Both the position numbers and the translations under genes were made by a program. Shown one piece after another: positions 1 through 64,000 of a stretch of 64,000 nucleotides of DNA. How positions within the stretch are numbered: the stretch's first letter is position 1; each line of letters starts with the position of its first letter. The stretch is from the NCBI GenBank assembly GCA_022568135.1, contig JADFFQ010000009.1:4741-68740 (forward strand). Direction: 5' to 3'. The notes under the pieces were generated by a model that saw only the letters and a list, made by a program, of their open reading frames with translations, did no database searches and was not told where the DNA came from. Source of the DNA: Planctomycetota bacterium. GTDB taxonomy: Bacteria > Planctomycetota > Phycisphaerae > Phycisphaerales > SM1A02.

Positions 1-113
1 CGCGGTGTTGGCGGCGCTACGCACACGCCCCCCAGTTGGCCAGCAGCGCGAGCAGGTCGAGGATGCCGACGGTGCCGTCGTAGTTGAAGTCAGGCGGGCA
101 GGGCGTCGCGCAC

Positions 114-1754
114 CTACCGGAAGCAGGTGCCGCACGGATTGCCGCCGAGGAACGAGCACCAGTTGGCCAGCAGCTTCGCCAGGTCGAACGCATCCACACA
201 CCCATCAGACACGCCGTCCACCGGTCCTGAGATGTCCGCCAGGGCGAAGTTCGGGGAGGTGCAGCCTTCGCAGGGCGGGTCTACGTCGCCGGGCGGGTCT
301 GGGTCGCTCGCAGCGGAGCACCACGCACCCAGCAGCGTCCCGAGGTCGAACGCATCAACGCATCCGTCGGGGAAGCCGGGGCCGAGCGGACCGGAGATGT
401 CGGCCGGGGGTTCACATTCATCCGGTACACCGTTGCCGTTTCGGTCCGTACTGGCGCCGACGACGATGTCGCAGTCATCAGGGATGCCATTCATGTTACA
501 GTCGGGTGTGACCGCGGCGGCGGGAACAATTTTGAAGACCTTGCCGCCGACTGTGCGGTCGCACAGATAAAGCTCACCGAAGGCGTCCTCGCCGAACGAG
601 GTCACCGAGTTGAGGGGAGGCCCGCCAACGGGCGCAAGCTCGTCTTGGATTTCTCGCAGTTCAATGATGGTCCCGTTGTCGTGCTCAAGCCGCCAGATGC
701 GGCCGAAGAGGTCGGCAAACAGGTAGGCGCCAACCAGATCGGGGATTGCGCAACCGCGATACACATAGCCGCCGATCACCACTGCCGGCGACGCATGCGC
801 GTACTCGAACATCGGGTCTACAAGGGTGGGGTCGGTGCAGTCACAGGTTTTTTCGGCGGTGCAACGGGTGCCCTCTTTACAATCCCAGCCGTAGTTCTCA
901 CCGCCGGCGCTGCTGCCCGGCCGGAAGTTGACTTCCTCCCAGGCATCCTGACCGACATCGCCAATGTACAGGTCGCCCGTCTCGCGATCGAGGCTGCACC
1001 GCCACGGGTTCCGCAGACCATAGGCCCAGATCTCGTCAGCGCCATCAATTCCGACAAAGGGGTTGTCCGGCGGGATGCCGTAGTTCCGGTTCGGGTCGGC
1101 CGGGAAATCGTCACAATCAACATCGATGCGCAGGATGCTGCCGAGCAGGTTGTCGAGGTTCTGTGCGTTGTCACCGGTGTCGTAAGGTTCGCCCCCGCCG
1201 TCGCCGAGGGCGATATAGAGGTAGCCGTCGTTGGGACCAAAGCCGATCCAGCCGGCGTTGTGGTGATTGGTGGGCTGTTCAACCAGCATGACCGGTTGCA
1301 CGCTGTCAGGATCCGCCACGTCAGGATCGGCGCTCACCGCATAGCGCGCAACAACGGTGTCCCCGTCCGGGGTGCGCGTGTAGTTGACGTAAAAGAATCC
1401 GTTCGTCTCGAAATCGGGGTGGAAAGCGAGGCCGAGAAGGCCCTGCTCATTCGGACCGCTCACCACGAGATCGGTCAGATCAAGAAACGGATCATCGAGG
1501 ACCGCCCCATCCTTGATAATGGAGATCCGGCCGAACTTCCCAACCACGAACAGGCGGTTGAAGTCACACGGCGCGTGGGTCAGGAATACGGGAAACCCAA
1601 TGTTCGCGACCAGGACCGTGGTCAGCTGCGAATCTCCGGCATTCAATGCGCCCGCAAGGGCAAGGCAAGGCCCCAGCAGGCCCAGTGGCAATAGACGTTT
1701 CCACTGGTCGGCCATCTTTTCGACCGTCCATTTCACCGATTTGTGCCTCGACAA
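114..1754 (-). CDS. Secreted PQQ-dependent glucose/sorbosone dehydrogenase-like beta-propeller protein with C-terminal dockerin-like repeats. The last dockerin repeat continues in another frame down to nt 17, so the tail appears frameshifted.
   Basis: The motif QGLLGLAFHPDFETNGFFYVNYT is typical of the soluble quinoprotein GSDH family. A Sec signal peptide (MADQWKRLLPLGLLGPCLALAGALNA) follows the upstream Mets; the start is taken at MLSRH or MADQW. The C-terminus reads ...DAFDLAKLLANW, and ORF 17..205 in another frame reads PCPPDFNYDGTVGILDLLALLANWGACA* (a dockerin repeat). Confidence 0.6.
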   Translation of the reverse strand: MSRHKSVKWTVEKMADQWKRLLPLGLLGPCLALAGALNAGDSQLTTVLVANIGFPVFLTHAPCDFNRLFVVGKFGRISIIKDGAVLDDPFLDLTDLVVSGPNEQGLLGLAFHPDFETNGFFYVNYTRTPDGDTVVARYAVSADPDVADPDSVQPVMLVEQPTNHHNAGWIGFGPNDGYLYIALGDGGGEPYDTGDNAQNLDNLLGSILRIDVDCDDFPADPNRNYGIPPDNPFVGIDGADEIWAYGLRNPWRCSLDRETGDLYIGDVGQDAWEEVNFRPGSSAGGENYGWDCKEGTRCTAEKTCDCTDPTLVDPMFEYAHASPAVVIGGYVYRGCAIPDLVGAYLFADLFGRIWRLEHDNGTIIELREIQDELAPVGGPPLNSVTSFGEDAFGELYLCDRTVGGKVFKIVPAAAVTPDCNMNGIPDDCDIVVGASTDRNGNGVPDECEPPADISGPLGPGFPDGCVDAFDLGTLLGAWCSAASDPDPPGDVDPPCEGCTSPNFALADISGPVDGVSDGCVDAFDLAKLLANWCSFLGGNPCGTCFR

Positions 1755-1998
1755 CATGGCTACACCTCCTGCGGGCAGAAAGGCCGCACCGTCGGGGGCA
1801 TCAAGGTGGTGGCCGAATCCATGGCAGCCGCGAGCCTCCTGCGACCTCATCTGAATCGATCGTTACCATCGTACCACGCTGATCGCTGCACCGCAAGAAA
1901 AGAATCGAGGCGAATCACCCGGATTGCGCCCGGACAACCGTATCGACGGGCTGATTGCTCGGAGAACGACGGTTTCGCACGCGGGCTATGATCCGTCG

Positions 1999-3978
1999 AT
2001 GACCTCTCATCTTGAATCCAGTCGCCGGCGCTATCAGCAGTACAAGCTCGACTTCAAGGAAAGCCGGGCAACGGGTGTTGCTGCAGCGGCGGCGCCGTCA
2101 TTGGATTCCATTGTCAAGCCGCCCGGAGCCAGGCAACGGTCGTTCGTAGAACTTCTGCGGCAGTTCTTCGCGCTGCTCAAAGGGCAGGGCTCACGGATCG
2201 CGCTGGCCTTGACGACATTGACGATCGCGACGGTGCTTGGCCTGGTCCCACCCGCTGCAACGAAAGTTGTGGTGGACTACGTATTGATTGACAACCCCCT
2301 GCCGGCAGTGCTCTCCGAACGGCTTCACCTGCCATCGGATCGCCGAGCGCTGCTGGGGACGGTGGCGTTGGGGATCGTTGTGATCTCGCTGGTATCGATC
2401 TCCGTCAGCATGTGGGGTCGCTGGCAGGCGACCAAGACAACGAAGCGGTTGCAGGTGGGCGTTCGCCGCAAGGTCTTCGAGCACGCGGTGCGATTGCCGC
2501 TGCATCGTGTCTATGCGTTGAAGTCGGGCGGCGTAGCAAGCATCTTGCGCGAAGATGCCGGGGGCGTCGCCGAGCTCATCTTCAGCATGCTCTACAACCC
2601 GTGGAGAGCAATTATTCAGCTTACGGGCACCCTGATCATCCTGGGGGTGGTCGATTGGCGGTTGCTGCTGGGGTCGTTGGTGTTGCTGCCAACGGTTTTT
2701 CTAACCCATCGCACCTGGATCGGCCGGGTCCGGCCGCTGTATCGAGATATCCGGGCCACCCGCCAGCACATCGACACCCACGCGACCGAGTCGTTCGGGG
2801 GAATGCGGGTGGTGCGCACCTTCGGCCGGCAACGCAGCGAAGCGGCTCGCTTCACCCGTAACAACCACCTCATGGCCAGGCAGGAGCTCGGCGCGTGGTG
2901 CTGGACGCGGAGCGTGGAGGTGGCCTGGGCAGTGCTGATTCCCGCCGCCGCGGCGCTGTTGTTGTTCTATGGCGGCTCTGAGGTGCTCAGCGGCACGATC
3001 TCCCCGGGCGACCTGGTGATGTTCCTTGCATACCTGGTGATGCTGCTTGCTCCGCTGGCGACGCTGGCCAGCAGCGCGACGCAGTTCCAAAACAGCTTGG
3101 CCGGGCTGGACCGCATCCTTGATCTGCTCGAAGAGCCGGTGGAGATGCCGCCCGCGCCCGGCGCGATCGTCGTCGATGCCCCCACCGTAGCCGGAGGGAT
3201 CACGCTCAAGGATGTCGGCTTCGTGTATCCCGGCTCGAGCATTCGTGTCCTCGACAATATCGATTTGACGGTGATGCCCGGTGAGACCGTCGCACTGGTC
3301 GGCCGAAGCGGCGCCGGCAAGACGACGCTCTGCAACTTGATTGCGCGTTTCTACGATCCGAGCGAAGGTGTCATTGAGCTCGACGGGAGGGATTTGCGCG
3401 AGATCGATGTCGAAAGCTATCGGCGACTGCTGGGAATTGTCGAGCAGGACATCTTCCTGTTCGACGGCACGGTGGCCCAGAACATCGGATATGCCCGCCG
3501 CGGGGTGACGATCGACGACATCACGCACGTGGCTGAACTCGCCCATGCCCATGAGTTCATCACCGAACTTGACCACGGCTACGACACGCTGATCGGTGAG
3601 CGCGGCGTGCGGCTCAGCGGCGGGCAGCGCCAACGACTGGCCATTGCCCGAGCGATGTTGGCCGATCCTCGCATCCTTATCCTGGACGAGGCAACGAGCA
3701 ACCTCGATACCCAAAGCGAGCAGTTCATCCAGGCGAGCCTCGCCGCGCTCATGGAAGGGCGCACCACCTTTGTGATCGCGCATCGCCTCAGCACGATCAT
3801 GCACGCCGATCGCATCGTCTTGTTGGAAGCCGGCCGGCTCCTCGACCACGGCACGCATGAACAGCTTCTGCAACGAAGCGAGACGTATCAACAAATGGTG
3901 TTCATGCAACTGCAAGGCGCGGCGGCCGCGACGCCGGCCGAGTCGTTTGTCGGGCCCGCTTTGCGGACCAGTTTGTAG
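1999..3978 (+). CDS. ABC transporter, fused permease/ATP-binding protein (MsbA-like type I exporter).
   Basis: Six TM segments at the N-terminus. Walker A is GRSGAGKTT, the signature is LSGGQRQRLAIARA, and Walker B is ILILDEAT. An alternative upstream start lies at 1924. Confidence 0.85.
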   Translation: MTSHLESSRRRYQQYKLDFKESRATGVAAAAAPSLDSIVKPPGARQRSFVELLRQFFALLKGQGSRIALALTTLTIATVLGLVPPAATKVVVDYVLIDNPLPAVLSERLHLPSDRRALLGTVALGIVVISLVSISVSMWGRWQATKTTKRLQVGVRRKVFEHAVRLPLHRVYALKSGGVASILREDAGGVAELIFSMLYNPWRAIIQLTGTLIILGVVDWRLLLGSLVLLPTVFLTHRTWIGRVRPLYRDIRATRQHIDTHATESFGGMRVVRTFGRQRSEAARFTRNNHLMARQELGAWCWTRSVEVAWAVLIPAAAALLLFYGGSEVLSGTISPGDLVMFLAYLVMLLAPLATLASSATQFQNSLAGLDRILDLLEEPVEMPPAPGAIVVDAPTVAGGITLKDVGFVYPGSSIRVLDNIDLTVMPGETVALVGRSGAGKTTLCNLIARFYDPSEGVIELDGRDLREIDVESYRRLLGIVEQDIFLFDGTVAQNIGYARRGVTIDDITHVAELAHAHEFITELDHGYDTLIGERGVRLSGGQRQRLAIARAMLADPRILILDEATSNLDTQSEQFIQASLAALMEGRTTFVIAHRLSTIMHADRIVLLEAGRLLDHGTHEQLLQRSETYQQMVFMQLQGAAAATPAESFVGPALRTSL

Positions 3979-4249
3979 GGTCGGCTGTACGGGCCAGTCG
4001 CGCATAGCACGTAAGACGAAAGGTCCGCGCACCAGCCCCTACGGCTGAGGGCCGCCAGTCGCCGGCATGTCCCCGACAGCCTCGTTCCCCGCTCTCGGAA
4101 GAAGTGCCAGGCCCACTCTCCGCATTATCGGTGTCTCAATGTTGGCTGTCTCGAGGAAAAGTCCTTCCCGACGGTTCCCGAATGGAGTACGATTACACGG
4201 CCTGGGAGGCGAATCCCTGAGCAATCCTTGCGGGAAAGGCGGTGGAGAC

Positions 4250-5677
4250 ATGAAGTACAGAATCTTTCTTGGGTTCGCTGCTCTGGCTGGCACGGCGATT
4301 CTTGTCGCCCAACTGAACGCCGGGGAAGGCGCCGGCAATTCGACCGGACCCAGCGGCGGTGGCGCTGTTGGGACGGCGGATAACGATGTCGGCGGCGGCA
4401 TCGCCGGAGGCGGGCCGGACGTGGTCTACACAAACGTGGGCAGCATTTCCAACTATGGAGCCATTGGTGGTATCCGCGGCTACACGCTGGGAAGCTTCAC
4501 CTGCAACATCGGTGATCAGGACCTGCTGTGGACCAGCAACGGCACGCCCGGTCTGGCGATGAACGCGTACCGGCTGCACGACGGCCGGCTGATGCAGATC
4601 GGCATGTCCTGGGTCAAGCACGCCTGCTGTGCCTTCGCCACCGGCGGTTGTGGCCTGGCCTGCAACGGGCATGGCGGCAATGTGCTCGGGGCGGGATGTC
4701 GCGACGTGTACAGCTCCGTGTGGAATGCCATCCAGAGCAGACTCGGGCCGCGCTCCGGGATTGATCCCTACTCCGGTGCGTTCTCACCTATTCCCGGTGG
4801 CGGGGGCGACGCCATCTTCAGGAGGCTGCAGATCGCAGAGTCCGACCTTGACGCCAACATCTATCCGGGGGCCCTGTACTTCGTCGAGGGTGTGTACGTC
4901 GGCACCGACGATGCGCAGTACGGCAACTGGCTCAACAACGCCTCCTACAAGCGGGTTACCGTGGGCGGTGATTTCTCCATGGTCGAAACGGGGCCGATTC
5001 AACTGACCATCCCCGCGATCTTCGCCTGGTATGATCACGGCAACGGCCCGAACAATCCCGACCCTTCGGTCGTGACTGTCAATGTCGATGTGCCCGGCGA
5101 GGGCCGGTTTGTCGTTAGCGCTAAGGCCAGCGACAGCGGTGACGGCACCTGGCGATACGATTACGCGGTCTTTAACCTCAACTCGCACCGTAGCGCCGGG
5201 GTATTCAGTGTGCCGATCCCCTCCGGGGCGATTGTCAGCGGTGTCGGTTTCCACGATGTGGACTATCACTCCGGCGAGGTCTACGACACCGCCGACTGGA
5301 TCATGAGCGTCACCGACACTGAAGTGACCTGGTCGAGCCCGGAGACATTTGCGGAGAACGCGAACACCAACGCGCTGCGCTGGGGGACGATGTACAACTT
5401 CTGGTTCGAGGCCGATGTTCAGCCGGTTGAGGGAGAGGTGACCCTCGGGCTGTTCCGCCCGGGGGCGCCGGGGGTTGTGTCAGCCACGGTGTCGGTGCCA
5501 GGGAGCCTCTGCTCGGCCGACCTCGACGGCGACGGCTCCGTGGGGATCCTCGACTTGCTGGCGCTCTTGGCGGCCTGGGGCGCGAACCCCGGGCACCCAG
5601 CCGACTTTGATGGCGATGGCACCGTCGGCATCCTGGACCTGTTGACCCTGCTGGCCGACTGGGGGCCGTGCCCCTGA
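4250..5677 (+). CDS. Secreted hypothetical protein with a C-terminal tandem dockerin-like tail.
   Basis: Signal peptide MKYRIFLGFAALAGTAILVAQLNA with GGAGA upstream of the ATG at 4250. The C-terminus is DLDGDGSVGILDLLALLAAWGANPGHPADFDGDGTVGILDLLTLLADWGPCP. Confidence 0.6.
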   Translation: MKYRIFLGFAALAGTAILVAQLNAGEGAGNSTGPSGGGAVGTADNDVGGGIAGGGPDVVYTNVGSISNYGAIGGIRGYTLGSFTCNIGDQDLLWTSNGTPGLAMNAYRLHDGRLMQIGMSWVKHACCAFATGGCGLACNGHGGNVLGAGCRDVYSSVWNAIQSRLGPRSGIDPYSGAFSPIPGGGGDAIFRRLQIAESDLDANIYPGALYFVEGVYVGTDDAQYGNWLNNASYKRVTVGGDFSMVETGPIQLTIPAIFAWYDHGNGPNNPDPSVVTVNVDVPGEGRFVVSAKASDSGDGTWRYDYAVFNLNSHRSAGVFSVPIPSGAIVSGVGFHDVDYHSGEVYDTADWIMSVTDTEVTWSSPETFAENANTNALRWGTMYNFWFEADVQPVEGEVTLGLFRPGAPGVVSATVSVPGSLCSADLDGDGSVGILDLLALLAAWGANPGHPADFDGDGTVGILDLLTLLADWGPCP

Positions 5678-5998
5678 GACGCGACACCGGCCGAGGCGCT
5701 GCTGGGTGGTGAGGGAGGGTTAATCTGGGCCGAGGCCGCCCGAAACCGGCTTTTTGAGATTTATGCGCTTGGATCGCTCGGAGATCGTGTATATTCATCC
5801 TTGGTGACGTCTCTACGGGTCCTGTCGAGGTGTGCCTGCATGGCTGGGCAAGAGGGGAGATAACGGTTCTCCGCCCGGCGAAGGGGCCCAGGCAAAAGCC
5901 CCCGGGGGGGCAGGCCGGCATCTCGGAAGATGAGCACCTTCGGCCGTGGTGTGAGCCGCGGCATGAGACCGCTTGGGATATGTAAGAGGAGATTAAAA
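5540..5998 (+). repeat. Copy 1 of a duplicated unit (dockerin tail plus about 320 bp of intergenic leader); copy 2 is at 6720..7177.
   Basis: Near-identical sequence runs from the dockerin coding region through the stop codon to the start of the next gene (compare 5641-5998 with 6821-7177 by eye). Confidence 0.8.
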
Positions 5999-6859
5999 AT
6001 GAGAAGTTCAGCATTGAGAACCACCCTTGGCCTTGCCGGCGGTCTTGTGATTGCTGTGGCAGCCAACGATGCTGTGGCCGGGCCAACCGGCGCGTGCTGC
6101 ATCGGCAAGATCTGCGTCATCGTTACCGAGGACGCCTGTGCTGTCCTGGGCGGAACCTACCAGGGTGACTTGACGAACTGCGAGGGCGGAGGAGCACCGG
6201 TCACCTATGAGTCGTTCCCGAATGCGCCGCTGCCGGACAACAATCCCGCGGGTGTCAGCGACACCATCACGGTGCCGGACTCGGTGGTCATCACCGATGT
6301 CGATGTCGCTCTGCAAGTGACGCACACCTGGGTCGGCGATCTGTGCGTGACCCTTGTGCATCAGCCCACGGGCACAACGGTGGACCTGATCCAGCGCATG
6401 GGCGAGGCAGGCGGATGCCATTCCGGCTTTCCCTTTGGCTGCGCTGCGGACAATTTCAACATCGTCCTTGACGACGCGGGGGCCGGCGGTCCCATCGAGA
6501 GTCAATGTGTGTTCAATCTCTCCTCACCGCCGGGCTACGCTCCCAACAACCCGCTCGCGGCGTTCAATACGCTCGACTCGGCCGGGGACTGGACCTTGAC
6601 CGTGAGCGACAATGCGGGCGCCGATTTCGGGACGTTTGACAGTTGGGCGCTCATTATCACAAGTAGTGGGCCCGGCGCGTGCGAATCATTATGCGCTTGG
6701 GATCTGGATGGGAGCGACGATGTCGGCATCCTCGACCTGCTGGCGCTCTTGGCGGCCTGGGGCCCGAACCCGGGGCACCCAGCCGACTTTGACGGTGATG
6801 ACAACGTCGGCATCCTGGACCTACTCACCCTGCTGGCCAACTGGGGGCCGTGCCCCTGA
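5999..6859 (+). CDS. Secreted protein made of a proprotein-convertase P-domain and a dockerin-like tail.
   Basis: Strong SD (AAGAGGAG) before the ATG at 5999. Signal peptide MRSSALRTTLGLAGGLVIAVAANDAVAG. P-domain motifs are HTWVGDLCVTLVHQPTGTTVDLIQRMG and GDWTLTVSDNAGADFGTFDSWALII. The C-terminus is DLDGSDDVGILDLLALLAAWGPNPGHPADFDGDDNVGILDLLTLLANWGPCP. Confidence 0.7.
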   Translation: MRSSALRTTLGLAGGLVIAVAANDAVAGPTGACCIGKICVIVTEDACAVLGGTYQGDLTNCEGGGAPVTYESFPNAPLPDNNPAGVSDTITVPDSVVITDVDVALQVTHTWVGDLCVTLVHQPTGTTVDLIQRMGEAGGCHSGFPFGCAADNFNIVLDDAGAGGPIESQCVFNLSSPPGYAPNNPLAAFNTLDSAGDWTLTVSDNAGADFGTFDSWALIITSSGPGACESLCAWDLDGSDDVGILDLLALLAAWGPNPGHPADFDGDDNVGILDLLTLLANWGPCP

Positions 6860-7177
6860 GACGCGACACCGGCCGAGGCGCTGTTGGGTGGTGAGGGAGG
6901 GTTGATCTGGGGCGATGCCGCCCGAAGTCGGCTTTTTGAGATTTATGCGCTTGGATCGCTGGGAGATCGCGTATATTCATCTTTGGTAACGTCTCTCGGG
7001 TCCCGCCGAGGCATGCGTGCATGGCGAGGCAAGAGGGGAGATAACGGTTCTTTGCCCGGCAAGAAAGTCCGAGGCAAGAGCCCCCGGGGGGCAGGCCGGC
7101 ATCTCGGAAGATGAGCACCTTCGGCCGTGGTGTGAGCCGCGGCATGAGACCGCTTGTGATTATTGAGGAGATTGGAG
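6720..7177 (+). repeat. Copy 2 of the duplicated dockerin-tail plus leader unit.
   Basis: See copy 1. A conserved block with a TATATT-like box and a TTTTTGAG run is present in both copies. Confidence 0.8.
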
Positions 7178-8218
7178 ATGAGAAGTTCAGCATTGAGAAC
7201 CACCCTTGGCCTTGCCTGCGGTCTCGTGATTGCCGTGGCAGCCAACGACGCTGTGGCCGGGGAGTGCCCGGGCGCCGGCGACTGCTGCGTCCCCAACGGA
7301 ACGCCCGGATGCGATGATGAGGTGTGCTGCAGCGCGATCTGCGCCAATGATTCGTTCTGCTGTGACGTGTCATGGGACTCGATCTGCGCAGACGCGGCGA
7401 ACGCCGATGCTGTCAATTGCCCGCAGTGCCAGCCGGTTCCGTCCGGCGCCTGCTGTATCGGCACGGATTGCGTCGTCGTCACCGCAGACGCCTGTTCTGC
7501 CAAGGGCGGAAGCTACCAGGGTGACTTGTCGAAGTGCTTCAGTGGAGGAACACCGCTCACCTATGAGTCATTCCCCCATGCGCCGCTGCCGGATGACAAT
7601 GCCGCGGGTGTCAGCGACACGATCACCGTGCCGGACTCGGTGACGATCACCGACGTCGATGTCGGTCTGCAAGTGATCCACACCTGGGTCGGCGATCTGT
7701 GCGTGACCCTTGTGCATCAGCCCACAGGCACAACGGTGGACCTGATCCAGCGCATGGGCACCCCCGGCGTATGCCATTCCGGCGGTCCCTTCGGCTGCGC
7801 TGCGGACAATTTCAACATTGTCCTTGACGACGCGGGGGCAGGCGGTCCCATCGAGAGTCAATGTGTGTTCAATCTCTCGTCACCGCCGGGCTACCACCCG
7901 AACAACCCGCTCGCGGCGTTCAATGCGCTCGACTCGGCCGGGGACTGGACCTTGACCGTCAGCGACAATGCGGCTGCCCTTCTCGGGACGTTTGAAAGTT
8001 GGTCGCTCATCATCACGAGTGGCGGAACGAGCGCGTGCGATGCATCATGCGCCTGGGATCTGGATGGGAGCGGCGATGTCGGCATCCTCGACCTGCTCGC
8101 GCTGCTGGCCGCGTGGGGTCCGTGCGAGGCACCCTGCCCGCCGGACTTCGATGGCGGCGGAACAGTCGATATCTTCGACCTGCTCACCCTCATATCCAAC
8201 TGGGGATTCTGCCCGTGA
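7178..8218 (+). CDS. Paralogue of 5999..6859: a P-domain plus dockerin secreted protein with an extra Cys-rich N-terminal insert.
   Basis: Same signal peptide and leader as 5999..6859. The insert reads CPGAGDCCVPNGTPGCDDEVCCSAICANDSFCCDVSWDSICADAANADAVNCPQCQP. The same P-domain motifs follow. The dockerin tail is diverged and ends FDLLTLISNWGFCP. Confidence 0.7.
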   Translation: MRSSALRTTLGLACGLVIAVAANDAVAGECPGAGDCCVPNGTPGCDDEVCCSAICANDSFCCDVSWDSICADAANADAVNCPQCQPVPSGACCIGTDCVVVTADACSAKGGSYQGDLSKCFSGGTPLTYESFPHAPLPDDNAAGVSDTITVPDSVTITDVDVGLQVIHTWVGDLCVTLVHQPTGTTVDLIQRMGTPGVCHSGGPFGCAADNFNIVLDDAGAGGPIESQCVFNLSSPPGYHPNNPLAAFNALDSAGDWTLTVSDNAAALLGTFESWSLIITSGGTSACDASCAWDLDGSGDVGILDLLALLAAWGPCEAPCPPDFDGGGTVDIFDLLTLISNWGFCP

Positions 8219-8257
8219 GCGATCGGTCAAGCGCTATCGACGACTATCGATGACCCA

Positions 8258-8288
8258 AAGCCCAGGGAAAGCTTACCCTGGGCTTTTC
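8258..8288 (+). terminator. Rho-independent terminator hairpin.
   Basis: The sequence aagcccaggg-aaagctta-ccctgggctt forms a 10 bp perfect stem, followed by ttcaa, immediately after the stop of 7178..8218. Confidence 0.5.
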
Positions 8289-9306
8289 AATCTGCTCCGA
8301 CAGCGCCGCGCCACATTCCACCCCGCGCAAGCTCTGCTTCGGCTGCGAGGTGCCCAAAGGCCGGCCAAGCGGAGCCGGACGCGATTTCTTTGAAGATTCC
8401 CAACGCCTCCTTTGTCCGGCCGTGGATCAGATGCCACGCCCCGAGGCCGTAGGCGATCGTGGCATCGTTGATCGCATCCGAGGTCGGAGCCGACGTGTCC
8501 CCACGCCGCTGGGGGCTGAGGGCAGCGAGGCTGTGAAGCACCTGCTGCGGCGTCAGCTCCCCCTTGTACAGCAGCAGCAGCTTGTGGTACGCAAAGTTCT
8601 CGATGATCTCCATATCGGCGGTGATGTGTTCGAGCACTGCCCCCGCTTCATCGTCGCGACCCAGCCTGCCAAGCGTGAGATAGAGCCAGTAGCTTGTCGC
8701 GCAGCGCATGTCGTTGTTCGTCGCGAAGTCCATACACCGGCGATAGGCCCCAAGAGCATTCTCAAACTCACCTTTGAGGTAGTGCGCGAGTCCGAGGTGG
8801 TAATAGATATTGCTGTGACTGGTGCTGGTGGGGATATTCCGGCGGTTGGGCAGACCATCCGGCTCGATCTCATCGGGCCGGCCCTGGATCAGCTCGGCGG
8901 CGCGACTGAGGTCGCCGATCGCGTCATCGAATCGGCGCAGGGTGATGAATCGATGCCCGCGGTGTCGTCGCAGTTTGTAGCTGTTGGGATACTCCGCCAG
9001 GCCGTCGCGATAGACGGCGATCGCATCGTTATACCGACCCAGGTATGCCAGCCGGCGGCCCAGCCAGGTGATGTTGGCCTCGTCGCGCGGGTTCTGCTGG
9101 TATTGCGCCCTGGCCTGGGAAAGCTCATCTACGCGCCTGGCGCGCGTTTCGGAAGAAAGTTTCGGCTCGTATAAAAGTTTACCGAGCAGCGACGTCGCCT
9201 CCGGCGTACTGCAACCCACGATAGCGGCCATCAACACAGGCAGGATGAGCCGTATCCTCGGTGAGGCCGCTGGGGTACGCATCTTCATCAATCCGTGGGC
9301 CTTCAT
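8287..9306 (-). CDS. TPR-repeat lipoprotein.
   Basis: Lipobox PVLMAAIVGC. Multiple TPR-like units (LGRRLAYLGRYNDAIAVYRDGLAEYPNSYKLRRHRGHRFITLRRFDDAIGDL). The 3' end may be shorter than the ORF, since the ORF runs into the terminator hairpin. Confidence 0.55.
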   Translation of the reverse strand: MKAHGLMKMRTPAASPRIRLILPVLMAAIVGCSTPEATSLLGKLLYEPKLSSETRARRVDELSQARAQYQQNPRDEANITWLGRRLAYLGRYNDAIAVYRDGLAEYPNSYKLRRHRGHRFITLRRFDDAIGDLSRAAELIQGRPDEIEPDGLPNRRNIPTSTSHSNIYYHLGLAHYLKGEFENALGAYRRCMDFATNNDMRCATSYWLYLTLGRLGRDDEAGAVLEHITADMEIIENFAYHKLLLLYKGELTPQQVLHSLAALSPQRRGDTSAPTSDAINDATIAYGLGAWHLIHGRTKEALGIFKEIASGSAWPAFGHLAAEAELARGGMWRGAVGAD

Positions 9307-9420
9307 TCGTTTCAATAGCCCCGCACGGGAGTGCGGGGTTCCCGCGGGCATTCACCCGCGGCAGTCAACGCGATCAGCCTACGCGGAGCTGGACCGCCGT
9401 CAAGCTTCGCGGCGTCTTGG

Positions 9421-10239
9421 TTAGACCGTACAGATATCACGACGGGCAAAGCACAGCCCGCCAGCGAGCCACAGGGCGACTCCAAGAACGGTCAGCACGA
9501 CCATGTCGGTCACCGGCCAGCCCCCCCCGTCTCGAAGAATGAGCATCGGCTGATAGTAGTTCAGCACACTCAGGAACGACACGGGCTCGGCCAGCGGCCA
9601 CACCTGGGCAAGGAAATTCAGGAGAAACGATCCCACCAGGATGGTAAAGACAACCGCTACCGCCTTTCCCCGCCGATCGCTGAGCGACGACACCAGCCAC
9701 CCCAGGCCTCCGACGGCGAAGTACAGACAGAAGAGGTTGATGACGACAACGACAAGCGGCTGCACTGCCGAAGGCGGTTTCGATTCCACCAGCAGCGCTC
9801 CGAGCTGATTGCCGGCCAGCCCCATGCCGATCACCACCAGCCCCGAGGCCAGGAACACAACCAGCTCACAACGGTAGACTCCCCAGCGCGACACCGGCAG
9901 CCCCAACAAGACGTCAATCGTCCCTCGGTCTATCTCTCCCACGGGCACTCGCGTGGAAAGGATCGTCGCGTGCGCCGCAATGATCGCCAGCACCACCGGA
10001 TGGACCCAGGCCATGGAACTGAACACGCCCGGACCGACTTGATCGCCGATGTCCGTTCCCAACAGGGCCTGCAACATCCTCTGCGCGAACTCGAGCTGGA
10101 GCAAGAAGGTGGAAAATTGGTCGGCGAAGGTGGGCAGAACGTAGGCGAGAATGGCCTCGATGGCCATGAGCGCCAGCGAAAGGAGCAGGGTTGCGACCCA
10201 TGCCTCACGAAGCGACTTGAGGATCAATCCTCGATTCAT
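9421..10239 (-). CDS. ABC-2 family transporter permease.
   Basis: Six predicted TM helices. The start ATG shares one base with the stop of the upstream ATPase gene (TGATG), indicating translational coupling. Confidence 0.7.
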   Translation of the reverse strand: MNRGLILKSLREAWVATLLLSLALMAIEAILAYVLPTFADQFSTFLLQLEFAQRMLQALLGTDIGDQVGPGVFSSMAWVHPVVLAIIAAHATILSTRVPVGEIDRGTIDVLLGLPVSRWGVYRCELVVFLASGLVVIGMGLAGNQLGALLVESKPPSAVQPLVVVVINLFCLYFAVGGLGWLVSSLSDRRGKAVAVVFTILVGSFLLNFLAQVWPLAEPVSFLSVLNYYQPMLILRDGGGWPVTDMVVLTVLGVALWLAGGLCFARRDICTV

Positions 10240-11132
10240 CAGTCGGATCGGCCTTGCTGGTAGTAGCGTCGAAAAAGGCTGTCCAGATCGGGGTGGCCGA
10301 TGGCCAGGTCCTCGATCGGCTGGCTGTCTAACCAACGGACCAGGACCGGCACCGGACCGTTCAAACTGCCCTGCCAGAGGCGGTCCTGGCGATGATGAAT
10401 CTCCAGGATTTCGGGGACGTTGACGTCTCGGGGGTTCACGTCCCTGGCCCATCGAATGGTGACCTCTCGCTTGGCGCCGGCTCGCAGCGCGTCAAGCGAT
10501 TCGTCGGCGACGATCCGCCCATCTCGCACGATGGCCACCCGGTCGCACAGGCGATCCACCTCGCTGAGGTTGTGGCTGGAGAAGAACACGGTGTGCCCAG
10601 CGGAGGCCAGCTCCTGGAGCTGCTGCATCAAGTGTTGCCGCATCAGTGGATCAAGCGAGACCGTCGGCTCGTCGAGGATCAACAGCCGGGGGCGATGAGC
10701 CAGGGCCAGAATCAGCCCGAGCTTCTGGCGCATGCCGCGCGACATCTTGCGGACCGCGACGGTCAGATCGAGCACGAATAGTTCAGCGAGGGCCCGGCCT
10801 GGGGCGAGCAGATCGCGCCGGCGGACCGACCCGAAGATGCGCAGCATGTCGGTGCCGGTCATCGACGGATACAGGCGCAGATCGCCGGGCAGATACCCGA
10901 CATCTTCCTTGATGCGGTGACCGGCCCGCCAACAGTCCAGCCCGAAGACGCGGGCTCTGCCGGCGCTTGGGCGCAGGAACCCCAAGAGCACGCGGATCAT
11001 CGTCGTCTTGCCCGCACCGTTGGGCCCGAGAAAGCCGAAGATCACCCCCTCGGGCACCTCAAGATTCACCTGCTCGATCCCGATCCGCCGGCCATAGCGC
11101 CTCGTGAGTTGTTCCACGATAATGACGTTCAC
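10239..11132 (-). CDS. ABC transporter ATP-binding protein.
   Basis: Walker A GPNGAGKTT, signature LSRGMRQKLGLILAL, Walker B LLILDEPT. Confidence 0.9.
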   Translation of the reverse strand: MNVIIVEQLTRRYGRRIGIEQVNLEVPEGVIFGFLGPNGAGKTTMIRVLLGFLRPSAGRARVFGLDCWRAGHRIKEDVGYLPGDLRLYPSMTGTDMLRIFGSVRRRDLLAPGRALAELFVLDLTVAVRKMSRGMRQKLGLILALAHRPRLLILDEPTVSLDPLMRQHLMQQLQELASAGHTVFFSSHNLSEVDRLCDRVAIVRDGRIVADESLDALRAGAKREVTIRWARDVNPRDVNVPEILEIHHRQDRLWQGSLNGPVPVLVRWLDSQPIEDLAIGHPDLDSLFRRYYQQGRSD

Positions 11133-11429
11133 GTAAGACCCCGCAGGCAGTTGCCGAACCGGCCGGGCGCCGTTCAGCGGTCCGCCGGTCCATGCATCAT
11201 ATGGTGTGTAGCCGAAGCCAACTACACGGTGGCGCGCTTCTTAGTACTGAGCGCGTGCCTCAATGTGAGGAGCGTGTCTGATATACGTTATCTGCACAGA
11301 GAAGGGGTGCGCGTAGGTGCGCAGGATCTCAGTACCGAAGCGGGCAGTCCACGATACGAGTGCTGATAGCTAAGTCGCGGTCGGACTTCAGTTCACGGTC
11401 TCCGACCCTCATCCGCGCACCGGGCAACC

Positions 11430-12278
11430 TCAAGTACCGAAGCGGGTCTTCGAGAACTCGATCCCGAAAGGAGGAGGCGTCCCGGGGACGGGACCTTCGG
11501 GATGCCAGCAGAGGACGTCATGGCCCTTGGGCGCTTTGCGGATGGGTTCGGTCACTTCCTCCACCTGCTCGCACCAGCGCCCTTCGTCACGACGATCGAG
11601 GTCGAAGAAACGGTAGCCCAAATTCGCAAGAGCCCTGACGGCCCCACAAGGATTGAATCCGGATCGAAACGACAACCGTCCGTGGATCTCCATGAGGATT
11701 GATGGGCGGAACTTGCTCAAAATCCGCAGTGCTCCCGTGATCACCGACTGCTCATGCCCCTCGACATCGATCTTGAGAAAGTCGAGCCGTTCGACGGGAT
11801 GCCGGTCGACGAAGTGGTCGAGACGCTCGGCCGCGACGACTTCGTGGAGAAATACCCGTGGTGACGAGGCGACTTCGCTCGCGTCATCCGGCCTAGCGAC
11901 GAAGGACCCGCCGTGGTCGAGTGTCCCGTCACCGGCAAGAGGGACATAGAAATCCAGCTGGTCTTCCTTGTCAGACAGCGCGATGCGGAAAGATTCGACG
12001 TTCTTACGATCGGCGATCAGCCTTTCCAGAACCCGACTGTTGTACGCGAGCGGCTCGAACGCAAGGATCCGGCAGTCCTTCCCGCATTGGCGGGCGAGTT
12101 CCAGCGCGAACCGGCCATGGTTGGCGCCGATGTCGAAGTGCACGCCAGTCGGCGGCAGAAAGGCCTGCAGAAGCTTGACGTCACGGGCAAACTTGCGGTG
12201 GAATCGCCCGCGGAACAGTTGGCGGAGCCGGGCGAGGCGATTTCGAAGGGAACCGTATTGGTATGTCTCGACGATCAT
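11430..12278 (-). CDS. FkbM-family SAM-dependent methyltransferase.
   Basis: FDIGANHGRFALELARQ ... FLKIDVEGHEQSVI, the typical FkbM (TIGR01444) pattern. An alternative start lies at 12308. Confidence 0.75.
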   Translation of the reverse strand: MIVETYQYGSLRNRLARLRQLFRGRFHRKFARDVKLLQAFLPPTGVHFDIGANHGRFALELARQCGKDCRILAFEPLAYNSRVLERLIADRKNVESFRIALSDKEDQLDFYVPLAGDGTLDHGGSFVARPDDASEVASSPRVFLHEVVAAERLDHFVDRHPVERLDFLKIDVEGHEQSVITGALRILSKFRPSILMEIHGRLSFRSGFNPCGAVRALANLGYRFFDLDRRDEGRWCEQVEEVTEPIRKAPKGHDVLCWHPEGPVPGTPPPFGIEFSKTRFGT

Positions 12279-12460
12279 GGTCGTGCTGCCATCGATGCGC
12301 GTCCGCATCCGCCTGTCAGCGGCTCCTCGGTCGGGACCTTAGGTTGGATCGATCCCCGCCACACACCCCCAGGCTACGGCAACGTTCACCAGCGCGCCAA
12401 ACAACAGAAAGATCAAGATGCTGAGCAGGCACCGGTTCACTGGACTATGCTATGCCTTGC

Positions 12461-12925
12461 CTATCGCCCACCACCTCTGTCTGTCGCATCCCACTCCCTT
12501 CTGAGCATCGCCTCGATGACCTGCTGGGTCGACAGGTGATCGATATAGCGGCTGGTCGTTCCAACGTTGCTGTGCGCTATAGGCGACGGGAGATTACGCG
12601 GAGGGGGACGCCCTCAGCAGCGAGCTCGGCAGCGTAGGTGTGCCTCAGTCCATACGGGTGGACGCGCTTCTCGAAAACCCGCCCTTTGAGCCGCCTGGGG
12701 GGCGCATCATATGGTTCACCGCTCGGACCGGCGCGCTGCAACTGCCCGACCTGCTCTGCGGGGAACTCCGAGGCGAGTCGGAGAGCTGCCAGAAATGCGC
12801 AGCGGCGCTCGAACCGCGCACGGCCGATTCCTGATCCTCCAGCCGCCCGCAGGACGGTTTGCGGAGGAGACACGCGCAGCGCCTCGTTGACATGTGCCGC
12901 CGGGACGAGGGTAACGGTTTCACGT
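12461..12925 (-). pseudogene. Tyrosine recombinase (phage-type integrase) C-terminal catalytic-domain remnant, frame-disrupted.
   Basis: Frame A reads ...LKGRVFEKRVHPYGLRHTYAAELAAEGVPLRVISRRL*. The sequence continues in another frame as (A)HSNVGTTSRYIDHLSTQQVIEAMLRREW..., giving the R..K..HxxR..H..Y catalytic signature. The frame break lies at about 12577-12580. No core-binding N-domain is present upstream. Confidence 0.6.
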
Positions 12926-13639
12926 GGACGCTGTACGAAGCGTCTCGACGACCCACTTCGGGGTACTCTGGAGATAGGCGCGCATGTGACCGCGCCGGCT
13001 GAAGTAGTACACCGAGGCGCACCCCTGCGCAATCACGCTGCCGCCGATCAGCGCGGCGTAAAAGGAGACCGTAAGAAGCCTGGTCAGGCGGTCGATCGGC
13101 GCGAGGGTCTCTGCGATCGGGCCGCCGGCGGCGAGGTGCACGTCATATGGGCCGGGACCGACCAGCGCCTGCACAATGTTCCACCCCGCGTAGGCGGTCA
13201 CCACGACGACCAGCCCGAGCTGGTTGAGGGCCAGCCGGCGCGGGGCGGCGAGGTCAATGGCGCGGAGCCCCTTGGCTCCTCGCAGCTCGACGAAGGCGAC
13301 GGCGCAGAGACCCAGACCCAGAAGAAACGCCGGCAGGCTGAACAGCCCGCTGAGTAGCGAGACAGCCCCAAAGAACGCCAAGGTCCACCCGCTGAACGCG
13401 GCCACTCCGGCGGCCCGGCTGATCTTGCGACCCCGGCGATGTGCAATGGCAATCGCCTGAAGCTGCTCGGGGGAGATCGCACCGTCCTGCCGTGGCGGTG
13501 CGGACGGCCGGTCGCGCGCATCGGCACCGGAGCACGGCAGCGTGGCCGAGGCCGATCGCTGCGCCCCGCTGTCTAGCGAACTCACCGCTACCACATCTCC
13601 CGGTGCAACATGGCCTGCGTTGGTGGCGACGTCGCTCAT
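12920..13639 (-). CDS. Hypothetical membrane protein.
   Basis: Hydrophobic helices (LAFFGAVSLLSGLFSLPAFLLGLGLCAVAFV; LGLVVVVTAYAGWNIVQALVG). The start is uncertain (MSDVATNAGH or upstream to 13804). Confidence 0.4.
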   Translation of the reverse strand: MSDVATNAGHVAPGDVVAVSSLDSGAQRSASATLPCSGADARDRPSAPPRQDGAISPEQLQAIAIAHRRGRKISRAAGVAAFSGWTLAFFGAVSLLSGLFSLPAFLLGLGLCAVAFVELRGAKGLRAIDLAAPRRLALNQLGLVVVVTAYAGWNIVQALVGPGPYDVHLAAGGPIAETLAPIDRLTRLLTVSFYAALIGGSVIAQGCASVYYFSRRGHMRAYLQSTPKWVVETLRTAST

Positions 13640-14005
13640 CCGCGCTCTTTTCGACCTGACCCAGCGTTCGATTCTGAGGCGGATGGCCGGCGATCCGCGG
13701 CAGCCCTGCGCTACGGACGTCTGCGCCGCTCCGGAAGGCTGGGGTCCCCGCGACGACGCCGATAACGTGGTGCGGGCCGACGTGGCCGGGGCGTGGATCG
13801 GCAACAGTGGTGGTGCGCGCTTTTGGGCTGCCAGATCAAGCCATTGCCAAGCGCGTCAGCCAAGGCCTGACCTACGGATTCTGGCGGGAGCCGGACCGGC
13901 CCTGGGCACCCTCTCATCCCAGCACCCTATGACGCTGCCCTTCAGGCAGCCGAGAAGCCGCAATGCTCGGCCACACCAAGCATTGCGGCAGCAAGAAGAA
14001 AAGAA

Positions 14006-14079
14006 TGGGCCGTACTGGACTTGAACCAGTGACCTCCTGCGTGTCGAGCAGGCGCTCTAGCCAACTGAGCTAACGGCCC
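14006..14079 (-). tRNA. tRNA-Val (anticodon GAC).
   Basis: GGGCCGT-TA-GCTCAGTTGGCTAGAGC-G-CCTGC-TCGACAC-GCAGG-AGGTC-ACTGG-TTCAAGT-CCAGT-ACGGCCC-A folds as a cloverleaf. No CCA is encoded. C33 is atypical, so the isotype call is only moderately firm. Confidence 0.75.
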
Positions 14080-14170
14080 CGGTCGTGCTAATGGTGCGAG
14101 TCTATCCAGGCCGGGATCGGTGTCAACGGGCGCAACCGAATTACGCGACTGCGGAGCCCGCGGATATGCA

Positions 14171-14222
14171 TCCGCGGCTATTAAGGACATGCGTTTCGCG
14201 CAGGCGCCTACTCGCGCGGCGG
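14171..14222. repeat. Direct-repeat copy A (52 bp) of the guaB 3' end plus 35 bp of downstream sequence.
   Basis: Identical, apart from the first base, to 14333..14385, which contains the real guaB stop (...HPPRE*). Confidence 0.8.
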
Positions 14223-14332
14223 GTGGCTGGGGCTAAGCGAAGCGTGCCCCAGTCTTCTGACGCTGTGGCATCGAAGACTTAGCCACAGCCACCCATGTGG
14301 GCAGACGTTGTTGCTCTGTTGCGACGCCACCC

Positions 14333-14385
14333 GCCCGCGGCTATTAAGGACATGCGTTTCGCGCAGGCGCCTACTCGCGCGGCGG
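14333..14385. repeat. Direct-repeat copy B (the native guaB 3' end).
   Basis: See copy A. The two copies flank a 110 bp segment that has nested hairpins (ggctaag...cttagcc and gctgtggc...gccacagc). Confidence 0.8.
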
Positions 14386-15846
14386 ATGAAGCGAATAGTT
14401 GGGTGATTCTTTGGTGATCTGAATATCGTGAGGGTGCGACTCGGTGAGGCTGGCGGGGCTGACGCGGACAAAGCGGGCGTGCTCGCGTAAATCGTCGATC
14501 GTCCGGCAGCCACAGTATCCCATCGCGGCCCGTAAGCCCCCCACCATCTGATAGAGGAACTCACCGAGCGGACCCCGATACGGGACGCGGCCTTCGACGC
14601 CCTCGGGGACGAACTTGGTCGAATCCCACCGCTGGCTGTATCGGTCGGCGGAGCCGGCCCCCATCGCACCCTCACTGCCCATGCCGCGGTAGGTCTTGAA
14701 CCGCCGCCCGCCATGCAGAATCAACTCGCCCGGGCTTTCATCAAGGCCGGCGAACATCGAGCCGAGCATGACACTGCTTGCGCCTGCGGCGATGGCCTTG
14801 GCGATATCGCCGCTGTGCCGGATGCCGCCGTCAGCGATCACGGGCACTGCATGCTCGTCGGCTGTCTGAGCGACGTTGAAGATTGCAGTGAGCTGCGGCA
14901 CGCCCACGCCGGTCACCATCCGAGTCGTGCAGATGGATCCGGGCCCGATCCCGACCTTGATCGCATCGACGCCGGCCGAAATGAGATCCGCCGCGGCCTC
15001 AGCGGTTGCGACGTTGCCGGCGATAATGTCCAGGTCATATCGCTTGCGTATCTTCTTTATGGCGTTGATGACATTGCGGGAATGGCCGTGGGCGGTGTCG
15101 ACCACGATGACGTCGATTTCAGCGTGGACCAAGGCGTCAACGCGGTCCAACTGATCCACGCCCACCGCCGCGCCGACGCGTAGCCGACCGCGGGCGTCGC
15201 GGCAGGCGTTGGGATGCTTGCGGAGGTTCTCGATGTCGCGCATGGTGATCAGTCCCGCCAGGCGCCCGTCTCGATCGACCAGCAACAACTTCTCGACCCG
15301 AGCTTCGTTGAGAACAGACTCCGCCGCTTTGAGCGTGGTGTCCGGCGTAGCGGTGACCAGGTTGGTCTTCGTCATCACATCCCCGACCTGGCGGTCGGAT
15401 GATCCGATCACGAATTTCATATCACGGCGGGTGAGGATTCCCACGACCCGGCCGCGGCTCGATCCATCCTCAGTTACGGGAAAACCCGAGACGTTCTGCT
15501 CGTCCATCAGTCGAAGCGCCCCAGCGACCGTATCGCCGAAGCCAAGCGTTATGGGATCATTGATGACGCCGTTCTCGCTGCGCTTGACCTTGGCCACCTC
15601 CCGGGCCTGGTCGTCGGGCGTCAAGCTGCGGTGGATGATTCCGATGCCGCCTTCCTGCGCCAGGGCAATGGCCAGCGCAGACTCGGTGACGGTGTCCATG
15701 GGCGCGGACACCAATGGGACGTTCAGCGGAATGTTGCGTGTCAGGCGGGTGGCCGTATCGACGCTGTCCGGCGTGACCTCGCTGTAGTCCGGAAGCAGCA
15801 GGACGTCGTCGAAAGTGATGCCTTGCTGGACGATCTTGCGTTCCAT
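14371..15846 (-). CDS. guaB: Inosine-5'-monophosphate dehydrogenase.
   Basis: [20 protein letters not shown]-terminus, CBS pair, catalytic loop [12 protein letters not shown]-terminus [11 protein letters not shown]. Confidence 0.95.
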
Positions 15847-16289
15847 TGACCAATGATGGGCGGATTCTCGGAACTTGTCAAATCCGTCGCGCCGCGAGTG
15901 GGCGTCGGCAGGGGGCGTGGGCCGTCCCTCGGCCGAGATTCGGGCCGGTTAGGTCTTGGGTTTCGACCCGGGGTGTGCTATTCTACATGGATGGCTACGC
16001 CCACCGCTGGGCATGGCTCGCCGGAAACTGCGTAGACTAGATCTTCGTACGGAGGAAAGAGCCGGCTAAGAGCGTCTCGCCCGACAGGCTCGATTCGGAT
16101 CAGCCGGCCGGTCGGGGAACTCTCCTGCCGCGTCCGGCCCACCGAATGGCTCGGCCGAAAGTTGAGCACGGAAAAGGGGGAACTCGGCTCGGTCAGCATC
16201 GAATTGATTCCACAGAGCCCCTGCGTTGTGGCCTAGCCGTCGATGAGGCGGCGAATGGAACCGGCGGCAGAACTTCCAGGAGGGTCAAG

Positions 16290-17441
16290 GTGACGATTAC
16301 AACGACAAGAGTAGTCCCTGAGGAACTCTGTGATCCCGTCCATCACGATAAGGGGACGGTGCCGGGCGAAGGCCGGCGGATGCTGATGAAATACCTCGCA
16401 GCGGCTGTGCGCTACGAGGCATCCGACCTGATCGTGAAAGTCGATCTGCCTCCGCGGATCAGGCTTCGCGGTGCGTTGAAGAACTTGCAGACTGAGGAGT
16501 GTTCGGAGCAGTTGATGTTCCAGATCGCCAAGGACGTACTGGATGAAAAGCAGTACGCGTATTTCCATCACCACGGCTCGGTCGATTTCGCGTACGACTA
16601 TGACGAGGACGATCGCTTCCGGATCAACCTGTTCATGGCTCGGGGCAAACCTTCATTGGCGGCCCGGTTGATCACCTCGAATATCAAGACCTTCGAGGAC
16701 CTCCGCTTGCCGCAATCGCTGGGGGATCTGGCCCTGAGCGCCCAGGGGCTGATTCTCTTCGCGGGCATCACCGGGTCCGGCAAATCGACGTCGATCGCAT
16801 CCATGCTGCAGTACATCAACGAACGCAGGCGGGTGCATATCGTCACCATCGAGGATCCGATCGAATACATCTTCAAAGACGACAAGGCGACGATCAACCA
16901 GCGCGAGGTGGGCATCGATTGCATTGATTTCAACGAGGCGCTTCGAACGCTGGTGCGAGAGGACCCGGATGTGGTGTTGGTGGGCGAGATGCGTGACTAC
17001 GAGACGTTCGAGGCGGCGATCCGCGCCGCGGAGACCGGCCATGTGGTCTTCGGGACGATCCACGCCTCGTCGTCCTGGCAGGCGTTCGGGCGCATCTTCG
17101 ACATGTTCCCGGAGCCCGAGCGCGACCAGATTCGCAAGCTGCTGGCGTACAACCTTCGAGCGATCATCTATCAGCGACTTCTGCCGACGTTGCGAGAGGA
17201 CATCCACCGGATACCCGCGATTGAAATCCTCATCAACACGCCGCCCGTGCAGAAGTACATCCTTGACGGCCGAGAGGGCGAGTTGCTGGACATCATCCGC
17301 CAAGGCCGGGAAGAAGGCATGATCGACTTCACCAGCGCGCTGGTGGAGCTCGTGGAAGCTGAATGGATTCATCACCGCGTCGCGCTGGAAGCGACGCCAA
17401 AGCCCGAAGAACTCAAGATGCGCCTCAAGGGCATCTCCTGA
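16290..17441 (+). CDS. pilT: Type IV pilus retraction ATPase PilT-like (twitching motility ATPase family).
   Basis: Walker A GITGSGKSTS, plus VHIVTIEDPIEY and DPDVVLVGEMRD, plus a His box. A GTG start at 16290 lies behind AGGAGG; an alternative ATG is at 16380. Confidence 0.8.
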   Translation: MTITTTRVVPEELCDPVHHDKGTVPGEGRRMLMKYLAAAVRYEASDLIVKVDLPPRIRLRGALKNLQTEECSEQLMFQIAKDVLDEKQYAYFHHHGSVDFAYDYDEDDRFRINLFMARGKPSLAARLITSNIKTFEDLRLPQSLGDLALSAQGLILFAGITGSGKSTSIASMLQYINERRRVHIVTIEDPIEYIFKDDKATINQREVGIDCIDFNEALRTLVREDPDVVLVGEMRDYETFEAAIRAAETGHVVFGTIHASSSWQAFGRIFDMFPEPERDQIRKLLAYNLRAIIYQRLLPTLREDIHRIPAIEILINTPPVQKYILDGREGELLDIIRQGREEGMIDFTSALVELVEAEWIHHRVALEATPKPEELKMRLKGIS

Positions 17442-17462
17442 TTCCCCACGAGCCGCAATCAG

Positions 17463-19157
17463 ATGACCGTGCAGATATTGGTCGCGAACGTCTCCGCTCA
17501 ATTGGTGAGCTTCTACAAGCCGCTGCTGATGTTCGCGCCGTTTGTGCCGTGGGCGTGGCTGATCTCGTCAAAGCTTGACAAGGACGCCCGCTTCTACCAC
17601 CTCAACCATCAGATGTGGAACGGTATTCATCTCGCTGCGGGCGTGGCCGCGCTGGCGGCGATGCTCTTCATTCCGCCGACGTTCTGGCTCAGCTGGCCCC
17701 TGGGCATGTTTATCCTCGCCGCCCCCCTCTACGCCTACTGGCAGATTCGAAACCGTGCAGTGCCCGAAACCGAGCGATTCAAGCTCACCGGCGAGGGACT
17801 CGCTGCCAGACTCGAAGCCCGCAAGCTCGCCCGCAGCGCCCGCGGCGCGATGCTGCGATTCATTGACGCAAAGGGCAATGAACGCAATGTCCCGCCCAAA
17901 GACGATCCTTTGTATCCGATCCACATTATGGCGGAGGACCTGATCGCGCCGGCGGTCGCCGCACGGGCAACTCAGATCGAACTCACCATTGGCGCAGGCG
18001 GCGGCAGGGCCTCGCAGACCATCGACGGCATTCAATACAAGCGCGAACCACTTCAGCCCGAATCGGCAGCGCATCTGATCGCGTACCTCAAGGAGATCGC
18101 TGGGCTGAACGTCGAGGACCGCCGAAGACGGCAGACTGCGGAGTTTCGAATGCTCGCCCCCGACGGCGAAGTGCAGATTACACTGATCACCGTCGGCACA
18201 TCGAGCGGCCAGGTGATGAAACTCGACTTCGACCGTAGCAAACGACTGCTCAAGCCGTTTGACGGGCTCGGGCTACTGCGGTCACAACTGGCGTCGCTGC
18301 GAGCGCTGGAACCGTCGCATGAGCGCCACGGCGTCCTGCTTCTTGGGGCTCCGCCCGGACATGGGTTGTCCACCTCTTCGTATAGCTTCATGTCCAGGCA
18401 CGACCCCTACACCTCCAACATCAAGACGCTGGAGCGTGAAATCCAGGCGTTGATTGACGGCGTTGATCAGGCCCAATGGGACCCGAACAATCCCGATGTG
18501 GATTACGCCACGAACCTTCAGTCCATCCTCCGCCGAGACCCCGACGTGGTGCTGCTCGCTACCCTGACCGACAATGAAACCGCAAGAATCGCGGCGGCGC
18601 CCGGTTTGCAGGGGCCGCTGATCTACATCCCACAGCAGGCCAAAACGATCTCCGAGCAAATACGCCAGTGGGTCAAATATGTCGGCGACCTGAAGATGGC
18701 GGCGAAGACGCTTCGTGCCGTGACGAATCAGCGGCTGGTGCGCACGCTCTGCCCGAATTGCCGCCACCCCTATCAGCCTACACCCGACCAGCTCAAGAGG
18801 ATGAACCTTCCGGCGAAAAAAGTCAGCCAGCTGTACCGGGCCAACGGCAAGGTTCAGGTCAAGAACAAGATTGAGAGCTGCCCGGTGTGTGGAGGCACCG
18901 GTTATCTCGGTCAGACCGGCGCGTTTGAGGTGATGATGATCGACGACGAAGCCCGCCGGCTTCTGGTGGCCGGCGACCTCAAGGGTGCGTTGGCCTCCGC
19001 CCGCCGCAACAAGATGATCTACCTGCAGGAAGCGGCGCTGAGCAAGATTGTCAACGGTGAATCAAGCATCGAGGAGGTTATTCGAGTCACGGCTCCCGCC
19101 CAAAGCAGCGCGGAGACCGCACGGCGTCCGAAACCGGATCCCGCGCCGACCACGTAG
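17463..19157 (+). CDS. Membrane-anchored GspE/PilB-like protein with a degenerate Walker A (predicted pseudo-ATPase) and an intact C-terminal Zn-finger.
   Basis: N-terminal TM helices. An N2-like domain is present (ATQIELTIGAGGGRASQTIDGIQYK...LKEIAGLNVEDRRRRQTAEFRM). GAPPGHGLSTS stands in place of GPxGSGKST. DPDVVLLATLTDNETA is present. The tetracysteine motif CPNCRH...CPVCGG is intact. Confidence 0.7.
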   Translation: MTVQILVANVSAQLVSFYKPLLMFAPFVPWAWLISSKLDKDARFYHLNHQMWNGIHLAAGVAALAAMLFIPPTFWLSWPLGMFILAAPLYAYWQIRNRAVPETERFKLTGEGLAARLEARKLARSARGAMLRFIDAKGNERNVPPKDDPLYPIHIMAEDLIAPAVAARATQIELTIGAGGGRASQTIDGIQYKREPLQPESAAHLIAYLKEIAGLNVEDRRRRQTAEFRMLAPDGEVQITLITVGTSSGQVMKLDFDRSKRLLKPFDGLGLLRSQLASLRALEPSHERHGVLLLGAPPGHGLSTSSYSFMSRHDPYTSNIKTLEREIQALIDGVDQAQWDPNNPDVDYATNLQSILRRDPDVVLLATLTDNETARIAAAPGLQGPLIYIPQQAKTISEQIRQWVKYVGDLKMAAKTLRAVTNQRLVRTLCPNCRHPYQPTPDQLKRMNLPAKKVSQLYRANGKVQVKNKIESCPVCGGTGYLGQTGAFEVMMIDDEARRLLVAGDLKGALASARRNKMIYLQEAALSKIVNGESSIEEVIRVTAPAQSSAETARRPKPDPAPTT

Positions 19158-19235
19158 CTCCGCCCCCCAGGCGAGCATACCTACCGGCGGCGCTGGCCCC
19201 TTTCACCACATGGAGTTCGAAGGGTTCCCGTCACC

Positions 19236-20855
19236 ATGATCTACGCCCTCAACATTGTCCTCATCGCGCTGGTCGCGATGATCGCATACTGGTGGGCCAA
19301 TCAAGGCTTGTTCAGCGCGATCATTCATTTGCTGTGCGTGATTGTTGCCGGGGCGATCGCGTTGGCCTTTTGGGAGCCGGTGACGGTCGGCCTGCTGCTG
19401 CGCGGCAACGCATTCGATAACTATGCCTGGGGCGTCAGCCTGGTTGGTCTGTTCGTCGCGGTGCTGCTCCCCCTGCGATTGGCCACCAACAAGCTCATTC
19501 CCGCCAACGTTGACCTGCCACACTGGGCCAATCTCGCCTTCGGCTTCCCGGTCGGCGCGGCGTCGGGCGTGCTAACAATCGGAATGGTGATCATCGGCAT
19601 TGGGTTCATTCAATCGGAGCGGGAGATCTTTGGATATGTCGGGTCGGCCCGCAGCGCCAGGACCGGCCAGGTCGGTGCGGTCGGATCGAGAATGTGGCTG
19701 CCGTTCCACAAATGGACCGACGAGTTCTACAGCCAGCTGAGCGTGGGCTCGTTGAGCACCCCCCGGCCGCTTCGACACTACTACCCCAACCTGTCGGATC
19801 AAGCGGTTTCGCTCATACGAGATTCCTATGGTGGCGGGCGCGGCCAGGTTTCGCTACCACCGTCTGCGGCCTCGGTTGATGCTGTGTTTGTCTGCCCCGA
19901 TCTGGGACGATGCGCGGTCAAGGTGCGGTTCGGCCGGGGCGCCAGGGACTTTGGCGAGCAGTTGACGATCTCAGCGGCCCAGCTGCGCTTGATCGCATGG
20001 GCGCAAGGGAAAGATAAGCCCTTCGTATCGTTCCCGGTGAGCTGGACGCAGGAAATTAAGGGTGGGGGAATCGGAACCTTTCTTTTCGACGACTTATCGC
20101 ATTACATCACGAGTGTCCCCGGCCGCGAAGCCGCGGACGTGCTGATCGTGTTTCCGTTTCCCGCCGAGCTCGAGCCGCGATTCATTCAGATCAAGGGGAC
20201 GCGGTACGACCTTCCGCGCGTCCAGAAGCTGACGAGGCAGGCGTACGAGGCAGTTCTCAGCGGCATGGGGGAAACTTCCCTAACGGTCGGGCCGCCGCCG
20301 GATTTGGCCGGGGCCCGCCCGCTTGATGACGCTGATATCAGCCTTTCCAACACCATCCGCCCGGTGACCGTCAGCAGCAACCAGCTTCCGGGCACAATAA
20401 AGGAATCGAACAAGTTCCTGGTCAGCGGTGACGGCCACTTCAAGAAGGGCAGAGGCATGATCTCTCGAGCGTTACGGATCAAGGGCATCAACGAGCCTGC
20501 CGGCACGAGAATCGTCCAGCTCAACGTCAGCCGGGGAAGCTCCGCAGACATCTTCGGACCCCTGCGGGACCGGGCCGGCGCTAAGGCGCGACCCGTCCTG
20601 ATCGACAGTCAAGGCCACCAATACTCACCCATTGGCTTTATCCACGTGAACCCCGAGGGCGTCAGAATCTTCCTGGACCCCACTCGGGGCATCGCGTCAG
20701 CGGACGATCTGCCCCATCTTCCGACCACCGGCGACCAGGAGCTGCGGTTGGTGTTTCGGGTCACCGACAGCGTCACCATCGTTGGCTTTCGGCTGGGCGA
20801 CGTCTCCGTCGGCACATGCAACCTGATCGTGACCGAGAGAAGAAGAAGACGGTAG
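19236..20855 (+). CDS. CvpA-like N-terminal membrane domain protein with a large C-terminal extramembrane domain.
   Basis: MIYALNIVLIALVAMIAYWWANQGLFSAIIHLLCVIVAGAIALAFWEP followed by further TM helices, then roughly 400 aa that are not hydrophobic. Confidence 0.45.
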   Translation: MIYALNIVLIALVAMIAYWWANQGLFSAIIHLLCVIVAGAIALAFWEPVTVGLLLRGNAFDNYAWGVSLVGLFVAVLLPLRLATNKLIPANVDLPHWANLAFGFPVGAASGVLTIGMVIIGIGFIQSEREIFGYVGSARSARTGQVGAVGSRMWLPFHKWTDEFYSQLSVGSLSTPRPLRHYYPNLSDQAVSLIRDSYGGGRGQVSLPPSAASVDAVFVCPDLGRCAVKVRFGRGARDFGEQLTISAAQLRLIAWAQGKDKPFVSFPVSWTQEIKGGGIGTFLFDDLSHYITSVPGREAADVLIVFPFPAELEPRFIQIKGTRYDLPRVQKLTRQAYEAVLSGMGETSLTVGPPPDLAGARPLDDADISLSNTIRPVTVSSNQLPGTIKESNKFLVSGDGHFKKGRGMISRALRIKGINEPAGTRIVQLNVSRGSSADIFGPLRDRAGAKARPVLIDSQGHQYSPIGFIHVNPEGVRIFLDPTRGIASADDLPHLPTTGDQELRLVFRVTDSVTIVGFRLGDVSVGTCNLIVTERRRRR

Positions 20856-20980
20856 CGCCGGCCGCGGCGGAGACGCATAGCCGGCGGGCTACGCCCGCCG
20901 GTACCGGGACGCGTAGCGTCCCGGCTGCGCGAAGGACTACTTGCGAGACCGGAAGTAGGCAACAAGACCGCCCCGGCAGG

Positions 20981-22378
20981 TTACCGCCCGGAAGGTGGAC
21001 GGGGTACGCTGACTGATTCCGTCACGCCGGCGCCGTCGCTTCTGAGCAGGCGCTCGATGTAGCAAATGTCGAATTCCGCATCAATGAACTGGCGCTCGTC
21101 CATCAATCGCCGGTGCAACGGAATCGTCGTCTTGATCGGCCCGATTCGGAACTCCCCGAGCGCGCCGCGCATCCTGGCGATCGCCTGGTCGCGGCTGGAA
21201 CCGTGAACAATCAACTTGGCGATCATCGAATCGTAGTCCGGCGGAATGCGATAGCCGCAGCAACAGTGCGTATCCAGACGAACGCCGATTCCTCCCGGGG
21301 GTGAGAACTCGGTCACCAGCCCCGGCTGCGGTATGAAGCCGCGCTGGGGATCTTCGGCGTTGATTCGACATTCGATGGAATGCCCTCGCAGCGTGATGTC
21401 CCGCTGCTTCCACGGCAAGGGTTCTCCTGCAGCGATGCGGATCATCTCCTTGACGATGTCGATGCCGGTGACCATTTCCGTGACCGGATGTTCCACCTGG
21501 ATGCGAGTGTTCACTTCGAGCATGAAGAAGTTCTGATCGCGATCCATGAGGAACTCAACGGTGGCCGCGCCGGCATACTCGGCCCGGCGGATCAGTTCCG
21601 CTGCGGCTTTGGCGATGGCGTCGCGCTTCTTGGGGTCCACGCCCGGAGCAGGGGCCTCTTCGATCAGCTTCTGGTGGCGGCGCTGGGACGTACAGTCTCG
21701 ATCGAACAGGTGCACGGAATTGCCGTGCTTGTCGCCGAGCACCTGAATCTCGACGTGCCGGGCCTCTTCCAGGTACTTCTCAATGTAGACGGCGCCGTTG
21801 CCGAAGGCGGCCTGGGCCTCCTGCGATGCCGCCGCGATGCCCGGCCGCAGCGCCATCTCGTTATGAGCGACGCGCATGCCCCGGCCACCCCCGCCGGACG
21901 CGGCTTTGACGATCACCGGGTACCCGATTTCAGAAGCCAGCTTGACCGCGTCATCCTCTGATTCGATCGCCTTGTCGCTTCCAGGGAAGATCGGTGTCCG
22001 CGAGGCCTTGGCCATCCGCCGGCATGACAGCTTGTCGCCTAGCAGGCTCATCGCTTCCGGGCTCGGGCCGATGAACTCGATGTGACAGTCGCGGCAAACC
22101 TCGGCGAAATGGGCGTTCTCGGCCAGGAACCCATAGCCGGGATGAATGGCGTCAACGTTGGCGATCTCAGCCGCGGAGATGATTCGGTCGATCCGCAGAT
22201 ACGACTCGCTGGCCTCTGCGGGGCCGATGCAGATTGTCTGGTCAGCGAATTCCAGCCACGGGCCGTCCGCATCGGCCTGAGAATAGACACACACCGTCTC
22301 GATGCCCAGCTCACGCGCTGCGCGAATGATCCGAAGTGCGATCTCCGCTCGATTGGCGATTAGAATGCGACTGAACAT
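20981..22378 (-). CDS. accC: Acetyl-CoA carboxylase biotin carboxylase subunit.
   Basis: MFSRILIANRAEIALRIIRAARELGIETV..., ATP-grasp fold, 465 aa. Confidence 0.95.
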   Translation of the reverse strand: MFSRILIANRAEIALRIIRAARELGIETVCVYSQADADGPWLEFADQTICIGPAEASESYLRIDRIISAAEIANVDAIHPGYGFLAENAHFAEVCRDCHIEFIGPSPEAMSLLGDKLSCRRMAKASRTPIFPGSDKAIESEDDAVKLASEIGYPVIVKAASGGGGRGMRVAHNEMALRPGIAAASQEAQAAFGNGAVYIEKYLEEARHVEIQVLGDKHGNSVHLFDRDCTSQRRHQKLIEEAPAPGVDPKKRDAIAKAAAELIRRAEYAGAATVEFLMDRDQNFFMLEVNTRIQVEHPVTEMVTGIDIVKEMIRIAAGEPLPWKQRDITLRGHSIECRINAEDPQRGFIPQPGLVTEFSPPGGIGVRLDTHCCCGYRIPPDYDSMIAKLIVHGSSRDQAIARMRGALGEFRIGPIKTTIPLHRRLMDERQFIDAEFDICYIERLLRSDGAGVTESVSVPRPPSGR

Positions 22379-22524
22379 GGGGCAACCGAATCAGTCCCAA
22401 AGGCGCCAAGGTGGCTCCGAGCAGGCGCCTCCCCGAGCCCGGCATCGGGCGACACGCACGAATCGTCGGTCCCATGGCGACGTTGCCGGGGCCGAACAAG
22501 GCCCGGTTCGCCCTGCACTATCAC

Positions 22525-23004
22525 TCAACTCGGCCTCACGATGAAAAGCGGCTGGCCGAATTCAATCGATTCACCATTGTTCACCAGGACCTTCTCGATG
22601 GTCCCGGAGCATTCGGCCTTGATCTCGTTGAAGATCTTCATCGCCTCGATCATGCAAACTACGGTGTCCGGGTCCACGGACGAGCCCACAGCCACGAACG
22701 GGGAGGAGTCCGGATTCGACGCGGCGTAGAACGTGCCGACCATCGGACTTTCGATCGTCGCGAGCCCCTGTTCGCCGGCCGCCTCGGGTGCAGCCATGGG
22801 CTCCGAGGCCGACGCGGGCGTGCTTGGCCCTGCGGTCGCCGCCGACGCCGGCGGGGCGCCGGCTGCCACCACCACTTGCGGCACCTGGTTGAGACCATCC
22901 CGCCGAAGCGTCACCTGCTCCTCGCTGTCACGAAGATCCAGTTCGGTGAGGTCGTTGGCGACCATCAAGCGCACCAGCTCCTTGAGCTTGCGAATGTCAA
23001 TCAT
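22525..23004 (-). CDS. accB: Acetyl-CoA carboxylase biotin carboxyl carrier protein.
   Basis: Pro/Ala linker, then CMIEAMKIFNEIKAECSGTIEKVLVNNGESIEFGQPLFIV, the biotinyl-lysine motif. Confidence 0.9.
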   Translation of the reverse strand: MIDIRKLKELVRLMVANDLTELDLRDSEEQVTLRRDGLNQVPQVVVAAGAPPASAATAGPSTPASASEPMAAPEAAGEQGLATIESPMVGTFYAASNPDSSPFVAVGSSVDPDTVVCMIEAMKIFNEIKAECSGTIEKVLVNNGESIEFGQPLFIVRPS

Positions 23005-23015
23005 GGCATGGTCCT

Positions 23016-24176
23016 CTACCTCGCCGGTCCACTCGCCACGGCGGGCTCGATCACCGACGCCGCTGGATCCTTCGGGTAATCCGTAAGCACTCGGCAGCCG
23101 TCATCAGTGATCAGGACATCGTCCTCAATGCGTACACCGCCAACGCCCGGAACATAGATCCCCGGCTCGACCGTCATCACCATCCCCGGCTCGAGCACAA
23201 CATCGGTGGCAAGCTGGTTGAAATAGGGGTCTTCGTGGATGTCCAGGCCCAGGCCGTGGCCAAGACCGTGTCCGAATTGCTCGCCATATCCCGCCGCGTC
23301 GATCAGCCTGCGAGCCACGGCGTCGATTTCGGCGCACGTCTTGCCAGGCCGGCAGGCGTCGATCGCAGCACGCTGGGCGTCCAGCACGATCAGATAGATC
23401 TCGCGAACCTTCTGCGGCAGTTGGCCGACGCCGAACGTCCTGGTCATGTCCGAGCAGTAGCCGTCAACGACGGCGCCCCAATCAATGAGCAGTGTCCCCT
23501 CTTGGATCTCTGTGGGGCCGCTGACGTAGTGAATGATCGAGCTGCGCGCCCCGGCCGCGACCATGGTTGGGAAGCTCGGACCGGTTGCTCCCCGCGCTTT
23601 CATCTCATATTCGAGCACGGCGGTCAGCTCCAATTCGGTCATGCCCATAGAAAGCCGGCCAAGGGCCTCGTCGAGTGCTTCCTGCTGAATCGCGATGGCA
23701 CGCTGGATTGTCGCGATCTCCAGATCGTCTTTGCGCATTCGGAGCCGCCCGATCAGCCCCTCGGTATCGACCAGGCTTGACTCGCCGAGGACCGCCCCGA
23801 GCGTTGCCCGCTTGGTGACGGTGAGATGTTCCGCCTGAACGCCCAGGCGCTTCACGCCGCTGCCTCGACAATGTTGCTGCACAGACTGCTCCAGACGGTG
23901 CCTGGTGCCCAGGATGACTTCCGCGATGGGGCTCTGCCGCCAGGGTTCGAGGAATTCGTCGTACCGGGCGTCGCTGATGATCGCCACGGCATCACCCGAG
24001 ATCACCAAAAGGCTGTCATCGCCGATGAACCCAGTCAGATACCGGATATCCTTGGCGTTCGAGACCAGTAGTGCGTCGAGTTCGCGACCAGCCAGCACCT
24101 CACCAAGGCGATGCCGGCGGGCTGAACAGGCGGCGATGGTGGCCGCTGACACGGGCTCATGGCCGGGCGTGCTCAT
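23016..24176 (-). CDS. pepP: Xaa-Pro aminopeptidase (M24 family).
   Basis: DGYCSDMTRTFGVG, HGLGHGLGLDIHE and the VEPGIY..GGVRIEDD metal-ligand motifs. The start may be upstream at 24254. Confidence 0.8.
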   Translation of the reverse strand: MSTPGHEPVSAATIAACSARRHRLGEVLAGRELDALLVSNAKDIRYLTGFIGDDSLLVISGDAVAIISDARYDEFLEPWRQSPIAEVILGTRHRLEQSVQQHCRGSGVKRLGVQAEHLTVTKRATLGAVLGESSLVDTEGLIGRLRMRKDDLEIATIQRAIAIQQEALDEALGRLSMGMTELELTAVLEYEMKARGATGPSFPTMVAAGARSSIIHYVSGPTEIQEGTLLIDWGAVVDGYCSDMTRTFGVGQLPQKVREIYLIVLDAQRAAIDACRPGKTCAEIDAVARRLIDAAGYGEQFGHGLGHGLGLDIHEDPYFNQLATDVVLEPGMVMTVEPGIYVPGVGGVRIEDDVLITDDGCRVLTDYPKDPAASVIEPAVASGPAR

Positions 24177-24238
24177 CGGCCAATAGTATAACATCGCCGC
24201 GATCTTGCAGCCATCTGTTGCGAACTGCCATGTTTCTT

Positions 24239-24973
24239 CTAGAGTTTGTCCCAAACGTCGCGGTCACGAAGGGACACCGGCAGATCGAGCAGCTCCTTGA
24301 GCACGATCATGCGCCGCAGGGTCTGTGCCCGGGGGGTATCGTCTGCGCCGAAGAGGGGGTGCCCGAGGTGCTGTGGCGAGGCGGGCGGTTGTGGTCTCTG
24401 TTCCGGAGCCGATCGAGCAGGCTGCAGGAGCGTCTGCGACTCCGTGCCGATCGTCGTCAGCGGTGGTTCAGCCGGAGCGGGCATCATCGTCGCCTGGGGT
24501 CGCTGCGGCCGCTGGGCGGTCGGCTGGCGGGCTGGCCGACGCGGGACGGGGGCGACGCCGACCGGCGCACGAGCAGGGCTGGCCACGGCGGGTCCGGTTC
24601 GGGCCTGGAGCTGTTGGGGGGCATACCGCTGGCTGGGCTGTCGTGCAGCTGGGCTTGATGGCAGCGGGAATGGCGTGCGGGCCGCTGGTGGGGCTGACGT
24701 CGCCGCGGATGGACCGGTGGGCACATGCAATTGGGGCTCTGCTCGGCTACCCACGTGGCGGGCCCGAAGCTCCTGAATCTGGGCTCGGCGACGAGCCACA
24801 AGATCGTCGATGCCGGATGCCGTGCTGCGGGCCGTCGCCTGACCACGGCGTTGCTCGGCCGGGTCCTTGAGACGCTGTTCCTTCTGCTTCTTATTCAGCC
24901 GCTCAGCCAGCGAGCCGAGCAGTTGCCAGGCGACAATGGCCAGGACGATCACCCACCAGTACTTATTGAACAT
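24239..24973 (-). CDS. Hypothetical protein with an N-terminal TM helix and a Pro/Ala-rich region.
   Basis: MFNKYWWVIVLAIVAWQLLG TM helix. Same strand as its neighbours. The composition is partly low-complexity. Confidence 0.35.
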   Translation of the reverse strand: MFNKYWWVIVLAIVAWQLLGSLAERLNKKQKEQRLKDPAEQRRGQATARSTASGIDDLVARRRAQIQELRARHVGSRAEPQLHVPTGPSAATSAPPAARTPFPLPSSPAARQPSQRYAPQQLQARTGPAVASPARAPVGVAPVPRRPARQPTAQRPQRPQATMMPAPAEPPLTTIGTESQTLLQPARSAPEQRPQPPASPQHLGHPLFGADDTPRAQTLRRMIVLKELLDLPVSLRDRDVWDKL

Positions 24974-25001
24974 GAGCAGATTATAGGCGATCGGCGGCCG
25001 A

Positions 25002-25625
25002 TCACGTCCTTGCGACGAGGTTCGGCTTTGGTTGCCCCGGCTCGACCAACTCGAACCTGATGCCTAAAAGCCGCTTGCGTCCGGTCGCGCCGCCCGTCAG
25101 CGCTTGGGTTACGACGGCGTAGGTCCCGAAGAACACACCCGACCAAAGCAGGTCGCCGAGGACCGTGAATTTAAAGAATGGCACCGCCGCGACGTAGCAC
25201 TGCCACAATCCGGCCGGCGAGTGGGCGTAGAGGGGCGCGAACAGCCAGACCGCGAAGTTTGTGCTGAGGAAGAAGAAGACTGACCCGGAGGCGGCGCAAG
25301 CGCCGACTCTTAGGGCAGTCACCTTTGGTCGCAGCAACGGCCGTAGCGCGACGGGGAAGAGAAAAGCGCCGTAGACGATCAACATGATGCCGAGATGGTA
25401 GGTACCCAAGCGCAGGTCACTGAATGCTAAGATCGCCACAGGAACGAACACTGCGACGGCGCGGCGGGTAAAGAAGAAGCCTGCAAAAAGGGCTGCGGCG
25501 GCAACCGGGGTGAAGTTCGGCGGGTGCGGCAGGAGACGACCCGCGATTCCCACGCCCAGCAAGAGCGCAAAGACAAGTACCGCTAGCAGGGTTCGCCGGC
25601 CTGGTCTGAAAGCCCATTTGTTCAT
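25002..25625 (-). CDS. Polytopic membrane protein; possibly an ECF-type S-component-like protein.
   Basis: Five to six TM helices. An LPHPPNFTPVAAAALFAG motif is present. Directly downstream of the DUF4430 gene. Confidence 0.45.
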   Translation of the reverse strand: MNKWAFRPGRRTLLAVLVFALLLGVGIAGRLLPHPPNFTPVAAAALFAGFFFTRRAVAVFVPVAILAFSDLRLGTYHLGIMLIVYGAFLFPVALRPLLRPKVTALRVGACAASGSVFFFLSTNFAVWLFAPLYAHSPAGLWQCYVAAVPFFKFTVLGDLLWSGVFFGTYAVVTQALTGGATGRKRLLGIRFELVEPGQPKPNLVART

Positions 25626-25635
25626 AGCGGCCTCG

Positions 25636-26082
25636 TCATTGATCCTTCCCGGCATCGAATCTCCACAGGACAACGTCGGAGGGTTGCAGCTTCTGGACCC
25701 CGAAGCTCTTGTCGGCGAATTCCGTGTTGACCCAATAGAGCCAGTTCTTGTGATCTGCGCCGCCGCCTTCGTTTTCGAGGTCATCGATCCTGGTCAGCAG
25801 CGCCGTCTGCCCCGATCCTTTGTACTCGAAGATGATGCCGTGAGGTGAACTCTTCGCCTGATTCATGGCGTCGAAAACGGTCATGTCCTTGCGCCAATGA
25901 ATCGCCGTGAAGTGCTTCTGCACTCCGTCGTTGTAGTCTACGACGAGTCGCACGCGGTGCCCGGCTGGGCCGCTTGCCGACCAGCCAGCAAAGGCCAAGG
26001 CAGTCAACGAAACGGTCGCCGGCGCGATTACAGCGACGATACCCAGAGCAAGAGCGGATGGAAGGATACGAGACGCTTTCAT
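25636..26082 (-). CDS. DUF4430-like secreted or anchored protein.
   Basis: Signal peptide, then FEYKGSGQTALLTRIDDLENEG...NWLYWVNTEFADKSFGVQKLQPSDVVLWRF, which matches the DUF4430 beta-domain pattern. Confidence 0.5.
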   Translation of the reverse strand: MKASRILPSALALGIVAVIAPATVSLTALAFAGWSASGPAGHRVRLVVDYNDGVQKHFTAIHWRKDMTVFDAMNQAKSSPHGIIFEYKGSGQTALLTRIDDLENEGGGADHKNWLYWVNTEFADKSFGVQKLQPSDVVLWRFDAGKDQ

Positions 26083-26322
26083 TTGGTTTGCCCCAGATTT
26101 AGGGCCGACGTCTTCAATAGGCGTGGCTCAATGGGTCTGCAAGGACAGGGATTGAACACGAAATCCAGGTGGTGCGTCAAGCGTAGAGTCCGTTCAGGGC
26201 GTCCCGGGCGGGTGCCCAAGACGCCGCTTGCGGCCCGAGCAGGACAACCGCCCCATGCCTTGGGGGTTGACCATCGCATCAGGCCGATTGTACAGTGGTC
26301 CTGAGCAACCAAGTCGTCCTAT

Positions 26323-27063
26323 TTGAGCGAAAGGGGGCGCGAAATGACATTGCTGTCCGGTATTCGCAATCTGGTTACGCGCAAGAAGACGCCTGTGGAG
26401 GTTGATTTGCGAGGCACGCAGGCCGAGAGATTGCCCGAGAGAGTCCAGGCGGCAGAGCCTTCGTTCGCCAACCGCTCCGCCTCCGCCGAGCCCAACGGCC
26501 CTGGGCGAGGATCGACCGCGGCGAAGCGGGGCGAGAGTGATGTCGCCAGCTTATTGGGCAAGATTGACGATCGTCTGGGGGCCCAGACCGACCAGACCCA
26601 GCGCCTCTTGCAACCGATGGAGAAGCTGCCCCAGGCGATGGATGCCCTGGCGGAAGTCAGCGGTAAATGCACGCAGATGATTGAACTTTCCCGCGATCAG
26701 GTTGATCAGACCAGGGCCCGCGAGGAGGCCATCAACGCCGCGTTGGGGCGCCTCAGCGACACGTCGGCACACGACGCCAAGGGGCTTCAGCAGGTTCAGC
26801 AGCAGCTCGATTTGAATACTCAAACAATCCGAGAGGCAGCGGAATCCATCGGCGCCGTCAGTCGAGACCTTCACGACGTTGCCAAGTCCACCCGTCGGAC
26901 GCTGGAAGTTCTCTCTGCCACAGACCGATCCGGTCAGGACCGCGACGCCAAGCTGCTTGGATTGCTGGGACGCGCGCAGAGAAGGCTGATCCTGATTGTG
27001 GGCCTCTGCGGAGCGACGTCAATCCTCGCAATCATCATGGCGGCGCTGGCGCTGCTGGCCTGA
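26323..27063 (+). CDS. Coiled-coil protein with a C-terminal TM anchor.
   Basis: Heptad-like Q/L-rich middle region. The C-terminus is LILIVGLCGATSILAIIMAALALLA. Confidence 0.4.
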   Translation: MSERGREMTLLSGIRNLVTRKKTPVEVDLRGTQAERLPERVQAAEPSFANRSASAEPNGPGRGSTAAKRGESDVASLLGKIDDRLGAQTDQTQRLLQPMEKLPQAMDALAEVSGKCTQMIELSRDQVDQTRAREEAINAALGRLSDTSAHDAKGLQQVQQQLDLNTQTIREAAESIGAVSRDLHDVAKSTRRTLEVLSATDRSGQDRDAKLLGLLGRAQRRLILIVGLCGATSILAIIMAALALLA

Positions 27064-27123
27064 AAGTGACGGGCGCGAATGATCGTTGCCTATTTGTCGT
27101 AGCGAGCTGGGGTCGGCGTGGGC

Positions 27124-27147
27124 GAGCCGCGTCGTCCTCGACCGCGG
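27124..27147. repeat. 24-bp REP-like element (gagccgcgtcgtcctcgaccgcgg).
   Basis: Identical copies at 29169..29192 and 30573..30596, a one-mismatch copy at 29097..29120, and degenerate or inverted partial copies nearby (30556-30568, 30636-30657). Confidence 0.8.
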
Positions 27148-27238
27148 TTTCTTCCGGCGCGCAACGGGCGCCCGATGCAGGTCGGACGATACCGAGCTTG
27201 GGGACGAGCCGGCTCGCCGCCGGCTCGTGGCTGGGCGC

Positions 27239-29056
27239 TTAGCCGGCCGTGACCAATTGGGTCTTCGTGAGCCGTCGGTAGAGATCGCAATCTTCGAGAA
27301 GCTCCTCGTGCGAGCCCTCCGCGATGATGCGGCCGCCATCCATCACCACGATGCGGTCGGCGTTGAGCACCGTGGACAATCGATGGGCGATGAGCAGAGC
27401 CGTGCGACCCTGGCAGAACTCGGCCAGGGCGGCGTTGATCTGCGCCTCGGACTCGGCGTCAATCTGGCTGGTCGCCTCATCGAGAATGAGAATCGACGGG
27501 TCGCGCAGAATGGCCCGGGCGATGGCTAGACGCTGGCGCTGTCCGCCGGAGAGTGACGCGCCCTGCTCGGCGAGGTCGGTGTCGTACCCATTGGGCAGTT
27601 CGAGGACAAAATCTTCAGCGTGTGCCCGTCGGGCGGCGTCGATGATCTGCTTGCGGCTCGGGGCTCCCGCCCCGAAGCCGATATTCTCAGCGACGCTACC
27701 GCGAAACAAGACCGTCTCCTGCGTCACCACCCCAAATTGCCGGCGAAGACTGGTCAGATTGACGGTTGCAATGTCAGTACCATCGATCAACACCCGACCG
27801 GAATCCGGCTCGAGCAGGCGTGGGAGCAGGCTGATGAGCGTCGTCTTGCCGGAGCCGTTTGGCCCGACAAGGGCCAGCCGTTCACCGTGTGCGATCGTCA
27901 ACGTCAGCCGATCCACCGCCGGGCGATCCGACCCGGGGTAGGTGAACGAGACGTTGGCGAATTCGATTGCTTTGGAATGACGCGACAGGTTGGGCAGTCG
28001 CAGCCGGCCCGCTGCCTCGCGCGGTTGGGAGAGGATCTCATCAAGCCGTCCAGCGGGGGCGGCTGCGGCGTGCATCTCGTTGACCAGCCCGGCCAGTGGG
28101 CGAAACGATGCGCCCGCCACGGCCAGCGAACCCAGGGTGAGGACGAACCGCTCGAACGGGAGATTGCCGGCGATGATTTGCTTGGCGGCGAAAATGGCCA
28201 GGGAACCGAGGATCAACACGGCCAGCGTCTCCACGACCGGCCCCGTCAAGGCCCGGGCCGTGCGTACCCTGAGCTCCTGCTTCACGACCGCCTTGTTGAT
28301 GCGATGGAACCACCTTGCGGCGTGCCGCTCGCCGGTGTTGGCCTTGACCGCTCGCAGCCCGTGCAGCGTCTCGGTGGCGACCCGGAGCAGCCCTTCCTGG
28401 GCCTCGAGGGATCCCCGAGTGCCACGGCGGATCCGCTTGCCGAGCTTGCGGAGCACGATCAACAGCAACGGGGCCACCACGGCCGCCGAGAGCGCCAATC
28501 GCCAGTCGAAGACCAGCGCCGCGGCAAATGCGGCCAGTCCCTTGAGCACTTGTGTGACCGCCTTGCTCGTGACCGCGATGAATCCGCGTTGTAACTCAGC
28601 CGCATCTCGAACGATCCTGGCCACGAACTCCGAGGGCCCGCGGGCGATGACCCGGCTCAGCGGCAGGTGGAGCACGTGGCGATAGGTGTCCTGGCGGATG
28701 CGCGCGATGGTCTTCGTGGCCAGCGTCTGGCTCAGGTATTGATGCATGAAGTTCGCTGCGCCGCCCAGCACTGTAAGCACCGCGATCACGCAGATAATCA
28801 ACACCACGCCGTCGAACCGCTCCGCCGGGAGTCTGGCGATAATTTCGTCCGGGACCCGGATCCAACGCTCCGTCTCGTTGAATTGTCGGGCGAGCTGATC
28901 AAGTGAATCACCTCGCAGGATGAGCCGCAGCATCGGCCCAAGTGTGAGCAACCCCACGCCGAGCCCGCTGGCTGAGATGAGTGCAAAGACAAACGCCCAT
29001 GCCACCGTGGCCCGGTTCCGCAGCATCTGCCTGGCATAGGTCCAGAAGGCAGCCAT
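27239..29056 (-). CDS. ABC transporter, fused permease/ATP-binding protein (MsbA-like exporter).
   Basis: Six TM helices, Walker A GPNGSGKTT, signature LSGGQRQRLAIARA, Walker B ILILDEATS. Confidence 0.9.
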   Translation of the reverse strand: MAAFWTYARQMLRNRATVAWAFVFALISASGLGVGLLTLGPMLRLILRGDSLDQLARQFNETERWIRVPDEIIARLPAERFDGVVLIICVIAVLTVLGGAANFMHQYLSQTLATKTIARIRQDTYRHVLHLPLSRVIARGPSEFVARIVRDAAELQRGFIAVTSKAVTQVLKGLAAFAAALVFDWRLALSAAVVAPLLLIVLRKLGKRIRRGTRGSLEAQEGLLRVATETLHGLRAVKANTGERHAARWFHRINKAVVKQELRVRTARALTGPVVETLAVLILGSLAIFAAKQIIAGNLPFERFVLTLGSLAVAGASFRPLAGLVNEMHAAAAPAGRLDEILSQPREAAGRLRLPNLSRHSKAIEFANVSFTYPGSDRPAVDRLTLTIAHGERLALVGPNGSGKTTLISLLPRLLEPDSGRVLIDGTDIATVNLTSLRRQFGVVTQETVLFRGSVAENIGFGAGAPSRKQIIDAARRAHAEDFVLELPNGYDTDLAEQGASLSGGQRQRLAIARAILRDPSILILDEATSQIDAESEAQINAALAEFCQGRTALLIAHRLSTVLNADRIVVMDGGRIIAEGSHEELLEDCDLYRRLTKTQLVTAG

Positions 29057-29096
29057 AGTGCGGATAGTATTGCCTCTCGATACTCGCCCGTACAGC

Positions 29097-29120
29097 GAGC
29101 CGCGTCGTCCTCGACCACGG
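29097..29120. repeat. 24-bp REP-like element copy (1 mismatch).
   Basis: gagccgcgtcgtcctcgaccAcgg. Confidence 0.75.
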
Positions 29121-29168
29121 TTGCTGCGGGGCGGCCGTCCAGTGATTGGGTTCTTCGTTGGCTTGGGC

Positions 29169-29192
29169 GAGCCGCGTCGTCCTCGACCGCGG
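29169..29192. repeat. 24-bp REP-like element copy.
   Basis: Exact copy. Confidence 0.8.
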
Positions 29193-29205
29193 TTCCTGCG
29201 GCACG

Positions 29206-30543
29206 CTACTGATACAACTTTGCGAAGTCCTTCCAGAACGTCGGGTAGCTCTTGCTCACGCAGGCCGGGTTCTTGATGGAAATCCCCGGCCGGGCGAGGC
29301 CGAGCACCGCAAACGCCATGGCCATGCGGTGATCGTTGTAGGTTTCGATCACAACTGGCTCGTCGTGCCGAGTCGAGGGATCGATGGTGATCGAATCGTC
29401 GGTGGTCTCGACCGTGCAGCCAATCCTGCGCAGCTCGTTCGCCAGCGCCGCGATGCGATCGGTCTCTTTGTGGCGGAGGGTGTGGAGACCGGTGACGGTA
29501 CTGCTCGTTTCGCTACACGCAGCCAATATCGCGACGGCGAGCGAGGCATCAGGCAACCCGGCTGCGTCACAATCTGGGCATTTCAATACACCCAAGTTCG
29601 CGGCATCAATCCCCCATGGCCAAGGTTCCATATACATGCCGGCGTTTTGAACTGTCAGGCAGAACTTGATATCCGGCTGTGACCTCGACCACGGGTGTCC
29701 AAGGCCACGTATCTCCATGTGTGTATGCAGATTGATTGCGACTGCGGTCAGCCAATAGGCGGCACTGCTGGCGTCCGCCTCGACTGTGTACTCTTGCCTA
29801 TTCGGTGGCCTGGAATCGATACGATCCGCTATGACTCGGCCGAATCGCCAAAAGCGACGTATCGCCAAGTGTTTGATTCCCCAATCGCCTAGCACGCACC
29901 GCGATAGTTCTATGTACGAAGCACTCGTGGGATCCTGTGCATATGTAAGAACGACACCACGCTCGGTGAATGGCGCGATCAACATTAATGCCGATACGAA
30001 CTGACTGCTTGTCGTTGTGCCTATCTCTAATTCCCCCCCGACGAAGTCTTTACTCGGCACCACCCGCACCGGCAGGCGTCCCTCTTGCTCGGCGTACTCG
30101 ATCTTCGCGCCGAGTTGGCGGAGCATGTCGATACCCTCGGCGATGGGGCGCTGGCGCATGCGGGGGCTGGCATCGACGACGACCGGCTCTGCGGCCAGAC
30201 AGGCGGCGGCGATCATGAAGCGCGTCGGGGCGCCGCCATCGCCGAGGTTGACGTGACCGCCTCGCGGAAACCGTCCCCCCACCCCGTTGATGCGCACGTT
30301 GTCACCGTCCCACCGGGCCTCGGCGCCGAGCGTGCATAGCGCGCCGAGCAAAGCGTCCGTGTCGTCAGCCCGTAGCGGGCCAATGATCTGTGACTCGCCT
30401 TCGGCCAGGGCCGCCAGTACGTACGCCCGGCAGGTGATGCTCTTGGAGCCCGGCGGGGTGATGGTGACATCAAACGGCTTCGTCAGCGGCTCGATCGGCA
30501 GCGGATCAGGCAGTCGATCCAGCGGCAGCGTGTAGTCAATCAC
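29206..30543 (-). CDS. aroA: 3-phosphoshikimate 1-carboxyvinyltransferase (EPSP synthase).
   Basis: LPGSKSITCRAYVLAALAEG, SSQFVSALMLIAP, EADASSAAYWL and RHKETDRIAALANELRRIG are all present. Confidence 0.9.
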   Translation of the reverse strand: MIDYTLPLDRLPDPLPIEPLTKPFDVTITPPGSKSITCRAYVLAALAEGESQIIGPLRADDTDALLGALCTLGAEARWDGDNVRINGVGGRFPRGGHVNLGDGGAPTRFMIAAACLAAEPVVVDASPRMRQRPIAEGIDMLRQLGAKIEYAEQEGRLPVRVVPSKDFVGGELEIGTTTSSQFVSALMLIAPFTERGVVLTYAQDPTSASYIELSRCVLGDWGIKHLAIRRFWRFGRVIADRIDSRPPNRQEYTVEADASSAAYWLTAVAINLHTHMEIRGLGHPWSRSQPDIKFCLTVQNAGMYMEPWPWGIDAANLGVLKCPDCDAAGLPDASLAVAILAACSETSSTVTGLHTLRHKETDRIAALANELRRIGCTVETTDDSITIDPSTRHDEPVVIETYNDHRMAMAFAVLGLARPGISIKNPACVSKSYPTFWKDFAKLYQ

Positions 30544-30572
30544 GTTTCGATCTTAGCGAGCCGCGCCTCAGC

Positions 30573-30596
30573 GAGCCGCGTCGTCCTCGACCGCGG
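30573..30596. repeat. 24-bp REP-like element copy.
   Basis: Exact copy. A partial inverted copy 40 bp downstream could pair with it. Confidence 0.8.
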
Positions 30597-30736
30597 CCGT
30601 CCTCCTCTGTGGTTGGGAGAAGACCGCCGCGGGGACGCGGCGGCTCGCTTGTTTTCAGATACCCTCACCGTTGTCTTCGCTTGAGAAGAAAGCGGCGGGG
30701 CAAGCCCGCCCGCGAAACGGATCTCTTGTCTACACG

Positions 30737-31054
30737 TCACTCTTTACGAAACACCGCCACCACATCTTCGATGGGGATCACAAACAGCTGGTTGTCTCCT
30801 TCGAAATCGACGGGGAGGCTGTTCTTGGGGTTGAACAGCACACGGTCGTATTGCTTGATCGGATAGTCTTCATCGTGGTCCACCTGGGCGCTGACGGCCA
30901 CGATCCGGCCGGTGAGGGTCGGAATCTCGATCTTGTCCGGCAGATGGATGCCGACCTTGGTCACTTTCTTGTCCGCATCCTTCCGGATCAGGACGCGATT
31001 GCCGATCGGCTCGACGGTTTCAAGCGATTTGATTGACGACTTCGCCTTGGCCAT
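30737..31054 (-). CDS. groES: Co-chaperonin GroES (Cpn10), with no adjacent groEL.
   Basis: MAKAKSSIKSLETVEPIGNRVLIRKDADKKVTKVGIHLPD...YDRVLFNPKN...IEDVVAVF, 105 aa, GroES pattern. Confidence 0.7.
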   Translation of the reverse strand: MAKAKSSIKSLETVEPIGNRVLIRKDADKKVTKVGIHLPDKIEIPTLTGRIVAVSAQVDHDEDYPIKQYDRVLFNPKNSLPVDFEGDNQLFVIPIEDVVAVFRKE

Positions 31055-31202
31055 GGCGCCGTGATAATAGTCCGTTGACGTTGCGCAGGTCCGCTTGGTC
31101 GGCGTTGGACCGGATGGTGCAACAGCCCCGACCAAGAATGGAGGTCGGCAATAACCGGCCGGGGATTTGCTCTCTTTCAATCTTGCGCGTTGGCGCCGGT
31201 TG

Positions 31203-32798
31203 CTACTGAGGCTTGGCGGATGGCTCCTGGCGGCTGATCATGGTGTCGAGCATGGTGCCGATCAGCGCCGTGGCTTCGGTTGATCCCCCTGTGCCGGCAC
31301 TTCCACTATTCGAGCCGACGACCATGACCCGCGGGGTAATGTTGATGCCGCTCTCGCCGACGATCTTGAGCAGCTCGAGCAGGGCGGCGTTGCCCGAGCC
31401 GATCTGCAGGGCGATGACCCGGTAGGCCTCAGCCTGAGCCTCGGCCTTGATGCTAATTGCCTGCGCCTCGGCGCCCGCTTCGATGATGCGGCGTTCCTTA
31501 TTCTGTTCGGCGATCTGGACTTCGTACCTGGCGGTGGCGAGTCGCTTCTCTTCCTCGGCTTCCTGCTCCGTGCGGGTGAGTTCCTTTTTCTGCTCCGCGG
31601 CGAGCTGCTGCTGCTTGAAGGTCTTGACCTCCTCATCGGCGATCTGCCGATCTGTCTGCGTTTTGAGCAGATTGTCGAGCGACCCGTCCTCGGCCACGCC
31701 GGCGATGCGAACCGCGGTCACGGTCACGCCGACCTTCGACATTTCCGCGGCCAGCATGGCCAGCGACTGCGACTCCTGCTGCGAGCGCTGCTGCACGTAG
31801 TCCAGGGCCTTCACGGTCTCGGCGTTGTTGCGGAAGATCGCGCGGACAGCGGAGTTCAGACGCTCACGCAGCTTCTCCCCGTCATCCTCGAAGAGGGCGA
31901 CCACGAGCGGCGCATCGGCGGGTTTGATCTCATACTCCACCCGCACGTCCACGGGGAAGTCAAACCCGTCGGAGGTCCGGACGGGAATCTCCCGCTGCTC
32001 GGCTGCTTTGTCGCGTCCCGTGTAACTGATCACCCATTTGGCGGTCGAGATCATCGTTACTTCGTAGGCCTTGGTGTTCAGGTAATACTCCTGGGGCAGC
32101 AGCGGCTGGCGCCAGATGCCGCGCTGACCCTTTTCAACGAGAGCGTTGAATGTATCGCCCACTCCAGAGGGAACGTCGCCGACGTTGGCCTTGACAACAC
32201 CGACGGTCGCCTTCTTGACGTTGGTGACGTCGACAATCTCATGCGTAAACAGCATGGGGTTGATGCGATATTTGCCTGGAGGGAGCACCGAGGCCTGCGG
32301 GCCCTTGTAGCCGCCCCCTTCGGTGAGGAAGAACTCGGCATCCTCAGCCATGCGCTTCAGGAGCGATACATCCCACTCCGGGGCATAAATCTCCCCAGGC
32401 GGCAACGGCTGTCCGTCAGTGGAGGTAAGCAGCGCTATCTTTCCTTCTCTGATCTGAATCAGAGGTGGTGTGTCGACCTCGTAGATCACCGGCCACAGCC
32501 AGGGGTGCCAACCCGGTGGAAGGATCTTGGCTTGCGGCCCCATCTCACCCTCGGTGGCAATGATCTGGCCCGGGGCAAGCGAACCGCCACCGATGAGCTT
32601 GTTGACGACGCCGATCTGGTTTTCCCCAACCAGCCGAACCGAGCTGAGCACGACCGACGCGGCCAAAACGACCAACGCCACCACACCCGCACCGGCACGG
32701 AGGCTGGCGGCGGCACGGGGGCTTGCGGCGGGATATTTCACCGCCGCCACAACAATCGCGATAGCCAATCCCAGCCCGACGACAATGACTACACCCAT
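31203..32798 (-). CDS. SPFH/band-7 flotillin-family protein.
   Basis: N-terminal TM helices, an SPFH domain, and a C-terminal EA-rich flotillin repeat region (AEAQAEAYRVIALQ...). Confidence 0.8.
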   Translation of the reverse strand: MGVVIVVGLGLAIAIVVAAVKYPAASPRAAASLRAGAGVVALVVLAASVVLSSVRLVGENQIGVVNKLIGGGSLAPGQIIATEGEMGPQAKILPPGWHPWLWPVIYEVDTPPLIQIREGKIALLTSTDGQPLPPGEIYAPEWDVSLLKRMAEDAEFFLTEGGGYKGPQASVLPPGKYRINPMLFTHEIVDVTNVKKATVGVVKANVGDVPSGVGDTFNALVEKGQRGIWRQPLLPQEYYLNTKAYEVTMISTAKWVISYTGRDKAAEQREIPVRTSDGFDFPVDVRVEYEIKPADAPLVVALFEDDGEKLRERLNSAVRAIFRNNAETVKALDYVQQRSQQESQSLAMLAAEMSKVGVTVTAVRIAGVAEDGSLDNLLKTQTDRQIADEEVKTFKQQQLAAEQKKELTRTEQEAEEEKRLATARYEVQIAEQNKERRIIEAGAEAQAISIKAEAQAEAYRVIALQIGSGNAALLELLKIVGESGINITPRVMVVGSNSGSAGTGGSTEATALIGTMLDTMISRQEPSAKPQ

Positions 32799-33075
32799 GA
32801 CATTATCCTTTCTCTAAAATGGTCAAGCAGTGTACCCTAACTCCCCCCGGCCGTTCAGGCCCGCCGGTCAAGTCGCTCGGACACGTCCCGACCGCCGCCC
32901 GACTGGCCATGATTCCCCATAGCCGAGGCGGGTTCAGACCTGGCCCCGCTGCAATTAGGCCAACAGGGCCCATGGTCATGCCCCGAGCCGGTGGCGGCCC
33001 ATATCATACGCCAAGCGTGTTGTGCCATCGCTGCAGATGGCGGGCGACCGCCCCAGATCCAGGAGATCGACTCCC

Positions 33076-34272
33076 ATGACCACCGCCAGCACACCGTCGT
33101 CAAGGCCCAAGACCGGCCCAGAGACCGATCCGCTGCGATTGATCGACGTGGATCACGTGCGGTTCTACGTCGGCAACGCCAAGCAAGCGGCGTATTTCTA
33201 CGCGCACTGTTTCGGCTTCCAGGTCGCGCAGCTTGCGGACCTCACCACCGGTTGCCGCGAGGAAGCGAGCTACCTGCTCACCCAGGGCAACATTCGTTTG
33301 GTGCTGAGCACCGGGTTGCACAAAGACCACGCCGCCCAGCGCGAGGTGATGCGCCACGGTGACGGGATCAAGGACATCGCCTTCACCGTCCGCGACGCGG
33401 CCGCCGCCTACGAACAAGCCATCAAGAACGGCGGGGAATCTGCCTATGAACCCGTCGAGATGACTGACGATTCCGGGGACGGCACGGTGGTCGTGGCCGG
33501 AATCAAGACCTTCGGCCGATGTGTCCACAGTTTCGTCTCCCGCAACGGCCGGTACAAACTGGAGAACATTCAGGGCGGCGGCCCGTTCATGCCCAGGTTC
33601 GAGCCGGTGGAGTCATTTGCGCTCAACGAGTACAACCAGGCCCATCCCTGTGGGCTGATGTACGTCGATCACTGCGTGGGCAACGTCGAGCTGGGGAAGA
33701 TGAACCACTGGGTGAAGTGGTATGAAGAGGTGCTCGGCTTCAAGCAGTTCAAGCACTTCGACGACAAGGACATCTCGACGGAGTACTCGGCCCTGATGTC
33801 CAAGGTGATGGACTCAGGTTTCGGCACTATCAAGGTGCCCATCAACGAGCCGGCCCACGGCAAACGCAAGAGCCAGATTCAGGAGTACCTCGACTGGCAC
33901 GATGATGAGCCGGGCGTGCAGCACCTGGCCTTCCGCACCGATGATGAGCTGGCCAGCGTGGCGGAGCTGCACCGCCGCGGCGTGGATTTTCTACGCATCC
34001 CCGATGAGTACTACCAAACCGTCTGGGACCGCGTGTCCAAGATGGGCTGGGAGATCAAGGAGGATCACCAGCGCATCCGGGACCTTGGCATCCTCGTTGA
34101 CGCTGATGACGAGGGGTATCTGCTGCAACTGTTCACCAAGCCGCTTCAGGACCGCCCGACGCTGTTCTTCGAGATCATCTGCCGCCGCGGGTCACAGAGC
34201 TTCGGCAAAGGCAACTTCAAGGCCCTCTTTGAGTCGCTGGAGTTGGAGCAGGCCCGCCGAGGGAATCTATGA
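33076..34272 (+). CDS. hppD: 4-hydroxyphenylpyruvate dioxygenase.
   Basis: Two VOC modules. The C-terminus is [35 protein letters not shown], an HPPD signature. AGGAG lies upstream of the ATG at 33076. Confidence 0.9.
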   Translation: MTTASTPSSRPKTGPETDPLRLIDVDHVRFYVGNAKQAAYFYAHCFGFQVAQLADLTTGCREEASYLLTQGNIRLVLSTGLHKDHAAQREVMRHGDGIKDIAFTVRDAAAAYEQAIKNGGESAYEPVEMTDDSGDGTVVVAGIKTFGRCVHSFVSRNGRYKLENIQGGGPFMPRFEPVESFALNEYNQAHPCGLMYVDHCVGNVELGKMNHWVKWYEEVLGFKQFKHFDDKDISTEYSALMSKVMDSGFGTIKVPINEPAHGKRKSQIQEYLDWHDDEPGVQHLAFRTDDELASVAELHRRGVDFLRIPDEYYQTVWDRVSKMGWEIKEDHQRIRDLGILVDADDEGYLLQLFTKPLQDRPTLFFEIICRRGSQSFGKGNFKALFESLELEQARRGNL

Positions 34273-34754
34273 CCTCTACTCGTCCGATCCGCGCTTACGC
34301 CGATACGTCCGTTTTCGGCGGATGCTTCGAGGAACGATTTCAGGATGCAAGCAAGCGATTCTTCGAGGGAGTCAACGCCGGACGGTTGATCGTCCTGCTG
34401 GGTGCGACGACCGAAGCGGAGTTAGCACTCGCGCCGGGTCGCGTTCAGGAGATCGTTGCCAGCCTATCCGACGATCGAATCATCCGTTGCCCCATAACGC
34501 CCGATGTTGCCGAACTGCGCCAAGCCTATCTCGATGCCGGAGTCCTGGGGACGGGATCGTTTGATGATGCGACTCATGTGGCCATCGCGACAGCCCATAA
34601 CGCCGATCTGTTGGTGAGTTGGATTTTCCGGCATATTGTCAACTACGATAAGATACGTGGATTCAATGCCGTCAACCTGCGGCTGAACTACCGATCGCTG
34701 AGCATCCACTCCCCCCCAGAGATTGTGTATGGCAAAGACGAAGAACGACTTTGA
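34269..34754 (+). CDS. PIN-domain protein (VapC-like); its start overlaps the hppD stop (ATGA).
   Basis: IRAYADTSVFGG (first acidic residue), TTEAEL and DDATHVAIATAHNADLLVS motifs. Confidence 0.55.
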   Translation: MTSTRPIRAYADTSVFGGCFEERFQDASKRFFEGVNAGRLIVLLGATTEAELALAPGRVQEIVASLSDDRIIRCPITPDVAELRQAYLDAGVLGTGSFDDATHVAIATAHNADLLVSWIFRHIVNYDKIRGFNAVNLRLNYRSLSIHSPPEIVYGKDEERL

Positions 34755-34955
34755 CTGTGTTCAAATGAAGCGGGAAATTCAGGCCCGGGTCGCGGCGGAG
34801 ACCAAGGGCATGACCGCCGAACAGCGGGACGCTTACATTCGCGAGCGAGCCGACGCTTTTGCCCAGAAGATGGGCTGGATCTACGAATCGGTCCCCGATG
34901 AACACGGGCACTATCACGTCAGGCGAATCGACGACAAGGGTGGCAAGCCCGGATG

Positions 34956-34956
<1 letters not shown>
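34729..34956 (+). CDS. Small hypothetical protein (76 aa) that overlaps the 3' end of the PIN gene.
   Basis: Protein-like composition (MAKTKNDFDCVQMKREIQARVAAETKGMTAEQRDAYIRERADAFAQKMGW...). No homology was recognised. Confidence 0.3.
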
Positions 34957-35052
<96 letters not shown>

Positions 35053-35077
35053 AGCTCCCCCAGAGTGAAGGCTGTTG

Positions 35078-35451
<374 letters not shown>

Positions 35452-35600
35452 TCTGAGCGGCTTGTGCGCCTGGGGGATATGATGCCGACAGGCGAGATCC
35501 CAGGACCCATGTATGCACGAGCGGGTCGCTTCACACACCCAGCCTTGCTCTCTGGCGGATCGCCGCCACGACGATCATCCAGAGCGATCGGGCGCGAACG

Positions 35601-36410
35601 ATGCGCCTGAATGACATTCGGGACTGGTGGAAGCTTCGCCGGTTCGCAGCGAATCCGTGGCAGATCGTCTGGTTTCGCAAGAGACAACGCGCGGGCAAGA
35701 CGCTGACCGTCCGGATGCGCACCGGCCACCGGCTCCATCTGCGGGGCGGGTCTCATGATCACCTGGTCTTCCGCGAAATCTATCTGAAGGATCAATACCG
35801 GGTCAGCCGCCACGAGGCGGAGACGTGGCAGTGCGTTGTTGACCTCGGGGCGAACGTGGGCTTGTTTACATCCCGCGTTGCCGAGCAGGCGGAACGAGTG
35901 ATCTGCTATGAACCCATTCCTGAGAACTTCGCGCAGCTGCGGCGGAACATCGAAGGCTTGTCCAACGTGGCGCCGGTGCAGGAAGCGGTCGATGGCAAGA
36001 CCGGCATGATGCGGCTGCACTTCCCGCAGGCGAATGAAGCGACAGGCCAGTTCGCCAAGTATCCGCAGCCGGAGATTCATCTGCCTGAATCGTTCATCGA
36101 AGTGCCGTGCATCACTCTTGATGAGCTGTTCGACCGACATCGAATCGAGTCTTGTGATCTCTTGAAGATCGACGTGGAGGGTGCCGAGTACGATATCCTG
36201 TATGCAGCCAGCGACCGTACGTACGCGAGAATCCTTCGAATCTACGGTGAGTACCACATTGCCAGGCCGAATGCGGAACGGTCGTCGATCGCGGCGCTCG
36301 CCGCCTTCCTGCGCTCGAAGCGCTTTGATGTGGAGATCGTGCCGCAGCGAAACTTGGCCGACTACGGTCTGTTCTTTGCAACACAGCCCAAGCGTCAGGC
36401 CAAGCCCTGA
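35601..36410 (+). CDS. FkbM-family SAM-dependent methyltransferase (second copy in the window).
   Basis: VVDLGANVGLFTS...LKIDVEGAEYDIL. Confidence 0.75.
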   Translation: MRLNDIRDWWKLRRFAANPWQIVWFRKRQRAGKTLTVRMRTGHRLHLRGGSHDHLVFREIYLKDQYRVSRHEAETWQCVVDLGANVGLFTSRVAEQAERVICYEPIPENFAQLRRNIEGLSNVAPVQEAVDGKTGMMRLHFPQANEATGQFAKYPQPEIHLPESFIEVPCITLDELFDRHRIESCDLLKIDVEGAEYDILYAASDRTYARILRIYGEYHIARPNAERSSIAALAAFLRSKRFDVEIVPQRNLADYGLFFATQPKRQAKP

Positions 36411-36418
36411 CCTGAGTC

Positions 36419-37033
36419 GTGCGACGAGCTCACATGGTCAATGAAAACGTGTACAGATGGGTGTTGTTGGCGATCATCGTCAGCTGCTTCGGCATAAGCA
36501 TCTACTTTCGCCGCGGAGCGGCCAGGTCCGGCGGACCCATCTCTTCACGCGACAGTGGGCTCGCAATTGACACCTCGTTGTCGCTGTTTGGCCTTGGAGC
36601 AATGGCGGGCCTTGTGGCCTATCTCATCAATCCCAAGTGGATGGCATGGTCGCAGCTTGAACTTGTGCCGCAGCTGCGACTGCTCGGCGGACTACTTGGT
36701 CTGATCGTGCTGGCTCTGGTGTTTTGGGCGCTGCGACACCTTGGAGCCAACCTCACTCGTACTGCGCGGACGAGATCGCATCACACCCTGGTGACAGGTG
36801 GCCCTTACCGCTGGGTTCGGCATCCGCTGTATTCGTCCGGTGTGGTGCTGTGCACCGGCCATGTTCTGCTCACCGCCAACTGGTTCATATTGCTCATGTG
36901 CGGGCTGGCCTTCGCTGTGTTGCTGGTGCGGACCTCGCGGGAAGAGGCAAATCTGATCAAGAAGTTCGGCGACGAGTACCGGGCGTACATGAGCCGCACC
37001 GGGCGCTTCCTTCCCCGCCTCCGTGCCTCATAG
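36419..37033 (+). CDS. Isoprenylcysteine carboxyl methyltransferase (ICMT/PEMT) family membrane methyltransferase.
   Basis: TM helices, then HTLVTGGPYRWVRHPLYSSGVV...REEANLIKKFGDEYRAYMSRTGRFLP. Confidence 0.7.
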   Translation: MRRAHMVNENVYRWVLLAIIVSCFGISIYFRRGAARSGGPISSRDSGLAIDTSLSLFGLGAMAGLVAYLINPKWMAWSQLELVPQLRLLGGLLGLIVLALVFWALRHLGANLTRTARTRSHHTLVTGGPYRWVRHPLYSSGVVLCTGHVLLTANWFILLMCGLAFAVLLVRTSREEANLIKKFGDEYRAYMSRTGRFLPRLRAS

Positions 37034-37164
37034 GCAGGCCGAGGCCGAGGACGGCGCGCCTCGCCTCAGACACGGCGCGGCTCGCTCAACACAACCCCGT
37101 CGTCAGCAGACGATCCCGCTACAATGTGGGTGGAATACGAGCAGTTAACCGAGGAGCACGCCCC

Positions 37165-38436
37165 ATGCCCTACTACTTCAAGCTCGGTCAATTGCCGCCC
37201 AAGCGGCACATTCAGTTTCGTCGCCCCGACGGGGCGCTGTATTCCGAGGAGGTCTTCGGCACGGAGGGATTCGTCGGCCCGACCACCACGCTGTACCACA
37301 TCCATCCGCCGACGCAGGTCACCGGCTGGAAGATGCTCTACTCGACGAAACCCGAATACGTCGAGACCGACACGATGCGGATGCGGCATCTCAAGACGAT
37401 GCCGATGAAGCCGAAAGGCGATCCGATCACTGGGCGAGTGGTGCTGTTCGGCAACGCAGATTGCGAGATGAGCCTCTGCGCACCCGCCGAGGCGATGAAC
37501 TACCACTACAAGAACGGTATGGGCGACGAGTGCGTCTTCATCCATTACGGCTCGGGCACTGTGTACAGCTCCTTCGGCACGCTGCACTTTCGCCCCAAGG
37601 ATTACATCATTATCCCGAAAGGCGCCACGTACAAGATGGTGTTCGACAAGCCCGCCGAGGGTGAGCCGAAGCCAAAGTTCCTGGTGATCGAGACTGCCAA
37701 CGGCTCGCATATCTTGCCCCCGCCGCGATACCTGTCGAAGAAGACCGCCCAGTTCCTGGAGCATGCCCCGTACTGCGAGCGCGACCTGCGCCCGCCTGAG
37801 CTTCCGTTGACGTACGACGAAGCTGGCCAATTCGAGGTGAGGATCAAGGCCCGCGACCGCGTACACAGCTACATCTACGACTATCACCCGCTGGACGTGG
37901 TCGGCTGGGACGGTTGCTACTACCCGTACCGGTTCAACATCGACGACTTCAGCCCGATCACGGGCAAGCACCACATGCCGCCGCCAACGCACCAGACGTT
38001 CGAGGCACACAACTTCGTGATCTGCTCATTCTGCCCGCGGGCGCTCGACTGGCACCCCCAAGCGATTCCCATCCCCTACAACCACTCCAACATCGACTCC
38101 GACGAAGTCCTGTACTACGTTGACGGGAACTACAAGGCCCGTAAGGGGATCGAAATCGGCTCGATCACCCTGCACCCGCAAGGCATCCCCCACGGCCCAC
38201 ATCCCGGTACCGTTGAGCTGTCGCTCGGCAAGCAGTGGACCAGTGAGCTGGCGGTGATGTGCGATACCTTCCGCCCGCTGTATCCGACCAAGGCGGCGTT
38301 GGAGCTGGACGACCAGGAGTATCCGGAAAGCTGGAAGGGAGACCATTTCCCCAAGACCGCCGGGACGCACCTGCCCAACGGTGAGGCGAAACCCGAAGCC
38401 CAGCCAATGGCTGAAGCCGTCGATACCAGCGGCTGA
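37165..38436 (+). CDS. hmgA: Homogentisate 1,2-dioxygenase.
   Basis: MPYYFKLGQLPPKRHIQF...GFVGPTTTLYHIHPPT... GAGGAG lies 8 nt upstream of the ATG at 37165. Confidence 0.9.
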   Translation: MPYYFKLGQLPPKRHIQFRRPDGALYSEEVFGTEGFVGPTTTLYHIHPPTQVTGWKMLYSTKPEYVETDTMRMRHLKTMPMKPKGDPITGRVVLFGNADCEMSLCAPAEAMNYHYKNGMGDECVFIHYGSGTVYSSFGTLHFRPKDYIIIPKGATYKMVFDKPAEGEPKPKFLVIETANGSHILPPPRYLSKKTAQFLEHAPYCERDLRPPELPLTYDEAGQFEVRIKARDRVHSYIYDYHPLDVVGWDGCYYPYRFNIDDFSPITGKHHMPPPTHQTFEAHNFVICSFCPRALDWHPQAIPIPYNHSNIDSDEVLYYVDGNYKARKGIEIGSITLHPQGIPHGPHPGTVELSLGKQWTSELAVMCDTFRPLYPTKAALELDDQEYPESWKGDHFPKTAGTHLPNGEAKPEAQPMAEAVDTSG

Positions 38437-38495
38437 TCGGAGTACGTCCGATGCATGGGCGAACCAAATCTGTTGAGGCGCGATTGCAGCGACTG

Positions 38496-39644
38496 ATGAC
38501 CGGCCGGCGGATCGCGATCACTGTGCAGGCTTCGATAATGACGTTGTTGATGTTGGTCGGCATCGCCGGCTGTGGAGCGGAGCCGAACCCTGTCACAAGC
38601 TCGGACCCTGACCCATCGGAGGTGAAGCCGCCTGGCAATCCCAGCCTTGGCGCGATTCCCGTGCGGTCATCGGTCGAGGACAACCCCCCCGGCTGGCCGC
38701 CGGTCGAATTCGAACCCCCCCTGCTCGACTTCGGCAACCTCCCCCCGGGCGGAACCGGCACAGGGTGGGTCAAGATATGGAATGTTGGCCAAGAACCGCT
38801 CAAGATCATCAGGTCGATAACGAGTTGTGGCTGCACGGTCGCCGAGAACCTCGCCGGCCGGGAGATCCCGCCGGGCGGATTCACCGAGTTCAGCACCACA
38901 ATGAATATGAAATCTGGACTTGGTGAGAAGAAGGAGAAGATCAGCATCGTGTTTGAGGGGTATTCCGAGACCTTCGCGGTGTATTACTTCATGGCTGAGG
39001 TCAGCTTGCCTATTCGCGTCACCCCGCCGTACATTCGGGCAGCCGATCGGGTTGCCAACGAATGGGTGCACACGACCTCAGGCGAACTGCGCGTGGAATC
39101 TACGGACGGCAAGCCGTTTCGCATTCTGGGATCACACGGCGAGCCGCCCCAGTTCATCGGCTTTGATCCCGCCACCAACCCGCCGGCCAGTGCGTACACA
39201 ATCCGATGGGATTTGGACCGATTCACTGAGGCCACTCTCCCATGGTTCTGGGTCATCGAGACGGACCGGGCGGACTGCCCGGTCGTGGATGTTCGACTTC
39301 GCCACGAGTCCACGAAGCCGATTCGACCGCGCGGCCGGCCGTGGGTGCCGATAGATCAGAGAATCCTCGTGGGCGAGGTGCGCGTTGGCGAACCGTTCGA
39401 GGTGGCCACCAAGATCGAGTTCGTTGAGCGATATACGCCCGATCCGATGACGGCCGGTGTAACCAGCGATTCACCGTTCCTTGAGGCCCAGCTGCTGGAG
39501 GCACAGCAAGACGACCAGTTCCTCCAATTCCGAATTCGCATCACGCCGGTGGAGGCCAAGCCCGGTCTGCTGTACGGGATACTCACATTGGACGCCTCCG
39601 GCTATACCACGCAACTGCGCATCATCGGCCGGGTGGTGGAATAG
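38496..39644 (+). CDS. DUF1573 domain lipoprotein.
   Basis: Lipobox LLMLVGIAGC. LDFGNLPPGGTGTGWVKIWNVGQEPLKIIRSITSCGCT matches DUF1573. Confidence 0.6.
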   Translation: MTGRRIAITVQASIMTLLMLVGIAGCGAEPNPVTSSDPDPSEVKPPGNPSLGAIPVRSSVEDNPPGWPPVEFEPPLLDFGNLPPGGTGTGWVKIWNVGQEPLKIIRSITSCGCTVAENLAGREIPPGGFTEFSTTMNMKSGLGEKKEKISIVFEGYSETFAVYYFMAEVSLPIRVTPPYIRAADRVANEWVHTTSGELRVESTDGKPFRILGSHGEPPQFIGFDPATNPPASAYTIRWDLDRFTEATLPWFWVIETDRADCPVVDVRLRHESTKPIRPRGRPWVPIDQRILVGEVRVGEPFEVATKIEFVERYTPDPMTAGVTSDSPFLEAQLLEAQQDDQFLQFRIRITPVEAKPGLLYGILTLDASGYTTQLRIIGRVVE

Positions 39645-39739
39645 TCCGACTGCGCTCGTAGGTCCGTCGGCCCCGAGTTGCGGACACGCCAGCTCGAGCC
39701 GAGCGCGCTAGGCTGGGTCGTTCGGCGGAGGCTCATCCA

Positions 39740-41215
39740 ATGAATGCGGCCATGACCCCGCGACGCAAGCGATGGTATCGCCCGCGCAATCTGGCCATTG
39801 GGCTGGGTGGCGCAGCGGCCCTGTTCATCGCCTATCAGGTGTATTGGGCGGCGACCGCCGAACCGGCACCAGTAATCAACTACGCGGCGAAGCTGGTTGA
39901 ACTGTGCGAATCAGCCCAGCCCGCAGGTGAAAACTGCTGGCCGCTGTTCATCGAAGCGGCCACGATCCTCGATGAGGTCGAGGCGGAGATTCGGGAAAGG
40001 GGATTCGAGCCGCGCTTCGCCGGGAGCGGGTTTTTCGTGGATTACTCGCTGGTATACGACCCTCCTGCTGCCGGAACGGATGTTGAGCCCGAACGATTGG
40101 CCCTGGCGATGCTGCGTGAGCGTGGCGCATTCGATCTGCTGGCAGAGGCCGCGGTTCGACCGCGCGCGGTCCGGCCGATCATCGGCCCATCCCCGCTGTT
40201 TCATTCGGTCAGCCTGCCGGAGCTCGCACAGTTCCAGAGGTTGGCGAGGGCCCGGGTCGCGTCGATGCGGCTGGCGTTTGATGAAGGCGACATGGCCGAA
40301 GCCGTCGCGACCTTCGAGCAGACAATGGCACTGGGCCGCGCCTGCGGGGCCCAACCATTTTTGATCGACCAGTTGATTGGAAGGGCGATCGCCGCCTTGG
40401 CGACGTCGTATCTGCGTTACGAGCTGATGGAAAGATCGCTCGACACCCAGACGTGTCTGGAGCTGCTGTCCGTCCTGGATCGCCAGCGTCCCCTGTCCCG
40501 CCCCGGGGTGGCCCTTGAAGGTGAACGCCTGTTGATGTTCGATTTCATCCAATGGGCCTACACGGATGACGGCCACGGAGACGGCCGACTGAACCTGCAG
40601 AAGTACAGCAGCTTTGGCACAGGCGCCGGCTCGCCCTCGCAGCTGGGCGTACTAGGGACCTTCCAATCGATATTCCTTGCCGGGCGGGCGGAGACGATCA
40701 GGCTGGTTGATGAGTTCTACGATGGCATGGTTAGCGAAGCGAAAATGAACCCAATTGAACGGGCCAAGTCGCCATTCGATGCCGATGCGTTCGAGGCCAA
40801 GCTGACAGCACGGCACATATTCCTGAACGCCATGCTACCTGCTGCCGGCAAATTTATCGAAAAGGCTGAAGTGATCGATGTGGGGATCGAAGGGCTTCGC
40901 GTCATGCTGGCGCTTGAGGCCTACCGCAGCAAGCATGGCGCATATCCAGCATCACTCCGGGACCTTGTTCCCAAAATCCTGGGCGAGCTCCCCACTGACC
41001 CGATTCACGGCGGAGCGTTCGGCTACCACCTTGTCACGGATGACCCGCATGGTCGGGCATACCTGCTGTACTCGACGGGGCTCGACCGCACCGACAATGA
41101 CGGCGTCGAACTCGACGGCTCGGGAATTACAAAGTATGGCTGGGCCGGGACGCTCGTGAATCCGGAGACCAGCGGCTTCGATTTCGTCATCAATCAGCCG
41201 CGGCGGCAAGAATAA
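39740..41215 (+). CDS. Hypothetical membrane-anchored protein; the C-terminus resembles a pseudopilin (GspG-like DPxG...Y..S.G.D) tail but lacks a prepilin leader.
   Basis: N-terminal TM helix LAIGLGGAAALFIAYQVYWAA. The C-terminus is DPIHGGAFGYHLVTDDPHGRAYLLYSTGLDRTDNDG. Confidence 0.4.
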   Translation: MNAAMTPRRKRWYRPRNLAIGLGGAAALFIAYQVYWAATAEPAPVINYAAKLVELCESAQPAGENCWPLFIEAATILDEVEAEIRERGFEPRFAGSGFFVDYSLVYDPPAAGTDVEPERLALAMLRERGAFDLLAEAAVRPRAVRPIIGPSPLFHSVSLPELAQFQRLARARVASMRLAFDEGDMAEAVATFEQTMALGRACGAQPFLIDQLIGRAIAALATSYLRYELMERSLDTQTCLELLSVLDRQRPLSRPGVALEGERLLMFDFIQWAYTDDGHGDGRLNLQKYSSFGTGAGSPSQLGVLGTFQSIFLAGRAETIRLVDEFYDGMVSEAKMNPIERAKSPFDADAFEAKLTARHIFLNAMLPAAGKFIEKAEVIDVGIEGLRVMLALEAYRSKHGAYPASLRDLVPKILGELPTDPIHGGAFGYHLVTDDPHGRAYLLYSTGLDRTDNDGVELDGSGITKYGWAGTLVNPETSGFDFVINQPRRQE

Positions 41216-41341
41216 TGATCCTCGGGGCGGTCGTGAATACGCGGAGAGGATCACAGCGCGGGAGCTACCGTTGCGGGCGGGGCCTTCGGGAGGACCATGC
41301 TTCGCCTGTTGAGCGGTGATCGGGAGCGGCCTTGGCGCAAG

Positions 41342-41380
41342 AAAAGCCCCTGACTTCTTAGTCAGGGGGTGATTTCGTTT
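41342..41380. terminator. Bidirectional rho-independent terminator hairpin.
   Basis: aaaag-cccctgac-ttctta-gtcagggg-gtgatttcgttt: an 8 bp GC stem with T-runs on both strands. It serves 39740..41215 (+) and 41438..42220 (-). Confidence 0.55.
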
Positions 41381-41437
41381 GTCAGTTTGTGGGGGACCAA
41401 GCTGTCGGTCGGGCTTCGGCCGAAGCCCGATCCGCTG

Positions 41438-42220
41438 TTATGGGCAGGCGCCCCAGTTTGCGAGCAAGGTCAGCAGGTCGAGGATTCCGACGTCGCCGTC
41501 GCCGTTGAAGTCCGGCGGACCGCCGGGGTCGGTGCCCCAAGCAGCCAGCAAAGCCAGTAGGTCAAGGATGCCGACATCACCGTTGCCGTCGAGATCCCAC
41601 GGGCACGGCTCACCGGCCTCACCCACAAGCTGGAACCCGTTGACCGAGCCGAACCCAGAGTTGGTTTCGATGCTGACGGCGATCGTTCCGTCAACAACAT
41701 CGACAGTGTGCAACGCGTAGGTTGTACCCTGAGAATGGCCGCCCGGCCAGCCACCGCCGATGAACTGCGAAGGATCCGGGGACCCGGCCACCGACACCTC
41801 CGAAACGTACCCAGCACTGTCAGGTGCCCAGGCATAGGTATACACGGTGTAGGACCCGTTGGCGAGACCCGAAAACGTCCAGGTGGCAAGCATGCCCGCG
41901 CCACCGACGTCCTGGAGGTCGTCCATGAGGGCCTCGTCGTCGCCGGTGGTGCCCCCGTTGTTGTCGTCGAAGTCGCCACCGCCGCCGGAATTGCTCAGTG
42001 TGACCCCTGTCGCGCCGCCTGCTAGATCAGAGAGCGGGACATTGAACGCGCCCGCGTTCACAGCGTTCCAGGTACCACTCTGGCCGGCACCGGCAGCGTA
42101 GACGTCTGCCGGAACCCCATAGGGGCTGTTCGGGTCCCCGACATCGACGTTGAACGACTGCCCGAAGCCCGGCGTTGCGACGCCGAGTACAACTGCCAAG
42201 AAAAAGATTTTCGCCTTCAT
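41438..42220 (-). CDS. Secreted hypothetical protein with a dockerin-like tail (fifth member in the window).
   Basis: Signal peptide MKAKIFFLAVVLGVATPGFG. The C-terminus is PCPWDLDGNGDVGILDLLALLAAWGTDPGGPPDFNGDGDVGILDLLTLLANWGACP. Confidence 0.65.
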   Translation of the reverse strand: MKAKIFFLAVVLGVATPGFGQSFNVDVGDPNSPYGVPADVYAAGAGQSGTWNAVNAGAFNVPLSDLAGGATGVTLSNSGGGGDFDDNNGGTTGDDEALMDDLQDVGGAGMLATWTFSGLANGSYTVYTYAWAPDSAGYVSEVSVAGSPDPSQFIGGGWPGGHSQGTTYALHTVDVVDGTIAVSIETNSGFGSVNGFQLVGEAGEPCPWDLDGNGDVGILDLLALLAAWGTDPGGPPDFNGDGDVGILDLLTLLANWGACP

Positions 42221-42654
42221 TCTCGTCTCCTCTTCTCAAGAAGGTCCTGGTGAGCAGAACAAATTGCGGCCCCTGCGACCGCGCGCGCTGGAGCATAGGT
42301 GAGATTCTAACACTTCACGGCGGCCCACGCCCAGCTCCAAACACTACATACAACTAACCAGCCTCAGGGGATTCAGAAGAGCTCTGTCTCCGGGAACGGC
42401 CACATGCGCGCGGCCCACTCGGGAAGGGCTTCTGCCTGGTTCCTCCTGATCCTCAACTGCTATTGTCCCACAAGACCCTCTCCAATGCAAGATAAAATAG
42501 GCACGATTTTCGATTTGTCCGGAGCTTGCCGCCGGGCCCTGGCCAGAGGGGCTATGGGCCAACCGGCCGGACCCTTGCCGCGGTGGGGTCCTGGGCAGAA
42601 TGGGACGACCTTGGGGGCTTGCGACGGTGTGACCGGGGCTCAGCGGGGCGATCG

Positions 42655-42692
42655 CTGAAAACAGGCCGCACGCGTTGCCCTTGCGGGCCTCA
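42655..42692 (-). terminator. Putative rho-independent terminator downstream of fahA.
   Basis: On the minus strand, GGCCCGCAAGGGCAACGCGTGCGGCC followed by TGTTTTC. The stem is imperfect. Confidence 0.3.
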
Positions 42693-42785
42693 TCCAGGGA
42701 GAACGGCACGACCTGCTGTCGCTTACATCCGCCGAAGCTGGGGCGTCGTGGCCCCCGGCCAGTGAGCCGGCCGCAGGGGACTGTC

Positions 42786-44114
42786 TCAGCCCGCGGGTAG
42801 GATCACGCCGCGGCAGTCGCCGAAGCCGATGCGGGCGGCCCCGTCCTTGTGGCAGTACGCCCGGATGATTACCTCGTCGCCGTCTTGAAGGAACTTGCGG
42901 TTGCTGCCGTCGGGGAGCTGGATGGGATTCTGCCCGCGCCAGGTGCGCTCCATCAAGCAGCCACGCGAGTCTTCCGTCCGGCCGGAGACGGTGCCGCTGG
43001 CCAGCAGATCGCCGGGCCTCAGATTACAGCCGCTTGCCGTGTGGTGCACGAGCAGCTGAGCGATCGTCCAATACATTTCGGTGAAGTTGCCGCGGCTGAT
43101 GAGCATTGGCTCGAGCTCGCGGTCGCGCATCAACTGCGATGTCAAGTACACCTCAACAGTGATATCGTAGCCCATGTCGTCGGTTGGCTTGAGGTACTCA
43201 CGCAGCGGCGGATCACCTCCGGACCCCTCGCCGCGCGCTGCATCGGCGACGCGATAGGGTTCGAGCGCATCGAGCGTGACCACCCACGGGCTAATCGTCG
43301 TCGCGAAGTTCTTCGCATTGAACGGCCCCAGCGGCTGGTACTCCCACTTCTGAATATCGCGTGCGGACCAGTCGTTGACGATCACCATGCCGAAGATGTG
43401 CTCGGGGGCCTCGCGCATGGCGATTCGGTGTCCGAGGCCATTGCCCGGGCCTACAAAGAAACCCATTTCCAGCTCGTAGTCGAGTAGCTTCGATGGGCCG
43501 AACGTCGGCAACTGGGCGTCGTCCGCTTTCGCCTGACCGTACGGACGCCGGATCGCTGTCCCGCTGATCACGATCGAACTGGCCCGGCCGTGGTATCCCA
43601 CAGGCAGATGCTTGTAATTCGGAAGCAGCGGATTGTCCGGGCGGAACATGGACCCGATGTTCCGCGCGTGGTGGATTGAAGCGTAGAAATCCGTGTAGTC
43701 GCCGATCTGGACAGGGATGAGAAGCTCGGCATCAGCCCTCGAAACCACCATGCGCTCGCGCAGCTCGGCGTTGTCGCGCAACGTGGGGGTGTCGGCTTGG
43801 AGCAGGTGGCTGATCGACTGCCGCGCGGTTGAGCAGCTCTCGCGCCCCTGGCTCATGAACTGATTGAGCGACGGCGCGCAGAGGGCGCAAGCCGTCTCGG
43901 GGCTGATGCCCGCAAGCAGGTTCGCCTGCACTGCGCCTGGAACATCGAAGATGCTCTGCCCGATCGCCACGCCGATGCCCGGCGGATCGCTTGACCCGCG
44001 GCGCCGAAAGACGCCCAGCGGCAGGTTCTGGATCGGAAAGTCGCAGTCCGGCTCGTTGGCGGATTCAATCCAACTGCGAAGCGACCGGTCATGGGTTTGG
44101 TCGAGATTCGGCAT
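42786..44114 (-). CDS. fahA: Fumarylacetoacetase (fumarylacetoacetate hydrolase).
   Basis: FPIQNLPLGVF, GDYTDFY, HLPVGYHGRASS; 442 aa. Confidence 0.9.
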   Translation of the reverse strand: MPNLDQTHDRSLRSWIESANEPDCDFPIQNLPLGVFRRRGSSDPPGIGVAIGQSIFDVPGAVQANLLAGISPETACALCAPSLNQFMSQGRESCSTARQSISHLLQADTPTLRDNAELRERMVVSRADAELLIPVQIGDYTDFYASIHHARNIGSMFRPDNPLLPNYKHLPVGYHGRASSIVISGTAIRRPYGQAKADDAQLPTFGPSKLLDYELEMGFFVGPGNGLGHRIAMREAPEHIFGMVIVNDWSARDIQKWEYQPLGPFNAKNFATTISPWVVTLDALEPYRVADAARGEGSGGDPPLREYLKPTDDMGYDITVEVYLTSQLMRDRELEPMLISRGNFTEMYWTIAQLLVHHTASGCNLRPGDLLASGTVSGRTEDSRGCLMERTWRGQNPIQLPDGSNRKFLQDGDEVIIRAYCHKDGAARIGFGDCRGVILPAG

Positions 44115-44127
44115 GGTTCGTGCGCCG

Positions 44128-45084
44128 TCACAAGAGATTCAGCGCTCGCAGATCAGCGCGCGGCTCATCGAACGAGCATGATCCGAACGAGGTGGCAAAG
44201 TTCAGTCGCGTCTCCTGGATCTGGCCAGTCGTCAGTTCGTGATCGTGATACCACAGCCCCGCCTTGGCGAACGTAAACGAGTCGAGTGATTCATCGGTCA
44301 GCAGCGCAAGCAGATCACCTTGGGACAGGTCCTTTGACGCCGCCAGTACCCCAGACACAAACACGTTCAGGAAGCCAAACTCGAGTGTGTCAGGGCCGTC
44401 TGGGCGATGACTCAGGGGATGATGCAGGCCTGCGGTGGCCTTGAAGGGCACGCCTGGGACCGCACAGGCCCGGATAAACCGAGCGAGGTGTTCGGGCTGG
44501 GGAGACGATTGTGGCCCGGCGCCGCCGGTTCTCACTTTCGCGCCCGCGTCGCTCCCGGCCAGGGCCGCAATCAGCCCGCGCGGATCGTCATTGATCGGCA
44601 GCTCGAAGAAGGGAAAGAGATCGTCGGGAATGCGGGTGAGCGCATCCTCGATGTCGGCCGCGATCTTCGCCCCCAATTCAATCACATTGATTTCAGCCCA
44701 GCCGGCGGTCGGGCGGCGGTGGGCATCGTTGAACGCGGCAATCCGTTGGAGATCCACCTCGAGCTGTGGGTCGCCTGCGGTGCTCGCCAGCGCGCTGATC
44801 TGCCACGGCCCGGCATCGTCGTGCCTAGGAAGGACGGATGCTGCGTGCTGCTCGAACTCATCGAGACGTGAAGCGGGAATCACCAGCCGCCCAAGCATCC
44901 AGGCATCATTACTCGCCAGGTGATCAGCGTAGTTGCGCACCGTCGCGGCCATGTCGAGCTGTGCCGGAGGGAAGAGTCCGGCGTAGTCGATGATCCCCGT
45001 CAGAAGCGCGCGCAGACTTTCGATCACCGTCTCTTGAGACTCCGGTTGGGGTGAGGCCGTCACCGTCACTACTGCCGCTCCCAT
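44128..45084 (-). CDS. Hypothetical protein (318 aa) immediately upstream of fahA, with a 13 bp gap to it.
   Basis: No family was recognised. Same strand and same apparent operon as fahA. Confidence 0.5.
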   Translation of the reverse strand: MGAAVVTVTASPQPESQETVIESLRALLTGIIDYAGLFPPAQLDMAATVRNYADHLASNDAWMLGRLVIPASRLDEFEQHAASVLPRHDDAGPWQISALASTAGDPQLEVDLQRIAAFNDAHRRPTAGWAEINVIELGAKIAADIEDALTRIPDDLFPFFELPINDDPRGLIAALAGSDAGAKVRTGGAGPQSSPQPEHLARFIRACAVPGVPFKATAGLHHPLSHRPDGPDTLEFGFLNVFVSGVLAASKDLSQGDLLALLTDESLDSFTFAKAGLWYHDHELTTGQIQETRLNFATSFGSCSFDEPRADLRALNLL

Positions 45085-45203
45085 CTTGTCATCGACTCAC
45101 CGCGCGACACGGCTCGTCGGTACTATACCTGACCACCCCCCGAGAGGTGAGTCGGAGCCCCAGCGTCTGCGTCTCAACAACGGTGTGCCGGATCACGGCG
45201 CAC

Positions 45204-46934
45204 TTAGCCGTTTGGTGAGTGTTTTTGTTTCCCAGCTGCTGTCAACGTTTGCCTCTGCTCAATTCTCGCCCACGTGTCACGCAGCGACACGGTTCGATTG
45301 AAGACCAGCTTCCGTACGGATGAATCGGCGTCGACGCAGAAATAGCCCTGTCTTTCAAACTGGAATCGAGACCCTGGTGAAGCTCCGGCGAGGCTCGGCT
45401 CGACCCGACACGACGTCAACGTCTCCAGAGAATCCGGATTGAGTGCCGAGGCGAGGTCTTCATCGTTCTTGACATCGCTTGGATTTTCCTTGATGAAGAG
45501 ACGATCAAACAAGCGGACTTCTGCCTCCAGCGCGTGATCGGCCGAAACCCAATGGAGGGTTGCTTTGACCTTGCGTCCGTCCGGAGGCGATCCTCCTCGG
45601 GTCTCGGGATCATAGGTGCAGTGCAGCTCGATCACTTCACCGGTTTCTTCGTGTTTGACCACGCCGACACACCGAATCAAGTACGCGTATCGCAGACGTA
45701 CTTCACGGCCGGGGGCGAGACGAAAGAACTTCCTCGGCGGCTGCTGGCGAAAATCGTCTCGCTCGATGAACAACACGCGAGAGAAGGGGACTTTGCGTGA
45801 GCCCATGCCGGGATCCTCCGGATTATTCACCGCATCCAATTCCTCGACCTGATTTTGCGGATAGTTGTCGATGACCACTCGAAGCGGCCGCAACACACCC
45901 ATGACCCGCGTCGCGCGTCGATTGAGGTCTTCGCGAACGCAGTGTTCAAGCAGCGCGATGTCGGTTGTGCTGTTGTACTTGGTGATGCCGATGCGGTTGC
46001 AGAAGTTCCGGATTGATTGGGGGGTGTAGCCGCGCCTGCGCAAGCCGGCCAGGGTCGGCATTCGCGGATCATCCCACCCGCTGACATCTCCCCGTTGCAC
46101 CAGTTCCAGAAGCTTTCGCTTGCTCAGCACCGTGTAGCTGAGATTGAGGCGAGCGAACTCGATCTGCTGCGGGTGATGGATGCTCAGTTTGTCGAGATAC
46201 CAGTCGTACAAGGGACGATGGTCTTCAAACTCTAGCGTGCACAGCGAATGGGTGATTCCTTCGATGGAATCCGACTGCCCGTGAGCGAAGTCGTACATGG
46301 GATAGATGCACCACATGCTGCCCGTGCGGTGATGCGAGGCCTTGAGAATGCGGTACATGACCGGATCGCGCAGATTCAGATTGGGCGAAGCCATGTCGAT
46401 CTTAGCGCGCAGGACATGAGAGCCGTCCTCGAACTCGCCCGCCCGCATGCGCTCAAAGAGATCCAGGTTCTCCTGGACAGGTCGGTTGCGGTACGGACTT
46501 TCCCGGCCGGGTTTGGTGAGCGTTCCCCGGTATTGGCGGATTTGTTCGGCGCTCAGCTCGCAGACGAAAGCATTGCCTTTCTTGATGAGCTCCAATGTGT
46601 ATCCGTGCAGTCGGTCGAAATAGTCGGAGGCATAGTACTCATGGTCGCCCCAATCGAAGCCGAGCCAACGAACGTCTTGCTTGATCGCCTGGACGTAATG
46701 CTGCTCCTCCTTGGTTGGGTTGGTATCGTCGAACCGCAAATGGCAAGTACCGCCGTTCTGGGCCGCGATGCCGAAGTTCAGGCAAATGGACTTCGCGTGC
46801 CCAATGTGAAGATAGCCGTTGGGCTCCGGCGGAAATCGGGTCACCACTCGGCCTGCGTTCTTGTTGGCCTTGCGGTCCTGCGCCACTTTGCTGCGGATAA
46901 AGTCGGAGGTTGGTGTTGCATCGCGCGAAGTCAT
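45204..46934 (-). CDS. glnS: Glutamine--tRNA ligase.
   Basis: [26 protein letters not shown]...LRFDDTNP, the GlnRS signature. Confidence 0.85.
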
Positions 46935-46965
46935 ATCGGCAGCCGCCTTCTCGTGCGTTCCTCTC

Positions 46966-48663
46966 CTATGTGCTTGAAGACAACTTGCGGTTGCTCAGGC
47001 AGCGCTCGATGCGATTGAGAACCGCGTCCCGGCCCAGGATCGCCAGCGTCTCGAATATGGCCGGGCTGACCGTTGTGCCGGTGACGGCGATGCGCAGCGG
47101 CTGTGCGACCTTGGCGAGCTTCCCGTCGGCGCGCTCGTCGGCGTATCGCTTCAGCAACCGCTCGAGTGTTTCGACCATCCATTCCGAGAGCTCCTTGAGC
47201 AGCGGCATCACCGCCTCAAGGTGCGCATAACCGTTGGGCTCGCCGGTCTCCAGCGCCTTGTGCACCGCCTTGGACTGCTCGTAGACGATCTGGTCGTCAC
47301 TCATGATGAAGAATCGGCCGCTTCGGAACGGATCGTCGAGCGTCTTGGAGCGCTGGTGATTCGCCGCTGCGAACATCGCGAACTGCTCGTCGGAAAGCTC
47401 CCGCCCATATTCCGGATGATAACGCTCTCCGTGCTGCCGCAGCCGAGCGATGAATTGCTCGGTGGACATCGCCTGTAATGCATCGAGGTTGAACGCCAAG
47501 AGCTTGTCGCGATCGAACCTGGCGGGCGACTTGAGAACGCGATCAAGATCAAAGTGCTCGATGAGAAACTGCTGATCGAACTTCTCGATATCTCCGCCCG
47601 GTGACCATCCGAGGAGCGCCAGATAGTTGACCATTACCTCGGGCAGGTAGCCAGCCCGCCGAAAGTCTTTGACGTCAATCTCCGGTAGATCTATGTCCAG
47701 GGCTAGGGCTAACCGCTCAGCGGATTCCAGTTCAAGCGGATGATCCTTGTTCGAGAGCCATGACCGCCAATGTTCTTCGGACATCACCGCTTCGTTGCTC
47801 GAATGGGGCATCGCCGGCGACCGTTCCAGGCCGCGCTCGCGCACGGCGTTCCGAAGGGCCTTGTCCTTGTCGCGCTTCGACATCTTGGAGCCGTCGGGAT
47901 TGAAGATGAGCGAGAGATGTGCGTACACGGGCCGGCGGAACCCCAGCGCATCCTGGAGCAGGACATGCTTGGCGGTGTTGTAGAGGTGCTCCTGACCGCG
48001 GATGACGTGCGTCACCCCCATCAGCTCGTCGTCCACGACCACCGCGAAGTGATAGGTCGGATACCCGTCGCCCTTGAGAATCACGAAGTCATCGATCTCT
48101 TCTGGACGAACGGTTACCTCGCCGTAGACCTCGTCGTGAACGTTGACCGGTTGCTCATCGGGCGCCTTGAAGCGGACGACATGTGGCCGGTCTTCATCCA
48201 GGTAGCGCTGGATCGTTGCCCTATCGAGCTTCAACGCCGCTCGATCGTATCGGTAGACTCGCTTCTGGGCCCGGGCGGCGGCGCGAGCGGCTTCGAGTTG
48301 CTCAGGGCCCTCAAACGCGCGGTAGGCCTTGCCTTGCTCGAGCAGAATATCGATGTAACGGTGATACAGGTCAAGCCGTTGGGAGGCAAAGTACGGACCG
48401 TGTTCTCCCGGACCGCAGCCATCGTGTGCCGGGCCTTCATCCCACCTAATTCCCAACCATGCAAGGTCGTCCAAGAGCGCCCGGGTAGCGGTGTCGGATG
48501 ATCGCTTCTGGTCCGTATCCTCGATGCGAAGAATAAACGACCCGCCGTGGGCCTTGGCGTAGGCCCAGCAGAACAACGCTGTACGGGCCCCACCGACATG
48601 CAAATGCCCGCTTGGGCTGGGCGCAAAGCGCGTGCGCACGATGGAAGATTTCGACTCGCTCAT
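46966..48663 (-). CDS. gltX: Glutamate--tRNA ligase.
   Basis: [27 protein letters not shown]...[12 protein letters not shown], and a KMSKR motif. Confidence 0.9.
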
Positions 48664-48750
48664 GCGGCGGCAAGGGTATCGCCGAAGCGGCCGAAAGTCG
48701 AAATCGCCCTCGCCTCGTCCGAGCGACCGCGGGTTCCAGTCGATTCGGAT

Positions 48751-49665
48751 TCACTCATTTGGGTGCGGCGCATCAGTGTCGCCGCCAGCTCGCCGCGATC
48801 GTGAGATGACCAATTGCGCAGGACCTGACAGCGCGTAGACTGTAAACAGCAGCGCCAAGGTTTCCTGCGGCCACCAGACCGCCAGTGCCATCGGGACGAC
48901 CAGACGGACGACGTACGCGAAGCTCCGCGGGCCGCGGATGTAGCGGTTGGTGAAGTGGACGTATGAAATGGAAGACACCATGGCGACGGCGCAGAGGAGA
49001 ACAATCAACGGAATGCCCAGGGTGGCCCCTCGCACAAAGCCGGACGAGACGCCGCCGATGTACTTGGCCACGAGCAGGTGCTGATGCAGAAGAATCAAGC
49101 TGGCGACGGTGCCGGCCGCACCGGGCGATGGCAGACCGCGGAAGCTGCCTCGGCGCTCGATCCGGCTGGAGGTTGCTTCGATGTTGAACCTGGCCAGTCG
49201 TAGCCCCGTGCAACACACATACAACACCGCGACGCCCCACAGCACCTTGCCCAGCAGGTCGTCGGCTTCCGGGCCGATGATGGTCACGCCGGCATCGTCA
49301 GCAAGGTGTTGTCCGACCAACCGCAGCATGATGTACGCCGGCGCCACCCCGAAGGTGACCATGTCCGCCAGCGAGTCGAGCTGCCCGCCGACTTCGGACG
49401 TCGAGCGCGTCAGCCGGGCGATTGACCCGTCCACCGCGTCGAACAGCATCCCCAGGAAGATGAGCGCCCCGGCAAAGGTCAGACCGGACCATCCCCACGG
49501 TCCGGCGAAATCGGGCGGCATGGACGCATAATGGATCGCGGCGAAGCCGGCCACCAGGTTCCCCAGCGTGCAAAGGGTGGCCATCACCGACATCGAGGGC
49601 AGATGTCGCCTGCGATGACGCCGGCGAGATCTCGGCCGCAGCCGATGCGCCTTGGTGGGCTCCAT
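48751..49665 (-). CDS. pssA: CDP-alcohol phosphatidyltransferase (phosphatidylserine synthase-like).
   Basis: DAVDGSIARLTRSTSEVGGQLDSLADMV fits D-G-x2-A-R-x8-G-x3-D-x3-D. The start is taken at MEPTK to avoid overlap with the next gene. Confidence 0.7.
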   Translation of the reverse strand: MEPTKAHRLRPRSRRRHRRRHLPSMSVMATLCTLGNLVAGFAAIHYASMPPDFAGPWGWSGLTFAGALIFLGMLFDAVDGSIARLTRSTSEVGGQLDSLADMVTFGVAPAYIMLRLVGQHLADDAGVTIIGPEADDLLGKVLWGVAVLYVCCTGLRLARFNIEATSSRIERRGSFRGLPSPGAAGTVASLILLHQHLLVAKYIGGVSSGFVRGATLGIPLIVLLCAVAMVSSISYVHFTNRYIRGPRSFAYVVRLVVPMALAVWWPQETLALLFTVYALSGPAQLVISRSRRAGGDTDAPHPNE

Positions 49666-49699
49666 GTCGGCTGTTGCCTCGGTGGGCGGGTTTATGCGG

Positions 49700-50671
49700 T
49701 CACTTGCGGGCTGCACTTGGGGGCCCATCTTCGGCGGACAGGGAGTGAGCTGCAACCTGACCACGCGGGAACAGCGGTGTCGAGATCTTCGGGACAAACA
49801 CCAACATGTTGCGAGTCGGCGGCTGGGTCTGGCCGACGAATAGAAGCTCGCCGATGGTTGCAGCGGCGGCAAGGCTTCGTTGGTCTGCTTTGGATGATCC
49901 GTCAGCGGGGCGCTGGGGAGAGCCAACTGAGTCGGGCGGTGGATTTTCCTGCGGTGGCTCTGATCGGTCGCCATTCTCCCGCCATTGCACCTGCGGTGAC
50001 TCACCCGTCAGCACGTAGGCGAAGCCGGCTTCGAGCTGAACCTCCAATGCAATCGAAGCGAAGACTTCGCCGGACATTGTGCGATCCCCGAGCAGTTTGC
50101 GAAATCGTGGCGCATGCGGAGGCTGAAACTGCGGCAGGAGCTCAAGATTCAGGTACAGGCCGTCCTCCATCTGGACCGTCCAGGTTCGAACCATCAGGCG
50201 AAACCAGCCGGGTCCATAGCGCACGACGCGACCGTCAACCGCGACCTCGACGCCCCCGGAGCCGATCCAATACTGCTGGAGCCTGCGCCAGTCATAGATT
50301 TGGCCGTGCCAGGCCGTGACATCCAGCGAGGCGAGGCCGAGCTCCGCCAACAGCGCGTCAACCTGATCCGCCCGCACCCGCACAAATCGCAGACCGCTGC
50401 GCCGCAACGCTGAAGTACGAGCCGGACCGACCTCCTTTGGGTCCCAATACTTCATGAGAGCAGCGCCGATGCGGTTCGGATCGTCCTGGATGACCCATCG
50501 CCGTACCTCCAATCCACTGGTGGTGTTGATGAGCCGAGGCAATCCCTCGGTTGATCGCGGTCTCAGCACGGTCCCGTTGATCACGCCCGGCACACTGGGG
50601 GCCTGTGGCGACGCGCACCCGGTGAAGACCGCGGCTGCCAACACTTTGAGCGAGCGGGGAATGCGTATCAT
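49700..50671 (-). CDS. Hypothetical lipoprotein.
   Basis: Lipobox AAAVFTGC. No family was recognised. Confidence 0.45.
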   Translation of the reverse strand: MIRIPRSLKVLAAAVFTGCASPQAPSVPGVINGTVLRPRSTEGLPRLINTTSGLEVRRWVIQDDPNRIGAALMKYWDPKEVGPARTSALRRSGLRFVRVRADQVDALLAELGLASLDVTAWHGQIYDWRRLQQYWIGSGGVEVAVDGRVVRYGPGWFRLMVRTWTVQMEDGLYLNLELLPQFQPPHAPRFRKLLGDRTMSGEVFASIALEVQLEAGFAYVLTGESPQVQWRENGDRSEPPQENPPPDSVGSPQRPADGSSKADQRSLAAAATIGELLFVGQTQPPTRNMLVFVPKISTPLFPRGQVAAHSLSAEDGPPSAARK

Positions 50672-50720
50672 CGCCGAATAGTTCGCCCAGCGCGGCGCCG
50701 GGCGCAGGCGCCGTGGAACC

Positions 50721-51821
50721 TCATCCTACGCCGCCGGTGTCAACCCCACCAACGGGCGACGTGAGCTGGCTGTCTGAGCCGTCGCAGGCGTCGGCGGCGA
50801 ACGTGTTGATCCGGTCGATCATCGCCCGCAGAAGTCCGTATTGCCGGCGGGTATGAAGGAACGCCAGTCGGGGTAGGTCCAGGTGATCGTCCTCACCGTT
50901 CAGTGGGCCGCATTGCACAATCCGGCCGGTCTTCACCAGCCCGGCGAAGGCATCGTTGAGCGAATCGATCTGGGCATCAGTCAGCTTCTGAGAAAGCCGC
51001 AAGACAAGCTGATCGCCCACGTAGCGGCTGGAGTGATAGACACGGTAGAACCGGGTGACATGCTCGACCGCGTGATCGATCGAAGGAGCAATGTAATAAA
51101 GTCCGGGATCCTCGGGGCTGATCATTCCCCCGTCGAGCAGATTCTTGCGGATATAGGTGTCCCAGTGCTTCCAATAGGTGCCGCCGTCGCCTTCGGCCAG
51201 CACGACGGGAACAATGTTGGACCTGCCGGTCTGGACGAGAGTCATCGCCTCGAAAACCTCATCCTGTGTGCCGAAACCGCCTGGGAAGGCCGCCACCGCG
51301 TCGGCGTGGCTCATGAACATCAGCTTGCGGGTGAAGAAGTACCGGAAGTTGATCAGCTTGGGGTCACCTTCGATGACCGTATTGGCAGTGGTCTCAAACG
51401 GCAGCCGGATGGACAAACCGAAACCGGCCTCGCGTCGTGGACCTTCAAGCCCGGCCTTCATGATGCCGTCGCCGGCCCCGGTAATCGACATCCAGCCTTG
51501 GCGAGTAATCGCGGCGCTGAGCTGCTTGGCGGCCAGGTAGTCGCGATGATCCTCAGGTGTGCGGGCCGAGCCGAAGATGGCGATCTTGCGCGTCGGGGTA
51601 TAGCGGTTGAAGACGCGATAGGCATAACGCATGTCCTTCAGCGCGCGGTTGAGCAGCTTCAGCTGGCCGGTGTCGTGACCGTCGCCGAGCATCTTGAGGC
51701 TGGTCTGGACAAGCTGCACGATCATCCGCCCCTCGAACGACTCGGGATCACCGCCAAGCGATTCGATCAGCGCGTGGATGGCGTTGACGGTCTGTTCATC
51801 TGTTGTGGAGGGGCGGGTCAT
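50721..51821 (-). CDS. LOG-family protein (TIGR00730 / PpnN-like nucleotide 5'-monophosphate nucleosidase).
   Basis: IAIFGSARTPEDHRDYLAAKQLSAAITRQGWMSITGAGDGIMKAG...PGGFGTQDEVFEAMTLVQTG. Confidence 0.75.
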   Translation of the reverse strand: MTRPSTTDEQTVNAIHALIESLGGDPESFEGRMIVQLVQTSLKMLGDGHDTGQLKLLNRALKDMRYAYRVFNRYTPTRKIAIFGSARTPEDHRDYLAAKQLSAAITRQGWMSITGAGDGIMKAGLEGPRREAGFGLSIRLPFETTANTVIEGDPKLINFRYFFTRKLMFMSHADAVAAFPGGFGTQDEVFEAMTLVQTGRSNIVPVVLAEGDGGTYWKHWDTYIRKNLLDGGMISPEDPGLYYIAPSIDHAVEHVTRFYRVYHSSRYVGDQLVLRLSQKLTDAQIDSLNDAFAGLVKTGRIVQCGPLNGEDDHLDLPRLAFLHTRRQYGLLRAMIDRINTFAADACDGSDSQLTSPVGGVDTGGVG

Positions 51822-51904
51822 CGCAATCTATTCGCCTCCGAAACGTGAGTCTTGGAGACCGCTCGACGGGCGGTATGTGCCCACCGGCGGTTGAGGCCCA
51901 TCAC

Positions 51905-54900
51905 TCAGCCATCCACCCGCTGGGCGATGGTCACTGATCGCTGCGGTGTCTTACCCTGGCTGACGCGAGGGAGGGGGATGAGTCTCGCTTGAGGATCACC
52001 AAGTGGGCCGGTCACTTCAACCACGAAAAGCTGATCGCTCAGCCCGGCAATCAGATCCCTAATCACGGGCACCGTGCCGCGAGTGCGAAAGCGTACATCC
52101 AGCTCCATGCCGGGGTAGCTCATACTACCTTCGCCGACGAGTTCCAGGGTGGGACATTCCAAAAAGAGTCGTTCGAAAACGATACGGTCTCGCTGGACAT
52201 AGAACTCCAGATCGGCGAAATCCAGGCTGCCGCTGAATGGGGGCATCAACTCGACGAGCTGCAATACCCGAAGAGTCAAGGGCATGCTGATCATGCGTCC
52301 ATGGATCACGCGAATGGCGCCGCGGCCCCGCCGCGTCTCGGGATGCCCGCGTCGCCCGGCCACGCGCAGTGAAGCGTACAACTCACCGCTTGGCGGGTCG
52401 CCGGCGCTTAGGGCGGATTCGGGTTCACCTCGTGTTGGTTCATCTCCTACAACGATTTCCTCCAGCGACACGCCGACCAGGTCGATGGCAGCCTGGTATT
52501 CGCTGCCCGAGTCCAAGCCGACCGAGGCCTGCAACGTGACCACACCGCCGTACATGTCAGCCCGAAACTCCCCAATAGAAAGGACGCGACCATCACTGCC
52601 CAGACTGATGCGCGCCTTGATGTTGGTGAGTTCACGGCCATTCGCCCGCGCGTGGTCGGCGCGGGCCAGAATGTCGAGACTTGTGCCCACGCCCGGCTGG
52701 TACTCAGCGTGCAGATCAAACACGCCGTCCAGTTCGCTGATCTTGACGCCCGCGTGCAATGATGCGCCTCGGGTCTCCAATCGGCCGGTAAGGGTCGTAT
52801 GCCATCGCCCACCCGTTTCGCCGGGCTCAACCTCGGCGATGTGAAGCTCGGCATCACCAAAGTGAACCGACTCGGCCGATCCAATCTTGAGTGAGTCGAG
52901 AGCCGATCGCAGCGATGCGGGGAGAAATGCAAGAACCTGCGGGCTGTCGAGCCGGCCAAGATAATCCAACTGCAAATCTGCTTCGAGCGGGCCCTCGGTC
53001 TGCACGGTGCCGTCGAGATGGAATATACCCCCGGCAAGACGCCCGGCCAGGTCCCGCAAAGTCACCAGCCCTGGCGCCAACGTAACCTCGGCTCCCTGGT
53101 CGAATTCCGCAAAGACCGGGGTATCGTTCACCCGAAGCGACAACGTGTCCGGCCAGACCGTGAACTCATAGCGTTGAGGTTGGTCTTCACGAGGCGATTC
53201 GTAGCTGAACTCGGCGTCGAATGCTCCTTGGGGGCGGTAGCGGCGATAGCGCTCGGCCTGGCCAGCGGCGCCGATGAGGTTCAACGCCTCGGTGATCAGC
53301 GGTGAGGCGAACTGAGCGGCGGCCCAGGATCCCCGCAGGCGAAAGTCCGGGCCATCATCGGACGGGCCGTAATGGCCGTCGAGCACGATTACGCCGTCGT
53401 CCCGATCTGGACCGCGCACTCGCATGGTCAGGTCGTCAAAGATCACCTGGTCGGCTCGCACCACAATTTCGCCGCGCTCGCGGATCAGCCAGACCCGCTC
53501 GCCGTCAATCAGGAGGCTGAGTTCCTCCGGCCAGAGAACCAGCTGCACTTCTTGGGACTCGCTGCCCAGCGCGTGATAGTGCAGCTTCGCGTGGTAGGTT
53601 CCTTTTGGCTGATAACGCTGCCACAAGGTCGTCACGCGCTGCGCGCCTTCATCAGGAACGAGATCGACCAGATACCGCTCGAATGCAACATCATTGAAGT
53701 GCATGGTGAGGTTCATTTCGGGCGGGTCCGCCGTCAGATCGACCTGGCCGACGGCGGTGATGCGACCGTCTCCGCGATTCCCGGCGAAGTCAACCAGCTC
53801 AATCGCGTCCGGCCTTATCCGAATCAGAGCCTCAACGGCATCGAGTGAACAGCCCTTCGGCCAGGGCAGGCCGAATCCCCGGCCGGCCGTCGGTGACTTG
53901 CCGGACGGCTGCGCGGCGCCGTCGAAGAACTCCACGGTGAAGTCGTAGGTTGTTTGACCGGCAGGGTCGGCGGTGATGGTGCCGGCGTAGTTCATCAAGC
54001 CGCTCAAGCCGGCATCGGCGAGGAAGCGCGCAATACGAGAACGCCTCGTCCCCAGTTGTCCGGCCGCCTGGTCCAAGTCAGCCCGCTCGGCCTCGGTGAG
54101 GGGCATGGCCGCATAGAGGAGCTCGCCAAGGGAGTCGCCGGTCAACTCTATGGCAAGGTCCGGCTCTGCGTAGGTCTCCCGCTCAGTTCGATGCAGGCGG
54201 ACTTCGCCGGTAACCATCCCGCGCCCTCCGCCGGGTGTGACGATGGGAATGCCCTCGCCTTGCTCGCCGGAGACGATGACGATCTGTTGGTTCTCCAGAC
54301 TCAGGATTCCGCCTCGCACGTAGATCGGATAGGGGAATCCTTCGTAGACGACGCCGGCTTCGTGGACGGTTACCGTGCCGGTGATCTCGGTGCGCTGGGC
54401 GGGCCCGCGGGGACGTTGGATCGTCAGGTCCAGGTCCACACGCCCCCCCAATTCAAACGGCCCGGCAGCGATTAGCGTTTCCAGCTGATCAATCTCTCGT
54501 TCGAGGCTCTGGCGACGGCTGACCGCCTCCAGTGAGCTGAGGTCTTCGCGGAGTCGCCATAGGTCGTCGGTCTTGCGTTGTTTGGTACGACGAGCGTCAG
54601 CAATCGCGGCGTCGTCGGGCAGCAGACCCGCCTCGGCCAGTGCCTCGTACGACGGCCGATGCAGCATCGCGTCGAATGTCGTCCGCTCACCGCCCTTCAG
54701 CGCTTCGCGGAACCGCGCGTCGAGAGGAATGTCGCTGGCAAACAGCCGCAGCGACACCGCGGCTTCACCGCTGGGAGGTGCGATCCAACCGGACATTTTG
54801 ATCGTCGAGTTGCTCGATCCCTGGCCGGTCAGCTCGTGGATCGTCACCTGGTCGCTGTCGAACTCGACGCATGCGCTGACATTCTCCAGGGGATACGGAA

Positions 54901-56314
54901 AGGCCTGGAAGGCTCCGGAGGCTTCTCGGATGGTCGCTTCGCCGATTGTACGGATCGGCTGGGGGATCAGCTGACCATCGTCGCCCACCGTCGGCTCAGA
55001 ACGACTGATCTGCACGTCCATACCAAGCGACCATCCGGTCAGGTTGAACCTGGCCAGGGTCTCGGCTACCTGTCGTGGAAGGTCCACGGCCGGGGTGTCG
55101 GAATCGGTGCTCGGCGCCAGGCTGAAGTCATCCATCACGAGACTCATCTCGAACGGCGCGGTGGCCAGCACCTGCTCCATCCATTCTTGCTGGTGTTCCC
55201 AATCAAACTTCGGCAGGTCATGGATCGACAAATTGACTCGATACGGCACACCGATCGACTGCTGGGATGTCGCAGAGCTGCCCAACTCGCCGATGAGTTC
55301 GTCGAGGCTGAGTTCGTCACCGCGAAGTTTGATCGTTCCGCTGTGGACGCGCATTCTCGGCCGGCTCGCCGCCGCCTCGACCCGGCCCTGCTTATAACTG
55401 GTCCAGAAATCATCGGTCGAGATCGGAATCGTCAGCGCAACCCGATCGATGGCCAGCTCGGCGGTGAACGGCTGGCCCCGCCTCCATTGCACGGTAGCGC
55501 TGGCGAGGCGGCCTTGCGGCTGCATCCGCTGCCACCAGAGCCGTGCGATCTGCGGGCACATGCCGAGGGTCCGCTGGTCGAGCACCAGTCCATCGATCTG
55601 CGCCCGGTGCTCGAGCGTCTCCACGTTCCACGTTCCGCTGATGGATACGCCAGTCTGTCCCAGATTGACGCCGTCCTCGGCGAGCTCGGTCAGCTCGAAG
55701 CGGTACCACGCGCCGCTGTCGGTCGCAGGATACATCTTCCCGGCCACGCGTCGCAAACCGGTCCGAACGAACTTGCCCCCATCGTGCGTGCCCATTTCAA
55801 TAATCGCACTCTCGATCCGTACGCTTGGGGCCAGGAACGGCTGGTCCTTCTCGCGGTCCAGTGACCATTGGGGATCCAGAGCCGAGAAGTTGAAGACCCC
55901 GGGCGTCTGTGCGTCTTCGCTGAGGCGAAGAAGAACTCCCTCGAGCCGGACGTCCTTGATGTGTATCCGGTCGTGCAGGATCGTGCTCATGTCCACAACA
56001 ACCACGACGCGATCGATGCCGAGCACCTGGGCCGCCGGACCTTTGTGTGTCCGGGTACGCAAGGTGAGATCCTCAAAGACGAGGGTGCCGTTGCCGAGAT
56101 AGGTCGCGGCGCCGATTCCTACCTCGCCCCCGAGATTCCGCGACAGTTGGGGCCTGGCCAGCAAGATGATGAACCATGAGGGTGTCGCCAGCCACAGCAG
56201 CACGGCCGTCAGCAGCGGCGCGAGAGCGATCGCCAGCACGACCACCCTCAGCGAGGGCCTCCGGCATATTCGCAGACCTGGCGATAATCTGAAAGATGCG
56301 TGAGCTTGGGTCAT
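51905..56314 (-). CDS. Very large (1469 aa) membrane-anchored AsmA/TamB-like protein.
   Basis: Single N-terminal TM helix, then long beta-rich repetitive sequence. The size and architecture resemble TamB/YhdP. No sharper motif was found. Confidence 0.45.
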   Translation of the reverse strand: MTQAHASFRLSPGLRICRRPSLRVVVLAIALAPLLTAVLLWLATPSWFIILLARPQLSRNLGGEVGIGAATYLGNGTLVFEDLTLRTRTHKGPAAQVLGIDRVVVVVDMSTILHDRIHIKDVRLEGVLLRLSEDAQTPGVFNFSALDPQWSLDREKDQPFLAPSVRIESAIIEMGTHDGGKFVRTGLRRVAGKMYPATDSGAWYRFELTELAEDGVNLGQTGVSISGTWNVETLEHRAQIDGLVLDQRTLGMCPQIARLWWQRMQPQGRLASATVQWRRGQPFTAELAIDRVALTIPISTDDFWTSYKQGRVEAAASRPRMRVHSGTIKLRGDELSLDELIGELGSSATSQQSIGVPYRVNLSIHDLPKFDWEHQQEWMEQVLATAPFEMSLVMDDFSLAPSTDSDTPAVDLPRQVAETLARFNLTGWSLGMDVQISRSEPTVGDDGQLIPQPIRTIGEATIREASGAFQAFPYPLENVSACVEFDSDQVTIHELTGQGSSNSTIKMSGWIAPPSGEAAVSLRLFASDIPLDARFREALKGGERTTFDAMLHRPSYEALAEAGLLPDDAAIADARRTKQRKTDDLWRLREDLSSLEAVSRRQSLEREIDQLETLIAAGPFELGGRVDLDLTIQRPRGPAQRTEITGTVTVHEAGVVYEGFPYPIYVRGGILSLENQQIVIVSGEQGEGIPIVTPGGGRGMVTGEVRLHRTERETYAEPDLAIELTGDSLGELLYAAMPLTEAERADLDQAAGQLGTRRSRIARFLADAGLSGLMNYAGTITADPAGQTTYDFTVEFFDGAAQPSGKSPTAGRGFGLPWPKGCSLDAVEALIRIRPDAIELVDFAGNRGDGRITAVGQVDLTADPPEMNLTMHFNDVAFERYLVDLVPDEGAQRVTTLWQRYQPKGTYHAKLHYHALGSESQEVQLVLWPEELSLLIDGERVWLIRERGEIVVRADQVIFDDLTMRVRGPDRDDGVIVLDGHYGPSDDGPDFRLRGSWAAAQFASPLITEALNLIGAAGQAERYRRYRPQGAFDAEFSYESPREDQPQRYEFTVWPDTLSLRVNDTPVFAEFDQGAEVTLAPGLVTLRDLAGRLAGGIFHLDGTVQTEGPLEADLQLDYLGRLDSPQVLAFLPASLRSALDSLKIGSAESVHFGDAELHIAEVEPGETGGRWHTTLTGRLETRGASLHAGVKISELDGVFDLHAEYQPGVGTSLDILARADHARANGRELTNIKARISLGSDGRVLSIGEFRADMYGGVVTLQASVGLDSGSEYQAAIDLVGVSLEEIVVGDEPTRGEPESALSAGDPPSGELYASLRVAGRRGHPETRRGRGAIRVIHGRMISMPLTLRVLQLVELMPPFSGSLDFADLEFYVQRDRIVFERLFLECPTLELVGEGSMSYPGMELDVRFRTRGTVPVIRDLIAGLSDQLFVVEVTGPLGDPQARLIPLPRVSQGKTPQRSVTIAQRVDG

Positions 56315-56489
56315 GGTGGCATCGGGATGGTGACCCCGCGGCGGTACCCATATTCCACGGGCGTTACTTGGGTCCGGCGGCGCCCGGGTTCACCGTCCGT
56401 AGACTACGATGTGTCGTGCCGATCGGTTCACGTACAGGGACATCGGAAGGGACATCGGTTCATCGGTGCCCTGGACAGGAAGATGTTAT

Positions 56490-57380
56490 ATGCAGGTTGC
56501 ATTGACCGGTGTATCGGGGTTTATCGGCTCGGCCATCGCCCGGCGGTTGGCTAAGGCCGGGCATTCGGTGACCGGTCTGGTCAGGCCAAGCAGCCGCCGC
56601 GACCACGTCCGGCCATACGTACAACGCTTCGTCGTGGGTGATCAGGCCGATGATCGAATCTGGCCGGATCTGCTCGACGGCGCCGACTGCGTGATCCATA
56701 ATAGCGTTGATTGGCGGCCGCTGCGAGATCCGCCTGATCCCCAGCAGCACGCCCAGAGCAACATTGGGGCGTCGATCGGGCTCTTGCAGGCGGCGGCGCC
56801 CCGGCAATTCGTGTTTATCAGCTCTGTCGCGGTCCACCACGACATGCGGCCGCGGTGGGGCGGACTGATCGATGAGGATCATCCGCTGCGGCCGGCAAGC
56901 CTCTATGGTGCGTACAAGGCCGCCGTCGAGGCCCACCTGTGGGCCGCCCACTTCAGCCTCAGTCAACACACCTGCGCGCTACGCCCCTGCGCGGTCTATG
57001 GCATCGACCCCAACCTCCAACGTTCGATCGGGCACACGATCATCGAGGCGATCAGAAGCGGGAAGCCATTTCGTCGCCCCGGCGGCGGCAAGTTTGTCCA
57101 TGTTGAGGATGTCGCGGCGGCGGTGGTCGCTACGGTCGGCAATCCCGATGCGGCAGGCAAGGTCTACAACCTCGCAGACTGCTACGCCCGCTGGGCCGAC
57201 TGGGCGGTGATGGCCGGCGAGCTGCTCGGCCTCGAGGTCGAGATCGACACGTCAAGCCCGCCGCAGCCCAAGAACACATTCACCAAGGAGGCGGCGCGCT
57301 CGCTTGGCGTTGAACTCGATCGTGGCCACGACGGTATCCGCGAACATCTGCGCGAGCTGATCAAAGATATGACTGTGTAA
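56490..57380 (+). CDS. NAD-dependent epimerase/dehydratase (SDR family).
   Basis: MQVALTGVSGFIGSAIARRL Rossmann motif and YGAYKAAVE catalytic YxxxK. Confidence 0.8.
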   Translation: MQVALTGVSGFIGSAIARRLAKAGHSVTGLVRPSSRRDHVRPYVQRFVVGDQADDRIWPDLLDGADCVIHNSVDWRPLRDPPDPQQHAQSNIGASIGLLQAAAPRQFVFISSVAVHHDMRPRWGGLIDEDHPLRPASLYGAYKAAVEAHLWAAHFSLSQHTCALRPCAVYGIDPNLQRSIGHTIIEAIRSGKPFRRPGGGKFVHVEDVAAAVVATVGNPDAAGKVYNLADCYARWADWAVMAGELLGLEVEIDTSSPPQPKNTFTKEAARSLGVELDRGHDGIREHLRELIKDMTV

Positions 57381-58279
57381 TGGCAAGCGACTCGGGAACG
57401 ACAGGAACGTATCGAGGGCACACGATACAGCAGGATCTTCCCTGTCTCGGCTGTGGTTATAACCTTCGTGGCAACCGCACCAAAGGGAGGTGCCCGGAAT
57501 GCGGAGGGAGGATCGAAGATACGCTTACGGTGCTGGCCAGGCCGAACGATGTTGCCTTCGCTTTCAGAACAATCGGCAGGTCCTATGTCGGGTTCTACGG
57601 TGCTCTCCTTGTATGCCTCGGAGGCTTGCTTCTCCCTGTGATGATTGCCTGCGGTGCTTCGCTCGTTCGACTGATCGGTGTCTGGAGATTGTCGTTCGCC
57701 GCAGGCCTCGCAAGAATACCGATTCTTCGAAGAGGGCTCTGTTGGCTTGCTCTGCTGACCATCTTGGAACCCTTACCTCTGGCTGTGGTGCTCTTCTGGC
57801 GTTTCCCCGACGTGTCCTGGCGGTCTGAGAGTGCGCTTGAAAGCGAATGGTTTGGTGCTGCGGGATGCGCGTGGCTGCTCGTCATCCTTGGGGGAGCCTG
57901 GATTGCGGGACTGATTGGATCCAAAGTCGCAGCGATTCTTGAGTACGAGCGGATCATTGTCCAACTTCGCGCTCAGCGGCTACTCCTCGGGGCCAGCGCA
58001 ATAGCCGCGATGCTGTCGTATGCTGCTATGACGTTGATCTTCCCCGAGCCAATGCTCATTGGCTGCGCGATGGTTGTTAGCCTGCTCGGCGCAATCGCGA
58101 TCGGGCACACCATGGTGGCTCTTGGCCACCTGGCACAGGCGATGGAAGAGGAAGGGAAGGCGATCAGCGATCTGCTTCAGCAGGGACGCCGCCATCTACC
58201 CGATGGTGGGATCAATGATAATTCCGCCAGCCCGCCGCGAGGCGGATCGCACGACGAGATGGCGAATCAATCAGACTGA
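57380..58279 (+). CDS. Membrane protein with an N-terminal Cys4 zinc-ribbon (paralogue 1).
   Basis: LPCLGCGYNLRGNRTKGRCPECGG, followed by about six TM helices. The start overlaps the SDR stop (TAATG). Confidence 0.5.
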   Translation: MASDSGTTGTYRGHTIQQDLPCLGCGYNLRGNRTKGRCPECGGRIEDTLTVLARPNDVAFAFRTIGRSYVGFYGALLVCLGGLLLPVMIACGASLVRLIGVWRLSFAAGLARIPILRRGLCWLALLTILEPLPLAVVLFWRFPDVSWRSESALESEWFGAAGCAWLLVILGGAWIAGLIGSKVAAILEYERIIVQLRAQRLLLGASAIAAMLSYAAMTLIFPEPMLIGCAMVVSLLGAIAIGHTMVALGHLAQAMEEEGKAISDLLQQGRRHLPDGGINDNSASPPRGGSHDEMANQSD

Positions 58280-58356
58280 GGCTTCAGTGACTGAATGCTG
58301 ACTCAGCGAGATCGATCGCGCGGTCCGGCCGGCCGGCCCGGCGTCGGTCGTACAAT

Positions 58357-59289
58357 GTGACGGCGATGCACTGGACCGCATTGCTCGAAAAGCAGTATTT
58401 CCCGCCACAGGCAACGATCATCGACGATCTGCCGTGTGTCAGCTGCGGGTACAACCTGCGGGCAGCCCGGGTGGTGGGAGTATGCCCGGAATGCGGCCAG
58501 CCTGTCAGCGACTCGCTGTGGGCACTGGCCAGGCCGGACCAGGTCGCCAGCGGCTTGCGAAGCATCGGGAAGAGCTATCTTGGTCTGTTCGGGCTGATCC
58601 TCGTCGCAATCGGGAGCATCACCAACCCATGGGCGGGTTGGGCCGGGGCGATCATCCTCATTGCGACAGCGATCATCCGCGCGTTTGGTGTCGCGGAGTT
58701 GCGGTTCCGGGCCGCCATCGACAAAATGCCGGTGGTCGGACGGCGGGTTCGTGTGCTGTGGCCGTTGTCGCTGCTGGACGTGGTGCTCACGATCGGTTGG
58801 TTTGTCGTACTACTGATGGTCCAACCTAATGTCCCTGCGACCAGTTGGTCCCAGGCTGCAGTGGTACTGCCGGGTGCGGCCTGGCTCTGCACAACCTTTG
58901 CGGCAGCAGTCATGGCCGGGTCGATGGGAGCCAGCCTCGCCGCGTTGCTGGGATATGAATCCGTCGTCCGTGAGCTCCGTGCACAATACATTTTGCTCCT
59001 CGCCCTGCTGCCCTTGTTCATCGTGCTGTCACTGGCCGGCTGGCTGCTCTCGATCCTCTTTCGGATTCAGCCCCAGGGGATGATGCTAAGTGTCGTGCCG
59101 ATGTTCCTGGTTCTGTGTTTGGTGGTCGCGCTGGGGCTGACATTCACCGGCATGTTGCACCTGGCGAATGGTGCCGAGCGGGAACGCGACCCGCTCGATC
59201 ACCTCGTTGATACCCCCAGGACCCACTACGTCCCTGACCGATCGAACGATGACCAAGACAACCCTCCATCGATTAAGATGGAGTCATAA
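58357..59289 (+). CDS. Membrane protein with an N-terminal Cys4 zinc-ribbon (paralogue 2).
   Basis: LPCVSCGYNLRAARVVGVCPECGQ, followed by TM helices. Confidence 0.5.
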   Translation: MTAMHWTALLEKQYFPPQATIIDDLPCVSCGYNLRAARVVGVCPECGQPVSDSLWALARPDQVASGLRSIGKSYLGLFGLILVAIGSITNPWAGWAGAIILIATAIIRAFGVAELRFRAAIDKMPVVGRRVRVLWPLSLLDVVLTIGWFVVLLMVQPNVPATSWSQAAVVLPGAAWLCTTFAAAVMAGSMGASLAALLGYESVVRELRAQYILLLALLPLFIVLSLAGWLLSILFRIQPQGMMLSVVPMFLVLCLVVALGLTFTGMLHLANGAERERDPLDHLVDTPRTHYVPDRSNDDQDNPPSIKMES

Positions 59290-59361
59290 GCGACCCTGCA
59301 CAGGAATCGATGGCTGGAGAGTCCTCCCTGCGATGCCAGGTGATCTCGCCGCCGTTTCCGT

Positions 59362-60990
59362 CTATCGGGTGCGGTCAACGCCGTGCGCATCCTCTGCGGC
59401 CGGTGGTTCTGCGAAGGCGGACTCGGCGAGATCGATCGCGCGGCCCAGCGCCGCGGCTTTGTTGACCGTCTCATCGTATTCTCGGGCGGGAACTGAATCG
59501 GCGACAATCCCGGCCCCGGCCTGAAGGTGCACGGTCCATTCGTTTCGTGCCTTGGTGCCTTCGCGCCTTCGCGGTTGCTGGGTTGGCACCACCATCGTGC
59601 GGAGGGTGAGCGCAAGATCCATGTCGCCGTTGAATCCAACCACGCCGATCCCACCGGCATAGGGTCCGCGGCGGGTCGGCTCAAGCTCGTCGATGATCTG
59701 CATGGCACGGACCTTGGGTGCCCCGCTAACGGTTCCCACCGGCAGGGCCGCCCGCAAGGCGTCCCAGGCATCGAGCCCGGCGCGCAGCCGGCCGGTCACG
59801 GTCGAGCTCAGATGCATCACGTGGCTGTAGCGCTCCACCTCCATGATCCGCTGAAGTTCAATCGAACCGGCGTCGCAGACGCGTCCGAGATCGTTACGGC
59901 CCAGGTCCACGAGCATGACATGCTCGGCCCGTTCCTTCTCATCGGCCAGCAGCTCCTGTTCCAGGGCGCGGTCCTGCTCGATGGTCGCCCCGCGCGGGCG
60001 CGTCCCAGCGAGGGGGCGGTTGGTCACGACCCCTCGTTCGACCCGGCACAGGATCTCGGGGCTCGCGCCGACGAGGATCGAACCCGCCGACTGTAAATAA
60101 ACCATATAGGGACTCGGGTTGACGATGCGCAGTGCCCTGTAGATTTCAAACGGGTCGGCACGGGTTTGACGATCGAACCGTTGGCTGAGGACGATCTGAA
60201 AGGCGTCGCCGGCTGCGATGTACTCTTTGCATTGGTGTACCGCCGCCTCGAAGCCGCATCGCGTGAAGTTGCCAGTCATCGGCGCGGCCGGCAGATCGTG
60301 CAGATCCAGATCAACCGTTCCCGCCGCCAAGGGTGCCGCAGGTGTCATTAATCGATGCACGAACTCACCGAGCTGCTCGCAGCCGGCGTGGAAGGCAGCG
60401 TCGACCGAATCGTGCTCGTCCAGCAAGATGTGACTGATCGCGTAGACCATCTTGTCCACGTGGTCGAAGACGGCGACCTGGTGATACAAACCGAAGTGCA
60501 TGTCCGGCAGACCCCGATCATCAGGCGGAGCTGCGTCGAATGGGAGCTTTTGCGGCTCCAGGTACCGCACGGTGTCATAGCCCGCGTAGCCCACCCATCC
60601 GCCGGTAAACCGCGCGTTGAGCCCTCGCCTGGACTCGCACGTTTCTGGAGCGGGACGCCAGGCTTGAATCAGATGTTTCGGCACGGCCAATGGATCAGCC
60701 TCGCGGGTGGTGATCGACGCGCCCCGGGCATGATCGATCACGGTCACCTCATCTTGGCGGGCAATGACTTCGACCGCCGGCTGCGCCCCGAGGAAGGAGT
60801 ATCGCCCCACCGTGGTGCCGCTCTCGACCGATTCGAGCAGAAAACTCGGCGCGGTTCGGTCGTCCGGGGCGACAAGCCGGCGGTAGGCCAGCACCGGGGT
60901 AAGCTGGTCACCCATCACCCGCTGGACGATCGGGATGAGGTTGCCGCGGTCGGCTAGCCGGCGAAACGTTCTCAAGTCGGGCGTGGGCAT
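59362..60990 (-). CDS. trpE: Anthranilate synthase component I.
   Basis: FLLESVESGTTVGRYSFLG, GAPKVRAMQIIDELE and PYAGGIGVVGFNGDMDLALTLRT motifs. Confidence 0.8.
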   Translation of the reverse strand: MPTPDLRTFRRLADRGNLIPIVQRVMGDQLTPVLAYRRLVAPDDRTAPSFLLESVESGTTVGRYSFLGAQPAVEVIARQDEVTVIDHARGASITTREADPLAVPKHLIQAWRPAPETCESRRGLNARFTGGWVGYAGYDTVRYLEPQKLPFDAAPPDDRGLPDMHFGLYHQVAVFDHVDKMVYAISHILLDEHDSVDAAFHAGCEQLGEFVHRLMTPAAPLAAGTVDLDLHDLPAAPMTGNFTRCGFEAAVHQCKEYIAAGDAFQIVLSQRFDRQTRADPFEIYRALRIVNPSPYMVYLQSAGSILVGASPEILCRVERGVVTNRPLAGTRPRGATIEQDRALEQELLADEKERAEHVMLVDLGRNDLGRVCDAGSIELQRIMEVERYSHVMHLSSTVTGRLRAGLDAWDALRAALPVGTVSGAPKVRAMQIIDELEPTRRGPYAGGIGVVGFNGDMDLALTLRTMVVPTQQPRRREGTKARNEWTVHLQAGAGIVADSVPAREYDETVNKAAALGRAIDLAESAFAEPPAAEDAHGVDRTR

Positions 60991-61055
60991 GGCAACAGAG
61001 TCTAGCGGTGGATATCACCCGATATCGATCGGTACAATCACGGTAGAGCTTCGCT

Positions 61056-61787
61056 ATGGATTTGAGCGCAGTACCTCTGAGTCCCAACGGGCAACCATCG
61101 GTCGCAGAGCTGCGAGCGGTCCACCGGACCTATTTCAAGCCGGATGGCTCGGTGCTGGTGGATGCCCTGGGCGGCATCGACCTTCGCATTGAAGTCGGCG
61201 AGTACATCGCGGTGATGGGAGCCTCGGGATCGGGCAAGAGCACGTTGATGAACATCCTGGGGTGCCTGGACCGGCCGACCGCAGGTTCCTACCGGCTCGA
61301 CGGGGGCGACGTGTCGAGCATGAGCGACGATGAGTTGAGCCGCATCCGCCGCGAGAAGATCGGCTTCGTGTTCCAGGCGTACAACCTCATCAGCGAGCTG
61401 AACGCGCTGGAGAACGTCGAGGTTCCGCTGTTCTATCAGGGGGTGTCCCGGGCCGTGCGCCGCCGCCGCGGTGTGGCGAAACTGGAGCAGGTTGGGTTGG
61501 GCGATCGGCTGAGCCACCGGCCGAGCGAGTTATCCGGCGGCGAGCAGCAGCGCGTCGCCATCGCCCGGGCGCTGGTGAACAATCCCGCTGTCATCATGGC
61601 CGATGAGCCCACCGGGAACCTCGATTCGAAAACCGGCCAAACGATTCTTGACCTCCTGTCGAATCTGCACTCCCAAGGGATGACCATCATCGTGGTCACC
61701 CACGACGAGCGGATTGCCGGGCACTGCCAGCGCATCGTCCTGCTTCGCGACGGCCGAATCGAAAGCGACACGGTAAAGAGGCAGTGA
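61056..61787 (+). CDS. ABC transporter ATP-binding protein (MacB/LolD-like).
   Basis: Walker [11 protein letters not shown], signature [14 protein letters not shown], Walker [13 protein letters not shown]. Confidence 0.85.
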
Positions 61788-61936
61788 GGCACGAAGGCAC
61801 AGATGAGGCCAGTCCTTGGGCCGGCTTTGCCCCCTCCCGCTGTCTGCACCTGAATTTTACAGCCGCGGATGCATATCCGCGGGCGACCGTATGAGCCGGC
61901 AGCCCACAGGCCTTCCCTACGGTTATGCTTGTGTGA

Positions 61937-62467
61937 ATGCGGGTCCTGGGGATTGATCCCGGCTTGAGCCTCACCGGCTACGGGTGCGTCGAATTGAGGC
62001 CCAACGTACAGGAACCCGCGCTGGTCGAGGCGGGCGTTCTGCGACTCAAGGCCAAGGCGCCGATGGCGTTTCGGCTAGGCCAGCTCTATGACGATCTCAC
62101 AGCGCTGCTCGATGAGCTTCGACCGAACATTATGGTGGTCGAGCAATTGTTTTCACACTATCGCCACGTTCGGACGGCCATCCTGATGGGCCATGCTCGC
62201 GGGGTGGTGTTGCTGGCCGGTGAGTCGCGGGGCGTCACGATTGATGAGTTGCTCCCGACCGAGGTGAAGAAGGCGATCACGGGTAACGGCCACGCGACCA
62301 AGGCCCAGATTCAGCAGGCGATCATGAGCCAGTGCCGATTGGCCGAGCTGCCCAGCCCCCCGGACGTGGCCGACGCCATCGCCATCGCCCTGTGCGCCGC
62401 CCGGCGGATTGCCACCGGTCCGCTTGTTGTGCCCGCTCGCCCTGACCAGCCGGAGGTCGAGAGCTGA
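61937..62467 (+). CDS. ruvC: Crossover junction endodeoxyribonuclease RuvC.
   Basis: [16 protein letters not shown]...MVVEQLF...[13 protein letters not shown]. Confidence 0.9.
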
Positions 62468-62559
62468 CTGCGTGTCGCGGAATTCGTCGGCGTTGAGCCG
62501 GAAACCTCTTCCCGGTCACGATACCCTGATGGACGCCTTAGCAGGGAGGGCCGACCAAT

Positions 62560-64000
62560 ATGGCTATCGCAGCGACTGCCGAAGCAAAGCCCGCAGCGCG
62601 ATCAGCCGTCGAGCGCACCATGCGCCTGGGCGATGGAACCGCGCTGTTCTATCGCTTCTGGCCGGCTCTGAAGCCGAGCAACAAGGCCCTTGTGCTCTTT
62701 CATCGCGGGCATGAGCATTCCGGGCGATTCCAGAGTGTGGTGGAGGCTCTGGGGCTTGAGGACGTCAACGTTTTCGCCTGGGACGCGCGCGGGCACGGCC
62801 GGTCGCCCGGCGAGCGCGGCTACGCGGACAGCTTCGCCGTGCTCGTCAAAGACGTTGACTGCTTCGTCAGATTCATTCTGCGCGAGCACGACGTCCCCGT
62901 CGAAAACATGATCGTTCTCGGCTACAGCGTGGCCGGCGTCCTGGTGAGCGCATGGGTACACGACTACGCGCCGCCCGTGCGAGCCATGGTGCTGGTCACC
63001 CCCGCCTTCCGGGTCAAGCTCTATATTCCCTTGGCAATTCCGATTCTGCGGCTGTGGCGCATCCTTCGCGGCAAGGCATTCGTGAAAAGCTACGTCAAGC
63101 CGCGGATGCTGACCCATGATCCGGCGATGGCGGAAGCCTATGCCCGCGACGAGCTGATTTCACGCAACATCGCGGTGAACATCCTGCTCGACATGCACGA
63201 TGCCTCCACTCGCCTGCTCGCCGCCGCCGCTGCGATTCGCATCCCGACGCTTCTGCTGGCTGCGGGCTCGGACCTGGTCGTCAAGCTCTCGTGGGAGCGG
63301 CGCTTCTTTGATCGCCTGGCGTCTGAGGTGAAGCAGATGGAGACGTATGAAGGCTTCTACCATGCAATCCTGCATGAGCGCGAGCGGCACCGACCGATTG
63401 CCCGCATCCGCAAGTTCGTAGGTGAGGCATTCGATGGGCAGCTTGATTCGCCGTCGAGGTGGACCGTCGAGCCGAGCCAGCACGCAGGGAATGTGTTTGA
63501 TCGGCTGTCCCGGCCACTGCCTCTGTTCTCGCCGCAGCGGCTGTACTACGCGGGAGCAAAGATTTTTCTCAAGACGCTCGGCCGGCTCAGCACCGGCATC
63601 CGGATGGGGTGGCGCAGCGGCTTCGATTCCGGCGAGTCGCTCGATTATGTCTACCGCAACCGCCCAGCGGGTATCACGCCGCTCGGCGGACTGATCGATC
63701 GCATATACCTCAACGGTCCCGGGTGGACGGCCATCCGCCAAAGGGAGATCAATCTTAAAGCCCTGCTGGACCGCGCGATCGAGAGCGTATCCGCAACCGA
63801 GAGGCCGGTCCGAGTCGTGGACATCGCATCGGGGCCCGGTCGGTATCTGCTGGAGACGCTTAGGAAGTGGTCAAACCTGGACATCTCCGCGCATCTGCGC
63901 GATCGCGACCCCGGCGGGCTGGAGGCCGCCCGGAGGCTGGCTGCGGAGTTGACGCTGACGAACGTGACGATCAACCAGGGCGACGCCTTCGACGAGCAGG
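62560..64000 (+). CDS. Alpha/beta-hydrolase (lysophospholipase-like) fused to a class I SAM methyltransferase domain; 3' end is truncated by the window edge.
   Basis: The open frame from the ATG at 62560 to nt 64000 has no stop (checked codon by codon). It is absent from the ORF track, presumably because it is incomplete. Motifs: LFHRGHEHSGRF...WDARGHGRS, GYSVAG (GxSxG), then VRVVDIASGPGRYLLETL (MT motif I). Confidence 0.6.
   Translation, partial: MAIAATAEAKPAARSAVERTMRLGDGTALFYRFWPALKPSNKALVLFHRGHEHSGRFQSVVEALGLEDVNVFAWDARGHGRSPGERGYADSFAVLVKDVDCFVRFILREHDVPVENMIVLGYSVAGVLVSAWVHDYAPPVRAMVLVTPAFRVKLYIPLAIPILRLWRILRGKAFVKSYVKPRMLTHDPAMAEAYARDELISRNIAVNILLDMHDASTRLLAAAAAIRIPTLLLAAGSDLVVKLSWERRFFDRLASEVKQMETYEGFYHAILHERERHRPIARIRKFVGEAFDGQLDSPSRWTVEPSQHAGNVFDRLSRPLPLFSPQRLYYAGAKIFLKTLGRLSTGIRMGWRSGFDSGESLDYVYRNRPAGITPLGGLIDRIYLNGPGWTAIRQREINLKALLDRAIESVSATERPVRVVDIASGPGRYLLETLRKWSNLDISAHLRDRDPGGLEAARRLAAELTLTNVTINQGDAFDEQ

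Follow-up and report, generated by a model that had tools for sequence, protein, structure and literature searches.

Three adjoining tail-bearing genes for secreted-type proteins, called here A, B and C (open reading frame calls; Table 1), appear from their sequence to be paralogues in a tandem array on the chromosome of an uncultured, Phycisphaerae-like member of the Planctomycetota. We posit, with a probability of roughly 0.6, that they are tandem secreted paralogues with calcium-loop tails, that B and C arose by recombination between tail repeats, and that the leader preceding each of these two genes is a selected element serving as its own control region. The array is made up of further members of known domain families, and its putative promoter and 5'UTR region is restricted to the lineage. 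Each product would comprise a Sec-type signal peptide, small disulfide-rich modules, a P-domain beta-sandwich (in A, a multi-sandwich core) and then the tail, which would bind Ca2+ and tether or sort the protein at the cell surface. All coordinates refer to the window, that is, the whole 64-kb stretch of DNA that was analysed.

Table 1. Positions of the genes, protein modules and leader elements within the window
Feature	Position	Strand	Remarks
Gene A	4247-5677	+	476-aa secreted-type protein, all-beta core and dockerin-like tail (ORF)
Gene A tail	5510-5677	+
Leader copy 1	5678-5998	+	321 nt, between A stop and B
Leader copy 1, T5	5751-5755	+
Leader copy 1, TTGGATC	5769	+
Leader copy 1, TATATT	5790-5795	+
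Leader copy 1, H1 hairpin	5869-5886	+
Leader copy 1, GUGA-loop hairpin	5943-5962	+
Leader copy 1, SD GAGGAG	5986-5991	+
Gene B	5999-6859	+	286 aa; PF01483 match; identical to P0001
Gene B signal peptide	5999-6082	+
Gene B 4-Cys 'GACC' module	from 6089	+
Gene B P-domain	about 6194-6674	+	PF01483
Gene B tail	6692-6859	+
Approximate recombination junction in B tail	6735-6745	+	sliding identity
Leader copy 2	6860-7177	+	318 nt, between B stop and C
Leader copy 2, T5	6933-6937	+
Leader copy 2, TTGGATC	6951	+
Leader copy 2, TATATT	6972-6977	+
Leader copy 2, H1 hairpin	7050-7067	+
Leader copy 2, GUGA-loop hairpin	7124-7143	+
Leader copy 2, SD GAGGAG	7165-7170	+
Gene C	7178-8218	+	346 aa; PF01483 match; AF2 model
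Gene C signal peptide	7178-7261	+
Gene C 12-Cys module	7262-7441	+
Gene C 'GACC' module	from 7445	+
Gene C P-domain	about 7550-8030	+	PF01483, Foldseek
Gene C tail	8048-8218	+	divergent
Fourth tail-bearing gene	41438-42220	-	260 aa, unrelated N-terminal part
GSDH/PQQ-type dehydrogenase gene	114-1850	-	C-terminal double repeat of another type ('PDGCVDAFDL')
Single 'GILDLL' second-half repeat remnant	70-29	-	87-codon ORF in a frame other than that of the GSDH gene

Stand-alone P-domains and the duplication of B and C

The P-domain identity of B and C, read earlier from the sequence, is confirmed by profile matches well above threshold (PF01483, P_proprotein; 43.2 bits for B and 37.6 bits for C against a cut-off of 21) and, for C, by structural matches. 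The P-domain region of the AF2 model of C has a pLDDT of 80-92, and Foldseek comparison with the PDB matched the model to Aeromonas ASP (3.8e-7), Kex2 (3e-6) and furin (about 5e-5), all with probability 1.00; P-domain matches of C overall had E-values from 4e-7 to 1e-4. B and C share the PF01483 P-domain with kexin, furin and Aeromonas sobria ASP, and the beta-sandwich of C superposes on theirs, but in B and C the domain stands alone: neither protein (286 and 346 aa) was found to have a subtilisin S8 catalytic domain ahead of it, or any other peptidase domain (Pfam, E<=1), in agreement with the earlier note. This stand-alone architecture is common among the retrieved homologues. Several homologues are named 'subtilisin-like proprotein convertase family protein' or 'proprotein convertase P-domain-containing protein', and the product of gene C is identical to P0007, the NCBI MAG hypothetical protein IH983_04305.

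The Cys-rich insert previously described in C exists as a 60-aa segment with 12 Cys that is absent from B, but the family alignment shows it as the common state, and loss from B is more likely than an insertion in C. In A, Pfam and NCBIfam matches are confined to the tail. The AF2 model of A (pLDDT 79) consists of Ig-like beta-sandwiches, for which comparison with known structures returned adhesins and integrins as weak matches (TM <0.2), and its more than 1600 homologues at 55-70% identity are mostly hypothetical proteins of Phycisphaerae/Planctomycetota.

The unit of tail, intergenic leader and signal peptide had been described as repeated nearly identically. The direct repeat (5519-6082 versus 6701-7261) is real, but its identity is about 91% (85-93% in blocks, 92% across 600 aligned columns). 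Upstream of an approximate junction in the B tail the sequence is 97% like C, and downstream of it 90-97% like A versus 73-77% against C; moreover, half-tails preceding a leader are more alike mutually than like other tails. This mosaic junction suggests that B and C were duplicated through exchange between tail-coding repeats, by unequal crossover or by gene conversion. With such exchange falling within the tail repeats, the propagating unit would therefore be the second tail repeat, the 320-nt leader, the signal peptide and the gene. Mosaic recombination within the family could inflate apparent leader conservation.

A dockerin-like or EF-hand-type tail

The tail, 55-59 aa in total, consists of two DxDGxGxVxxxD Ca-loops with a helix after each (residues 303-311 and 332-340 in the AF2 model of C), and the twice-repeated D-x-D...D pattern is invariant in the tail alignment (A7). 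Only four proteins in the window carry the full double repeat, namely A, B, C and the product of a minus-strand gene near 42 kb; the fifth counted in the earlier note is a half-repeat. Like type I dockerins (PF00404/NF041540), the module is C-terminal, about 60 aa long and built of two tandem repeats, each a 12-residue Ca-loop plus a helix (pattern DxDGxGxVxxxD-LLxLLxxWG), and it is appended to unrelated secreted domains including FG-GAP, PQQ dehydrogenase, reprolysin-like and beta-helix domains. It differs from them in its conserved bracketing Cys and G-P-C-P end, in that no cohesin was found nearby, and in its profile scores. Against Dockerin_1 (PF00404), A scores 21.5 (threshold 22.9) and the 42-kb gene 16.5, and B and C have no match at E<=1; against NF041540 (dockerin_GC, cut-off 29) the A tail alone reaches 30.1 and full-length A 25.5, the B and C tails do not match, and the sister tail of the GSDH gene passes at 32.1 bits. 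The resemblance to dockerins in the double loop-helix is thus real, but HMM membership is borderline. Clostridial dockerins carry a Ser-Thr recognition pair, in place of which the tail has Ile-Leu.

We regard it as a serious possibility, falling somewhat short of even odds, that the tail is an EF-hand-type Ca module contributing to stability or to another form of anchoring or sorting (through an S-layer, glycan or outer-membrane partner) rather than a cohesin-binding dockerin. The best PDB matches of the tail profile are EF-hand pairs (calmodulin), family tails match EF-hand_6 no less often than Dockerin_1 (14 and 13 of 23, respectively, at E<0.01), and dockerin HMM scores lie at or below threshold. 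Consistent with the earlier observation that no cohesin partner is evident, a Pfam scan of 33 window ORFs found none. The module is very widespread, 9332 cluster representatives matching at E<=1e-10; it is also found at internal positions, a single protein having as many as 18 matched stretches, and two conserved Cys flank it. Set against these points, the order is loop then helix, twice, with no E-helix before, loop position 12 is Asp and not Glu, and a module of about 59 aa placed C-terminally on many unrelated catalytic or binding domains is the dockerin pattern; the sister tail is, in addition, curated by NCBI as a 'GC-type dockerin'.

Cohesin/dockerin pairs together with P-domain proteins have moreover been proposed for Phycisphaerae. 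According to the 'Planctosome' hypothesis, planctomycetes of the Phycisphaerae lineage join cohesin/dockerin modules and P-domain proteins in a surface complex, proposed as unrelated to cellulose degradation, with a 2210-aa anchoring protein that has a cohesin as well as several P-domains (Andrei et al. 2019, ISME J, PMC6461901). Compared with this proposed model, B and C are small, each having one P-domain followed by the dockerin-like tail, and the cohesin has no counterpart in the 33 window ORFs.

The leader as a candidate control region

Both leader copies contain the TATATT box and strong Shine-Dalgarno (SD) sequence that the earlier note had pointed out, and they share unchanged a 54-nt core for which 0 matches are expected by chance. 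For the leader we infer a promoter, a transcription start site and a regulatory role: it would be the P-domain gene's own control region, starting with a weak stop signal for the upstream gene, followed by a sigma-70-like promoter around TTGGAT-N15-TATATT that would drive the downstream gene, and then by a 5'UTR of ~200 nt with at least two conserved hairpins and the strong SD. The putative promoter is imperfect (-35 hexamer 3/6, spacer 15 nt), and the scan tool called no plus-strand promoter at the leader. As to the hairpin and T-run reported after the upstream stop, T5 runs are present in both copies, but the hairpin is weak and inconsistent between them. Fold z-scores of the pre-T-run hairpin were +1.3, -1.4, +1.2 and +0.7, three of the four copies being no stabler than shuffled sequence, and a terminator scan of the plus strand found no intrinsic terminator in either interval, 5700-5760 or 6880-6940.

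In the window and on at least eight contigs of other assemblies (L004, L006 with two in tandem, L007, L066, L067, L068, and the MAG contigs L010 and L011), the leader occurs in nine full and three partial copies; alignment A10 comprises 11 of the 12, the 5' fragment L068:1011-1093 being left out. All 12 copies have one orientation, and those with both flanks visible have a tail stop codon on one side and a MRSSALRTTLGLACGLVIAVAANDAVAG-type signal peptide on the other, the upstream gene varying between A-like, P-domain and FG-GAP. Three further loci (L003, L005, L012) lack a 277-nt leader block; their spacer, 47 nt long, can be aligned to the final ~45 nt of the leader. No leader was found by nhmmer upstream of the 42-kb gene.

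Two small plus-strand hairpins, chosen by eye and both downstream of TATATT, have 99.3% of cells paired. Three of their pairs show compensatory changes, with G-U intermediates that fit the plus strand; none of 500 shuffles reached the observed percentage paired or covariation score, and 12 of 500 reached the compensatory-pair count. The same group of copies carries the changes at two of these pairs, which may therefore reflect one or two events, and covariation has low power here because all copies are at least 88% identical. Covariation supports two short hairpins, but fold stability is unremarkable (z-scores of -1.3 to -1.8 for the whole leader and 5'UTR, the minus strand folding equally well) and Rfam (4227 families) gave only two chance-level matches (E 0.84 and 2), far under gathering scores. 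RNAalifold structures differed between alignments of six and eight sequences and had no compensatory pairs. We consider it unlikely that the leader is an undescribed lineage-specific structured cis-regulatory RNA within a recombination cassette bounded by dockerin-tail repeats. If it were, the RNA could for example act as a translational or stability switch in which a CAUCUC segment pairs by turns within a local hairpin and with the SD, and the cassette would let regulated P-domain genes be copied behind any tail-bearing gene.

A role as an intercistronic processing or stability element in a polycistronic read-through transcript, based on a long-range stem, or as a small RNA, is less probable again. 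The two arms of that stem are the best-conserved parts of the leader, with changes mostly of the G-U type fitting the plus strand, and both the weak terminator after the upstream gene and the operon-like leaderless alleles with their 47-nt spacer would suit read-through. The stem, however, shows no compensatory change and is lost by RNAalifold once sequences are added, overall fold stability is unexceptional, no Rfam family matches, and the conserved T-run/TTGGATC/TATATT block is better explained by DNA-level signals.

We give little credence to the central 277 nt being a MITE-like or other mobile or recombinogenic element inserted after the tail stop, in front of a short ancestral spacer. As in MITE-like intergenic repeats, there is presence/absence polymorphism between direct repeats, here of 9 nt with one mismatch (TGAGACGCG and TGAGCCGCG; 5675-5683 and 5952-5960). 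An imperfect, bulged inverted repeat of 18 bp lies at the ends of the block; it is 97.9% paired in the copies, and few other leader segments are as well conserved. Deletion between the 9-nt repeats explains the polymorphism equally well, however. Leaderless alleles are nested among leader-bearing genes in an NJ tree, and a gapless repeat finder did not report the terminal inverted repeat. No other context or orientation was seen in the 64-kb window or in loci from relatives, exact-pattern scans of two public collections gave 0 matches, and because no dispersed copies were found the leader is not a typical MITE.

Probable purifying selection on the leader

The leader, taken as a control region, resembles promoter/5'UTR leaders of paralogue families in travelling with its gene, diverging more slowly than synonymous sites and containing short conserved hairpins; it differs from conserved 5'UTR leaders and MITEs in matching none of the 4227 Rfam families and in having no dispersed copies. 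Mean pairwise identity is 0.911 for the leader and falls to 0.791 for four-fold sites in the genes that follow it, corresponding to Jukes-Cantor distances of 0.095 and 0.245, so that leader divergence is about 0.4 times the four-fold synonymous rate; the difference reaches Fisher p<0.05 in 19 of 21 pairs. Four-fold identity in the adjoining half-tail is 0.80, the neutral level of the unit. Together these comparisons indicate that the leader is probably under purifying selection.

The earlier note had allowed that a very recent duplication might account for the leader's identity, and this challenge to its own claim failed, conservation extending beyond the B/C pair to copies in other assemblies. 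That the leader is neutral and only apparently conserved through recent duplication of B and C is very unlikely: B and C share 85-97% identity across most of the unit and their leaders (0.89-0.91) barely exceed four-fold sites of the gene bodies (0.85), but a further seven full copies, on other contigs and in MAGs, match each of the window copies at 88-93% identity against a mean of 0.79 for four-fold sites in the adjoining genes, and the window copies are no closer mutually than to those of other genomes. B-leader-C arrays occur in L004 and L007, and the duplication is therefore older than those lineages.

Architecture of the array proteins and their tail

The locus is an ordinary recombination-driven paralogue array of secreted P-domain proteins whose tail is a dockerin-like Ca-loop module, and comprises three tandem genes, A, B and C, of which B and C carry the P-domain. 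The proposal that these two lack a peptidase was borne out: Pfam P_proprotein matches B at 43.2 bits and C at 37.6 bits (cut-off 21), and the same scan detected no peptidase domain in either. By structure comparison, an AF2 model of C (pLDDT 71 overall, 80-92 within the P-domain) resembles the P-domains of Aeromonas ASP, Kex2 and furin. A 4-Cys module ('GACC...C...T...C...GG.Y.GD...C') lies between signal peptide and P-domain throughout the family; it precedes the P-domain in all homologues down to 50% identity and is matched by no database model. Three states occur 5' of this module: nothing, as in B and the homologue P0010; a 60-aa 12-Cys module without a Pfam match, as in C and most homologues; or a module of ~150 aa, as in the homologues P0006 and P0012 and the upstream gene of L004, a relative's contig. 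The earlier note had described the Cys-rich segment of C as an insert relative to B. The segment is real, at 60 aa, but since C and most homologues carry one it is the usual family state, and its absence from B is probably a loss. The alternative ~150-aa module stands behind the same signal peptide (L006:1398-2702, L004:2-985 and P0012), a sign that modules have been swapped among family members.

The family of gene A is very large and well conserved, with >1600 matches at 55-70% identity across Phycisphaerae, including isolate RAS2, although neither Pfam nor NCBIfam has a family model for its core (4247-5509). Its AF2 model is confident (pLDDT 79) and all-beta with Ig-like sandwiches, and Foldseek returned weak, non-specific beta-sandwich matches to it, none of them convincing.

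The tail comprises 55-59 aa with two EF-hand-like 12-residue loops, each with Asp at position 12 and followed by a helix (consensus C-P-W-D-L-D-G-x-G-x-V-G-I-L-D-L-L-A-L-L-A-A-W-G-P-N-P-G-H-P-A-D-F-D-G-D-G-x-V-G-I-L-D-L-L-T-L-L-A-N-W-G-P-C-P), a layout of loop plus helix, twice, that is also the dockerin layout. The description of the tail as type I dockerin-like is upheld by its two loop/helix repeats but less so by profile membership: Dockerin_1 scores 21.5 bits on A against a cut-off of 22.9 and leaves B and C unmatched in the Pfam scan, while across family tails 13/23 match Dockerin_1 and 14/23 EF-hand_6. The NCBIfam model NF041540 ('GC-type dockerin', a name for which a literature search found no paper) scores 30.1 on the A tail alone against a cut-off of 29. 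A PDB profile search with the tail retrieved calmodulin EF-hand pairs, with no dockerin among the 60 matches listed. By analogy, the 'dockerin' label is reasonable and formal membership borderline.

The tail module is represented by 9332 cluster representatives at E<=1e-10, joined to many unrelated domains, and it is not strictly a C-terminal tag, because it is sometimes internal or present in many matched stretches of one protein. Up to 18 such stretches occur in a single 2148-aa protein (e.g. P0241). Scanning 33 window ORFs revealed no cohesin, in agreement with the earlier note. In a six-frame motif search of the window, four proteins (A, B, C and the minus-strand product of 41438-42220) proved to have the complete double repeat, not the five first counted, the fifth match being a lone out-of-frame second-half repeat at the window edge. 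This 'CPPDFNYDGTVGILDLLALLANWGACA' repeat lies ~40 nt past the stop codon of a GSDH/PQQ-type dehydrogenase gene (114-1850, minus strand), in another frame. It may be a third repeat displaced by a frameshift, what is left of a decayed repeat, or a product of misassembly. The dehydrogenase itself has a terminal tail of another kind, 'PDGCVDAFDL..LL..WC' twice, and this sister tail scores 32.1 with NF041540 (cut-off 29).

The domain calls for the array proteins are sound, and there are existing records of these domains, of P-domains that stand alone and of dockerin-like tails outside cellulosomes; the locus holds nothing far from known biology and does not overturn current understanding. A published hypothesis, the 'planctosome' model, already connects P-domain proteins of Phycisphaerae with cohesin/dockerin modules (PMC6461901), and the locus offers a concrete, well-delimited example for that hypothesis of dockerin-tailed surface decoration.

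Coordinates of features in the window and in related contigs (L003, L005, L012)
Feature	Position	Strand	Remark
Gene A	4247-5677	+	ORF
Gene B	5999-6859	+	ORF
Gene C	7178-8218	+	ORF
4-Cys module GACCxGxxCxxxTxxxCxxxGGxYQGDxxxC	6089-6190 (B), 7445-7546 (C)		
60-aa 12-Cys module CPGxGDCCxxNGxPGCDDExCCxxICxxDxFCCDxxWDxxC...NCPQC	7262-7441		in C; not in B
Hairpin H1	5869-5886 / 7050-7067	+	downstream of TATATT
GUGA-loop hairpin	5943-5962 / 7124-7143	+	downstream of TATATT
Leaderless spacers	L003:699-747, L005:1896-1944, L012 about 1552-1600		
Second dockerin-like double repeat, 'DISGP..PDGCVDAFDL..LL..WC' x2	GSDH gene end, region 20-1850	minus	passes NF041540
HPPD-like dioxygenase	33022-34272		tyrosine-catabolism set
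HgmA-like gene	36724-38436		tyrosine-catabolism set
FAA hydrolase	42786-44114		tyrosine-catabolism set

Conservation and content of the leader

The region 5519-6082 is repeated at 6701-7261 with 85-93% identity in blocks (92% over 600 aligned columns) and holds an identical 54-mer, for which the chance expectation is zero. It includes the leader, the ~320-nt non-coding region 5' of B and of C, and the similarity of B and C extends beyond it into the gene bodies; the motif positions reported earlier were confirmed. Searching via homologues of B, their contigs and a scan of species-representative genomes yielded 9 full and 3 partial leader copies in the window and 8 other contigs. All share one orientation and, wherever both flanks are covered, are preceded by a tail stop codon and followed by the same signal peptide, while the upstream gene varies (A-like, P-domain or FG-GAP). 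In one such FG-GAP repeat gene (L010:2400-3418, MAG B3D1T2) the reading frame is interrupted by a stop codon (..YIYH*DGSKW..), so that either the gene is a pseudogene or the sequence contains an error. With an nhmmer profile, the leader was found upstream of close P-domain homologues and nowhere else in the window or in the other relatives' loci examined, and was undetectable at distant P-domain homologues (<=56% identity, L013 onward); exact leader patterns gave 0 matches in genome-contig and metagenome-contig collections.

Leader copies have a mean pairwise identity of 0.911, against 0.791 for four-fold sites in the genes downstream of them; the corresponding Jukes-Cantor distances are 0.095 and 0.245, and 19/21 pairs are individually significant. 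Four-fold identity in the half-tail adjoining the leader is 0.80, the same as in the gene bodies. Being more conserved than four-fold sites of both genes and half-tail argues that the leader is under constraint and not merely young. Nor is its identity explained purely by a very recent duplication: it is kept in other genomes, it changes more slowly than four-fold sites, and the window copies are mutually no closer than to copies elsewhere.

The best-conserved blocks are a T-run with TTGGATC...TATATTC, both leader ends, and the region upstream of the SD (GAGGAG). Rfam, searched over 3500-9000 at E<=10 as the earlier note had proposed, left the leader unmatched, and folding energies of the whole leader and 5'UTR were significant on neither strand. 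The hairpin said to precede the T-run directly after the upstream stop proved weak. A long-range stem shows no covariation. Two small plus-strand hairpins chosen by eye, H1 and GUGA, have 3 compensatory pairs, and their pairing is kept in 99.3% of cells. No shuffle reached their observed pairing or covariation score, 12/500 reached their count of compensatory pairs, and two of the three compensatory pairs observed occur in one and the same set of copies; together this hints at comparative support for the two hairpins. RNAalifold consensus structures were rejected as unstable between 6- and 8-sequence alignments and devoid of compensatory pairs. Also rejected were small leader ORFs (a 14-codon ORF at the ATGCGC site and an MSTFGRG uORF), which are not conserved, with starts lost or frames indel-broken in some copies, and long minus-strand ORFs spanning the leader, whose frame differs between copies. 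The leader is read as a control region that belongs to each individual P-domain gene and is kept by selection, most likely a promoter together with a partly structured 5'UTR. It is a small clade-restricted non-coding element under selection and a candidate promoter/5'UTR regulator.

Origin of the array and leaderless alleles

B and C are 97% identical through the distal P-domain and first tail repeat; near 6740 B switches to being A-like (90-97%), with 73-77% identity to C. Half-tails preceding a leader are closer to one another than to other tails. The mosaic in the B tail reads as the trace of an exchange inside the tail-coding repeat, by unequal crossover or by gene conversion, a process that would generate the array copies. 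Such an exchange would explain why the conserved unit spans the second tail repeat and the leader into the signal peptide, and why arrays differ between relatives: A-B-C in the window, A-P0006-next gene in L006, B-C in both L004 and L007, and, lacking a leader, A-C in L005. On this reading the locus shows how such arrays grow.

In L003, L005 and L012 the spacer is 47 nt, and its match to the leader is confined to the final ~45 nt. A 9-nt direct repeat (TGAGACGCG and TGAGCCGCG) flanks the missing 277 nt, and the ends of this block form an imperfect 18-bp inverted repeat (97.9% paired, with one-sided changes only). Deletion between direct repeats fits this presence/absence, given the bordering 9-nt repeat. 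A MITE-like insertion fits the direct repeat and inverted-repeat ends too but is less probable, since no dispersed leader copies were found in the window, the relatives' loci or the contig collections, and since leaderless genes nest among leader-bearing ones in a poorly resolved NJ tree. The bodies of leaderless genes group with different members of the leader-bearing set, as if 5' region and gene body had been recombined. Leaderless alleles have a distinct signal-peptide variant (MRISVL...), and those of L003 and L012 have extra C-terminal dockerin-like repeats.

Genomic setting

The window (G+C 63%) occurs unchanged within a 239.5-kb metagenomic scaffold (ENA ERZ23498856 scaffold_35). Its nearest relatives are Planctomycetota/Phycisphaerae MAGs, and NCBI lists the product of gene C as hypothetical, from a MAG labelled 'Planctomycetes bacterium'. 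Housekeeping neighbours include ABC transporters, IMPDH, T2SSE ATPases, GlnRS/GluRS, EPSP synthase and tyrosine catabolism. Two further genes are enclosed by the tyrosine-catabolism set (33022-44114): a DUF1573/Ig-like one (38451-39644) and the fourth with the tail (41438-42220). Two class-I Glx-tRNA synthetase paralogues lie side by side (45204-46934 and 46966-48663), as do two further paralogous genes (57380-58279 and 58357-59289), both with weak DUF7129 matches.
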